A stretch of 62,375 bases of DNA, filler included, from Jimgerdemannia flammicorona (taxonomy: Eukaryota), in NCBI GenBank assembly GCA_003990765.1. It is 2 parts of 2 records of this genome, joined end to end, with 100 filler letters (N's around TTAATTAATTAA, not from the genome) between each part and the next. Parts side by side here need not be neighbours in the genome. Positions count along the whole stretch, not along the records: positions 1 to 31,143 come from RBNJ01000410.1; 1 more part is not named here. The stretch is one strand, 5' to 3'. A program made the position numbers and the translations under genes. Shown in pieces: positions 1-62,375 of the stretch (its first letter is position 1; every line of letters starts with the position of its first letter). The notes beneath the pieces were generated by a model, which was given only the letters and a program-made list of their open reading frames with translations, was not told the origin of the DNA and ran no database searches.

Positions 1-32
1 AAAAAAAAAAAAAAGCGATTCCCCATACTTAC

Positions 33-2470
33 TAAATTATCCCCAAATACACCACACATACAGTCGAAGGTCCAATTTTCCTCCTCATCCTCCTCCTTGT
101 TCTTATCCGTGTCATCCATCTCCTCATCCTCCTCCTCCGTCTCCATTTCCTCCCCCCCCGCTATCCTGCGCTTCGTCGCTCGTTTCTCCCTTTCCCGCGC
201 CAGCCGTTCCTGCTCCTTTTTACGCTGGTGGTCGCGATCTCGAAGTTGGCGCTCGCGCTGTCGGATGCGGAGTTCGCGCTCGCGGACACGTTGTTCGCGT
301 GCCTGGATTTGAGTCTGGTGGTCCTGTCATTTGTGGCGCAAGGGACAAAAGGAGGAATTGGTTAATGAAATGGAAAGAGAGTGAAAAGGGATGACTTCAT
401 ATGTCATTGATATTTTCAGAAACGTTTAGAGCGTGAATAACGCTTCAATACCATGTTGCCCAGCAAATTATGTGCTATGAACAAAGCCCTTTGATATCCG
501 TGACTCAAAACCATGAAGGCACTATCCCACCAACACTGCGCACCTTTCTCTCTTACCGCTCGAACCGAAAAAAAAAAAAAAAAAAAAAAAAACCGCAACC
601 CACCTTTTCTTCCCTCCTCCTTTGCACCTCCTCCCTTCTCTTCTGCGCTGCCTCCTCTGCCTCCTGCTTCCGCACCTCGTCCATCCTCTCCTTCTCCTGC
701 CTCTCTAATTCCTTGATCAGGATCCGCGAGCTCCTTTTCCGATTCGCAATAGCCTCCAACTTGCGCCGCTCCTTGTCCCGCTCGCGTAGGTCCGCCAACA
801 CTTTGGGTAAGATCTCGTTCGTGGCTTGCTCGTATAGGTACCTCTCGTCCGAGTCGCGCGACCGCGCAAACTGCGCGGGGAACGATTCCCACTCATCCTC
901 TGTCCGGCAGATCAGCCGCCACCGGCCCGCACCTTCCTCTCCTTCATCCGCCTTCGCATCATCGCCCTTCCTCCCGCCACCGTTCGCGTCCGTCATATCT
1001 TCGTCCTCATCTTCGTCCTCTCCGTCCTCTGTGTTCGTCCCTCTCCGCCGGGAGTTCCGTGTCGTCTTTCGTCGCGATCGTGACGAGGAAGATTTGACAC
1101 GGGATTTTGGTTTGGGCTTGGGTGTCACTGCAGGGGCTTCTTTGTAGAGTCGGTTATCTGTGCACGATAAAAAAACAATTGGTTCGATTGATTATGTTAC
1201 CCAAGTCGCACCTGAGTTACCATAAAATGTGACAGAATAATTAACCGGCCTTCATACTCACCGTCAAACAGCCAATATGTGTTACCCTTGGAATCGAAGC
1301 CGATCGGCTCTACCCGCTAGATAAGGAGGAAGAAGACGGAGACGTGAAAAGAAAGGAAGGACAATAATAATAATAATAAGCGACGGTGTCTACCCACGTA
1401 GCCTCTCTCCCAAAACTTTATGCACACTTAGTCGACACCTAACCACGACCTCTCTACCTCACTTGGTATCCGCCTTCGGAAACTTCTCCCACTCCCGCTT
1501 ATAACGTACCCAGTGAAACGCTTCTTCTTCCGTCTTAAGCTGGTCCCGGAACCTTTCCGGGTCGTCAAGTTGCCACTACCGAGTGTGAAGCAGCGGAAAA
1601 CCATAAGAAAGTCAGTGACTGGTGAAAGCCAAGCGCCTGTTTTTGAACAAACAATAGGAGGGGAATGGATGATTTGACCTACCTCGCATAAGATGTGCAA
1701 TATGTTGACCTGTATAGGGCGATCGCGGGGGTAAGCGTGAGCAGATCGGTCTGTGCAATTCTAGTACTGGTCAAGAGGAGCGTGCCAACACTGTTCGGAC
1801 TCAAAATCAGGGGTCGGCTAACCTTCGCCTTCAGGGAGAGGGTATAAAAGTCCACAGGTTTACCCTCAGCATCCAACATAATGTTCTGGTCGGGTGCGCG
1901 TTTGTTGAATTCCTTGACGAGGTGCGGTTGCCAGTTGTCGTGGCTTCCGAGTGGTGGCAGAGTAGGGTGGAGGTGGCGCAGAAAGGATTGAGATGATTGG
2001 TTAGTCAGGGGATAATGTAGGTTGGTTTGCGCAGAAAAGGGATTGCGGAATTGGGGAGACGCGAGATTGTGCGTAGCACGCGTTTCAGGGTCCTTTTTCA
2101 TAGTAGATGCATAAATGTAAACGGAGGGAGGGGATGTACCTGATGTGGCGGTTGAGTGTTAGAGCGCGGAGCATGCGTGCTATGAGGTCGCCGAGGGGAG
2201 TGCTATAGGGAGTCAGGAGTTCCTGTTCAAGGTCCTGGTGGGGTAAAAGGGGAGTGGGCCAAGTGTGGGGAGGCCCCGGGGGGGGGGGTGAGCAGGATTG
2301 TGGATGGCGAAGTTCCGGAACACGAGCCGAGGACAGGACAAGCAGAGAGTTTATTGCTCGCGCACCTCGGTATCGAAATCCGGGTAGTCGAAGGCATCGT
2401 AGAAAGTGTGTATGAATTGGGAGACGGCAGCGAATTGCCAGCGGTTTCTCATTGCGTGGAGTTGGTCCAT
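33..2470 (-). CDS. DDT/WHIM-WSD domain chromatin-remodelling subunit with C-terminal PHD finger (RSF1/Ioc3-like); multi-exon, 3' end runs off the window
   Basis: Exon 1 (2470-2366) reads MDQLHAMRNRWQFAAVSQFIHTFYDAFDYPDFDTE (DDT-like) and is followed by a GT donor. Later exons give WSD-like 'EPIGFDSKGNTYWLFD' and 'WRLICRTEDEWESF...RKRSSRI', a charged coiled coil, and 'WTFDCMCGVFGDNL|gtaagt', the start of a PHD finger. Confidence 0.75.
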
Positions 2471-2683
2471 TGTTCTCGCCACACGAGGAAAAAGAGTCCT
2501 ACCGAGGGTTTTGTGTGTGGGTGTTGTGTTGTTACAGCAGCAGTCTATTCAGGTCAACCGCCGACTGGGAACACATCCCGCATTTGATTCGTCAAAGGAG
2601 CCGCACTGGGTCGGTCACATGATCACGAACCCTATTGTTGTAATTAATACCATTAGGTATATTCTAAAAACACACAAGGATGA

Positions 2684-5600
2684 TCACTCCTCATCGTCAA
2701 AGCGAATATGCATCCCTCCTCCTTCCTCCTCCCCATGATCCCCCACCAATTCCCCTTCCTCTCCGTCATTCCCCGCCACCGCAACCATGCTGCTCTGGTA
2801 CCGCGCAACAGACGGCCGCGCGTTGGTGACCACCGATTTGAGATCAGTGAGAGATTGCTGCAGCAATATCAAAAGCAAATATAAATGCAATCAGCTCAAG
2901 ACCAAATTGTTCACATAAATATCATTACTCGCAACTCACCTGATACGTTTCCACCAGTCCGCCCAGCACCTCCTCCTTTACATTGACTTTCTTCACCTTC
3001 TCCAAATGCCCCGCCTTGCCCAACATCTCCTTGAAGTGCCTTGCTTCCTGCGTCTCCACGAGGGTGTACGCGTCGCCCTCACGCCCGGCGCGCGCCGTTC
3101 GGCCCACGCGGTGCACGTACTTCTTCATGTAGAGCGGCACGTCGTACGAGATGACCGTGTCGACGAGGTCGAGGTCGATGCCGCGGGCGATGAGGTCTGA
3201 GCATATGAGACTGAGATGTAGCATCAATGAATAATGATAACGCGCAAAATAGATGATGAATAGGAAAGCATGGAATGATTATAAATGTCGCAACACATAC
3301 AGCCTGATCTCCCCCTTTTTGAACTTCTTCAAAATCGCGTTCCTCTCCATCTGGCTCAAATCACTCGAGTACTCGGCCGCCGTCGTTATCGCCGCATTCT
3401 CCCTCTTGTCTTTACCATCCGTCATATTCTTGTGATGCTTTTCGAATAACTGGATCAGTATGCACAGCCTGTGCGCCGACTCGATGGATTTGGTGAAGCA
3501 AAGCGCCGAGGCGACGTGCATAATGTGCAACAGGTGCAGAATGAGCAATGGCTTCTGCTCCGTGGGGCAAACCAACATGTGTTCCTATCAAATTGAGACG
3601 AGGGTACATCAATAGGTTTATGAACAAAAAGGAAATTGTACAGAAGCAACACATAGCGAAAAATTATTATTCGACAACAAGGGGAAGGACATGCTTACCC
3701 TCAACCCAGCAGGCGTGGTATACTTCTCCCTCGCAACCTCATCCTCCGCCCCAATTTTCCCAGCAACCTGCACGGCAATGTACTGTGGGTTGAGCAAGTG
3801 CAGACTTGCAATCTTGGCCGGATTGCGCGTCAGCGTAGCGGAGAAGAGGAGTTTTTGGATCTGCATGTAAGGGATGATTGAGTAAAAATTCGATAAGACA
3901 AAGAGTGCTATGCAAGTACTAATATGACAATAGAACGACAGCAAAATAAAGATCGTGGTCTTACGGAAGGAATCTTCGGTTTGTCGATATCAGATACCGG
4001 AACCTTGAATACCGAAGAGAGAAACGCCGGGGCCACCACGTCATGCATCGGAATACTGTTGAAAAAAAAAAAAAAAAAAAAAATCGCACACTTTTCAGGT
4101 TCTTCTTTGAGCCCAACCCAACCAATTCCATCATCAGACAGGCAATCAAACCACTAACTGTAACGCTCAGCAGCCGGCGCACATACCCGTTTCGATCCAC
4201 CTTCACTCCGACGCGCTCCCTCGCGCTCCCTTGCTCCCCGCGACCAGGCTGCGTCACCCTCATAATGTGCGTCAGCCAATCCTGGTAGCTTTGGTTCAGC
4301 AGCCGGTCCGCCTCGTCAATGACGAGAAACCGCAAGTGCTGCAGCGTAAAGTTGGGAGTGCCGTTTAGGTGATCCATTAACCGGCCAGGAGTGGCGATGA
4401 GGATGTCGATGCGTGAAGAGCCGCCGGCGAGGCTGGTGGGGTTTGTTGATTGAGGAAAGGGGTGAGGGATGAGGCTCGTAACGGGCTGCTTGAAAATCGG
4501 GTATATACACACGTACATCTCGTTCGATTCACCAATCAGATGCGCCTGTTCGTGAGGGAAAGAATGCTGCCCCGTTGCCGTACCAATCTTGAGATCTGTG
4601 CCCTTACAAAAGGCGTCGAAAGTTTCCTTGACTTGCGCCACTAAATCGCGCGTGGGCAGGATGATGAGGGCGCGGAGGCGGGTGACGACGCGTTTGGAGA
4701 GGATCTGGCGGAACAAAAACATCATGTGGTCCATCGTGTGGTCAATTCAGAGTGAATTGCAAAGTTTCGCAAGGGCCATGAGATTACGAACCTCGACAAT
4801 GGGCAGAACATATGCTAGAGTCTTGCCGCTACCCGTAGGGGCGGAGACGCACAGGTCGCCGGGTGGTCGCCGGGTGTCGCTTAGGCTTCGCGAACGAAGA
4901 AAGATAGGTATAACAGCCGTTTGGACTAAAATGGATGGATATACATGATAAAGCAGCGGCACAAAAGGGTACAATGATGCTTCCCCATCCCGTGCATACC
5001 TGCAAAAAATTCTTCGATTCCCAACTCCTTGCACCTCCCTGTTAGCTTCTTGTTTAATCCGAACACCGACTCCTCCACAGGAGTCACCGTCTCTGGTGCA
5101 ACGATAGTGGGGTTGGCAAGCCAATCCGGTATACCCATTGATCTCATGGCCGCCGTGTCGCGTGTGGGCTGCTTGGGCTGAAAATCCGGGAAGGCTTGCA
5201 ACCCAATGACTTCGGGGATTTCGTTGTCTTCCGGCACATCCTCACTGTCCACGTCCATGAACTCGCGTTCGTCAACGGGGGGTGATGCGGAAGTGGGGAC
5301 GGCTTCGGCAGCGGCGCGTTGCGATGCGAATCGCTCGAGCTCTTCGGTAGACAGCTCGCGTCGTTTTTTTTTCTTTGAGTTCATCTTTGTTTTTTGTGGG
5401 GGTTTTGCGGCAGAATTGCCAGCGTCTATCCGTTGCGGCTGTGGTCGCGAATCTGCATTGTTCTCATGGGGAACCTCAGGTTGTTCGTGTTCATATTTAC
5501 GTTTTGGCTTCAGGCGAGCGTTGAGCTTTGACAGACGGTCCTTTTGGCGCTCGTAGGAGGGTCCGTCGCGCTGATCGTCGAAGCGAGCTATGGAGAACAT
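2684..5600 (-). CDS. DBP6: ATP-dependent DEAD-box RNA helicase Dbp6/DDX51 (60S biogenesis); multi-exon
   Basis: Starts MFSIARF. Motifs [47 protein letters not shown] and [12 protein letters not shown] lie in GT-AG bounded exons; stop TGA at 2686-2684. Confidence 0.92.
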
Positions 5601-5744
5601 GTGGGTACGCGTAGAGTGGCTTATGACAAAGAAAAATGGGAGAGCAGTCACCACGACACTAATTCAGGAGGGTGATGACATCATCATGCTGACTGCCATA
5701 AACTCTCCACTCCATTCTGTTTTCTTTAATTCTTCTTCTTAATT
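5601..5744. promoter_or_regulatory. 144-bp bidirectional promoter between DBP6 and CWC24 with a CRE/ATF-like palindrome
   Basis: Divergent start codons at 5600 and 5745; GATGACATCATC around 5674-5685. Confidence 0.55.
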
Positions 5745-6925
5745 ATGGCCGACAACGACACAACCACAGCCATCACACCCGACGACGCTACAGTTCCTTT
5801 CTTTAAGAAGCGCTCTGCAAACAAAAATCTCCGCAAGCGCAAGGCATCTCCCGCCCCAGAGGACTCGGCAAATCCCTTGAAACCCACAGAGCCTGCATCC
5901 GACGACGACAACGAGTCTGTCTCTGCCGTTGTCACAAAGATCCCAAAGACGACGGCTGCGAACCCCTTCATCCAAACCACTGCTCGCTCCCGTAAGGAGG
6001 ATGACATCATTGGCGTGCGCTATGCCTCGAACCGCTCCGCCGCCAACTCCAACACTAACGATGCCGCTCGCTACAACACCGAATGGGAGCTCGAGCATGA
6101 GCAGCAGGAGAAGACGAAAAAGGCTAATGTGATGGGAAACGCGGCCTCGTCGTCGTCGGCGGCGGCGGCTGGGACGAGCGTCGATACGGAGAAGAGGTTG
6201 GCGAATCCAAAGATGGCAAGGGGACCGCAGAGAGCGCCGGCGAATATCCGTGTGACCGCTGTGTTCGATTACAAACCGGATCTATGCAAAGATTACAAAG
6301 GTGCGGCATGTTTTACTTTATATATAATGCTGTTTTGCTGCTGGGTGGCATTGTCGCATACCGATTCTTCATCGATATCTGGTTGCTAATCCATCCTTTC
6401 TCTTGCAACCCATTAGAAACCGGCTTCTGCGGCTACGGCGACTCGTGCATCTTCCTCCACGACCGCTCCGACTACAAGTCCGGTTGGCAGCTTGAGCGAG
6501 AGTGGGATGAAGCGCAAAAGAACAAGACGACGTTCGGCAAGCGTGACCCGAACCGGTACGCCGTCGCGGGCTCGGACGCCGAGGGCTCAGAGGGTTCGGA
6601 CTCGGATGACGAGCTTCCCTTCGCCTGTCTCATCTGCCGCGAGGAATTCAACAACCCGGTCATGACAAAGTGTGGCCACTACTTTTGTGAGAACTGCGCC
6701 ATTAAGAACTACGCCAAGAGTCCGAAGTGCTTCGCGTGCGGCGCTGCCACCGGAGGTATTTTCAACGCCGCAAAGAACCTCAAAGCGAAATTGGTGGAGA
6801 GGAAGAAGGCGAGGGAGCTGGCAGGAGAGGAGAGTAAAGGGGATGGGAGGGAGGAAATGGAGAAGAGCAAGGATGATGACGAGAATGATGGCGAGGATGA
6901 CGACGAGGATGATGACGAGGATTAG
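5745..6925 (+). CDS. CWC24: Pre-mRNA splicing factor Cwc24/RNF113 (CCCH zinc finger + RING); 2 exons
   Basis: GPQRAPANIR...DYKPDLCKDYK|ETGFCGYGDSCIFLHDRSDYKSGWQLEREW; RING LPFACLICR...TKCGHYFCENCA...CFACG; intron 6301-6416 (GTGCGG...TAG). Confidence 0.95.
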
Positions 6926-7607
6926 CGAGTATTAGTGTCGTGCATATTGCTCTTGGAAATATAGTATATCATTGATAAAAGGGTGTCAATGAGGTGGAGG
7001 GCCTGATGTAACAGACGATTTTATTTTATTTTTTGTTATTTTTTTTTTTTTTTTTTTTTTTTTGGCTGCTTCGTTTAATTTGTTCCCGATCCATGATACT
7101 GTCTTTGTGCTCGGTGGGATTGTCTACCTCAGTTGTATTCTGGAATAAATTTTGTACGTAGGAAATGGTGCCTTTTGCACGTATCCTACGCGTGATTGCA
7201 TGTGTCTACTGCGAGAGGTCGTTACTGGCACCTTTTCTTGGCACCACATTGGTTCTTGACCCTTCACGTGCACCAATCACATCAAAACCATGCTATGCTT
7301 TTCATTTTTCAAAATTGGTTTTGTCCGTTGACTCAAAGGTATGGGAGAGCTTGGGCTTTATTTTATTTTTTTTTACGTGAAGTCTATTTTATGCTTCGTT
7401 GGGATTGGCAAAGCAAGAACTTATGTATTTACATATTTACCTACCAGACAAAAATATATTGAATTTGATTTGCATGTTCGAATCAGAGGAATTCAAGTTA
7501 TGGAATGAAGTAGCCTCAGGCTCTCGTATTTATCATGTAGAGAAAACGTGTCTCATTGCACCAGAACACGTTTCAAAAAATATATAACTTATATGGTCCA
7601 TTTTCTC

Positions 7608-9107
7608 TCAACTTTTGCTAGCCGTGAAAATTACGACACGACACTGCGGACAACGTGCCCTCCCGCACCCCCGCTCCAAATTCCCTTCATCCCTCACGAA
7701 CCCGTCCATTATCGTCTCGATCTCTTCCAGATACTCATGGGCGATCCCGACGCGCAACGTCTCGAGTTCCGGACAGCTTTCGACAACGGCACGGACGAAC
7801 GCCGGCACAACACGATGGCACGAGACGAGCTCGAGCCGCCGCAGCCTGGGCCAGGGGATACTATCTGTCTCCAGCTCCGAATCCGACTGATCCGACAACG
7901 ACGGCGCCGCCGACAGTAACTCCCGCGCCTGCCGCCGCGGATACAACGACGACGGCGCCGACGCTGACCCCGGCGCCTGCCGCTGCTGCGCCGAGACCCG
8001 GCGGCGGCCGGTCATCGCAACGCCGACGGGGGACAGGTCAAGGATCTCGAGGCGCGGCATGTCGAGCTCAGCGAGGAAAGCGAGAAATTCGTCGGCGCTT
8101 TCGGTAGTGTCTCCGGCGTTAGTCGGGAGCATAAGCGAGACGAGGGTGGAGGAGCAGCCGAGGAGTAGGATGCGCAGCGACGGGTAGATTGGCGCGGCCT
8201 CCGTGCAGTAGGTGTTGTCGAGCTCCAAGACTTCCAGGAGGGGCGGCGGTGTGACGGCCAGACGGGCGATGGTCGGCCCCAGCGCGATGCAGTCGTCTGA
8301 GTCCTGGTCGCGGATCGATAGCTGACGGAGCTTGGGCCAGCTGGCAATCGTAGTGGCGAGGTCATTAGGATGGGCGGTGGAGACAGGGCTATGGAACAGC
8401 GCGGTGGTGATGTGCAGGCAAGCGCGGAGAGATTGGAGGACCGTAAGGTGCAGGTCCGAGGAGGTGAGGTGAATGTGTCGGAGGTGGAGGCGGATGTGGT
8501 TGATGAGAGTACAGATCGGATGGAGTGAAGCTTTGGAGGAAGAAGGTGTGAGGGCCTTAATGCTGCGCGTTCGGAAAAGGCTCCTCTGTTCAACGTAGTT
8601 GAAATTTGATAGGTGTAAGGTGGCGGTGTTGGCGAGGGTCGGGGAGAGACGAGAGACGAAGTCACTAAGGGGTTTCAACTCTGTTCGTGTCGATATACCG
8701 CTGAGATTGAGCTTCAGGGCTTTTGTTTGAAGCGGCAGGATACCGAGAAGGCGACCGATGGCATCCACGCGTGGCTGGTCGAGCCTCGCGGTGCGAAATC
8801 TGGAAACAAAGAGCCTCTGGATGACGATTTCCACCGTTTGGATGAGCTCGTTGTGGTTCAGGCCATAGCGCCTTGACTCAGTCATGAGGCCAACGAGAAG
8901 CTCCAGATCCGCATTGGTATATTTTTCCATATCGTGGCTCAGGTGCTTGTCGTTGGCTCCCACGAGGAGAGGGTAGGCACAATTGTACCAGAAGCGGCAC
9001 ACCAGGCTGCAGGACAGGAGGCCGAGGTGAGGGAAGGGGGATGTGTCAGGCTCGTCACGGACATGAGCGAAGATTTCGAGCAGCAGCTCTGCGGCGAGGT
9101 GCTTCAT
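7608..9107 (-). CDS. F-box / RNI-like leucine-rich-repeat protein, intronless (499 aa)
   Basis: N-terminal F-box LAAELLLEIFAHV...LLSCSLVCRFW; LRR-like segments WPKLRQLSI, LEVLELD, MPRLEILDLS, WPRLRRLELVSC and CPELETLRV. Confidence 0.8.
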   Translation of the reverse strand: MKHLAAELLLEIFAHVRDEPDTSPFPHLGLLSCSLVCRFWYNCAYPLLVGANDKHLSHDMEKYTNADLELLVGLMTESRRYGLNHNELIQTVEIVIQRLFVSRFRTARLDQPRVDAIGRLLGILPLQTKALKLNLSGISTRTELKPLSDFVSRLSPTLANTATLHLSNFNYVEQRSLFRTRSIKALTPSSSKASLHPICTLINHIRLHLRHIHLTSSDLHLTVLQSLRACLHITTALFHSPVSTAHPNDLATTIASWPKLRQLSIRDQDSDDCIALGPTIARLAVTPPPLLEVLELDNTYCTEAAPIYPSLRILLLGCSSTLVSLMLPTNAGDTTESADEFLAFLAELDMPRLEILDLSPVGVAMTGRRRVSAQQRQAPGSASAPSSLYPRRQARELLSAAPSLSDQSDSELETDSIPWPRLRRLELVSCHRVVPAFVRAVVESCPELETLRVGIAHEYLEEIETIMDGFVRDEGNLERGCGRARCPQCRVVIFTASKS

Positions 9108-9346
9108 GGGGGAGGAGGGGGGTGTTGGGGATGGATGAGATTGTCAATGGGGGGGGGGAGGGTCAGGGTGGCGCAGGGGACTGGTGGCGCGCATCATGTG
9201 TCCCAGGACCAGGAACGATTGGTGACGTTGCAACACAAAGCCCAAAAAGGTGGCTTGCTCTCATGCTGCATATAGCACCCCCATCAGCCAGCCCACCGCA
9301 GCTGTCATTTCTCTTCTCTCTTCCACCCTCCTCCCGTCCAGTCACA

Positions 9347-10282
9347 ATGTCCGCCTCCTCAAACTGCTTCGAATGCGGTTCTCAGCCGCGTTTTCTCAAC
9401 AACAACGGCACTCTCTCTCTATACTGTAGCCGCAGGTGTCTCGGCAGCGCTAGACAGCACGGTCGCTCCGACGAGCTTTGTCATTTGTGCCATGTGAAGC
9501 CCACCTACATCGACAAGGATCACAAGCAATCAAATTTCTGCTCCCGCGCTTGCATGACCGCCGCTTCCACCCGTCCAAACAACAACGGTCCAAACAACAA
9601 CGCTCCGAACAACAGCGCTCCGAACAACAGCGGGAGGCCCAACAACTACAACAACGGCGGTGGGCCCAACAACTACAATAACAGTGCTCCAAACAACAGT
9701 GGTGGGCCCAACAACTACAACAACAGCGGTAGGCCCAACAACTACAACAACAGCTCTCCGAACAACAGCGCTCCGAACAACAGTGGTTGGCCCAACAACT
9801 ACAACAACAACGCTCCGAACAACAGCGGTAGGCCCAACAACAACAACAACAGCTACAACAACAACAACAACAACAACAACGATCTTTGTTGCGTCTGTAG
9901 GTCGCGGCCCCGCTGGATTGATAACACCGGTCGCCAGACCCCGTACTGCAGCCGAACGTGCGCATCTTCTGCGTCCTCCGCGCCTTCCGCGCCATCCCAA
10001 CGTCCCATGTGCAGGACTTGCCGTACCAACCCGATATACATCGATGGCAAGTCAAAGCCCAGCAATTACTGCTCGAAGCGATGCCGCGATGCCGATTCGC
10101 GTGCGATGACCCCCCAGTCGTCTCAGAGAGGCAACGGCGGATCTCAGGCTGGTACCAATGGTAGGACGAACGTGAATATGTACATGGCCACTTATGATGA
10201 CGGAAACGTCAGCGTCACTAGTATTTATTATGAAGAGGAAGAGGTCGATGATTCGAATATGCCTCATTATATCAATGTGTGA
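9347..10282 (+). CDS. Intronless 311-aa protein with four C-x2-C-x16-C-x3-C zinc fingers and a central Asn-rich low-complexity region
   Basis: ATG at 9347 in acaATG context within ORF 9041-10282; four repeats ending (Y/F)CSxxC; ~100 aa of PNN(Y)NN(S/G) repeats encoded by AAC codons. Confidence 0.8.
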   Translation: MSASSNCFECGSQPRFLNNNGTLSLYCSRRCLGSARQHGRSDELCHLCHVKPTYIDKDHKQSNFCSRACMTAASTRPNNNGPNNNAPNNSAPNNSGRPNNYNNGGGPNNYNNSAPNNSGGPNNYNNSGRPNNYNNSSPNNSAPNNSGWPNNYNNNAPNNSGRPNNNNNSYNNNNNNNNDLCCVCRSRPRWIDNTGRQTPYCSRTCASSASSAPSAPSQRPMCRTCRTNPIYIDGKSKPSNYCSKRCRDADSRAMTPQSSQRGNGGSQAGTNGRTNVNMYMATYDDGNVSVTSIYYEEEEVDDSNMPHYINV

Positions 10283-12756
10283 GTGTGTGTAGGTGATTTC
10301 GAATCAGGATATATATCTCTCTCTACCCTCGCTAGATTGCTCGCTACTTTTTCTGTACTATTTATATTTCGTTGAGCGTTCCGAGACCAATTAGCTATCT
10401 TCCCTCCGTGCCACATTGTCCTAATGAGAAACACGGGGCTAATGAATCTAGAGCGCCCAATCTATAACCAAATATTATTATCCTATTCAAAATCACAACT
10501 CGACGCTACAACGTTAATCATAAAGTAGATGAGATCGACTTTAACGTTCGCATCAATTATGTACGAAAACGTTTTTAGTGACGGATACTCCTAAATCAGG
10601 ATGCCAAATCTAATCAAGAGCCAATACCACCTTCCAGATGAACCGTCGTACACCATTTTTGTGTACCTCACACGGTTACTCTTCCTGGAATGTACACAAT
10701 CCGGTTGTGGTGGCGCTTGCATAAGGTGGCGAAGGCTCGTCGTGATTGATGGAAACCAAATAACTAATGTGCCCAAAAAGTAGTTTCGGGACAAGTCGTC
10801 AGCCAACGCAGACGGGCCATTTCTCAAAGATCCTAGTCGCGGAGGCCCCATTCGGATTCGAATATAATATGTCAAAAGCTTGATGCAACCGTAATAGTTC
10901 GAGGTCACTTGGAGATATACTGAACATGCCGCACTCATCTTTTATGGATTTCACACCGCAACTTTACACGCACGGGAAGAGCGAATTTTTGACGAGAGGT
11001 TTAGTACAGTGATGCCAGAAGTATGACCGCGGGATATTATTTTGTTGTATCTTGCATAGGTCTAATCGACAGCCTCGATTCACCTCGTCATAAAAAATGA
11101 TCTCTCTCCAATTCCACCTGCAAAATTACCTCCCATAAACTGTCGTTCTAACAAGTCCTCCTAGCACTCGTGTGTCGCTGATGAGTCGCTGGAAGTAATC
11201 AAGTAAGTTCCACTCTTGAGCCGATCTGCCGTGTTCATTACACCCAGATCAAATTATTGACCACTGCCCTCTCAGTCCGTTTCCGATCTCGATTCATTCG
11301 CAGATCCAACATTGCACGCAATGTTTAAGAACAATATACAACGCAGTGCCACGGTGTTTTATTTTTACGAACTTTTCTGATGCTAAAAAGGAATGTCAGC
11401 ATACTTGGGACCTCTTTCACCCAACAAACGAGCTCGAGAAGATATTTTTCCCACACTCAGTCGTCAGCGCAGCTACGGCAACGCGAAGATGGCTCTCTTG
11501 TAGCCCTCGCAGAATCCATACTCTAGTGCGTATAGTGTGCGCTCCCTTTTTCCGAACCTCCTTCGCCGTTTCCGCCAACGCAATGTTGGCCAACATGACA
11601 CCCAGTAACAACGATAACGCAGACCCGTACAAAAGGAGGCCAACGGGTCCGTCAACGGACTTTTTTTGTTGCACGTCCAAGTGATCAAGACGACACAGAC
11701 GTGACGTAAAGAACCACGAAACCCCCATTATTTCCCTGTGCATGCTCGGGCTACTGCCAGAGGCTTCAAGGATAGGCTGAGAGTGACGCAAAAGAGTAAT
11801 TATTCCTCGCTTGGTGCTTCGAATATCGCTATGGAATCAAACAGGACAGCACCTCGATGGTACAAGGAATCTGCCAATAAAGCTTATTTTCAGGCGACAC
11901 CGTCTCCCAGGACATAAACCTCTCATTCTTGGCGTGGCTCCGTAACATCCCCAAGGCGTCCGTCTTCTGAGACCCAACAAGGACGCCGGATCGCCTGCTG
12001 GACTTCAAGCTGGAGCATACGCGAACCGCCATCAACCCAACTACCCTGCATAGCTTGCAGAAGCGCTATCGTTGCTTGCTAAGATACTAGGGCACACTAC
12101 CTCCAAAGACATTTGTCATCCTATACCTCGGGCTGTTTGCTTTCCATGAAATCTTCTTCCCCTTCCCCACTCAGGGCTTGTTGATGGATACGCAATGTCT
12201 TTACTCATACGTTCCACCAGAGCATCATGTTTTTATTTGGCAGTGGAAGCGAAAAAAAGAAGTTCCCACCGTACCTGGAATGTATATGGAAGACGCCAAT
12301 TTATAAATAACTGTTTTTGACCACGCTGGCGCGCGGTTGTGGGATTCACATGTTTCAGGAGACGGAAATAATAATAATAATAATAATAATAATAATTGGG
12401 CGCTCCAAATGAGCGTGCCATAACCAGCGGTAGCTGAATCATATCGCTTGTACTTGGCGAACCAATTCTCCTTTCACTTCATATAACTTTAGATGATAAT
12501 TGCCATTCGCCAACGAAGTTAGATTGTAGCGTATCTGCACGTTAACCATATGCCGTGGTTTAATCCAGATATTCGTTTTGAAGCAGGTTGAGAAAGCCTA
12601 CTGCAACGTTTGCATTGCAGCAACATGTGTTGGTTAAGTTATTGATGAACGTCGAGTTAGGATCAGGTGCCGTGTCTTCAAGTCTAAATGCAAGCGCGCA
12701 ATGATAAGGAAAGCGGAGGGAGGTTCCCTGAGCTGTAGACAGGTGGCAAACCCACT

Positions 12757-13935
12757 AGTTAATTGAGAAGTATACAGGAACTGAAACCCACTACAAGATA
12801 TAAGAATTCATTATGGATATGAAGATAAATCTTGGAGAATCTCTACAAGTATTCTTCACCAGAATCCAGAAAAGAATATATACTATTGAGTTCAGTGCTA
12901 TCAATCAAAACATCACTGGCCCAATGATCTTCATGAATAGAATTCCTCCCAACATTGCCCAACATGTCTGTACACTTGATATCAAAAAGTCTGAAGAATA
13001 AGTAAATATTGTTCAAGGATATTTTGATGTCAAACAAGAACCCACTTGGTCTGATAGTAATAAAAAAGAAACAAGGAAGACCTTCTGATCAAGATCCTTT
13101 AAGAAATTCTCCAAGAAAACTCCAAAAAAAAGAAATGTATAAAAAAATAAAAAAATAATAAAAATGAAATTCAAGACCTTAGTTCAAAACTAAACTGATT
13201 GATTGAACAAATAAAAAAACTCACTATATGTAAAAATTGAAGCTATCTATAAGAAAATAGAAACTATCTACTAAGAGAAAACCAAGACTATTTCTTTTAT
13301 AAAATTAAAGCTATCTGTTCTGAGATAAAATACAAGTTCAATATTATAACTATGGTCAATAAGAATATTATACTATAGAATGTAATAATAAGAAAAGTGA
13401 CTAAAGAAACTCTGAACTACCAAATTAAAGAAATATAATTCAGCATAAAAAGACTGAAGCTTATTCTATTAAAGATTATGAGAAAAGTAATAATAAAGAC
13501 TATAATGACCTAGATCTATATTCTACTAAGATTATCTCTAGAAAAACAATTTACTCTATAGTGAAAAGAAAGACAAATGAAGATAGGTTAATATATCTCC
13601 CCACTCTTCCTCACTCTTTATCTTTATAACTAAAAAAAACTATTATTAGAATCTGAAGATAAAGAAATAGAAAAAAAACAAAAAACAGTAACTCTGAAAC
13701 TCAAGAAAAAATATATTCTAAAGACTATATATACTCTGAGATATTTATAATAAAGTATAGAAGAAGATCTAAAAAGTTAAAATAGAGGTCTCTTTTTTAT
13801 AATTCTTATAACTAATATACTGAAGTTAGAAATAAATTACTGAAAATTATCAGATCTAGTAAAAGATAAGTCTCTATTCTATATAAAAACTAGTACTAAC
13901 TATAATATAAGCTATAGAAAGATATATCAATATAT
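12757..13935 (+). mobile_element. Ty3/Gypsy-like relic 1, 5'-truncated gag region
   Basis: Gag-like frame LIEKY...FMNRIPPNIA...QGYF; mutated CCHC knuckle tat tat aac tat ggt caa taa gaa tat tat act ata gaa tgt (13342-13383); frame leads into a protease split by later insertions. Confidence 0.65.
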
Positions 13936-14489
13936 CTCTTTGCCTGTAATATACCCAAATTTAAGTGTATAACTTTTTGATGTAAAAGGTCATCTATCTC
14001 GAACCCATAAGACATTTTTCAGACTCTATTAGTCGCTCTATGATGCTTTTCTTAGGGATTTCACTATTAATTGCATTGAGCTAGTGCCACACCTTTCTGT
14101 CCCATCACTTGCCAGATCACCAGATAGAACTTTATTCAGCGAATGTGTCTAAAATATTACGTATATATAAAATATTACCAAAACATTACACAATATGCCA
14201 ATCTAGCACTATTGCTGTCTAACTTGTCACTATTGCCATCTAACTCATCATTGCCATCGCCATCATCACCATTGCTATTTCACCATCATCGCCATCACCA
14301 TTTCACCATCATCGCTGTTGCCATTTCACCATCATCACCATTGCTATTACCATTTCACCATCATCGTCATTGCCATTTCGCCATCATCGCCATCACCATT
14401 GCTATCTAACTCATCATTGCTATCACCATTTCTAACTCACTCAAATGTTCTGAATAGGAGAAAAAAAAAAAAAGATTAATTATTTATCA

Positions 14490-16224
14490 AGATGCAGGTG
14501 ATGAATATTATAATCGAGATTCCACCATTCTGATCTCCTAAAAAGACTATACCTGCCATTCTAGATGTTCCTGCCATTCTAGGCATTCCTGCTGCTCCTG
14601 CCTTCTCCCACCTAATATATACAGCTCCTATTCTTGCAAGTTGTGTAGTCCTTCCCGAAGATCTGGATCCGACCAGTATTGGGATATTTCGTCTCTTCTT
14701 CCCTAATAATATACTGAAGAAGATTGTCATGAACACTAATTACTATGCTGAATTAAAAGATGCCGGAGTGAGGGGCAGAGAGTGGAAGTGGTTGATGGTA
14801 CCTGAGCTCTTAATCTTCATAGTGATTTGCATATACTTCGGGCTGTTCCGTGCTGGAAGAGATATTGAGTGGCATTGGAATAAGGATATCAGAATGCCAT
14901 CACATTGAATCCTTGAGCATATGACTCTACTTCGCTTCCAACAAATCAAACAATACTTATATATCTCTCTATCAGTTAACAACAATACATTGCATAACTA
15001 TTATACAAAGCTTGAACTGTTAATATTGCATATCTGAACAACATCACAAGCAATCTATCACCCAAGTTCCAATATGTCTTTTGATGAAATGATGATACGA
15101 TTCTCAGGAAGAAGTCTATATACCATTCATTTGAGAAGTAAACCAATTCCGGAAGGCTTTAAGATTCTCATGCTATGCAATTCTGGCTATATATGGTCAT
15201 TCCTCCCAACCTCTCATATTACACCCAACAGAGAGGTCAAGAAGATTAAAGGTCTCAGTCAAACCAGATGCATGGTCACACTTCTTGTTGAAGAATTGCC
15301 ATACAGGATTCAGGTATTTAACATATATATGGATAACTACTTCTCCTTCATTTCGTTATTCAAATATCTGTGATCAAAGGGAATCGGCACATGCAGGACA
15401 GTTAAACCAAATTTGAAGAGGTTTCCACAATAACTCAAGGTTGCAAAAAACTTATAGCCAGCTTGGAATACCAGGTCTAGCATCATAATTGACAACGATG
15501 TTCTGGCATTGCTATGGATGGATAATGGCAAAGTCACTATGTTAATAACAATCCATGAACTTGGACTTGGAGTTAAGTGGAACGTCATCTATAAATGATG
15601 TTGTCCAAGAATTACCAATAAGAATGCCAAACAAGTACCTAAAGCCTGGGGAAATAAACCAAAAAAAAAGCTTTTGATTCCAAAGATCATTGACAATTAC
15701 AATCATTATATAGGAGGGTTTGATATTGCTGATCAACGCCATTCATACTATAATATACAGATTATGGCCTATCATAATTGGATGTCGATATTCTTCTGGC
15801 TGTTAGACACCACCATCATTAACTCGTACTTGGTATATAAGTTAGTGACAGAGTCCAAGATGTGGCATGACGATTTCCAGCTTGACTTGGCTTGGGAACT
15901 CATAAGGCTAGTGAGCAATAAAGAAAATGAGCAAAAGACACGAAAACGTCAACATGAAGATATTCCGGAATATCACATAAGAAGTGTATTATAGAGAAAT
16001 CATATAGTTTGAATCCTGCCCAACATATCTCTGGTGACCATCTGCCGGAGTATCAAAAATACCATAAGGCATGTATCTGGTACCATTACCAAGTAAAGAT
16101 TGGCCAAATTGAAATAAATAAGTGGCACTCACCACAAAGCAATATTATCTGTTGATCGTGCAATGTGACACTCTGTATAAATAATCAGCATAGTTGTTTT
16201 ACAGAATATCATACAATGAGTTAA
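14490..16224 (+). pseudogene. piggyBac (DDE_Tnp_1_7/PGBD-like) transposase relic A
   Basis: IFRLFF...IVMNTNYYA, MTLLRFQQIK, SFDEMMIRFSGRS, KPIPEGFKI, YMDNYF, PKIIDNYNHYIGGFDIADQ, IFFWLLDTTIINSY and a degenerate C-terminal Cys-rich domain; in-frame stops. Confidence 0.9.
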
Positions 16225-16344
16225 TATATATTGGTATTATGAATAAAGCAAAAGCGATGACAATGCATAATCACCTCAGGCATATTCAGGTAGGAATAAC
16301 CATCAACATAAATACGAATAACTGTTCGGATATACACAAGATGA

Positions 16345-16630
16345 ATAACCATCCAGATATACATGAGGAGGAATAGCCATCTGGATATATGTAAGGAGGA
16401 ATAGCCATCCAGGTATACACAAGACAAATAACCATCCAGGTATATGTGAGGAGGAATAGCCATCTGAGTATACCCAAGGATATATGCAAGGAGGATAAAC
16501 TGTCTGAGTACACATGAGGAGATTAAACCATCTAGATACACATGAGGAGGTCAAACTATCTGGGTATATATGAGGAGGTCAAACCATCTGGGTATACATG
16601 AGGAGGATAAACCATCCGTATATGTGAATA
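16345..16630. repeat. ~29-bp degenerate tandem array (ccatctggatatatgtgaggaggaatag-like), about 10 units, inside element A
   Basis: Recurrent ccatc(c/t)(a/g)g...gaggagg units at roughly 29-bp spacing. Confidence 0.75.
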
Positions 16631-16639
16631 CATAAGGTA

Positions 16640-17615
16640 GAAGCAACACCTCCATCCGGCACTGCACTCCATCTGACACTGCACCTCTATCTGACATCGC
16701 ATTGCATGTCTGGTACCGCTTCTGGCAATGCTTCTGACACCACTCAGCCTTTGGGAGACTAATAATCATGGCTCTCATCCGAGTCATCACAATTCTGATT
16801 CGGTTGTTGGCGGCATTTGGTGTATAAATACTCTCAGGAGTAGTACAAGGCACAAATATAGATATAAGGGCATGGTCCTTTACAGGAACACTTATACAGT
16901 GAAAATTTAAAATCTCTGCCATGTTTGTTGTAGCACTGACATATTTGAAATGTGGTAGAAATGAGCCCTAAGCGAGATTTGGCATGAAGAGATATCGTCA
17001 ATTGTTCAAATTCAGATACTGCTGCTCTGGAAGATAACTGTGTTTCGGGAATGAAGGATGGTTCATCTATCTTCATCATGGGTCTCAATGTGACTGGAGT
17101 AGGTTGGCTTGGTATAGGTTGGCTTGGTGTAGGTTGGCTTGGCGTAGGTTGGCTTGGTGTAGGTTGGCTTGACATAGGTTGGTGTATTGGAATAGCTTGG
17201 GGTGTTGGAGTAGTTGGACATTGAAGGGTTGTTGAAGGTTCCCCAAGAGGTAAACTTAGAATAACAAATGGAAATGAGAACAGATCATTGCAGGGTATAT
17301 GGGGGGATCCACACTAGTGCATACCAGTGAGAAGGTGATCAAGAGATTGCAAGATCCCAGAGGCTGAATGAGATAGTTGGAGGGCCAAAGTCTAGAGGTT
17401 GGCAAGTTCATTAATGTTATTTTGTAAAGTGGTGCACTCAGCAAGGCTGCATATTTTGTGGTAGTCTGAAATGCTGTAAATGTCAGGGTAGTTATTCATG
17501 ATTGCAAGAGTAGAATTGAGGTCTTTGATTCTGCTGAAATGTGGACAGACATGGCAGTCATTAGTACAATGTAGGATATCACAAACTGGGCAGGAATTGT
17601 TGGAAGACATGCTAC
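16640..17615 (-). pseudogene. Cys-rich accessory/cargo gene relic of element A, convergent with the transposase
   Basis: MSSNNSCPVCDILHCTNDCHVC..., a PTPSQ-repeat linker (15-bp repeat at 17098-17180) and C-terminal CQCYNKH...YKCSCKGPC; a few in-frame stops. Confidence 0.5.
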
Positions 17616-17759
17616 AAAAAAAAAACAAAAAAAAAAAAAAATTAAGGCATTAAATCAATTGTCACAGTATTCCAGCAAATTCGCCACTTTCAGTATGAAA
17701 AGATGCCTCACACACATACAAAATGCATATATACGTAAATCTACAGAGTATGAGCCTGT

Positions 17760-17970
17760 TTGTTTGAGTGTGAGTGTGAGGCTGTTTATTTGAGCATGAG
17801 TGCATTTGAGCACATTTGAGCAAGTTTGAGTGCGTTTGACTGAGTTTGAGCACATTTGAGCACATTTGAGCATGAGTGCATTTGAGTAGCTGTTCATTTA
17901 AGTGGGAGTGAGTTTGAGTACGTTTGAGTGCATTTGAGTGAATTTGAGTGTGTTTGAGTATGAGTGTATT
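17760..17970. repeat. 10-bp degenerate minisatellite (tttgagcaca/tttgagtgca) in element A
   Basis: Repeated tttgag cores at about 10-bp period. Confidence 0.7.
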
Positions 17971-18092
17971 TGCTCGATTATAGGTGCGAGTGAAACAAGA
18001 GTATTGGAGCCCAAAGGATTTCAGGGGTATTTGATGATGATACATCAATTTCCTTATGTCATCAGGGGACGGAGATAGGAGATATCATCAGC

Positions 18093-18137
<45 letters not shown>

Positions 18138-18262
18138 AAGGAGACATCATCAGGGGATGGAGATAGGTGACGTCATCAAATTCTTGCATCATCTATCCAG
18201 ATATTACATTCAAAACATTATCCTCCAAATATGAGGGTATTATCATACAGATAAAGGGATAT

Positions 18263-18321
18263 ACTTATATAGATATTAAAGAATAGAAGATAAAAATTCT
18301 TATTAATATAAGAGTAGCTAT
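18263..18321 (+). mobile_element. Stranded fragment of the Gypsy relic 1 aspartic protease active site between elements A and B
   Basis: act tat ata gat att aaa gaa tag aag ata aaa att ctt att aat ata aga gta gct reads TYIDIKE*KIKILINIRVA and is restorable by transitions alone to ...KGQKIKVLIDTGAA. Confidence 0.65.
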
Positions 18322-18580
18322 TTCTTACCCTATAATCACATGTAGGCAAATTTATATAACGTTATCACATTTGTAGAATATATCAGCATTCCTAAACAAT
18401 GATAAGCTGATAAGCTTTTATATGATTCTTTAATCATTCACACACTCAAAGATCCCTATTCTAAGTTATAATCAGATATATTTTGACTATTTATCATGCT
18501 AGACTCTGGGAATTTTGTGCTTTGTGCTCCAATCTCACTCTTTAATGACTCATTCTTTATTAAATTCCTCTCCAACAATC

Positions 18581-20800
18581 TTAATTTTTCATTGTATGAT
18601 AATTAGCAAAACAGATACATTACTTATTGATATATAGTATAACATTATAAGACTGGTAGATAATATTACTTTGAGGTGGATTCTGCATATTAATTTCAAT
18701 GTAACCTATCTTCTCCAGATAATGACATCAATGCACACCTTGTATTTTTCTTGATATTTCGGAAAATAATCACCAGGGGTAAGTTGGGCAGGATCTAAGT
18801 TGTGAGATTTGATAATATAATACTTTCTTAGTAGTAGATCTGATATTATCATCAATTCTTCTCTTATATAATTGTATGTTTTTCTTTATATTTTGTTTCT
18901 GCTTTCTTTTTCATTTATAAGTTTTATAAGATTCCAAGCTAAATCAAGTCAAAATGTAATCTGAGTTATTGTCAGTCTGACTATCTGATGTACTAGGTAT
19001 GAATTGATGATTGTTGTATCTAACAACCAAAAGAAAAGTAGCATCCAAGTCTGTTTAGCTTTGATCTATATATTGTAATATCTATAACATTAGTTGGCAA
19101 TATCAACTCCTTCCATATGATGATTGTAATCATTAATAACTTTTGGAATCTCTGGTCTCTTTTATGCATTGTCTCCCTAGGTTTCTTAAACTTATGTGGC
19201 ATTATTGATGGTGGGTCTTAGATGATGCCAGTTGCATATAATCTTCCATTTGGCTCCAACAAGTTCATGAATAGTTATTAACATAGTGACCATACCATTA
19301 TCTACCCATAGCAATGCCAGAACATCATCAATGATTATACCTAAGGTTATATTCTAATCATATGTTACTTTTTTGCTAATCTTAAGTTGTTTTAGGAATT
19401 GTTTTGACCTCTGTCTAACTGTTCTATATACTCTGATTCCCTTTGATCATAGATATTTGAATAATGCAATGCTGGAGAAGTAATTGTCCATATAGACATT
19501 GAACATCTAAGTATCAAATGGCAACTGTTCAACAAGATAAATGATGATAGATGCTATTTTACTAAGCCCTTCAATTTCCTCAACTTCTCTATTACTAGTG
19601 AAGCACAAAGTTAGCAGAAATGTCTACATATAATCATAATTACATATCATATTAATATTGAAGCCTTGTTTGACTGGTTTACATATATATCAGTATATAT
19701 CCTTACTTTTCCCTAAAAATTATACCATCATCTCATTGACAGATATATTGGAACTTGAGTAATAGATGGATTGGAAAGTTTTTCAGATGTGAGAAAGTAG
19801 CAGTTCGAGTTTTGTATAATAGTCGCTATTGTGAATGCCATGTAGGGAGACATGAAGGTATCATTTGATTTGTTGGAATCGATAACAAGATATATATTCA
19901 AGTATTCTATGTATCAGTTTTTGAACATCATTATTCCAAAGCCACTCTAGATCCTTATCTGCATGGAAAATACCCAAGTATATGCAAATGGCAATGAAGA
20001 TGATGAGCTTTGATACTGTCAGATCTTTCTATGTTCTGTCAGTCTCTCTGGTATCCTTGACTGCAGCATAGTAATTCATATTAATAACAATGGTTTTTAG
20101 TATTTCATCAGAAAAGAAGAGACAGAAAACATCAATACCAGATAGGTTTTCACCAAGATTATTGGGAAGGACAGAGTGTCTTGAGAGAATAGATTTCATG
20201 TATTTGAGACATGTAAAGGCAGGAGTAACAGATAAGGTAGGAATGACAGATAAGGCAGGAGTGACAAGAGTAACAGATAAGATAGGAGCAATAAGTAGGG
20301 TGTGGTTTTTGCCCTGCTTATCATTGTCAACTTTGGTAATCAGCACTGTTAATAATTTATTTTTACTTCCCTTTGGCCTTCCTCTCTTTCGGTTGATGGT
20401 TTCGTTAATATTATATGTTGTCTGTTTTTTGCTGAAGAACTTGCTGATAGATTCATCAATATTATCAGAGTCAAACTACTTGCCATCAATTTTATTATCA
20501 GTATGTATCATCACTGTTAATAATTTGTTTTTTGCCCTCTTTGGTCTTCCTCTCTTTTGTTTTATACTTTCATTGACAATTTGCACCCCCTGTTTTCCCT
20601 TTCCTCTAATGAATTTGTCAAGGTCTTCGGCAAAGTCATTGTCAGCAAAGTCATTATTGGTGAAGTTGTCATTGGTGAAGTTATTATCATCGGTTTCAAA
20701 TTCAGAATCATTGTAGAAGATTTTGTGAGAATAAAATCTCACTATAGCTTTAGCTTTCTCTTGTTGAAATATGAGAATAATGAAGATTTTATGAAATGAG
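18581..20800 (-). pseudogene. piggyBac transposase relic B with N-terminal acidic region and two AT-hooks
   Basis: VFCLFFSDEILKTIVINMNYYA, SVNEMMV, VYMDNYFSSIALF, PKVINDYNHHMEGVDIA, LFFWLLDTTIINSYL and terminal CFANYH; KRGRPK twice near the N-terminus. Confidence 0.88.
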
Positions 20801-21542
20801 TAATTACTCTCTTTATTAGTTACTCTATTGTTTTCTTTATTTGGTAAATGTGGCTCATTTTTTCTTTATTAAAGGAAAAATTTATTTATTATACAAAGTG
20901 GGTGGTTGTTCTCTTTATTAGTTGCTCTATTTGTTTCTTTATTTGGTAATTTATGCTAATATATAGCTTATTTCTCCATTGTTAGAGGACAATGTGATCA
21001 GCAATAAGATGGGTGGGTTTTCTTATTCCTTTTATTTGATAATTATACTAATGGCACTCTATGGAAAAACAATATAACCAGCAATAAGATGGGTGGGTTT
21101 CCTTTATTTTGTGCCTTGCTCTATAAATGCTAAACTAACACTATAATCTCTGAATATTTTCCTAAGATTTCCCAAAGATTTCCAAATAATTTTCTGTGGA
21201 CATTATACACAGATTGCAAGCATGATAGTTGCAAGTATGATAATTGGTAAGATAATGTCTCACTAACTAAATATAGTTTGTTTACTTAGATTTTGTTTCC
21301 TGACTCAAAAGGTAGTCACCTGTGTAATGGGCATTGAGTATCCTATCAACCCCAATCAACCAATAGGCTAGATTGAGCTTATTAATCTTCTTTCCTTTGA
21401 GTAACTTTGATACTTCAGATTTTTTGATTCCTACATACCTCTCTTTACAATAACAGAAGATACATATCGATTTGGTGCTTAATACTTTCTAAAATATTTC
21501 ATTCTCCTCAATTTGCCTGTCTTATTAATAAATTACAGGATA

Positions 21543-23740
21543 ATGAGTAATGAATATACTTATCAGGAAGCTGACATCGCCCCCTATTTCACCACCATAT
21601 GCTGGTATGAGTGGAGCTATGTGAATTTTTTGAAGTCCATCTGGAGTACAAAGGGAATTGGTACCTGGGATAAGGCTTTATTATATCTCTCATTTAAGGA
21701 AAGTCTTTCTTGCATCTAAGCTACCAAACTACCATCTAACATTGTTAGCTAAATTGATTATCTTACTGATTTCCATCTTAAGGTATATTCTCTATAAGTA
21801 TATGATATTATTCAGAATATAATTATAACACAACTTATCTCTCTTCTAAGAATTCCTAGGAGGAGATTAAAGCATTCTGGAATTCAATCAAGTTTTCTGA
21901 GATATGTATCTCTTTATACTGTTTGCATTATAGATATAGCACAATTCAGAGAGGCTGACAGTTATATTGTTTTTGTGAACATAATCACTAGAGATGAGAG
22001 ACACCAAATCAGAATGATTACTTGATACTAAATGAGAATAATTATATGACACTGAATGAGAATAATTATATATTGGAAAATGGAGTCAATATTACAATAG
22101 TTCTGGGAAAAGATATCATAGTTGATCTTTCTAGTGAGAAGCTACATAAGAATGTCACAGCAGCAGATTGAGAGGAGATGTATAGTAATTTTGAGGATAC
22201 ATTAGAGGTATTGAGAGAGGAGATTCCTTTATACTATCAAAAAGCTGTCAGATTTCTCTGTAAAGGTATCATAAGTATGATCTTACTTTATTACATACTT
22301 GATTTGTTAGTTTTCCACTACTTTATATATTGAATACATTCTTTATTCTGTTTATCTTATTATAGAGAAATATTAAGGAAATACAATAGAACCTTTAGAG
22401 AGGTTTTGCAGTCATGCTTCAAGAAATCGATATAGATATTGAAGATAATGATGACCTAAATGACCTTTGTGGATTAGAGGGACTTCACATCACTGCCTAT
22501 AGTATGTAAGTTTGGTTTTTTCTCTCAGTCAGTTTATGAACTTGTGAGTTCACAGCTCTGTCTGTACCCCTGCCCCTTAACCAGAATTTGAGTCACATAC
22601 TTAGCTCTTAATTTTTTTTTTTACTATAGGTTCCATTCCTACTCAATGGGTTACACCATTTCCAATGATTTGTCTAAGGCAATATTAATTATTTGATTTT
22701 TCTCACCACTCTTTGAGAAAATCATGATGAGTCTATTTGATAAGTTATTATAAAAGTGATAAGATGTTCTCTAGTTCTCATTAGAAGAGGTTTGTGTATT
22801 GAATTTCTGCAGAGTATCAATCTAATATTTCACTCTGTTTATCCAATTTACAGGGAGGAAAGTACACTAATTACCTCTGCCTCAAGATGGAATAGTGAAA
22901 TTGAAAATGAGAGCCAGGTTCAAATAGAGTAGAGAATGGATATTATTGGATCTCTCTATATGAATCAGCTTGAGGTAATGCTCATAGAGTTCTCTTTACT
23001 GAGCAAGCAGCTTTATAAGAGCAAAGTATAGAGTGATAAGTCAAAAATTATGTAGGGTATGAAGAATGCCTTGGATAGAATTTTGCTGATTGCACTAAGA
23101 AGTTCTAATCACCAAGAGCTGTAATGAGTCTTTATTATTGGTGTTCAGATTATTAGTATGAGATATTTATTTATTATTTGGTTATTATTCAATTATTATG
23201 TATTCAGTCATTATTCAGTTATTAAGATTTGAATCTCAACCAACAGATCATAAAGTTATGGTCTATGTCATAAACATGGACCAGCTGAAGGACCTGTTCG
23301 CCGCCAAGGATTCCGTCAAATTCCCCGTTTTCGACCTCATTCTTTTGGGCATGGGCCCCGATGGACATACCTGCTCGCTCTTGCTTACAATAAGAGATAT
23401 AGGTTTCAGGATATTGATATATTCAATTTATCTCTAAATTGGCATGATATGAAATGTCAGTTTAAATCTGTATTATTAGGATTTTTATGGTTGAAGGTAA
23501 AGGCTTACTTTCATTACTTCTACTATCTATTACTTTTACTATCATTTTCTCCACTAATATTTCTGTTTCTATTTACAGGCATACTTAGATCATACACTCT
23601 GTTACTTAGAGGAACTTTGCAAACATTATGCAGGGTGATTGAAGTTAATGAGAAACAGCATTATTGAGTAGATGGTATATCACTCAGCACACTCAACAAC
23701 TCTAGGTCAGCCTCAACAAAACTCAGACAAAAGAGAATGA
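21543..23740 (+). pseudogene. Intron-containing cargo gene relic, PD-(D/E)XK restriction-endonuclease-fold (CRN C-terminal REase-like)
   Basis: MSNEYTYQEADIAPYF...; GESTLITSASRWNSE...RMDIIG...LEVMLIEFS...SDKSKIM*GMKNALDRI...IIGVQII|...VYVINMD...[11 protein letters not shown], a motif order I recognise from REase-fold families of early-diverging fungi; GT-AG introns, stops and frameshifts. Confidence 0.55.
23279..23382 (+). other. Captured fragment of a 6-phosphogluconolactonase (SOL/6PGL) gene
   Basis: [33 protein letters not shown] contains the 6PGL signature FDLILLGxGPDGHTxSL; GC-rich with intact CpGs, unlike its flanks. Confidence 0.85.
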
Positions 23741-23819
23741 CAGCTGATGTAATCAGAGTCTTCATCATCATCTTTGGGTAGAAAGAAGTTAAAGAAGTAG
23801 GATATATAGTAGGTTCTAG

Positions 23820-24120
23820 GTATGGGGGTTGTAATGCTGACATGTATAGGGGTTGTAGTGCTGACATGTATAGGGGGTTGTAATGCTGACATGCACAGGG
23901 GTTGTAATGCTGACATGTACAGGAGTTGTAATGCTAACATATGTGAGAGTTATAGTACTGATATATACTGGTACATAGGTACTATAATACTGATATATGC
24001 AGAGATTACAATATTAATATACACAGGGTTACAATACTGACATATATGGAGATTACAATGCTGATATACATGGGGGTTGCAATGCTGACATATGTGGGGA
24101 TTACAATTCTGATGAGCATG
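23820..24120. repeat. ~24-bp tandem repeat (ggggttgtaatgctgacatgtata-like), about 12 units
   Basis: Repeated gttgtaatgctgacat / gattacaatgctgata units. Confidence 0.8.
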
Positions 24121-24289
24121 GGTTGCCCTAAAAGACTTATGGTGGTTGGTATGTATGGTATATATAGGTATTTTATGTTTCTGTAGCTAATCTTTATAAA
24201 AAAAATCTCTTTGCTATATATTGGTTGTTATGTGATATAATTATATTGAGAATTGTACTTGCTCACCATTCCACCACTCTACCATTCAT

Positions 24290-24575
24290 CACTGCACTAT
24301 TCTACTCAACTGTCCACTACTCACTACTCTACTACTCAATACTCCACTGCTCAGTGCTCCACTGCTCAGTGCTCTACCACTCGATGCTCTACTGCTCAGC
24401 ACTCCACTACTCAGCACTCCACCACTCAGTGCTCTACTACTCAGTACTCTACCACTCAGTGCTCCACTGCTCAGTACTCCACTGCTCAGCACTCTACCAC
24501 TCAGTACTCTACTGCTCACCACCTCACTGCTCTACTGCTCCCTCTATTTACTGCTCCACTCTACTGCTCTACTGT
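24290..24575. repeat. 15-bp tandem repeat (ctc[ct]act[ag]ctcag[ct][ag]-like), about 17 units
   Basis: Regular 15-bp periodicity seen as STTQ/STAQ pentapeptides in the ORF track. Confidence 0.85.
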
Positions 24576-25146
24576 TTACTTTGAGCCAGACTCAGATAGA
24601 CAGATTTGGCCATTAATAGCTAGTCATATCATTATAGCCCAACTTAATGCCAAGGCTCTCTAAAGACCACAAAGACAGAGGGCCTCCCAAAGTCTTGAGC
24701 CTTAGTAGAGTGAACAATTGGTCTCCACCACCATGGCTGCTCTTGAGGTCTGGAGCAATGCTTTTTGAGTACTAAAGGTATGAGGAAAGGGAGGCTGAGA
24801 GAGGTTGCTGAGAATACTGCTGAGTTGTCAAGAATATTGCTACTATTGCTAATAGACCTCAAGGTGGTATACAGTAAAACAGATGGATCAGAATCAGTAT
24901 CATAAGCCATGGTCTGCTTTAGAAAGGAGCATGTTTTTTTGAGTCTCGAAGGTATGGAAGATAATAAACCTAAGCCACCCACCATATGCCCCACTATTGT
25001 CCACCAATTTCCATATAATTTCCAATTCTAAGATAAGTTAGATGGCAAGGCAAGTCTCAAGTGAGACCTTTCTATAAGTACTAATGAATTCTATCTGAAT
25101 TCCATCTAAATAATTTCCAAATAAGATAACTTAAGATAAGAGGGTT

Positions 25147-26003
25147 ATGAGTTTATTTTATTGGCATTATATGTATCATATTAAAAGCTCTCTGTCATCA
25201 TCACTCTCTATCTATTTCCACTCTCTGTCACCACTTTCCTTTGCCTGTCTATTCTCACTCTCTATTGCCACTTTCTTTCATCTCTCAGCAGACTCTGTTA
25301 CTACCTACTGCTTGTATCACTCATCACTGCTTTTCTTGCTAGTACACTGTTTCTTGTCACCACTCATACTGCTGCTTATCACCATCCCTACCTTAGTGCT
25401 TCTTATTGCTGCTCTGCTACTTGTCACTGTACTGCTCTTTATTGTCACTCTGGTAATTATTATCACCTGTCAGTAAGTAATCTTTGTCCTCCTCTCTACA
25501 TATTATTTAACTTGTGATGAGTTTTTATTTATTTCCTCCTATTTCTCTAATATTCCTCAGTATCAAAGTCAGGACCCAATCATACTTCATATAGTAATTG
25601 CTATAAAAAGCACTGACAATGTCTAAGTTCATGGGAATTTTGTCAAGTTACCCACCCTGATGTCCAGGACATATTGTCAATGAGGAAATACAATTCAACA
25701 TTGAGAAAAGCAAGGTTGGATACAAAGAAAGGAATCAAGCAATAAGTAAAGTAGTGCCAAATTGCTATAATTTCACAAAATGACATAATATATTTCATCA
25801 TCAATGATTGACAATGGGTTAAGTGCAGACAAGAAGAGATGGTCATTCTTAATGAAGAGGGTGAGCAGATTGTCCATTTTGATCAAGTCTCTGCAGAGAG
25901 ACTACAGTATCATGTAAAAGAATTCAGTAGTAAAGCCGAGTGGGACAAAGAGAAAGAGGTAGATTAGCTTGATAGTGAAGAAGAGGTCAATCAGCTTAAG
26001 TGA
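25147..26003 (+). pseudogene. Additional unidentified cargo gene relic in element B
   Basis: Low-complexity first part, gtaagt...cag intron (~25473-25560), then a long frame KH*QCLSSWEFCQVTHPDVQDIL...EEEVNQLK* broken only by TGA/TAA/TAG transition-type stops. Confidence 0.4.
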
Positions 26004-26335
26004 TATGTCTTCTATATATCCATTTGTGTCATTTTTTGGGTAACAACCTCTGGATTTCTTTCTAACTCCATCCACATTACCAATAAAATAGCTGCTTTTA
26101 CTGCTTCTAGCATAGAGAGTAGTAGGCATATTTGCCTATATATTTATATATATAGTCCATGCTTATATAATATTATAAAGTATAGATTGCCATATTGCTC
26201 ACCAAACTTTCACTTATATTGAGGTTAAGTATATATGTGTGTATATCTTATAGATATATATATAGTATAGAGTGAGATATATTACACCAAATGTTTTTGC
26301 AGGCAAATTTGCCTACACTATGGGGTAAGAGATAT

Positions 26336-27750
26336 ATATTATTGTTAAAAAGTTTCTAAATATACTATAGTAGCTTATTGATGAATTATTTAGTCTCAAT
26401 ATCATAGTAGCAAATAGTATCTGAACTTAATCTCTAAGAGAAGTTAGAAATATTACTATTATTCTAGGATATATTTAGTTCTCTATATCTAAGACTATTA
26501 TAACTAAAGTTATTATTTATAATATAATCTTTAATACTAACTAAATGAATAAAATGAATATAATTATAGATATTGATCAATAGATACTCAAATCTAACTA
26601 TAGAGAGAAAAAGTATTATATTAAAGTAACTAACTTTGAGTAATCTAAGAAGAAAAAAAAATCACTATTATAATAGTGATCTTAGAATAATGATATTATC
26701 ATAGAAGATAGTCTTTTCTTACAAGCTACTAGATTAGAATACAAGAAGATTATATAGTATAACTCACCCAGGCTATAAGATGAGTAATAATGATAAACCA
26801 TAAGTCATAATAACTATAAGATAGACATCTCAAGAAATATAAAAGAAGGATCAAGAAACTACAGTAATAGCAACTCAAACAAGACTCACCAAATCCCAAA
26901 ATAGTTTAAAAGACTTACTATAAATAAAATATCTACCACTCACTAAATCTCAAGGTCTAGAAACTACTAAGACTTCTCAGTCTAAGAAAGGATATTCCAA
27001 GACATCAGGAGAGCTATGAGAACCTGTACCAGAAGGATTCCTAGCCTCAATTTGGGTATCAGTAACTCTTATTACTTTATCCTCTACTGCTATGAAATAG
27101 AGACAAGGATCACTACTACTACTGAATACCTCTAGATATAGTAAAAATACAAAATAGAAAACCTCTTCTACTGGGAATTCCCTCAGACTAGTCTCTAAAA
27201 GATACAAGATATTACTCTTATAGATGTATACAAATTAAAAGTATTCAAAAAGATCTATCAGGCCTTCAGATATATACCTTGGTTAATCCCAAACTTGGAG
27301 TATATCAGAGTCTCAGACTTCAAGAAATTATCAGCTCACTATATAGATATATTGGAAACCATGATGGCTATAGAAGCCTAATCCACTATTATTCTCAAAA
27401 GTAATAAAGTAGAAGAGTTCTAGAATCCCATCCTTAAGGATAATCCAGATCAATTCTTGCAAGGATTAATCTCAGTATTCCAAGACTCCAGTATCTAGAT
27501 CAGACTCTCTCAAGATCTCACCTTTGTCTCCTACTTTATAGAGGAAAATATCATAGATTGGAGAGTCTCTGATCTTCTTCTTACTATTATTAAATATAAT
27601 GATGTCACTGATAATAATATTATCCCACTAATTGATACACATAAATGAACAAAACAGAAATATTCACTGACCTCATTTCCTTCAAAGACATTCTGTTCCT
27701 AACCTCTAGTTTTGATGACAGTGATGAAGATAAAGCCTTAAGATTTTGAA
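26336..27750 (+). mobile_element. Continuation of Gypsy relic 1 (protease C-terminal half and downstream frame)
   Basis: IIVKKFLN...NIIVANSI*T*SLREVRNITI...; heavily mutated; no RT motifs seen. Confidence 0.55.
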
Positions 27751-28099
27751 TATTCTACTCTAATTTATTTATATAACCATTTATTTGAATACTTGAATGT
27801 TCTGGCATTCTGACTTTATATAACTATCAGAAATTATTTCAGCATTCTGATCTTATACAATCAATTATATGAGCACTTGAATTTATACTTATAATCTAAA
27901 GTTTTCTAGGTTTAAATATCTTATTTAGTTATTGAATTTTATATTTAGCTTTATATCTTAGTAACTATTGAATTACATTCTGTATAAATATCCCTCTCAT
28001 TTCTTTTGAAATAAAGTCAGTATTAAAACACAAGTATTCAAGTACTCAACTACTCAAGAGTACAAAAGTTTTAGTTCTCTACTCAATTCCATACAAGTA

Positions 28100-30546
28100 A
28101 TCTAAGAGACAATAGAACAGTTTAAGATAAAAAGTTTAAGGACTATAAGATCTTGAAAAGGCACTCCAATAGAACTTACTTATAAGAAACTTATAGTAGT
28201 CTAAGAGATATACTTTGAAGAGAATCTGACATACTTGGAGAACTTAGCACTTACTATATGACAACTTGGTGTCTATTGGCTAGTAATACCATTAGAATCT
28301 CTCACTTTCAAGCTAAATAATAAATAACTACTACAACAACTATTCTAACTATAAGAGTCACCTCTTACAAGAATTTAAGACAAGATAGAAATGCATCCCC
28401 TCACATTCTATAGATTTATTACTGAAGAGTTTATCCTAACCTTTATTAAAGACTTTGAACAATTTGCCATTATATAAGCTCTTACTGTGAAAGCACAATT
28501 GGTTCTTTTATTTATCAGTCTCAGAGAATCTACTAAAGATAAGTTCAATACAGCCACTATTGCTAATAATAGTATAGCCAAATTCACCAATATGAAAAAC
28601 TTTCTCAGAACTATATACTATATTGAAGAGATTAAGCAAACTCTCAAAGATCAACTCAATACTATCTGCCAAGGACTCAATGAAGACCCCAACTCATTCT
28701 ACATCTAAATCTGTCATCAGATTGTCTTGGCTAGCTATAATAATATCTTTAAGGAATAGATAGCTGATTAAATCTTTCTAAAAGGAGTCTATCATGAAAT
28801 TGTCCTAGCAATCTAATCTATCTCAGCTACTCTAACTCTTGATCAGAAAGTGGTCTTTGTACAGAGATATTAGACTATCAGATACCCTACTGAATACTTA
28901 ATGGAAAGGATAACTGGTATCAAGATGGAGCCACCAAAGCCAACCAGTATCATACTTACTACAGCTCTCAACAGACAACTATCCCTATCTACCCTCAAGA
29001 TAGCCAAAGCTGACCCAGTAGAGGAACTCACCCAGTAGTTTGCCAAAATGACTGCACATCTTAGTAATGTTGTTAGAGAAGTATAAAGTGCCAACAGAAG
29101 ACTAGTACAGAGGTTTGCAGCTATTATAGAGAAATACACTATTATATGCTTCAAATGTGGAGAAGAAGACCATTATGCAAAAAATTGTATAACTGAAATA
29201 AGGTACAAAGCCCAACCAAGTAATACTACTAGAATCTGAGAACAAATCAATACTGTAGTCATCAAGGAGATTGATAATACTGATGATGAAGAATACTATG
29301 AGGAGTTCGAATTCTACCCTATTATTGAAAGTACCAGAACTCAGTCCAAGCTCTATGATAAGAAGAGTAATAGTAAGCTAGTTGGAAGACCAAAAAAGAC
29401 TACAACTATTACCATTCAAAGTAAGACCCAATCTGAGGAGATTGATCAAAATATAGAATTATATAAAACTGTCTACCAAATCATTGAGGATACTATTTCA
29501 GTCTCAGGAGAAAGTAAAAGTAAGAAAGAACAGAAGCTATATAAGACTAAGATCTATCAGTATGATATCTTCAAGGATCTCAAAAAACAGAAGATCAATA
29601 TTACTTTTGGACAACTAGCTGAAGTCTCTGTCTTCAGATAGCAGTTGAGAGCAGGACTTGCAACTACTATTAAGAACTAAGAGTATAAGATCATAGAAGC
29701 TCACAATAAACAAGAAGATGAACAAGAAGACTCAGGCAAAGAATCTGAAGATTAGTGCAAGACCTCAGCCTATACCTAATGTCAAATTGAAGATTATATC
29801 TTTGATATTATCATTGATATTGATACTGGAGGATGTCTCATAAGTAAGAAGGCAATTGACTGCCTAGACTGGAATATTGAAGAATCTATCAAAATAGTTT
29901 ATATAACAGTAGATGAGAAATAAGTTACCCTCTTAGACAAGATCTGAAAAGTCTCTATCAAGATCAGAAGAGCTACTATCCTAGTAAATATAATTGTTAT
30001 GAGTACTACCAACTATGATATCCTCATTGATAATCAATAACTTTATAAGACTAAGACTATCATTGATCTCAATGCCCAGAAGATACAAATCAACTATAGA
30101 GAAAGAAAGATATGAGTCTCTATCAATATCTATAAAGGAGTACTACCAGATATAGAGAAAGGAGATAAAGAGGATATAGAAGTTTTCATACACTCAATAT
30201 ATAAGAATAAGAGCAAGACAACTAAGTTCACAGATGAGCAGTGGTACAACAAGATTATTGATAGCTATGCCTCTCAAGAAAGATACCCTCATGGTGCTAG
30301 AATATACTACTCCAAACATCTAAATAACTACTAGTTTTGTACTAGTAAAGTTAGAAAAATTTGTCAATAAATATATAAGTAAGAAGCAGCTGAAGCAAAA
30401 AAGAAAGCTGAAGAAGATGACTAGCCCCCAGAGCTTTAAGCTAATAGTGATGATGAGGAGAAATAAGAACTAGATATTACTCTCAAGATTAAGAAGTTTT
30501 ACTCTGAAGCTAAGATTCCAGAATACAAGACTAAAGAAGCTATAGA
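28100..30546 (+). mobile_element. Ty3/Gypsy-like relic 2: gag, CCHC knuckle, protease and start of a dUTPase
   Basis: Gag QGLNEDPNSFY...FLKG; knuckle CFKCGEEDHYAKNC (~29148-29189); protease IIIDIDTGGCLISKK (~29805-29850); LKIKKFYSEAKIPEYKTKEA (30482-30541) resembles a dUTPase N-terminus. Confidence 0.7.
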
Positions 30547-31143
30547 TAGTGCTCTGAATAAGTCAGTTTGAACTAGTTTGAATTGTGACTATTTCTGATT
30601 CAAACTAATTGGAATTAATTATATAATCAATTTGAACTGATCAAAATCAGTTTGAATTCATCATATGATTAATTCAAATCAGTTCAAATTATAACTACTT
30701 TGATCTAAACCTCTAAACTGATGATTTGAATTACTGAATTCAAATCACTGAATTTAAATTACCAAATTCAAATTTTGGCTAAATTTGAATCATCTAATTT
30801 GAATTCTATAAATAAATAAAACTTATCATATGATTTACTTATATATGTAAACAGAAGAATGTGAGAGAAAAATATTCATAGACATGTTTACAAATACAAA
30901 TATGAATACATATATATACATATATATATCCATATATATACTATATTAATATTAATATCAATAGATTAGTTATTAGTATTTTTCAGTACTGATAATATAT
31001 ACTTTAAATCAGACTTCTTTAAATAATGTCCAGTCTTCTTTAAATAATATTCTATACTATATTCCTTGTTCTGAAGTTTGGCAACACTATACCAAAACTA
31101 GGAAAAATAAAGTTATATATAAGTATTACAGATAATTTTTTTT
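30547..31143. mobile_element. End of a hAT-like DNA element inserted in Gypsy relic 2, cut by the assembly gap
   Basis: Begins TAGTGCTC, like the MITE at 38449, followed by dense tttgaa/ttcaaa subterminal repeats. Confidence 0.55.
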
Positions 31144-31243
31144 NNNNNNNNNNNNNNNNNNNNNNNNNNNNNNNNNNNNNNNNNNNNTTAATTAATTAAN
31201 NNNNNNNNNNNNNNNNNNNNNNNNNNNNNNNNNNNNNNNNNNN
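31144..31243. other. Artificial scaffold gap (N44-TTAATTAATTAA-N44)
   Basis: Exactly 100 bp; the central 12-mer is a six-frame-stop linker. Confidence 0.95.
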
Positions 31244-33243
31244 CTCCTCCTATCCCCCTCCAGATCCCAGCGCCGCTCAGCCTCCAACTCGTCCTCCATC
31301 ACCTCCTGCGCATCCAGTGCCTCCAAGATTTCCTGGCACTCTGCTCCATCAACTACTTCGAATTCGGTCCGATACTCCCTGCACACTACTCCCCACTTCT
31401 CCAACCCTTTCTTTGAGTTCCACAGATAAGCTGCTCGATCATTTACAATCACTCGAAGTTCCTCCTCCTGCTGATCATCGACTTGATACTCCACCGACTC
31501 CAGGAGCACTGCCAGGATTTCGTTCCAGACCTTCCCTGGCACCTCCTCACCATGCAGAATTTCCTCCCAGTGCCTATCACTCATGACCCGGAAGTCCTCA
31601 CCTCCCAGCTCCTCAGCTGCCACCCCTTCCAGAGTCTTCCACAGCCACTTCTCCTCCTCCACCACTGCCTCGGCACTCTGGGCACTCCCTTCCCCCTCAA
31701 CCACCGGGTCCACCAATGCGATCCTCCTTCCCAACTCATCCCACTCCTCCTCCAGGACATCAAGAAGCTCCTCCTCACCTCCGACACCTCCTGGGACCCC
31801 ATACTGTGGCTGTACTTCTACGCTCATCTCAGCGTCCTCCACCATGCTGCCCTGCCCTCCTTCCCCACGGACCTCTTGGGCCACCCTTTGATCCACTCTG
31901 GGCTCCCCAGCCCAGTCACTTCCCTTCAATCCTACTCCACTTCCCCCCTCTCCACCTTCCACCGTGCCTCCTCCCAATTTCTCCAGCAGCTCCTTCTGAA
32001 TATGCCTCCCCTGCATCTTCTCCCAAGTTCCTCGATCCATCCTGACCTTCTTCTCTTCTACAATTTCCACCACCGTCTTGGCCTCATACTCCTTCCAAGC
32101 CAATTGTCTCCTCTTGACAGCTCCCATCAGATCCTCCAGAGCCTCCAGCAAATCCTCCTCTTCCTCCAGCGTCCCTTTCACCCAAGAGACCCTGCACTCA
32201 ACTGGTCCCCACTTCAGCATCGCCGGCCAGTCCCTCGCCTTTCCCGTGTTCTCCCGACCAAACAAGCATACTCTTACATCAACGTCTCCAGTCCTAAGTT
32301 CCGTACCCTCCCAGACTTTGAACCTGATATCGATAACATCCCCATACTCCTTGACCACCTCTACAATCAACTCCCTAGCCCTCTCCCGCAACACTGTGGG
32401 AAGATCCAGCACCATCAACTGCACCACTCTCGGGTCCCAGCGCATGCACCTCACCATAGGAACTACCACTCCACCCACTACTACCCCTTTCTCCATAGCC
32501 TCCAGCATCGACACCTCTTCTTCAAACCCAACCTCAATCCCTTCCTTCCCCTTCATGAACTTGACCATAGCTGCCCCCTTCACCTCCTGCGCCACCAGCC
32601 CCAGAATCATCCTCGCAGTCACTGCCAAGCCTCAGAAACACAACGTGACCGCGAATTCTGACCTCGACTTTTTGAGTAACGGTGCCGACACCATGCCTGT
32701 CACTCCATCAGCCAGGTCCCCGGGCCTCATGCCCTCCTTCTGTCCCAATCCGCCAACCACCATCACATCTGGATTTTTTTTCAGATTCCCCGTTACAGCC
32801 CCATCAGCAGTCACATCTCCAACCCCTACTCCCCCTCCCCCCATATGGACTGAGGCTCCTATGGGGGATCCTCCCTGCCCTCCTTCTGAACCTGGCATCG
32901 CCTTCCCCAGACCCAACCAACCATCCAGCCCTGTGGTCATATTCCCCATTCTGACCTTATCGGCAAAGGTCGCCCTCCCCCCACCTCTCTGCCGCAGTCC
33001 ACCTCTCCCGCCACCTCCAGCACCACCGCCCACCACAGATGGCCCTGGCATCCCCAAACCATCTCCTCGTTTCCTCCCAACCTGCTGCCAGTCGAAGGCA
33101 CGGCTGCCCCCCTGGCTGACCTGCCCACCAGTTTGCTCATTGCTCACCATGTTGATAGTAGCTTTTCACCAAAAACTTCGCAGAAAGTGTTGTCCAAATT
33201 TTGTGTCACCTGAATGTTACCGGTGAAAGCCTTGAATCAAAAT
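31244..33243 (-). mobile_element. Non-LTR retrotransposon (L1/Tx1-like) 5' end and ORF1 with one in-frame stop
   Basis: ORFs 33150-32632 and 32628-31244 share a frame, separated by a single TGA; ATFADKV motif; RRM-like IEVGFEEE...GVVVGG...LMVLDLP...EYGDVIDI...RTGDVDV...RVSWVKG; abuts the Gypsy pol. Confidence 0.7.
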
Positions 33244-36235
33244 CATCTCTGCCATCTAAATAAAAAGACTCTCTTGAAAAAAAGGAAATACTTACTTCAT
33301 CTATACTATACAAGAAGTCACTAAAGCTCTGAGTAGCCCAATCCCAACAGAAGCTCAAGAACTATTTGAGGAATTCCAGAATATATTCCAAAACCCTCAA
33401 GGACTTCCACCTAAGTGCCAAATCCAACATAGAATTGATCTCATTCCAGGGTCTGAACCTCCATACAAGAGTATCTACCAACTAGCCCAATCTGAACTCA
33501 AGACTCTTAAGGATGAGCTGCTTAAACTACTGGCCCAAGGATATATTGAACCCAGCTGCTCTCCATTTGGAGCCCCTATTCTATTTATCAAGAAGAAGAA
33601 TAGCTCTCTGTGAATATATATTGACTATAGAGCCCTCAATAAGATTACTATTAAGAACTAGTATGCCCTATCTAGGATTGATGAGTTATTGTACCAAATC
33701 TTCAAGGTCAAGATCTTTTCCCTATTAGACTTGTGAAATGGCTACCACCAGATTCTCATTGATGAGAAGGACTTTGAAAAGACAGCTTTCTGAATGCAGT
33801 TTAGATACTACTAGTTCTGAGTCATGCCTTTTGATTTGACCAATACACTAGCAATATTCCAGTATCTGATGAATGATATCTTTAGACTACTCCTCAATAT
33901 TTATGTTCTTGTGTATATTGATGATATACTAATCTACAGTGAAACAGTAGAGTTATACTATATCTACCTCAGACAGATACTGACTCTTCTGTGAGAACAC
34001 TAGCTCTATACTAAGATGAGCAAGTGCAAGTTCTATCAAGAACAGATTGAGTACCTAGGACATATCATCTCTACTGAAGGTATCAATATAGACTCCCAAA
34101 AGGTATCAGCTCTTAAGAATATTCCCATCCCACTATCCTCAAGCTACTCCAGTACTTCTTGGGTATTACTAGTTACTACTGAAGGTTTATCTAAGAATAC
34201 TCTACTATTGCAGCCCCATTGACCAGCCTGGCCCATAAAGGAGTAAATATTAAGACTGAATAGATCCCTAAATATACCAAGACTATGGACTATCTCAAGA
34301 GACTTCTTAGTGAGGCCCTAGAGCTAATTGTACCTGACCCTATTAGACTATTTACTCTGACCACAGATGCTTCTGATATTGCCATTGGGGTAGTACTTAG
34401 CCAAGAAGATTGCTCAGTAGTCTACTTTTCCCAAAAGCTCAAGCTAGCTGAGACCCAGTATACTATCTATAAGAAGGAACTCTTGGCCATTGTCACTGTA
34501 CTCTAGGAATGACACCATTTCCTCCTAGAACAACTATTTGTGGCCTATACTGATCACTATGCTCTATAGTACATTTATATATAGCCTATGCTGACCTACA
34601 GATAAGTCTGCTGGATGGAAATCATTATCAACTTTGATATAAAAATCAAGTATATCTCAGGCAAAACCAACTGTATGACTGATGGTTTCTCCAGATATAT
34701 AAAAGATGAACTTGTCTTCATGATTAAGATAATTGGAGACCTTACTCAAATAATCAAGAATGGCTACTAGCAGGATAGCTCTCTGATAAAATTCCTTCAA
34801 GTCTATCAAAACCCAGAGGCCGAAGTCCTAGAACCTATGAGATAAATGTCCAAGAGATTTACTTACCATAATAGACTTATCTACAGAGACTATAACAGAG
34901 TAGTTGTATCCAACAATAATACTCTGCAGCTCAAAATCATACAGAAACTTTATGATACTCCTGCAGCAGGATACTTTGGTTTTGAAAAGACCTACAATCT
35001 TCTCTCAAGAGAGTTCTACTGACCAAAGATGACCAAGAACATCAAAGACTTTATGGCCTCATATAAGATGTGTCAAAGGTTCAAGAGTAGTAACAAGCTA
35101 TCAATAGAACTTCTACAACTCCTACCTATTCCAAGTCATAACTGGGATTAGATTGTAATGGACTTTATTATTCAGCTCTCCAAGACTAAAGTAGGATGAG
35201 ATGCCATTGTGGTATTTGTAGACCACCTAAGCAAATAAGCCCATTTTGTACTGACTAAGACCACCATAACAGTATCAGAGATTGCTGAGATTTTCCTCAA
35301 CCAAGTATTCAAACTATATAGTATGTCTAGTACCATTGTGTCTGACTGGGATACTAAGTTTACAAATAACTTCTGGAAGACATTCTTCTCTCTCCATAGA
35401 ATCAAGCTGAAGTTCTCTACTGCTTACCACCCCCAGACTGATAGTCAAGCTAAGTGAACCAATATGTAGGACTCTCAAGCAGATGCTCAGCATCTTCTAC
35501 TATTATAAGTAGAATGATTGAGACAAGTATCTTGCCCATGTCAAGTTTGCCTATAACAACAGCCAGCAAACCTCTATAAAGAAGGCTCCATTCTTTCTGA
35601 ATTATGGCCAACATCTAAGAACTCCAAGTATTACTACAAAATCAACAGTTCCAGTAGCCCAAGATTTGGCTGAGACCATTTCTGATCTTATCCAAATAAT
35701 AAGAGATGTACTCATAGAAGCACAGGACTATCAGACCAAGTATACAAACTTGAAGTATAGAGAAGTCTCTTACAATATTGGTAACATGATTATGCTTAGA
35801 ACAGACCACCTCTACCCAGACATCCTGATACAACAACTAGCTAAGAAACTCTATGTTAGAAGAATTAGACTATATAAGATTGTGGAAAAAATCAGTAAAG
35901 TCAACTACAAGTTACAACTTTCTCATAATATTTAAGTACATCCAGTATTCCATATTAGTCAATTGGTAGACTACTATGAGAATCCTTTCCCCGAGTATAC
36001 AGTTCCACCACCACCCCCAATTAGAATTAAGAAATTCAAAATTGAGGAAATACTTGACTATAAGGTCTGCAAACATCCCAAAATAGTCAAGTAGTTTTTC
36101 CTTATTAAGTAGAAGAGTTACTCCACCCATAATACTATCTGAGAAAAGAAAGAAGCTCTAGAGAATATATGCAAAGCCCTCCAGAAATATATAAAAACAC
36201 TCACTCTTCAGCAAAGAAAAGAACTGCTGCTCTAA
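33244..36235 (+). mobile_element. Chromovirus-type Ty3/Gypsy pol relic (RT, RNase H, integrase, chromodomain)
   Basis: [104 protein letters not shown] and chromodomain FKIEEILDY...; many stops. Confidence 0.92.
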
Positions 36236-36883
36236 GGGTTAGAGCATACAGTAATAAAAAAAAGACTCTATATATTTTTATCTGAAATATATAATACTGA
36301 ATATTACAGAAAAGAGAATATCATAATTAATCAACAAGAAGAATACTCTAGCAAAGAACAATCTAGCATAGTATAGCAAAACACATTTAAATAACTCCAT
36401 TTTATACCATTTGTATCATCTCTGCTAGATGATGATGGATGCTTTATATAGAACTTAGGAAAGCTGACAATGTCAAAATCAATCTAAGCCCATCTATATA
36501 ATAGATATTGTTACTTAGGAATTACCTTAGATTATAAGAAATACTATTTCTGAGAGGTTTGAACTCCCAGTCACAATAATGAGAGTCTTTGCCCTAGACA
36601 AGGATGGCCAGTTCTTGCAAATGTATTAATTAGATAAAAAAAAAAGAGGACCAAGATCTGTTGACTCTGTGTAACTATAAGTGTAAGTAGTGATATCTTT
36701 AAAATCAGAATTTTTCTCATATAACTAGCATATACTCTACTTATAGCAATAGGTTATATATTCTCCTAAAAAGTATAATCAAAAGAAGGTCACACCAGAC
36801 AGAAAAATAAGTATAAATATCCAAGACAAGAATACCCTATAACTCTTATTCCCCTCTCCTCATAAAGAAAAGATAAGATGAGA

Positions 36884-37710
36884 ATGCCTACTATCTGCTG
36901 TCAAACTACCTGCTGTAGCCAGCCCCTCCCAAGCCAGGTTGACTGCCTTTTTGGATACATCTAGGTTGCTATCTGAGGAAGGAACTACTGCTCTGAGACC
37001 CTTAACCTCTTTAGCCAAGACCTAGGACATTATATCCTCAACTGCCATGAAGTCATTGAAAGGGCCTATCTTGCTACCAGCTATCTAGAGATCTGGCATG
37101 AATATGAAATCAACCATCAACTCCTCCAATAGATAAAGAATCTACCCACTGACCAGGTCTCAGACTGGATCTACTTAGATAGATATAAGTAAAGACTTAC
37201 TAAGAAGGTTTATCAAATTATGCACTATATACTCTTTACTATTCCCAACCTTAACTATGTTCAACTGAAGGACTTCCAGAACCTCTCTTTTTCTAAGGTT
37301 GATGAGTTAGAGATCAAGATAGCCCAAGAAGCTAACTTCTAGATTATCTTCAAGTCTACTGACTATGAGCCCCACTGAAGTCCCCCTCTTAAATAACAAT
37401 TCAGACCAATGGCTTCAAGACCTCTCTGATCTCTTTGAAGGACTATCCATCTAAATGAATATTCTCAAACATGAGGATCAAGAACCCTACTTGGATGGTC
37501 TCAACTACATTAGATAGAGAACCCCTATACTAATGCTCATACCAATATAAGAACCATTTATAGACCTTATTAACTTCTCTATTCTAGATATCAAGCCATC
37601 AGCAACTGCTCCCTCTGCCACTGAAGAAGAGGGCAATAATACTGAGGAAAACTCTCCACCTTTCTCTCTCCTGGTTCTCAATTTCTGAATTAATGAAGAT
37701 ATTGATTTCT
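36884..37710 (+). pseudogene. Extra ORF between pol and the 3' LTR of the chromovirus relic
   Basis: ATG at 36884 opens a frame of about 170 codons or more (MPTICCQT...LFGYI*VAI*GRNY...IWHEYEINHQLL...) broken only by transition-type stops. Confidence 0.45.
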
Positions 37711-37723
37711 AAGAGAGAAAGGA

Positions 37724-38133
37724 TGTAATAGAATAAATGAGCAATCATATGACCCAGTGAGCAATGACATCATCATTTGATTGAGTATGATATATATTAT
37801 AAATAATGAATGAATAAATGATGTAGAAAATGATATAAAAAATAATATCCAGTTTATTCCTGACAATTAGCACTATAGTAACTATTGCTACAGCAGCTAA
37901 TCATTGCCTAGTAATTGAGATCCTGATCATAAAGTTGTTTTTGCCAAAAACCACCTGACAAAGATTATATTATAGTTACCAAATTAGTCACTCATACTTA
38001 GTCAGAAATCATAGACTAACTTATATAAATACCCCTCAGTTTCTATCTAAAATAAAGTAGTTTTAGTTCAGTTCTTGATATAAGAATCAAGTCCCCCTAT
38101 ACATATACATTCCTCTGAGTTTTAGTAATAACA
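37724..38133 (+). repeat. Probable LTR preceded by a polypurine tract
   Basis: taagagagaaagga|TGTAA ... TAACA termini; internal tatataaata box. Confidence 0.6.
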
Positions 38134-38448
38134 CCTAAGTGACTCTAGTATTTCTGACTAAACTCTAGAAGCCTAGCTAACTTCTGCCAGAACTGAGACC
38201 AGTATATAAATCCCCAAAGACTTAAGTAAACCTCAATTGAACCTGAATTTCAAGGCAAATTCAGTCTGTGCATAGTAAAGAACAAGACCTTTGAAAGATA
38301 AGACACTACTACTATAACTACTTTTTAAGTGAGCACTTCCTCAAACTGAAGACTTCTTGGTACATATTGTATACTAAGTTCCTAAGTAATAGTCTTACTT
38401 CCCTAAGTATCTAAAGAATTAGAGAGAGATAAAAGTGAGAGTTATTAT

Positions 38449-38861
38449 TAGTGCTCCCAACGAATCAAATCGAATCAAATTTGGCCCAAACTCAATTTGA
38501 TTTGATTGAATCAAGGGTCTAATTCGATTTGATTCAAATCAAATCAAAGGTCCAATTTAATTTGAAGTTCAATTCAAACCTTAATTTTCAAAATGTAATA
38601 ACTCGATGAAAACTCATCTAAATTTAACATATTTTAGCTTGTTAGATTCACTGTATTAATGTGATTCTAACAAGCTAAAGTATGTTAGATTTGGATGAGT
38701 TTATGCTGAGTTATTGCATTTTGAAAATTAGGGTTTGAATCAGACCCTCAATTTGATTTGACTTTTGATTCGATTTGAATTGATTCGAATTAAAAAATCC
38801 CGACTCGTTTAACCCTCAATTCAATTTGATTTGAATTGATTCGACTCATTTGGAAGCACTA
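38449..38861. mobile_element. 413-bp hAT-type foldback MITE with 8-bp TSD
   Basis: TIRs TAGTGCTCCCAA.../...TTGGAAGCACTA; GTTATTAT duplicated at 38441-38448 and 38862-38869; interior is largely one imperfect palindrome. Confidence 0.88.
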
Positions 38862-39844
38862 GTTATTATAATAACTCTCATTGATAAGACCTCCTTATCT
38901 ATTAACTAGAATGATCATTATCAACTTCTTTATAAACTATTCATATTATAGCTTTGAGATATACATAGGATCTTTTGATGATATTTATCTTTTTTTTTTT
39001 AGTATTATTTTATATATTATTTTATAATATATCTATAGAGAGGATTAGAGTCAACTATGGCAACGTTGGAGGATCTGTGCAAGTCAAATCGGTAAAACTC
39101 GTTGTAAAAATCACCAACACTTGGGATCGGTGATTTCAACACCAAAGCCAAAGGGGAAACATGCTAGACAGATACTTCCTACATCTGTACATCAAGGGTG
39201 CGAGTGAAAATCGGCTGCGGCGTGGTCTATTTGATCAGATGAGCGACCGGAATTATTTTGAAAATGAGGTTCCTGTCTAAAAGTTCATGCGAGTAACTCC
39301 GTGCGATATAACATCAAGTAGTATGTGCCATTGTCTACATTTCTGAAATACACACTGTGTAGGATATAACTGTAATAATAGAATTGCTTTATCGCATTAC
39401 GCGCCACGGAAATGCGTCTATACAAGGTCAAATCAGCAATTATGCATGGTCCCTCGCTTTCATACCAAAATTTGCGCCCCCGCTACAGATCGTCGTGGAA
39501 CTTGTGGGGTTATGTGTAGATCATTCTCAACGTCATCGCGCCAGTTTAAGGGAGGCGACCTCCCCTTTTTCTTTTTCTCTCTCCTATCCAACCCAATTGT
39601 GACTTTCGCAAAAACGAGATACATGAATGTTTCTGTGACATTGGTTCTACTGCTCGCTAATTTAACATGATATTATGGATAGGCATTTGCAGTTTTGTAT
39701 AAAATATAGTCATGACAACATACGCCAAAACAATCCTTGTACAATTCAACACAACACTACATGATGAGAACACTATATTCTACCCATCATGCTCCTACCC
39801 ATCATCGGCCCCATCTACATGCTTTCATTGTACGCGGGTCTGTT

Positions 39845-40216
39845 TCAGGCGGTCGGCGCCTCATCCATCGGCGGCTCCTCCATCTCCTTCCAGATTTCGC
39901 GGATCTTTGCTCGTTTCGCACGTGCTTTGGCGCGGTTCTCGTCACGGCGGGCGATACGCTGTGCAGTGATGGATGGGTGTAGAAATGCATTCCGTTCGTA
40001 ACGGGATCTGTATTCATGTCTTCATCGGATTTCTACATCCTGATCGAACATATCCGATATGTTTACCTCGGCACGCAGGCACTCGTTCAGCTTTAGCTTC
40101 AGGTCGTTACAACCTCCAAAGTACTTGTTGAAGAAGCCGGATCGATGGCATTCCTCCAGGGCCTGGATATACTTTATGCAGCTCTGGTGCTGGTGTGGGG
40201 CGAGCGGGGGGTGCAT
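39845..40216 (-). CDS. CMC2: COX assembly mitochondrial protein Cmc2 (twin CX9C); 2 exons
   Basis: MHPPLAPHQHQSCIKYIQALEECH...FGGCNDLKLKLNECLRAE|RIARRDENRAKARAKR...; exons 40216-40067 and 39958-39845. Confidence 0.9.
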
Positions 40217-40304
40217 AGTACAGATGATGGTGGGTCAGGCGATTTTTGAAAGTCGGTGACGCGCCAAGCCACCCGCGCGCTCTTTTCAAACAGAAGAAAC
40301 CATA

Positions 40305-41335
40305 ATGGAAGCATCCATCACTACCGTCCCTCAAGAAGTTCTCGACCAAATATTCTCCCTCCTCGAACTCCCAGACCTCACCCGCCTCTCCACCACATGT
40401 AAGACCCTTCACTTGTGCGTCACTGACTCCCAGGTTATCTGGCACGACAGACTTCTCCCCCCACGAGCGCCGCCTCAGACATCACACCGACGCGTTTGGG
40501 CAGGTGCTTCTTCTTTTCCCGAACCTCGCCGAGTTCGATGTCCGCCGCTGCAATAGCCTCCCGCTCTCTGATGTCATGTCTCGCCTTTGTAACCTCTCCG
40601 ACGGTCAATCCTCACCGCCCCGCCCACCCTTCCCCACCTCACCATTCTCCGCGTTACCGCACCGAAAACAGCCTCTTTCATGTCCCAGCCATCCACGCCC
40701 ATCTCGTCTACCTGACTTATAACTCTTCGGCCTCACCTCCTACACCTACAAACTTCCCCTCCCGATCCCACCACCACCTTCTGTTCTAACCTCGATTCCG
40801 CCCTGCACCTCACCTACCACTGCAGCAGCTGCCTCTCCAGAACCTGCAAGGCTTGCGACGATCCGAACTTGGTCCGAAATTGGCGCATCCTCGCCACTTG
40901 CGTCATCCCAAGAGAACCACGGTCTGCCCGACCTGCCATCTCGCGACGCAATGCGATGCCTGCGGGGTCCAGTACTGCTCCACTGAGTGCCGGTTCCCGC
41001 AGGGTTTTGACCTGGAGTGCGACGTGTGCGACGCCAGGACTTGCGTACAGTCGTCCCTCAGGCGACCCTCACGCTGCCGCCGCGTCGTGTGCATCTCGTG
41101 CAAGGACGCCGGACCGGCGTGTTTGTACTGCGAGGACAGGGATAACGAAGAGGACGCGTGGGTGTGCAACGAGGCGTGCGCGGCGGTCAGGGTCAACGAG
41201 GGGTTAGGTTACTTTGATCGGGAAATGGATAAGATGACTCCAGAGCAAATTGCAGTGGAGTTGAAGTATTTCTGGCACGCACAGGAGAACGAGGGTAGCG
41301 ATGATGATGATGATGACAATTACGTTGAGGAATAA
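40305..41335 (+). pseudogene. F-box protein with Cys-rich C-terminus, broken by several frameshifts (pseudogene or assembly errors)
   Basis: F-box ITTVPQEVLDQIFSLLELPDLTRLSTTCK; LRR-like FPNLAEFDVRRC in another frame; many CxxC pairs in two further frames; no clear introns to reconcile the frames. Confidence 0.6.
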
Positions 41336-41588
41336 GATGAACAAAAGAGGATCATAATGGTTGATGACGATTTTCATGAAACGGGATGGACCATTAGGTT
41401 GTTTTTCTTCTACACTGCTAGAAAGGTCCAACTTGCTTTTTCTACATAAGCAATCATGTCAGGAGGAGTGTGTACACCTTAGCAATATATTAATATATTA
41501 TTGCTTGTGGTTCACTGATGGTGACGTCACCCGCTAAGTCACGGAATGCATACACACGACGCCTACTTTTGCTTCACCTCTTCGCGAA

Positions 41589-44124
41589 ATGTCCATCGAA
41601 ATAGAGTCCGCAGAGTACCTATCTATCTCTTCCTTCGAATTTCCCTGCCAAATTCCATTCTTAATTTCACTTCTATTACTTTGCAGTGTCATTCGTCTCG
41701 TTCAGCAATTTCTCAAAGAAAATAACCTGCCAAAAACCCTCGCCGCGTTACAGGTAAACAGCCCATCAGCCCTAACTAACTTCACGATCGCACATCTTTG
41801 CCTTTAAACTCACTCAATTTCTCATTGTGATATTCAAAAGGAAGAATCGACGATAGCGCTAAACACCGTGGACAGCGTCGAATCCTTTAGCCAGGAAATT
41901 ATTTCGGGCCATTGGGACACAGTGTTGCGCACCGTCTCCAACCTTAAGGTCCCACAGAAGAAACTCGTCGATCTCTATGAACAGGTTCGGTTCGCGCGAC
42001 CGTCTCTTGAGCCATCATTAATTCGCGAAATGACACCCTTTTTGGCTCTCTTCTACCAGATCGTGATCGAGCTCATTGAGATGCGCGAGCTCGGCGCGGC
42101 ACGTACGCTCCTACGCCAGACTGACCCGATGCAGCTTCTGAAGGAGCAGTACCCAGAGCGGTACTTGCACCTCGAGCACCTGCTGTCGCGCACCTACTTC
42201 GACCACAAGGAGGCCTACCCGCACGAAATGACGAAGGAGAAGCGGCGGCAGATCATTGCGCAAGGTACACGCCATCGGGATTTCTGTGGAGTACTGAGGA
42301 TCTTGCGCGCCGCTTCGGTGGTCTCATACAGCGTCTTACGTTGGTACCAGCTCTATCTAGTGAGGTGACAGTCGTCGCGCCTTCGAGATTGCTGACCCTT
42401 CTCGGACAGGCGCTCAAGTGGCAGCAGCATCAGGGCCTGCTTCCGCCGGAGACGGCGTTCGACCTGTTCCGCGGGTCGGCCCCGGTCATGAAGGCCGAGG
42501 ACGACGCGATCCCGACGAAATGCTACAACACAATTAAGGTAGCTGGCGTGCTTGTATTCGTGTCGAAATATTGCGGGATTAAAATTTTGGATCTCTAATT
42601 GATTGATTTTCGTATTCTCCCAATCCTCCTATATTTCCCGTTTCAACGTGCGCAGTTCCCAGGTAAAAAAGCGCACGCCGAGTGCGCGGCCTTCTCGCCG
42701 GACGGGCAGTACCTGGTCACGGGTTCTGTAGACGGGTTCATTGAGGTGTGGAACTACCTGACAGGAAAGCTGAGGAGGGATTTCAAGTACCAGGCGGAGG
42801 TGAGAATTCGTACGATGCTGTCCTGTTACCGTGAGATTGTATTGCCCAATATAGAGCCATGGTATATGCTCACGACTCAAACGATGAATTGCCTTCCTTT
42901 TCAGGATAATCTCATCGCGATGGAAGAGACCGTCCTCTGTCTCAACTTCAGCCGGGATAGCGAACTGCTGGTGTCGGGCTCGACAGACGGCAAAATTGCT
43001 GTGGGTATCTTATTGTTTTGAAGTTGGCCTGATCCATTCCATCTCTTAATTCTTTATATGTTTCGTAGGTCTGGAAAATCCAGACCGGCCAGTGTCAACG
43101 CCGGTTCTCGCCCGCTCATAGTCAGGGTGTCACATCTGTGTGCTTTAGCAAGGATGGGTCGCAGGTGCTGAGCGCGAGCTTTGATCATACCATCAAGTAA
43201 GTGAGATGTGATGATGACATCACGATGGGGTATGAGTGCAGTAGAGTGGTTTATGTGCGTTCGATGGAAGAGAAGCCCAGCCATGAAAATGCGACACTAA
43301 ACTACGCCGCTTTCATGATTCAAACTGGGTTAGATTGCACGGTTTGAAGTCTGGCAAAACTCTCAAGGAGTTCCGCGGTCACACGTCCTTCGTCAACAAT
43401 GCTGTGTTCTCAGTCGACATGACAAGAGTCATCAGTGCGAGTAGCGATGGAACAGTGAAGGTATATTAAGTTGAGCTCGAGCTCGAGTGAACCATGGCCA
43501 CGAGTTATCCAGATAAGAACCCCCTCCTAATTAGCTTGTTCATATACTCCACCCTCGTAGATCTGGGACGCCAAATCCTCCTCCTGCCTTCACACCCTCA
43601 CACCCCAGGACGGCGCCCTCTTAACCTCGGGGGTGAGCGGGGCGACGGTGCTATCGGTGATCCCGATGCCCAAGAACATGGACCAGTTCGTGGTGTGCAA
43701 CAAGTCCTCGATGGTGTATATAATGACGCTGCGCGGGCAGCTGGTCAAGGTGCTGTCGTCCGAGAAGAAAACGGGCGGTGACTTCATTGCATCTACGGTA
43801 TCGCCGCAGGGAGACCTGATCTACTGCGTGGGCGAGGACTCGAACCTGTACTGCTTTAACGTCGCGTCCGGGATGTTGATGGATACGATTCAGGTGTGTG
43901 GCGGGTTAGGATATATTTGGTCTTTGCTCGAAGTGATAGTGCTTTTTCTTTATTTTATGAGCATTGTTATTCCACTCTACGTTTCAAACACCTAATATCG
44001 TTTCCAATATTGTAATCACAAACAGGTAACAACCGCAGAGGTGATTGGCATTACGCATCATCCATTCTCCAATATCCTTGCAGTGATTACAGATAGCTGG
44101 GAGGTACTGTTATGGAAGGTGTGA
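41589..44124 (+). CDS. SMU1: WD40 splicing factor Smu1 (LisH/CTLH + WD40); multi-exon
   Basis: [116 protein letters not shown] and HHPFSN; stop at 44122-44124. Confidence 0.95.
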
Positions 44125-44290
44125 TGAGATGCGAAGGGTGTTTTACAATATGTACATGGGAGAAGACGCAGAATAAATTTTCTTGTAAAAATTGGAAGAG
44201 AAACATTTGCATTGGTTGCTAATCAACCGTTTGTCCACAAAGCCTTGATTAAACTATGTACAAAAAACGCGAGCTGATCTCCGTAGTATC

Positions 44291-45847
44291 TCAACCATAA
44301 GATCTTCTGTTCCTTTTCGTCGACGCACCGACGCCTACTCCCCTCTTGTTCTCCTTATTCCTCTTTACCCACGCATCATACGACAGCCAATCCCACACTT
44401 CGCCCGCCCGCCTCAGATCATTAAAATGCTTGAGCGCGCCGACCCGTCTGCGCCTTGCGTTCTGGAACCAAGTGGCGAGTTGGTCGATGCTCAGCCCGGT
44501 CTCGGCCGAGAGCCTATCCTTCTCGTCTGCGCGCGGCAGCCGGCCCTGCGTGGCGAACCAGAAATTCATCAGGATCGCTGTGATATCCTTCTCGTAGTTC
44601 TTGCGCGTCTTCTTGGGATGTCCCTCACCGCTGCCGGACGACCTGGGGCTGTCGCGCTTGCTGCGTCGGATTGGCCCCAGCGTGGGCGTCGAGCTGGCGC
44701 TACGGATCGGGATTGGGAGGCTGGTGAGCGGGGGCGGTGGGAGCCAGGCTAGATGTCTACCCATCCCAGGGCCCCACACATCGGATTGTCCCATCGTCGT
44801 CTGAACGACGGCCTGGCCACCTCGTGCCTGGGTCACGGCAGGCTGGCTTACTGACGTCGCTCCCGTGTTGACCAATCCTTTCAGCGTCCGCCTACGACCG
44901 CCCCTGTGCGCCGCGAGCACGGCCTCCAGAATTAGCACGGCGTGGCGAATCCTCTGGCGTATGATGGGGTCGTTTGGATGGTCGTCGGTGCGGAGGTCGA
45001 GGCGCGCGCGTGTATATGCCAGTCGGTCATCCAGTTCCTCAATGTAAAGGTCGCCCTGGTGCGGGTCTGTCGCCTGGTGTGAGCGCTGTTGGAGTTTGAG
45101 GAGGCAGAGGAGATCGTCATGCAGCGGATGCGCCCCCAGGTCTGGCTCCCAGTCGCCGTCCTCTTCGCCGTCCTCGTCCAGCTTGTTCGGATCCTCGTCG
45201 ATGTCTAGGGCGGCGTTGTTGGGGTGGTGAGGGGCGGCAGGTGGTGGATATTGAGGCAGCGTTGATTTGGACAGCGCGGGTTGGTTGTAGAGGGACAAAG
45301 GAACCGTTGTGTCCGGGAGCGGGTGTGGGAGGGTGTTGTAGTATTGTGCCATGAACGACGGCGTTGCCGGGCTGTGCGTCGTGGGGAAGCAGAGGCTATA
45401 AGAGTCGGGGGACGATGCCAACTCGAAGTTGTTCAGCAGTTGTGGCTGTTGTGTGGTGCCGGAGATAGCGTACTGGCTGAGTGAAAAATCCAGCGGAAGC
45501 GAGGAAAGCTGTGTTTGCGGGGCGTTCCAGAGCGGCGATGTCTGGGTAGAATCCCACTGGGCCTGCTGAGCCTGCTGCTGTTGCACCATCGCCCAGTTGA
45601 ACAACGTAGCCTCGTCCTCTGGGATGTGGGTGGTGAGGAGACCCGCGTTTCCGGATGAAACGTTGTTGCTAGGCCGCATGTTCCAAATCTCCAATGTTTT
45701 CGATGGAAGATAATTATTTTCTGGAGAGATTTGAAAGCTGCCGGTGGTGCCGGTGGTGCCGGTGGTGCCGTCACGCATGGCGATGATGATTCCCAGGGAA
45801 GCGTAATGCAAGGGGATCGAATCTGGGGTTGAGAGAGCTTCAGCCAT
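44291..45847 (-). CDS. Intronless homeodomain transcription factor (TALE/KN-like, atypical); ORF is open upstream to 46231
   Basis: C-terminal KKTRKNYEKDITAILMNFWFATQGRLPRADEKDRLSAETGLSIDQLATWFQNARRRR; Q/P/S-rich N-terminus; start codon uncertain. Confidence 0.8.
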   Translation of the reverse strand: MAEALSTPDSIPLHYASLGIIIAMRDGTTGTTGTTGSFQISPENNYLPSKTLEIWNMRPSNNVSSGNAGLLTTHIPEDEATLFNWAMVQQQQAQQAQWDSTQTSPLWNAPQTQLSSLPLDFSLSQYAISGTTQQPQLLNNFELASSPDSYSLCFPTTHSPATPSFMAQYYNTLPHPLPDTTVPLSLYNQPALSKSTLPQYPPPAAPHHPNNAALDIDEDPNKLDEDGEEDGDWEPDLGAHPLHDDLLCLLKLQQRSHQATDPHQGDLYIEELDDRLAYTRARLDLRTDDHPNDPIIRQRIRHAVLILEAVLAAHRGGRRRTLKGLVNTGATSVSQPAVTQARGGQAVVQTTMGQSDVWGPGMGRHLAWLPPPPLTSLPIPIRSASSTPTLGPIRRSKRDSPRSSGSGEGHPKKTRKNYEKDITAILMNFWFATQGRLPRADEKDRLSAETGLSIDQLATWFQNARRRRVGALKHFNDLRRAGEVWDWLSYDAWVKRNKENKRGVGVGASTKRNRRSYG

Positions 45848-46575
45848 GGTTAATCTAGTGACGTGCGAGTATTTATGCACCGCGCACATGCATGAAACCG
45901 CCCTACTGCTCTTTGTTATTGGGCGTTTGGGACGGCATGGTGGCTGGGCCTCCGGTGGTCGCAGGTTGTTTCTGCGCCAAAACCAACAACATGCAAGTTT
46001 CCGGTCCGACACGTAAATCTGAGATGCACCAAGGAGATGTCTTTGCATGCACAGGGGGGTGGGTAGGTGTGGGTGGGTGTGGGCGATCGGGCCGGGAATG
46101 CAAGGTGGGGTTTGAGGTGAGTGTGGGTTTCTGGCCGGGAGGGGAGACAAAGGAATCGGTAATGTCTGTAACGTGGCGTTTGAGATTTGGTTTGTGGAGT
46201 CGAGGTGGTCTACAAGCGAATTTGCTCTCATGTAAAGGTTACTCTCTTTTGAAATAAAGTAACTCTCATTTTCAGATCTCCTGGAATGTCAGCCTCATCC
46301 TTGAGGTCTAGCTTGTCGATTTATAAGTATATACAGTTCGTAACCTGTTGTGTCATCCTATGCAGAAGCAGATATGATGTATACATCTCTCATGCATTCT
46401 TGGGCAGACCAAGGTTATTACGAACTGAAATGATCGAGCCCCTTTCGGCTTCTTTCGTAGCAACAATGGGACGATGACAAAAAAGAGCCCAGCTTTAAAC
46501 AGGTGACGGCTGACATTGTAACAAACAGAGTGAGAGATAAGGGGGGCGGAGGGTGGAGAGGGATAATCCAACGAA

Positions 46576-46612
46576 GGACAACCGGACAACCGGACAACCG
46601 GACAACCGGACA
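46576..46612. repeat. (GGACAACC)x4.6 tandem repeat upstream of KIN17
   Basis: Direct reading. Confidence 0.9.
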
Positions 46613-46706
46613 GATTCGTGCGTACGAGTCACATGATACTGGTTTTTATTGAGTGAACACAAACCTCGCCACAAGATGCACTGCACTCTCTTCAACCCCC
46701 GACAAG

Positions 46707-48118
46707 ATGGGAAAGGACGGCTTCCTCACTCCAAAGGCAATCGCAAACAGAATCAAGGCAAAGGGCCTGCAGAAGTTGAAATGGTATTGCCAGGCCTGCG
46801 AAAAGCAATGCCGCGACGAAAACGGCTACAAGTGCCACATGACCTCCGAGTCCCACCTCCGCCAGCTCCTCCTGATCGCGGAGACGCCCGACACCTATCT
46901 GGACAATTACTCCCAAGAGTTCAAGAGCGAATTTATTAAGTTGTTATCGCGGAGGTGGGGCTTACTTACACCCTTTATTATGCGGGATTGACAGACCGCA
47001 CCTTTGATTCTCGGTATCACTCACCCTGCCACCCTCACTCACAGGTACAACACCAAGCGCGTCCTCGCCAACCAGGTTTACCAAGAGTTCATCGCCGACC
47101 GTCACCACCTACACATGAACGCCACCCACTGGGACACCCTTACTGACTTCGTCAAGCACCTTGGCCGTGAGGGCATCTGCCATGTGGACGAGACTCCCAA
47201 GGGATGGTTCATTACCTGGATCGATAACAGTCCGAAAGCCTTGGAGCGGCAGGTACATTATTATGCTTGCTCCTGGACGATTAATCTTAACCGACACGAT
47301 ATATTGACACCCACCCCGTCTCCTTCTCCCTCCAGGCCGCCAACCAAAAGCGCGAACGCCAAGACATGGACGACGAGCAGCGCGAGCAACGCATGATTCA
47401 AGAGCAGATTGAGCGCGCGCGGCTCGAATCCAGCGGCAGCGGTTTGAATTCCTCGGGTGAGAGTTCTCCCGAGGCCTCGGAACTAATCCGCCAGAGCGAG
47501 GACGAGAAGATCAAGCTTAATCTGTCTCTCAAGCCTGTCGCCGCCCCTGCCGCGGCCGCCACCGCCACCGCGGTGAAACCCAAGCCGCTGGCTGCCATCG
47601 CCATGGCCAAGGTGGGTAGCGGGAAGAAGCTATCCGGGCTCGCGGCGCTGGCGAGCAAGGAAAGACCACTGGACACTGGAGCAAGCGCGGTGGGTAGGGC
47701 GCTGTCGACGCCGGCGCAGAAGGAGGGGAAGCGCAAGCTGACGGCGATGGAAGAGATTATGATGAGGGAACAGGAGAAAAAGAAACGGAAGGAGTCGACG
47801 AACGGGATTGATAGGCTCGGCGGGGGGCTGAACACGAATGTGCATCGCAGGGAGGCTTGGAAGCCGGAGGTCGGGAGGGCGATGACGGAGGCTGGGAGGG
47901 CGAGGGTTGGAGAGAGGGAGAGGGGGTCGAGGTGGGGCGACGGTGGCAGAGATATGGGGAGAGAGAGAGAGAGATCGACGTCGTGGGAAAGGGAGAAGGA
48001 GAGGAAGAGGTTGAGGTCAAGGTCGCCGGATATGGACCGTAAGAGATCCCGCTCCAGGGAGAGGGAGAGGGAAAGGTATCGCAGAAGATCACGGTCACCG
48101 TTAAGAGAGAGGAGCTAG
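46707..48118 (+). CDS. KIN17: Kin17/Rts2 zinc-finger DNA/RNA-binding protein; 3 exons, RS/RE-rich tail
   Basis: MGKDGFLTPKAIANRIKAKGLQKLKWYCQACEKQCRDENGYKCHMTSESHLRQ; ANQVYQEFIADRHHLHMNATHWDTLTDFVKHLGREG; DETPKGWFITWID. Confidence 0.95.
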
Positions 48119-48433
48119 GGGCAGAGGCAAGCGTGCGCGAGGCGATGATAGGTGGTATTGAGGGATGCGCGTATGTATGTATAGATAGAAGCGAGAGCGG
48201 AAAGATTCATATACATCCTTGTTTGTTTTTTATGTCTATTCCTTTACTACTAACTATTGGGTTGTAATATATAAGTTTGCGCAAATGTCTATGAATATCT
48301 GAATCCACCAACTGTTTTGTTGCAATATGAAATGAAACTTTTCAAAAAGGTACCAATCCAGGTAGGCCATAAGGTACTGTTTAATAAACTTCGCCTCATA
48401 TGATTGTCGCGGGCCCAAAAAGGAACAATTTAT

Positions 48434-50175
48434 CTAAATGTCTATGGATTTCTCTACACCTGCCACGACCTCGTACCCGTATACCTCCACCGACTGGTCC
48501 AACAACCCCAGTACCAGTTCGTCCCTCCCGTTCCCATCTACGTCGCCCCACGCCAGCGTGTGCACCCAGTCCTCAGTCTCAATGATCGTGACGAGCTTTG
48601 TGAGGGCGGAGAGAGAGATTAGTGATTACAATCAACCTAGGCGATATGAGTATATACTTGCACACACGAAAGGGAAAAAGAGCAAACTGAACCTCGCCGT
48701 CCTTGTACACGTGCACGCCGTTGAAATGACCCGTACAGAGCAGATAATCAGTCGCGTCGTCGCCGCCGCCATCGCCGACGCGGTGCGGGGCATCGCGTGG
48801 CCGGAACCGCGAGACGTTGATGACGGGGTAGTCGATTTTGAGGAGCTTTGTGACCTGGTGGTCGTGAGCAACGTGAAGGTGGTTCGCTGTGAGGTGGCAA
48901 AAGAGCATGTCCAATAATAATAATAATAAAGGAATAGAACCCTTCACCAACCTTCATTGTCTCGGACTCCATGATGTACACGTAGCCGTCATCGCCCGCC
49001 AGGACCACCTGCTTATTCCACCACGTCTCCGAACCTTTGACAATATCCCGCGCGTCCCCGTTTCCGCCACCATCTTTCGGATGTCTCCGACGGAAATAAC
49101 CCTCGCACATCTGATGAAACAATCAAGGAGTTCGGTCATGGATCTACTTATCCGACAAAAGAAAGAGAAAAGAACCAAATTCAGTCTCGCATAAACCTAC
49201 CGAATTGATCACGCTCGGCACCCTCACGCTCGCGAGCCTCTCCCCGTCCTGCACAACGTGTACGAAGGGCGCGCCGTCGCACGCAAGCAGATACGACGTC
49301 TCGGTGCCGTGGCGGTCTGGGAGCAAAGTCGAGAGAAGACACCGAATCGAGAGCGAGCGCTGCTGCGTCTGGTTGATGAATAAGGGGGTTAGGATGTGAT
49401 GGATGGGTTACGATGGAGTACGGGCAGCCGCCTGTCACGTACCGTCGTGCTCGTGAGAAGCCGGGCTGAATGCTCGGAGACGCTTAGGCGCCAGAATTGC
49501 TCTTGTGGGTGGAAGGAGGTTACGACGCCTGCGGCATCGCCGGCCATGATCTCGAATTCGCCTACTTTTTTTTAAAAAATAAAATAAAATAAAATAAAAA
49601 TAAAAAAGTCAAACCATAACCACAATGTGCAAAGCATCCCAACCTTATTCACCCCGAAGAAAACAAAAATATCCCATCTCATTACCAGCGTTGTGAAACA
49701 CCTCCAGCTGGCCCACGGCGGCTCCCACAGCCCTCTTGCTGAGCATCTGCTGCCTCGAAAAAATGGTGACATTACCGTTCGAGTCGCCGACGACAAGATC
49801 GAGGGCGCCAAAGCCTGTCACGTCGTGCAACAGAACTGACTGCACCGGACCGCCCTTGGTCTCTAGAACCGTGTCGTCCTTTGGAGGAAGGGAAAAGAGG
49901 TGATCAATTCCCCTCTTGAAACAGAAGCGTCAGAAAGTGAGAAACCTCTCGGGTCGTCCACCTTAAAAACCCACTTCGTCGCGGTGTAGCACCATGACAC
50001 GCCCGCCGTCGGTGCCGACCAAGATGTCAGACTCGTCGAGCCCCTCGTCGGCGAAAGGGCGGCCTACGGTCATGCAGTTGATGGGGTAGTCGAGGGTGCG
50101 CGACCACTTTAGAAGAAAGGTTAGGCGAAGGTCGGGTTCTCGTAGGCGCTGGCGCTTGGATTGATGGGTGGTCAT
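48434..50175 (-). CDS. FG-GAP-type beta-propeller protein (ITFG2/BBS-propeller-like); multi-exon
   Basis: Blades DILVGTDGG, HDVTGFGALDLVVGDSNGNV, EIMAGDAAG, VVLAGDDGYVY and WGDVDGNGRDELVLG in GT-AG bounded exons; stop TAG at 48436-48434. Confidence 0.65.
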
Positions 50176-50267
50176 GGCGAGGTTGGAACACAACGCGAAA
50201 GTGGTGGTGTGCCTCTAAGCCTCTCAGACTTTCAACACTTACTTTACCAAACATATAAAGTTCTTTA

Positions 50268-50610
50268 TATTATTATTATTATTATTATTATTATATTTTA
50301 TTTTATTTAATAAAAATTTTATTTAAAAAGACCCTTCGCAGCTGTATATTTAAAGTGCCCGCCGACCCTTACCACCCGGCACTATACAGCTATTTAATTA
50401 AAGTGCCCGCCTACCCTAACCACCTTGCACTATTTATCTAAAGAACAATAAAAAATGTAATTAAAAGAACCTAAAAATCTAACAAAGAATCCAGCTAAGA
50501 AATCCAGCCAAAAATCCAGCTTTAAGAATCCCCACAACCACAAGATCAGAGGACGAGTAGAGAACCAAAATAGGCGGCTTTCGTCCAGACTTATATAGCA
50601 TTTGCAGGGT
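50268..50610 (-). mobile_element. Probable 3' end of a 5'-truncated non-LTR element with (TAA)n tail and duplicated stem-loop
   Basis: (TTA)n run at 50268-50293 on +; AATAAA-rich stretch before it on -; two related hairpin units at 50340-50391 and 50400-50433. Confidence 0.45.
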
Positions 50611-50743
50611 TGTGGCGAGGAGGTTTCAGTCTATGGGATTGTCAGTGTGAAAATTTGTCATAAAAGACCTATGGCTAAGACCATATATATACGTCACTCC
50701 AGATTCCTCGTTTCATGGGAGAGTATATACACCTCATTTTACC

Positions 50744-50786
<43 letters not shown>

Positions 50787-50816
50787 AAATACCCTTTTTT
50801 TTTTTTTTTTTTTTCC

Positions 50817-50851
<35 letters not shown>

Positions 50852-51099
50852 ACCCCTTTGCTTATTTGCCTTCGTGTTTTGAACGGTATATCTTCAACGT
50901 GTATGGACTGATACGGTGCACCAACACACAACAACACACAATCATTAATTTGAAAGTTCCGCGACACACATTGGGTGGACCACCATTTTGTTTTGAATGA
51001 ATCCATGTAAACGTCGTGATGCAAATGACATGCTACTATAAAATTGCAGCCAGAAAATAATCGATGATCAATTATCCTTCTGAAATGAACGATGTAGAG

Positions 51100-51500
51100 A
51101 GAGCATGCGCTCCGAGTCTCTGAAACAGAACATGACCTTGACCGAGCTGAATCTCTCCTGTATGTCGGAACTATGTGGAGCATTGTATGCGGCTGCTTAT
51201 CCTCGGTTCATTTTAAAGCCAACTGAAGCTTGACCGAGCTGAATCTCATATATTGAAACTGTGTGAAGCATTGTGTGTGGCTACGGAATAGAATGAAGCC
51301 AATAATCGCTCATAGGATTGGCAAGGAGGGAACATCCACTTTAACCGAATCTCGAAGGTATATCGGAACTGTATGAAGCATTGTATGGCTGTGATGTAAT
51401 TAAGCTAACTCATCCCCTGTTTGTGTTCGAGAACTGGATTTCGACCCAGGGGCGAGCTACGATTCCAGCACCTGTACACGGGAATTGCTCAATACTATGG
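51100..51500 (+). pseudogene. Relic of an RNI/NLRC3-type LRR gene with tandemly duplicated exon-intron units
   Basis: LKQNMTLTELNLS, LTELNL, IGKEG and NWISTQG fragments; three related intron-like stretches (gtatgtcggaact.tgtg.agcattgt.tg.ggct). Confidence 0.55.
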
Positions 51501-51786
51501 TCAGGATCAACCGAGACAATTGTGGTTCACAGTACGTGTCATGAAAGAAATGGATGGTCTGGTTGTGCATTCACGTTTATGAACATAAGGATTTCATTCT
51601 AAGAATTGTTATGTATACAATTAAAGATATAAAGCGGAGAAGTATCCTACATACTCATACGTAGAGATACAGTCCAAGGGACACTTCGTCCGCACCTCTC
51701 CAGATTAAAACCTAAAAGCCACCTAGCCTACACATCAATCCACCGACCAACCAACCTTACCTCCCATCCTCCCGCCTTGTCCTCAA

Positions 51787-52815
51787 TTACTTCACCTTTC
51801 CGCCCTCCCCTCCGCCTCCCCCGCCGCCCTTCTTCCCGCCGCCCCATGTCTTCTCCACGACTTTCTTTGCGTTCTCACGCACGAGGTGCACGGCGTCCGC
51901 ACGGCACACACTCTCGACGAACCGCCCAAAGAAAGCCGCTTGCGTGCCGTCCGTCCAGGATCGGTAGTATCTCTGCGTCAGATCCACTGTCGGACTGAAG
52001 GTTTTCTTGACGATGCGGATGGCTGTGATGGGAGAAAGGATAAAATGAGGTGGATGATCTGAAACAGGGTGAGCGACGCAGGTTGGAGGGGAAGCAAGAC
52101 CTACCTTCGGTGGTCGTGCGATCCACTTGCGCGCCCAGGTCAATCTCGTACTCGTCCTCGCTTGTAGGTGCATTGCGTGGATTAGACGGAATGCAAAACG
52201 TGAGAAACGTGGTACGCTTAATGGTGGATTCCTTCCTCCCCGCATTGGTGCGCGCGCCCCCAGAAAAACTAACCTATTTTTCTCCGGCTCTCGTTTTGGC
52301 CGGTCGGCGTCCGTATCAATGGGCTCTGATATGGTCATGTCTGATCCACGAGCGTGAAAGCAATGATGAGACAACATCCATCGCAAGCAGAACAACGTTC
52401 ACTCAAATCCAACCACACCCAACCAACACATACCTTCCACGTGCTTTAGAGACTCCTCGACTCTCGTCGTCACGTACAGATAATACCCGTCCAACGGATT
52501 CCACCTATTGCTGACCGCCTTTCCCGCACTTTCCGCCCCCGCGCCTGCTTCCTTCCTCCTCAAGCACACCATTTTGCATCTCGGCGGTTCGCCCTCCTCG
52601 CGGTCCAACCTCCTCTGCGAGCACCACTGCAGGCACACCTCATCCCAGCTATTTGGTGGGGCGGGACCCCTCGGGGAATCCGGGGGTGGAAGGCGCGACT
52701 TGACGAAGTTGCGGAGGTAGGGGCGAAAGCTGGTGTAGGGTGTTTTGGCAGGGGAGTCGGGAGGTTGAGTGGGCGGGGTAGGGGTTGGGGTAGGGTTGGA
52801 GGTGGGGGTGGACAT
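51787..52815 (-). CDS. Hypothetical fungal protein, about 4 exons
   Basis: MSTPTSNP...WDEVCLQWCSQ...PRCKMVCLRR...NPLDGYYLY; downstream exons bounded by GT-AG; last exon ...RYYRSWTDGTQAAFF... ends at 51787. Confidence 0.65.
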
Positions 52816-52961
52816 GTCGAAGGAAGCGGTGTATGTGACTCTGCTTCTTGGCAGTCAACGATTCACGACACAATCTGCAGTGACGTAATCATTCTGGATA
52901 AACGCCAAAGGGTTCTACTGTCACGCTGCCGAGGGAGATGAGTAGGATGTGGACTTGTTTC

Positions 52962-52998
<37 letters not shown>

Positions 52999-53323
52999 TT
53001 TTTGCAAAGAACGCAATTGAGATGTCGAATGCTTAGATAGGGAAATCTCATTATCATAGAAACATTATCATAGAAATATATCACAGCGCAGATAACTGTC
53101 ACCTGAGATACCGCTTGGCAAATGGCTTGAGCCTTTTTGATGCTATCAAGATTCACGATGAACCAATCGTAAGTGCAGTTCATGCTTAGCGTCATTTGGA
53201 ATGACGTTCATGCCGTCGTCCCGGCGTATGACAAAAAGGTTAAAGGGAATCTGAAAGGCAACAAAAGCCCGGCAATAAGCCAATCCTTCCACCTTCATTC
53301 AATACCAACTTCCACACCCACCA

Positions 53324-53899
53324 ATGCCTGCCAATTCCGCCCCAACCATCGACGAGCTCAAGACGCTCCTAAACCTCAAACCCCACCCGGAAGGCGGTTT
53401 CTTCGCGGAGACATTCAGGGACCCAGCCCAGGTGCACACGATTGACCCCGCCTCAACCGACAAGAACGCCTCCACGGCCATCTACTTCATGCTAACGAAC
53501 GATTCGCTCTCGCACCTGCACCGGCTCGCCGTCTCGTCCGAGACGTGGCACCACTACCTGGGTGGGTCCGTCACCATCGTCGAACTCGAGCCCAAACCGC
53601 AAATGACAGAAATGACAGTGACGAGCCCGCAGTACAGCCTGCGAACGACGCGGCTCGGCAAAGACGTGCTGGCCGGCGAGAGGCTGCAGCATGTGGTCCC
53701 GCCGGGGACGTGGTTCGGGAGCTATCCGAACTTCGACGAGGAGGGGAAGTATGCCTTGGTTGGCTGTACGGTGGCGCCGGGTTTTGAGTTTGCGGACTTT
53801 GAGCTGGCGAAGAGGGAGGAAATGGTGAAACTTGTGGGAGGAGAAGGGGCAGCTGATAAGCAAACGCTGAAGTTAGTGGAGAGGATGTGCGCGTTGTGA
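53324..53899 (+). CDS. CFF1: Cupin_5 / DUF985 family protein (yeast YML079W/Cff1-like), intronless
   Basis: LNLKPHPEGGFFAETFR, STAIYFML, SHLHRL..SETWHHYLG, LQHVVPPGTWFGS and ALVGCTVAPGFEFADFEL. Confidence 0.88.
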   Translation: MPANSAPTIDELKTLLNLKPHPEGGFFAETFRDPAQVHTIDPASTDKNASTAIYFMLTNDSLSHLHRLAVSSETWHHYLGGSVTIVELEPKPQMTEMTVTSPQYSLRTTRLGKDVLAGERLQHVVPPGTWFGSYPNFDEEGKYALVGCTVAPGFEFADFELAKREEMVKLVGGEGAADKQTLKLVERMCAL

Positions 53900-53969
53900 G
53901 TCGAATGGTTGTCCTAGCAATCGCTCAAGTATCAAGTATATACACTTTCGAAATTCGGCTAGACAACAT

Positions 53970-54480
53970 TGCTCTTATCTGTTCTCAGTACTACTCTGAC
54001 TTATCTCTTTATTTTAGTGGTCTAATAATGATCCAATATAACTAGTATCTCCTGATATCTATAAATGAGCTCCTTTTTTTTTACATCTGCACAGCTTCAG
54101 ATATCTCCAAGTCAATGGTGTCCAGCTTCATTAGTTTCTTGAGTAGGATATCTTCATACTTAAAATATCTATATTATATCTAACTTTAGTTAATCATTAG
54201 TAAATAGAAAGGATATCAACAGAATAATAGATTTATGCTAAACTTATAATACAGTAAGATTGTATAAGAGCTGCTGAAGGAGATGAAGCTTGACTTTAAT
54301 AAAAGTGGAGGTTGTAAGTATACTGTTCAGAGTAGAATTATTAGCTTCAGAGGTAAGTCTTACTTTAATAAGAAAAGTTAAAGATAGCAGTAGTATGATA
54401 ATTGGTCTTGTAAGATATTAGTATTCACTTGAGTATTTTATCACTATCCAAATGTCTCTTGTGTATAGTATGGGTCCAAT
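53970..54480. mobile_element. Short AT-rich, CpG-depleted TE remnant of unknown family
   Basis: Same TA-rich, CG-poor composition as the main island; no recognisable motif. Confidence 0.4.
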
Positions 54481-54842
54481 TGAAATCAGCATTTAATCTC
54501 TATTGTGGCTACTGGCAGTATTTTCATATCAAAAATTGCATCAATATCTATAGTAATAGGTTGTTTTTATTTTTATTTTTGGTTTGATCAGAAGGTTGAT
54601 ATAGGACAATTGAGATATATGTATGAATGGATATCGACCAATTTTCTTTATAAAAACCTTTCTATAAATCGTGTAGATGCTGGAAGCGTCCAAATCGAAA
54701 CACCCAGCACATTCGTTTCCAAATTAAGCTGTTATGCAATAAAGTTTACGTCATTAACACTCATCAATTATTTGTGTCGTCAAAACAGACATTAAGCAAC
54801 CCACACATTTGTGGAATACAAATATGTTCACTTCAAATAAGT

Positions 54843-57800
54843 CTATCTCATCGCAAAATCGATGACGATAGTGCGTAGCAACTGCCGGAAAAAGCTCGTC
54901 TCTGCTGGTATCTCCGAGTACCACGTGCTAAGCTCCAGCTTGTCGAGAGTGACGAGCTCGAGCGTGTCGTAGTGTTTGTTAATGATGGCTGCGATAATGA
55001 AGGTGAAGGGGCCAGTAAATCACCGATCCCGAGTTCCAACACTAATCACTGAAAACGTACCAGATACCCACTCAAAACGTTCGCGGGCGTCAGCGCTTGT
55101 ACATGGTGCTGCTGCTGCCATTCCTCGATCTTGGGATTGAAATGCGTGTAGATCATGCGGATGTTGGTCATGTCTACCAGAGTAGACGGCGCGCGCTGCG
55201 GACGGCCGGTCGGGCCGAGCTTCGGAGTGCCGACAAGCTTGGAGGCGGAGACTGGGTGAAAAGGTTCGGATAGATTGAGGTGATTGATGAACGGATCCAA
55301 TGAAGCATTGAAAGGAATAAAAGCGTCATTATGTAACAAAACAACAGTAAAAGCATGAAACCGCTGGAGGGGGATAAACATATATAAGTGAAGACCATTA
55401 CCCAATGTATCAAGTGCTGCAAATACATCACCCGACCGTACGACTTCATAAAACAAATTATCATAGCTGGCGGGATCCGGGAGGAAGGTCTCGCCAAAGG
55501 TGATGCACACGTTGAATAGACCTGTAATCTGCCAATCATCATATAGTAATGAGCATGCAAAGATGAAAAATCCTGCATCAGAACGTCAAGTATGGACCAT
55601 CACTATTATATATTTTCAAACAAAACAAAAAAAGAAAAAACAATTCTCACCAACTCGACAAGCTCGTCAAACTCAGGCCTCGATTTCAACCCTTCGGAAT
55701 GGGCGATCACGAAACGGGTCAGCCCGATCAGCGAGTGCCACAGCTCGCTCCAGTGATACACTGTCGCCGTTTGGCGATGGTATATATCTACTATTAGACT
55801 TGTATGCTCAAACCGGAGATAAACTAAGTCCACACAGGTAAGTTAGTGCCGGCTACTCACCAAGCCGTATTCGTGATTTCTTTTGATGGCTGACAATCCG
55901 GTGGATGATGGTGAGGCACCGCCTGTGGTCAAGTGGGAGGAAGAGCAAATATGCATAAGTTCCATCTGGCAAAGTTCCCTTCGCTTTCCCTTCCCAGCGG
56001 AATCCTGACCACCACGGCTGAACATTCTCAATTCACCTGTACAGGTCAATATCAAGCTTCTTCCTCATATTGTGATTGATGAACGAAATCGCCAGATCGA
56101 GGATCACGCACGCAGCCGGTCGCGGCTGCTTTGTCTTCGGCACGGTGGGCGGTCTCTGCGAAGGAGAGAAGGATCATGAAAAATTCCATAAAGGAATCAC
56201 ACAAAAACTCCATCCGTGCAATTCCAACTCCCTGCCCCATACTCGGACTCAAACCAACCTGCCTACAAATCCTGACCCTCCCGACAACACTCTCATCGCA
56301 GAACACCTCACACGCCGCCTGGTTCTCGCACAGCAAGACCAGCACGAGCATGGCGAGCTTGACATACGCCGTGGGGCGCGGGGCGGCGCGGTTATTGTGC
56401 TGGAAGAGGTACGAGGCCAGCGAGAGGAAGGCCGCCAGAGAGGAGTGATCCTCGTCGAAGCCCGCGGGCGGCGGGATTGAGGTGGTGGACGGAGCTATAG
56501 TGGTGGGCGAAGTGGGTTGTGGTGGGGTTGGGTCGGCGGTGGTAATGGTAAGGGATCTGACGAGGGTGTTGACAAAGATCTTGTTGGTGTTGACAAGGTC
56601 GTAGAAGGGGAGGAGGATCGACGCTTCGGGTGACGGACTGTTTAGATGTTGATTAATCATTGGTGTAGAATAGTGAAGTGAAACAACATAAATAAAACAA
56701 TCACGTAATGTCGTTTTTTATGTCAAGGGCGCCATATCACGAATCTCTGGTATGAAACTTATTCAAGATCCCTAGTAAGAGTCCAAGGCCCGATGATATA
56801 CTTACAGAAGCGCAAACGCATCCTCCAACCCCTTGTCGTCCTTCACAAATCCAATCTTTGAGCCGATGAGCCCCGTAACGTACGAGAACATGATTTGCGC
56901 GACAGTCTCTTCGTCGTTTTGTAGCTCCATGTATTTACTAGTTTGGGAGGGCCATTGGAAATGAAGAGAGGGAGGGAGTTAAATCGCACGCGTATTGCAT
57001 GTGTGCCAATGACTCCGCACTGAAAAATTCACCTTCTAACTATCAGACAGGCCTGCCCCATTCCTTGTAGGATTTTCTGGATGTGTGCATAGATATTAAA
57101 ACATAAATCAGTCCCGAACCAACAATCCACAACCAGGCGTAAGGTCGTATCCTAACACCAAACTTCCACACTGCACCGCGATGTGCCACCGCCAACACTC
57201 CCAACCACTCTCTCCCAACCACCCTCTCCCAAAGTATTCCTTCTCCCAATCCTCGTCCCCTGGACGCAACTCTCAACTCTCACCTCCAACACATCCTGAT
57301 CACGCAGTCTGGCCAGATGATCCAGGTACAAGTTCCGGCTCTCGTGCTTGTTGTAGTTGGCGAGGAGGCCCAGAAGCATAATCGCGGAGTGGACAAGGTT
57401 GTCCGAGGTGTCAGGGTTGGAAATGAACTGGGATGGCAAGGGGCGGGAAGGGATGGGCTTATTAGGAGGAGGTTTGCCATGTTTGCGACGCCCGTACCGT
57501 TGGAATCTTTTGTCCCTCTTTAAAACCCAGGCGCAATGTTCACCGCACTCGATCCCAGCACCCGTGCAAACGAGTCTCGCTACGTATACACACCTTGACC
57601 AATGATGGGAAAATATCCCGCTGCATGAAATACCTTTGTCCGCCACAGTTTGCAAAATTTTACATCGTTAGTACATCCAAATACAAGAATGTCCACACGA
57701 CCGCCAAGTCCCGACCCGATACCCACCCATTCAGACTGTTCTGGTTGACGTTGTTGTTCCCGCAAGCAATAACGATTGCGAGCCGCAGAGCCGCTACGCG

Positions 57801-58773
57801 GAGCTGCGGTGTTGCGCCGTTGCGAATCGTGTCGTCAATCAACTCGATCAGGTTCTGGGATTATGGAAAAAGTATCGTATAAGAACGGGGTGGAGAGTGA
57901 AGAGTAAAGAGTGGAAGGGGATGCTTACGCAGAAAACGGCGTCGGCGGTATCTAAACCTGTGAGCACGTTGATCACGTCGAAGCTAAAGTTGTTGAACCG
58001 TTTTGTGAAAATGTTGCGAAGCAGAATGGTGATGGTCTGTGGATGTTATGAGGTAAGAATTCTGTCGATGAATCAATGACTTTGGATCGCACATGTTGCT
58101 GATCCGCAACGCTCTCTTCGTAGAATGCTGGATCCATTACATTAGATACCACGGCTCTACTACTGGTAGCAACGGCCCAACAGCGAAGCAGTGAGTACTG
58201 CTTCGCATGACCGACTACCAGAATTTAAAGGGAGTTCCCATGTCAGCATACCTCTATGGCGTTTAACTTTCTAGTCGCGCTGATCGCATTTTCATCCCTA
58301 TCTGCCTCCTTCCTTCGCGCCATTTCCATGGCATTGATGAATATCTTGTTGACATTATCCTACTAGGACGCCGTGCAAGGCAGAGACAAATATTCCATCA
58401 GTGAATGACAACATGAATGAAACGTGCGGAACATACAAGCACCTTAAGGCCGAGCAGCTGCTGTTCAGATATCGATTGGATGCATTCGCTGAGGTAGGGC
58501 GCGTTCACTTTGAGCAGGAAGACGTCGTCCCAGAACTGCGGACTTTGCTTTGAAGGGTCCTCGCCCTGGATTAAAAATAAAAAATATATAGCAACGGTTC
58601 CTTAAAGTTGGATTTCGGACGAGGTAATCGTCACAAATGAGTTGAACAATCGTAACACACACCCTAAAAAGAGCTCCGTATATTTCAACAAACTTTTCCT
58701 TCAGAGCGCTCCTCGAGCCTTGGGCCTGACGCACGTAAATGTCCTTTGTAGCGTGGCTACTGGCGGTGAGCAT
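54843..58773 (-). CDS. ARMH3: ARMH3/C10orf76 (DUF1741) armadillo-like Golgi protein; multi-exon
   Basis: LKEKFVEIYGALF, FWDDVFLLKVN, NNVNQNSLNGYFM, LLGLLANYNKHESRNLY, ITFGETFLPDPASYDNLFYEVVR and IINKHYDTLEL; start codon uncertain. Confidence 0.85.
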
Positions 58774-58861
58774 TTGGGAGTTAGGGAGGAGTTGTGGCTT
58801 ACAGGTGATTTATCCTTATTTGAGTGGCGTGATTTGACGTCACAACATTCAAAGTCGCGTA

Positions 58862-58967
58862 ACTGACTTACACTGACTGACACTGACTGACACTGACTGA
58901 CTGGATAACTACTGACTGACTGGATAACTACTGACTGACTGGATAACTACTGACTGACCGGGTAACT
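58862..58967. repeat. Compound minisatellite, (CACTGACTGA)n then (ACTGACTGACTGGATAACT)x~4, in the ARMH3/TUM1 divergent promoter
   Basis: Direct reading; TGACGTCA lies just upstream at 58835-58842. Confidence 0.85.
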
Positions 58968-58993
58968 TTCCTACCTCCACCCAGACTACACCA

Positions 58994-60655
58994 ATGCTCT
59001 TTCGTACAACAACCCCTCTCCTCTTCTTCCGTACTCATAAACTCGTAAAACCTCCCAGAATGTCCGCTTTCCAAAGTGCACATTCACCTCCTTCACTCAC
59101 TCTCTTTTGTCCTTTCTCGACCTCCACTACCACGTCTCTAACACCCATGTCCTCCCCCCCCCAGGCGCCTATTCCACCGCCTCCTCCCACGGCGTTCCCT
59201 CCCTGATATCGGCCAACTTCTTGCTGACGCACAACACCGGCAGGGGCCCTAATGACCTCGGCATCGCCATCCTCGATGGTTCCTGGCACATGCCCCAAAC
59301 TGGCCGTGACGCCAAGCGGGAGTTCCTCAACCGTCACATCCCCGGCGCGCGGTTCTTTGGAATTGACGAGGTTAAGGACCACACAGTCGACCTGCCGCAC
59401 ATGTTACCCACAAGCGAGGCGTTTGCTAGAGCCGTCGGTAAGCGCCCGGGTGGGGTTCGTTGTTTGTAGGCAACATGAGCAAAGCACTGTTAACGATATC
59501 AAACGAGTGTATTATGCTGTTAGAACTCAATGAATTTAATTCTGCCGCTTCAAAATATCATGTCTTCATAGGTGATCTCGGTATCACTAACACCGACCAC
59601 GTCGTCATCTACGACACCGTCAACACATTCTCCGCCACCCGCGTTTACTGGACCTTCAAGGTACTGGCTTCTTTCTGATCTGCCTTCCCGTAGAAGCTAT
59701 GGATGACCCCACGTGACTCATCTGGTATGTCCATACATGCTACAACCCGTACTCCAGGCCTTCGGTCACAATAAAGTCTCCGTCCTGAATGGCGGGTTTC
59801 CCAGATGGCTTGCCGAAGGCGGTGAAGTCGAAAGCGGCGAGGCCAGGTTCAAGGTGGGCTTTTGTTATTTGCGATAGCAGGACAGCATAAATGCCTAAAT
59901 CTCATGAGCACAATTCTATGTGGTACGCCAAAACAGTCCAAAACGTTCGAGCCCATCCCAATCAACGCGGCGCTGGTGCGCGATCACAAGCATATCGTGG
60001 ATAACATCCGCAAAGGCAAGTCCGGTGCTGGGTATTTCCAAGTCGTCGATGCTCGACCGGCGCGGCGGTAGGTGATTCTTGTGTCTCTTCCGCCTTTCCA
60101 CCCTCCATACCCTATCGACTGATGATGATAAGCTTACGAGCCGTGATCGTCCCTTCCCTGATTACCACATCTCACAGCTTCACTGGCGCCGACCCCGAAC
60201 CTCGCGCGGGACTCTCCTCAGGTCACATGCCCGACTCTATCAGCATTCCGTTCCCGGAGGTGCTGAACCCGGCGACGGGGGAGATGCTGGAAACCGATGA
60301 GCTGAGAAGGTTGTTCGACAAGAAGGGGTTGAATCTCGAGCAGGAGATTGTGACCAGCTGCGGTGAGTGAGGTCGATCGTTTTTGAGCGTGAAATGTTTT
60401 GGATACACGCATGATGTTGGTGGATGGGCATACTGAATCATCCCCAGAGCTTATCAACGTTCATTCATCATGTCATTTAATTTATTGTTTTGGCTGACAA
60501 CCCTTCGACAACTAGGGAGCGGCATTACCGCGTCTGTCGTCTACATGGCGCTCGAGCGCGCCGGAGCCAAGAAAATCTCCGTTTATGACGGCAGTTGGAC
60601 TGAGTACGCGAGCAAATCGGCAGAGGAGGGGAGCGTTATCCTCAAGGATGTGTAG
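58994..60655 (+). CDS. TUM1: 3-mercaptopyruvate/thiosulfate sulfurtransferase (tandem rhodanese, Tum1/MPST); multi-exon
   Basis: LDGSWHMP, HIPGARFFGIDEV..DLPHMLP, RVYWTFKAFGH..VSVLNGG, VVDARPARRFTGADPEPR, SGHMP, active-site SCGSGITA and YDGSWTEY. Confidence 0.92.
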
Positions 60656-62329
60656 GTAGATAGGAGTGATGTCGCTTTACCCTCCACCGCTCTGTAAAAA
60701 TAAAAAACGATCGAGATGCTGTTTAGCCAGGGGGGGTATGAAGTCACAGGCGTCGTGAAACGCGTCCAAACCCCCTTCCTCCCAACATCCCACACGAATC
60801 GACTGGGGGCTAGACGTCAAAATGCTCTAGAAGGTGCTCGAGATAGTACAAGTGGTTTGGAGTGGATTCACTTCGAGAGAAAGATTGTCTTTTTGTCTGG
60901 CGCCGACATTTATTCGGCGGGGATGTATGTTTGGGTGAGGTATTGAAGTTGGAGGGGTTGCGCAACAAGATTGAAATGTGGAGAATCACGTCAACCAACG
61001 TTTCGCATGAGCCATGTTCCAACTTCATTTGATTATCATGGCCTTCGTGGTTCTAATCGCTAGCCCAACGTCGCCAATCACTGCTTACCCGCAGCAGCGT
61101 TCTCTTGCTATGCGACGAAAAGCCCGATGTCTAGGTCAAACACTACAACTCGTCGCACAAATACGTCATGTTCGAGGTCAACCGGCTGCTGGCTGGTTTG
61201 GTTTGGGTGGCGAGGGTGATGGATCATGCATGATTGATTGCCTTTCCTCGTTCTAACGGGCCAAATTGTGTTTGTATCTAGAATTCTACTGATACACCAT
61301 CTCGACAACTTGATGGATGCCGATGAGAAGTTTTTTTTTTTTCTTTTGGTCACTCGACAACTAGACAACTGGTGTGGTGCATTGCAATGATTTCCTGAAT
61401 GAGACTCTTCTCTGTACGCCCTTCTCCCCCTTTTCCCGAACACAGACCGCAGCACCTCAGACCAGAGCACCTCAGACCAGCTGGTGAGCTCGTTCTACTT
61501 GCTTCAGTCTCCCAATGGTGACGAGCCAGCCCGAGCTCAGTATGGGGCTACTTCAAACCACATGGAGAATGGCGTGCTCGACCTGGCCAGAAGGTTGCGC
61601 ACACGGCCCATGGCCCGTCAATGGTCATAGTCTTCAAAATTGGCGAGGGGCAGACGGGCGCTGAGGGGAAGGTCACGGCGGAGTTTGGGCGGCGATGTGA
61701 CAATATGATCAGATGAGGCCGTTAGTTGAGAGAGGATGCTATTGACAGTTTATTTATTTACTATTTACTTAATGCGCCCTTACGCCTTCCGCATTGCCCA
61801 TACTACTCTCACCAACTCACACGCCCCGAACGCCTACGCCTTTTCATTCTAGCGCATCCAACCATTATTCTCGGCACCCAACAACATCGTAGCTGTCGCC
61901 GTCTACGATTGTGAGACCAGGCTGGTGGGTACTCGATTTGGAAAGCGAAACCAGGGCAAGAACGTGCCATGAAGGTTTCGTGGGGCGGCCCGTGTGACGC
62001 GCGTGGTGCGCGTTTGGCGTGGGATTTTCCTTCCTTGTAAATCAGATTTCTGAGACGAAAATAAACAAATAATAAAAAGCGTAAGCAAAGCGGCAAGGGG
62101 GGGCTAATGCATGAGTGCGCTTTTGGACAATGGATTCTCTCCCTCGGGAAGAAGGACCTCGTTTTGTTTTACACAACGGGCGAAATCGGGAAGGAGCGCG
62201 TTAATGAAATGTTTCCAGTTTCGAGTCTCAATTTGGGCGGTTCTTCTCTGCCACGTTGTGTCTTTGCATATTTATTTTTGCACGCGGTGCGCATCAAACA
62301 ATCATTTTCCAAGACCAAGCGACCGGACG

Positions 62330-62365
<36 letters not shown>

Positions 62366-62375
62366 TTTTCCATTT

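Follow-up and report, generated by a model that had tools for sequence, protein, structure and literature searches.

Positions 18322..26331 of the window, the whole 62,375-nucleotide stretch of Jimgerdemannia flammicorona DNA analyzed here, hold a decayed transposon of the piggyBac superfamily. This transposon, element A, is 8,010 bp long and lies on the − strand when oriented by its transposase. The reading that we favor, at a probability of about 60%, is a single 8-kb piggyBac insertion with a passenger nuclease gene, which later decayed and then received a fragment of a 6-phosphogluconolactonase (6PGL) gene. The initial annotation had described inverted termini at these positions that enclose a transposase relic and about 5.5 kb of other sequence, and this structure is real.

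Termini, target site, and transposase

The 3′ terminal inverted repeat (TIR; 18322..18353, + strand) is imperfect and 5 nt longer than its 5′ partner (26305..26331, − strand). The pair, about 30 nt in length, aligns except for a single 5-nt gap and three mismatched positions. Its local alignment score of 32 exceeds the maximum of 26 found in 880 control windows, and a scan of ∼540 sliding 45-nt windows across 18250-26400 returned the same termini as the best inverted pair, bearing out the annotated ends. At the 5′ end, ∼56 nt are homologous to the 5′ end, at 13936, of a neighboring element, element B. The end motifs are TTCTT and CTCTT in element A and CTCTT and CCCTT in element B. All fit CCCTT under C-to-T decay and, read in this way, have the C[C/A/T][C/A/T]T start described for piggyBac TIRs (PMC5381638, PMC2872659).

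Element A interrupts a host Ty3/Gypsy element. A protease piece spanning the catalytic motif region lies at 18259..18321 (+ strand), between elements B and A, and the protease continues at 26332..26600 on the same strand. Motif spacing and frame are restored exactly across the ends of element A, as expected from the earlier claim that the host protease resumes just outside the termini. On the left, the duplicated AT (18320..18321, + strand) sits in the 4-mer CTAT, which is neither ATAT nor TTAA, whereas the right copy (26332..26333, + strand) is followed by more AT units, giving ATAT. When duplication lengths of 0-8 were compared, only AT was both exact and frame-restoring. A decay-aware score modestly favors 2 bp (29.3 vs 24.1); 8 bp scores 27.9 but is not an exact repeat. 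Because removal of element A together with one AT restores the host protease frame, the target was AT or ATAT, and a TTAA target was rejected given the CTAT and ATAT flanks. The 5-nt gap in the TIR and the CTAT/ATAT mismatch show that changes have occurred at the left end. Either AT was duplicated, or ATAT was used and one unit was later lost.

The transposase pseudogene occupies 18589..20865 on the − strand, with its PF13843 core at ∼18997-20133. It matches PF13843 with an E of 3.2e-42 across profile positions 4-349 of 349, and its only two PDB matches are piggyBat (9c0f, E 9e-17) and T. ni (6x67, E 5e-6), which corroborates the piggyBac relic annotated on this strand. Stops interrupt the pseudogene 16 times over 613 codons. 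Two of the three catalytic Asp positions are intact and the first is substituted; AT-hook-like RGRP repeats lie near the N-terminus. The 5′ limit is approximate, and the start may be further upstream. By sequence, this is a DDD-type transposase of the DDE_Tnp_1_7 family, within the piggyBac superfamily.

Element B, which the initial annotation overlooked, is a sister piggyBac of 4,323 bp (13936..18258, + strand) with ATAT on both flanks, separated from element A by 63 bp. Its ends and transposase are homologous to those of element A, and the transposase is 65-67% identical in DNA sequence and less decayed. Behind the transposase lies ∼2 kb of unrelated extra sequence; element B has none of the cargo of element A and no nuclease. 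A cargo shared between the two elements was rejected, as the extra DNA of element B differs. For its duplication (AT or ATAT), all three upstream frames score 8.8-13.6, within the null (mean 11.8, max 19.8, n = 90). The region as a whole is a 27-kb island of stacked nested insertions.

The restriction-endonuclease-fold gene and the rest of the cargo

Divergent from the transposase, at 21543..23800 on the + strand, lies a broken gene of eight exons for a protein with a restriction-endonuclease (REase) fold. The exons lie at ∼21543-21782, 21848-21892, 22028-22264, 22366-22501, 22630-22756, 22854-23155, 23247-23496, and 23579-23800, with 16 stops in the 472 codons counted. They are colinear with two homologs, P0002 and P0001, and homologs are present in Jimgerdemannia. 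The intron-containing gene previously placed at 21543-23740 is therefore real, although it ends at ∼23800 and its seventh exon is split by an insert. The gene stands head-to-head with the transposase frame, at most 680 bp away.

Assignment of the fold relies on P0001, which is 66% identical over the core exon; the prediction is for this homolog rather than for the broken gene in the window. The P0001 model (pLDDT 82, pTM 0.76) superimposes through residues 32-235 on BpuSI (Z 13.1, rmsd 3.2, 156 aligned). It also matches DrdV (Z 12.0, rmsd 2.9, 140 aligned), TT1808 (Z 9.7), and HsdR (Z 9.5). Foldseek with the same model gave no match at E ≤ 0.001; the best, at 7e-3, is a restriction-endonuclease-domain protein. 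Among the relatives, the conserved positions in P0001 numbering are E51 (29/29), E80 (32/35), D106 (39/40), E117 (40/43), E122 (42/43), D138 (43/43), and K141 (39/43), and six of the seven conserved positions checked are retained in the element A copy. The family motif is E-x-S/A, with the Lys on the next helix. These structural matches and conserved residues support the earlier proposal that the cargo gene encodes a PD-(D/E)XK REase-fold protein, a predicted nuclease.

Relatives of the protein are widespread in Glomeromycota and Mucoromycota and have varied N-termini; its structure-atlas neighbors are Mucoromycota clusters of 57-127 members. A metagenome scan (alignment A3) yielded one locus of 1,884 bp, L001, out of 244 pattern matches. 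L001 is CpG-intact, comes from another genome, and has intron positions in common with the element A gene; it is not long enough to include a transposase or a terminus. Its downstream repeat matches that of element A with a score of 64, whereas 680 control windows reached 46 at most. Since L001 shares both the intron positions and the downstream repeat, the gene and its repeat form an old module. In viral contigs, 0/10, 0/135, and 0/10 pattern matches were confirmed. Of 88 in prokaryote genomes, two scored a weak pass on short matches (E 7e-5 and 3e-4), which we attributed to chance.

The gene had also been likened to CRN effectors, a label that is not supported. Crinklers are described as having a ubiquitin-like LxLFLAK/LxLWKV header and an HVLxxP motif (PMC6131194). 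The Pfam Crinkler domain is found in 0 of 43 relatives of the nuclease, and LxLFLAK, LxLWKV, or HVLxxP in 0 of 50 proteins, exon 1 of the window included; no hydrophobic leader is evident in translated exon 1. An alternative CR header, defined by Zhang et al. 2016, is alpha-helical; the N-terminus of P0002 is predicted to be helical at low confidence (pLDDT <50 over most of 1-170), and the best atlas score, 0.89, is to unnamed Mucoromycota clusters. One structural neighbor cluster in the atlas has 17% Crinkler-bearing members, at a TM of 0.51. Because the ubiquitin-like header and the motifs were not found in the proteins searched, Crinkler membership was rejected.

Directly behind the nuclease gene are 24-bp tandem arrays (23820..24113, unstranded) with the core GCTGACATG, followed by a 15-bp tandem array (24302..24532, unstranded). 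A possible decayed frame of 103 codons with four stops lies at 24602..24910 on the − strand and has no Pfam family match. The repeat-rich ORF that had been suggested on this strand (∼23740-25000) is not confirmed. The 15-bp array is equally open on + and −, and the units of the related array behind the homologous gene in L001 fall in different frames. An established − strand gene was rejected, as the stretch consists of two arrays and the frame with four stops. The + frame at 25147..26003 looks like a decayed two-exon gene, with a low-complexity first part and a charged second part (25563-26000, 146 codons, five stops). No homolog was found for it in Pfam, the protein collection (0/12 candidates; lengths 96-307), or the PDB, and the annotated frame is not confirmed as a gene.

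A 104-bp piece of a 6PGL gene (23276..23379, + strand), also overlooked in the initial annotation, accounts for the split exon. It matches PF01182 with an E of 8e-10, and 10/10 PDB matches are 6PGL/DevB proteins. The piece is CpG-intact, with 7 CpG against 15 in the remaining 7.9 kb (GC-adjusted p 6e-6). It shifts the frame, has neither a target duplication nor poly-A, and leaves the nuclease exon intact on either side. It most likely arrived through templated repair of a double-strand break.

Decay, origin, and role of the cargo

CpG densities of 0, 2.7, and 12.7 per kb rank decay as Gypsy > A > B. In element A, the cargo has 6 CpG against 160 expected and the transposase 9 against 63 (p 0.017, cargo more depleted); the excess depletion of the cargo could reflect a separate, older history. 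Stops are similar, at 25/721 codons in the cargo vs 16/613 in the transposase (p 0.43). Substitution polarity relative to element B is 178 against 111 (p 1e-4); relative to L001 it is 44 against 28, which is not significant (p 0.076). Among distant internal inverted pairs within element A, none scores as high as the terminal pair, in a scan that would miss an old nested element with decayed ends. Because the decay of the cargo equals that of the transposase and no internal termini were found, the cargo probably moved with element A as a passenger. The passenger role of the nuclease is further suggested by element B, whose ends and transposase are of the same kind but which lacks this gene.

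Our proposed mechanism is as follows. A piggyBac transposon of an Endogonales-type fungus would have inserted, as a single 8-kb unit, at an AT-rich target in a Gypsy element whose decay had already begun, with AT duplicated or ATAT losing one unit afterward. Between its 5′ end and its transposase, it would have carried the multi-intron REase-fold gene and further sequence. Movement would be due to the DDD transposase, through its action on the TIRs. The nuclease gene, a putative member of a large Mucoromycota REase family, would be a passenger, dispensable for transposition and gaining copies by hitch-hiking. The copy would then have been silenced and killed by C-to-T/G-to-A decay, and the 104-bp piece of the host 6PGL gene would have been copied into the nuclease exon later, templated at a double-strand break.

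The main competitor, which we consider unlikely, is a nested insertion. In that case, the nuclease gene, the repeats, and the third frame would belong to an independent mobile unit, either an REase-encoding element or another element that is TIR-less or decayed, which landed in the 5′ part of a standard piggyBac of 2.5-3 kb. Conservation of the gene and downstream repeat as a module in L001, the lack of the nuclease gene in element B, and the difference in CpG depletion between the halves of element A would all fit. The island is moreover already a stack of nested insertions, and REase-type CR proteins have been linked to transposons (Zhang et al. 2016, as reviewed in PMC5289972). However, a later insert is expected to be equally or less decayed, which the cargo is not, and no internal TIR pair stands out. 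In addition, past the ∼56 nt at the 5′ end, no second B-homologous piece lies upstream of the element A transposase to mark a split. A chimera or misassembly, with the two ends from different copies or the 6PGL piece misjoined, is the least probable explanation. The island is repeat-rich, and the N run at 31144-31243 was taken as a scaffold gap, but the host protease regains its frame and motif spacing exactly across the ends, nuclease exon sequence is intact to either side of the insert, and element A contains no N.

Two other proposals give the nuclease a function in the spread of the element. By analogy with TnsA beside TnsB in Tn7, or with the role proposed for KolobokE/D, the REase-fold protein might act in transposition, processing the second strand or intermediates, which could account for a short AT duplication. 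Its head-to-head position within 680 bp of the transposase frame, conserved catalytic-type residues, the non-TTAA target, and published precedents (PMC9587614, PMC3627910) are consistent with this role. It is nevertheless improbable, as the nuclease gene is missing from element B, whose ends are related and whose target is likewise AT/ATAT, and relatives with varied N-termini are widespread in Glomeromycota and Mucoromycota. Known piggyBac transposases, moreover, work alone. Marginally less probable still is a selfish toxin or driver, Spok-like or addiction-like, that would favor spread by harming nuclei or spores without the element. The toxicity of CR proteins has been proposed to reside in their REase domains (PMC5289972), and Spok drive genes are carried by a giant transposon of fungi (PMC8092012), but an antidote or kinase domain, a secretion signal, and a Crinkler header were not found.

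For the single passenger-carrying insertion that we prefer, one copy is known here, and the odds that other copies carry the same cargo are about even. The absence of this cargo from element B counts against a cargo fixed in the lineage. It is quite doubtful that element A represents a fungal piggyBac lineage that has left TTAA for a 2-bp AT duplication and stably encodes a spliced REase-fold protein, as a TnsA-like second nuclease or a selfish toxin.

Significance and known systems

If our reading is correct, a large unnamed Mucoromycota REase-fold family gains a concrete amplification vehicle, piggyBac joins the fungal cut-and-paste elements with enzyme genes, and a non-TTAA piggyBac target is documented. 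The 6PGL fragment in a dead nuclease gene is a small natural experiment on break repair and transposon-DNA mutation in these fungi. If the AT-duplicating lineage exists, its transposase would be of the kind missing from AT-inserting MITEs such as ATons, and the CpG-intact fragment would record a repaired break and could test whether C-to-T decay needs homology between copies. The effect is modest, as this is one dead copy and nuclease activity is predicted from the fold.

Repbase includes an ATAT-targeting piggyBac group; our literature search found no paper naming one. It also found no report of a fungal piggyBac with REase cargo, which Repbase Reports, subscription journals, or Zhang et al. 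2016 and its supplements could hold. The initial annotation had singled out element A as a candidate undescribed system, which overstates its novelty. PiggyBacs in the 8-kb range and transposons with accessory nucleases have been published (PMC5381638, PMC3627910, PMC9587614), and a pairing of the two as a family cannot be shown by one copy. In the accessible text of a survey of 157 piggyBac-like elements, lengths span 1,721-8,451 bp (mean 2.8 kb), and ATAT is only a rare single-copy site (PMC5381638). Element A resembles such elements, including T. ni IFP2 and piggyBat, in its DDE_Tnp_1_7 transposase, its short TIRs with a C-rich C(C/T)CTT-type start, and a size within their range. It differs in its AT/ATAT target, its 8.0-kb length, and its multi-intron REase-fold gene.

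KolobokE, KolobokD, KolobokP, and the piggyBacs reported with a DEDDh nuclease (PMC3627910) also combine DDD/E cut-and-paste transposition with an extra nuclease gene, which in KolobokE is a PD-D/ExK nuclease (PMC9587614). The Koloboks, however, belong to another transposase superfamily, the DEDDh enzymes are another nuclease class, and both lineages are multi-copy families, whereas one copy of element A is known. In KolobokE, the nuclease resembles lambda exonuclease and follows the transposase domain on its downstream side (PMC9587614); in element A, the nuclease gene is separate, divergent, and spliced, and the predicted fold of its product comes closest to REase domains of type IIG/type I. 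CR/CRN proteins that end in an REase domain (Zhang et al. 2016, via PMC5289972 and PMC6131194) likewise place the fold behind a variable N-terminal region and are expanded in Mucoromycota/Glomeromycota, but the element A nuclease has no LxLFLAK/LxLWKV, HVLxxP, Pfam Crinkler, or NTPase or kinase partner domain. The ATons of Aedes aegypti are TIR elements that insert at AT, where one cannot tell whether 2 bp were duplicated or the element simply entered between A and T (PMC3422177). They are non-autonomous mosquito MITEs of unknown transposase, and element A may instead have used ATAT and lost a unit. TET-bearing fungal DNA transposons also move an extra protein gene, though for another enzyme, and the accessible text does not mention piggyBac (PMC12730594). 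Teratorn, finally, combines cut-and-paste movement by a piggyBac-like transposase with extra protein genes, as element A does, but it is a fish element of 41-182 kb fused with a herpesvirus (PMC6431247).

Ends, transposase and target site of element A

Element A, a decayed 8,010-bp transposon at 18322-26331, is genuine but dead: a piggyBac that carries cargo, has a target other than TTAA and holds a probable passenger gene for a protein of restriction endonuclease (REase) fold. Its termini form an imperfect repeat of ~30 nt with a single 5-nt gap, and their alignment score of 32 compares with a control maximum of 26 (n = 880 control windows). When ~540 windows along the element were scanned with gaps allowed and transitions tolerated, this pair came first; local palindromes make up most of the next rows, and pairs lying far apart score ≤40, in AT-rich or low-complexity sequence. 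The transposase frame, on the minus strand, matches PF13843 along the whole profile (E 3.2e-42), and its two PDB matches are piggyBat and T. ni piggyBac. It contains 16 stops in 613 codons, with the first catalytic Asp position substituted. Transposase and TIR place element A in the piggyBac superfamily, but its target is not TTAA. Direct-repeat pairs (85 nt at 102-nt spacing) and two copies of AGCAATAAGATGGGTGGGTTT lie at 20786-21100, in the gap that separates the transposase frame from the start of the nuclease gene; they may be N-terminal coding sequence present twice, or a promoter that serves both genes.

Both flanks of the element are Ty3/Gypsy protease, the frame of which is continuous once element A and two bases are taken out. 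The rejoined protease has the same catalytic-motif spacing as the second Gypsy protease of the window, and its BLOSUM score is 72-75 with two bases removed versus 53 with 0, 3 or 4. Among the duplication lengths of 0-8 tested, AT alone is both in frame and an exact repeat. A TTAA target is ruled out by the flanking 4-mers, CTAT and ATAT. As read from these flanks, the insertion would have either duplicated AT (2 bp), an outcome that looks the same as entry between the A and the T, or used ATAT and then lost one left AT unit, a loss that slippage could explain.

A second and younger piggyBac, element B (13936-18258), lies in the opposite orientation 63 bp to the left of element A, within the same Gypsy protease gene. 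The two transposases are 65-67% identical in DNA, the 5' ends are homologous across ~56 nt, and ATAT borders element B on either side. Behind its transposase, element B has ~2 kb of extra DNA, in which minus-strand frames occur together with repeats of 15 bp and 28 bp and a stretch rich in Cys (16220-17620). This sequence has no similarity to the cargo of element A by tblastx or blastn, and its frames have no credible family match. A Pentapeptide match in one frame was produced by the 15-bp repeat and was rejected.

The nuclease gene and the remaining cargo

The cargo gene divergent from the transposase spans 21543 to ~23800 (+) in eight exons, as its exons align colinearly with P0002 (35-508) and P0001 (37-302), the annotated Jimgerdemannia flammicorona proteins that are its closest named homologs. 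These homologs mark the host as a fungus of Endogonales type. P0001 was found by a core-exon search (E 7e-29, 66% identity; 1 of 75 candidates), and its own search returned 43 representatives at E ≤ 0.001. Stops account for 16 of the 472 codons counted in this gene, and GT is gone from the homologous donor position of intron 5. The initial annotation had proposed a nuclease of REase fold and Crinkler (CRN) type. The predicted fold is borne out via P0001, whose AlphaFold model (pLDDT 82) has restriction-endonuclease domains as structural matches, including BpuSI (Z 13.1, rmsd 3.2, 156 aligned), DrdV (Z 12.0), TT1808 (Z 9.7) and HsdR (Z 9.5); the best 20 are mostly REase-fold proteins. Foldseek matches to this model all lie above E 0.001, and the best rows are also REase-type. 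Across the family, seven positions occupied by acidic residues or Lys hardly vary; the element A copy retains six, and one invariant Glu is replaced. The CRN label is not supported: 0 of the 43 relatives match any Pfam family, header motifs as given in PMC6131194 occur in 0 of 50 proteins, and the N-terminus is helical in a low-confidence prediction. One atlas neighbour cluster (TM 0.51) has 17% Crinkler-bearing members, which fits a common REase domain type, not CRN membership.

Another homolog lies on a 1,884-bp contig (L001), the one locus confirmed of 244 pattern matches in a metagenome scan. CpG is intact in its source genome (o/e 0.80), its core exon is 67% DNA-identical to that of the window, and at least four intron positions are common to both genes. 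Immediately 3' of its stop codon is a GCTGACATG-type repeat as in the window (score 64; control maximum 46, n = 680 windows). The ~22-bp repeats at this place (1683-1884 of the contig, from another species; core CTGACATGCGCGGG) correspond to the 24-bp array of the window. A non-coding reading of the repeat is favoured because the L001 units occupy different frames, and since L001 carries both, gene and downstream repeat form a conserved module. One possibility is that the repeats serve an element as subterminal binding sites; another is a 3' minisatellite that has been conserved. The 1,884 bp of L001 reach neither a transposase nor a terminus.

Behind the nuclease gene lie tandem arrays of 24 bp and 15 bp, a minus-strand candidate frame of 103 codons with 4 stops, and a candidate, probably two-exon gene on the plus strand; none of these has a family or homolog, in Pfam and, for the plus-strand gene, also in the protein collection and the PDB. 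The minus strand first assigned to a repeat-rich ORF is not established, because stops in the 15-bp array are fewer in the plus frames (0, 1, 0) than in the minus frames (19, 16, 4).

A 104-bp host-gene fragment (23276-23379) interrupts the seventh exon, and nuclease sequence matching P0001 and L001 resumes on either side. It codes for the central motif of 6-phosphogluconolactonase (6PGL; PF01182, E 8e-10; PDB matches 10/10) and holds 7 of the 22 CpGs of element A (GC-adjusted p 6e-6). Neither a target duplication nor poly-A was found, and the window contains no donor gene. We infer a templated insertion in break repair that would have arrived after decay or escaped it, the latter, it is proposed, because no other copy pairs with the insert; the fragment may also be a misassembly. 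A CpG-intact fragment in a decayed exon offers a possible test of whether C-to-T decay requires inter-copy homology.

Decay of the island and probable mobility of the cargo

The window is fungal nuclear DNA, with a low-GC island (~12.7 to 39 kb; GC 0.24-0.40, CpG nearly absent) flanked by intron-rich host genes (GC 0.50-0.52, CpG o/e ~1.0). CpG density is least in the host Gypsy (0 in 1.2 and 1.4 kb), followed by element A (2.7/kb) and element B (12.7/kb); the host Gypsy is the most decayed and element B the least. Decay is graded within this single nested island (12700-39000). Its Gypsy DNA has lost CpG and, in part, CpA (CpA o/e 0.77-0.84; CpT o/e 1.5-1.6); both piggyBacs have lost chiefly CpG (CpA o/e 1.2-1.4). 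More decayed Ty3/Gypsy pieces lie on the plus strand at 27500-30500 (gag zinc knuckle, protease) and 33300-36000 (RT, RNase H, integrase and SH3 domains). Beside the filler N's (31144-31243), long minus-strand frames of 479 and 177 aa at 31192-33226 are GC-rich, less decayed and without a Pfam match; our impression is of a LINE ORF1-type gene placed in the Gypsy island. A host gene with a 665-codon open frame (44291-46288) carries a C-terminal WFQNARRRR, which we take to be homeodomain-like.

Within element A, the cargo half has 6 CpGs versus 9 in the transposase half (p 0.017; cargo more depleted), and stops number 25 in 721 versus 16 in 613 codons (p 0.43); the cargo half has decayed at least as much as the transposase half. 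The simplest reading, with a probability of about 0.6, is that element A transposed as one unit with its cargo aboard, because internal termini are absent and the empty site is clean. It is unlikely that the cargo is instead a separate element with an REase gene, nested in element A, whose own ends have decayed. The nuclease gene is called a passenger mainly because element B has related ends without it. An accessory role for the nuclease in transposition would be improbable, action as a selfish toxin marginally more so, and a chimeric element A is the least probable of these readings. Statements on copy number draw on the window and one metagenome contig; a family in which the nuclease-piggyBac pairing recurs is put at roughly even odds.

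Relation to known systems

In the literature consulted, piggyBac-like elements measure 1,721-8,451 bp (mean 2,813), with ATAT a rare site (PMC5381638), and piggyBac is on record in Mucoromycota (PMC5751038). The literature also mentions a piggyBac with a DEDDh nuclease (PMC3627910), a PD-D/ExK nuclease encoded by KolobokE and a KolX-like protein in a few piggyBacs (both PMC9587614), and Teratorn, a fusion of piggyBac and herpesvirus (PMC6431247). Further accounts describe ATons, with an AT insertion site and no known transposase (PMC3422177), and a Crinkler-like gene amplified in fish by adjacent hAT and mariner elements (PMC12957317). The excerpts of the TET-transposon paper (PMC12730594) nowhere mention piggyBac, and those of PMC13465315 hold nothing on a REase-piggyBac pairing. 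A fungal piggyBac with REase cargo was not found in the literature search, with Repbase and the supplements of Zhang et al. 2016 outside its scope. Element A agrees with the piggyBac superfamily in transposase and TIR and differs from it in lacking the TTAA target; its mode of action would resemble that of other cut-and-paste elements bearing accessory enzyme genes.
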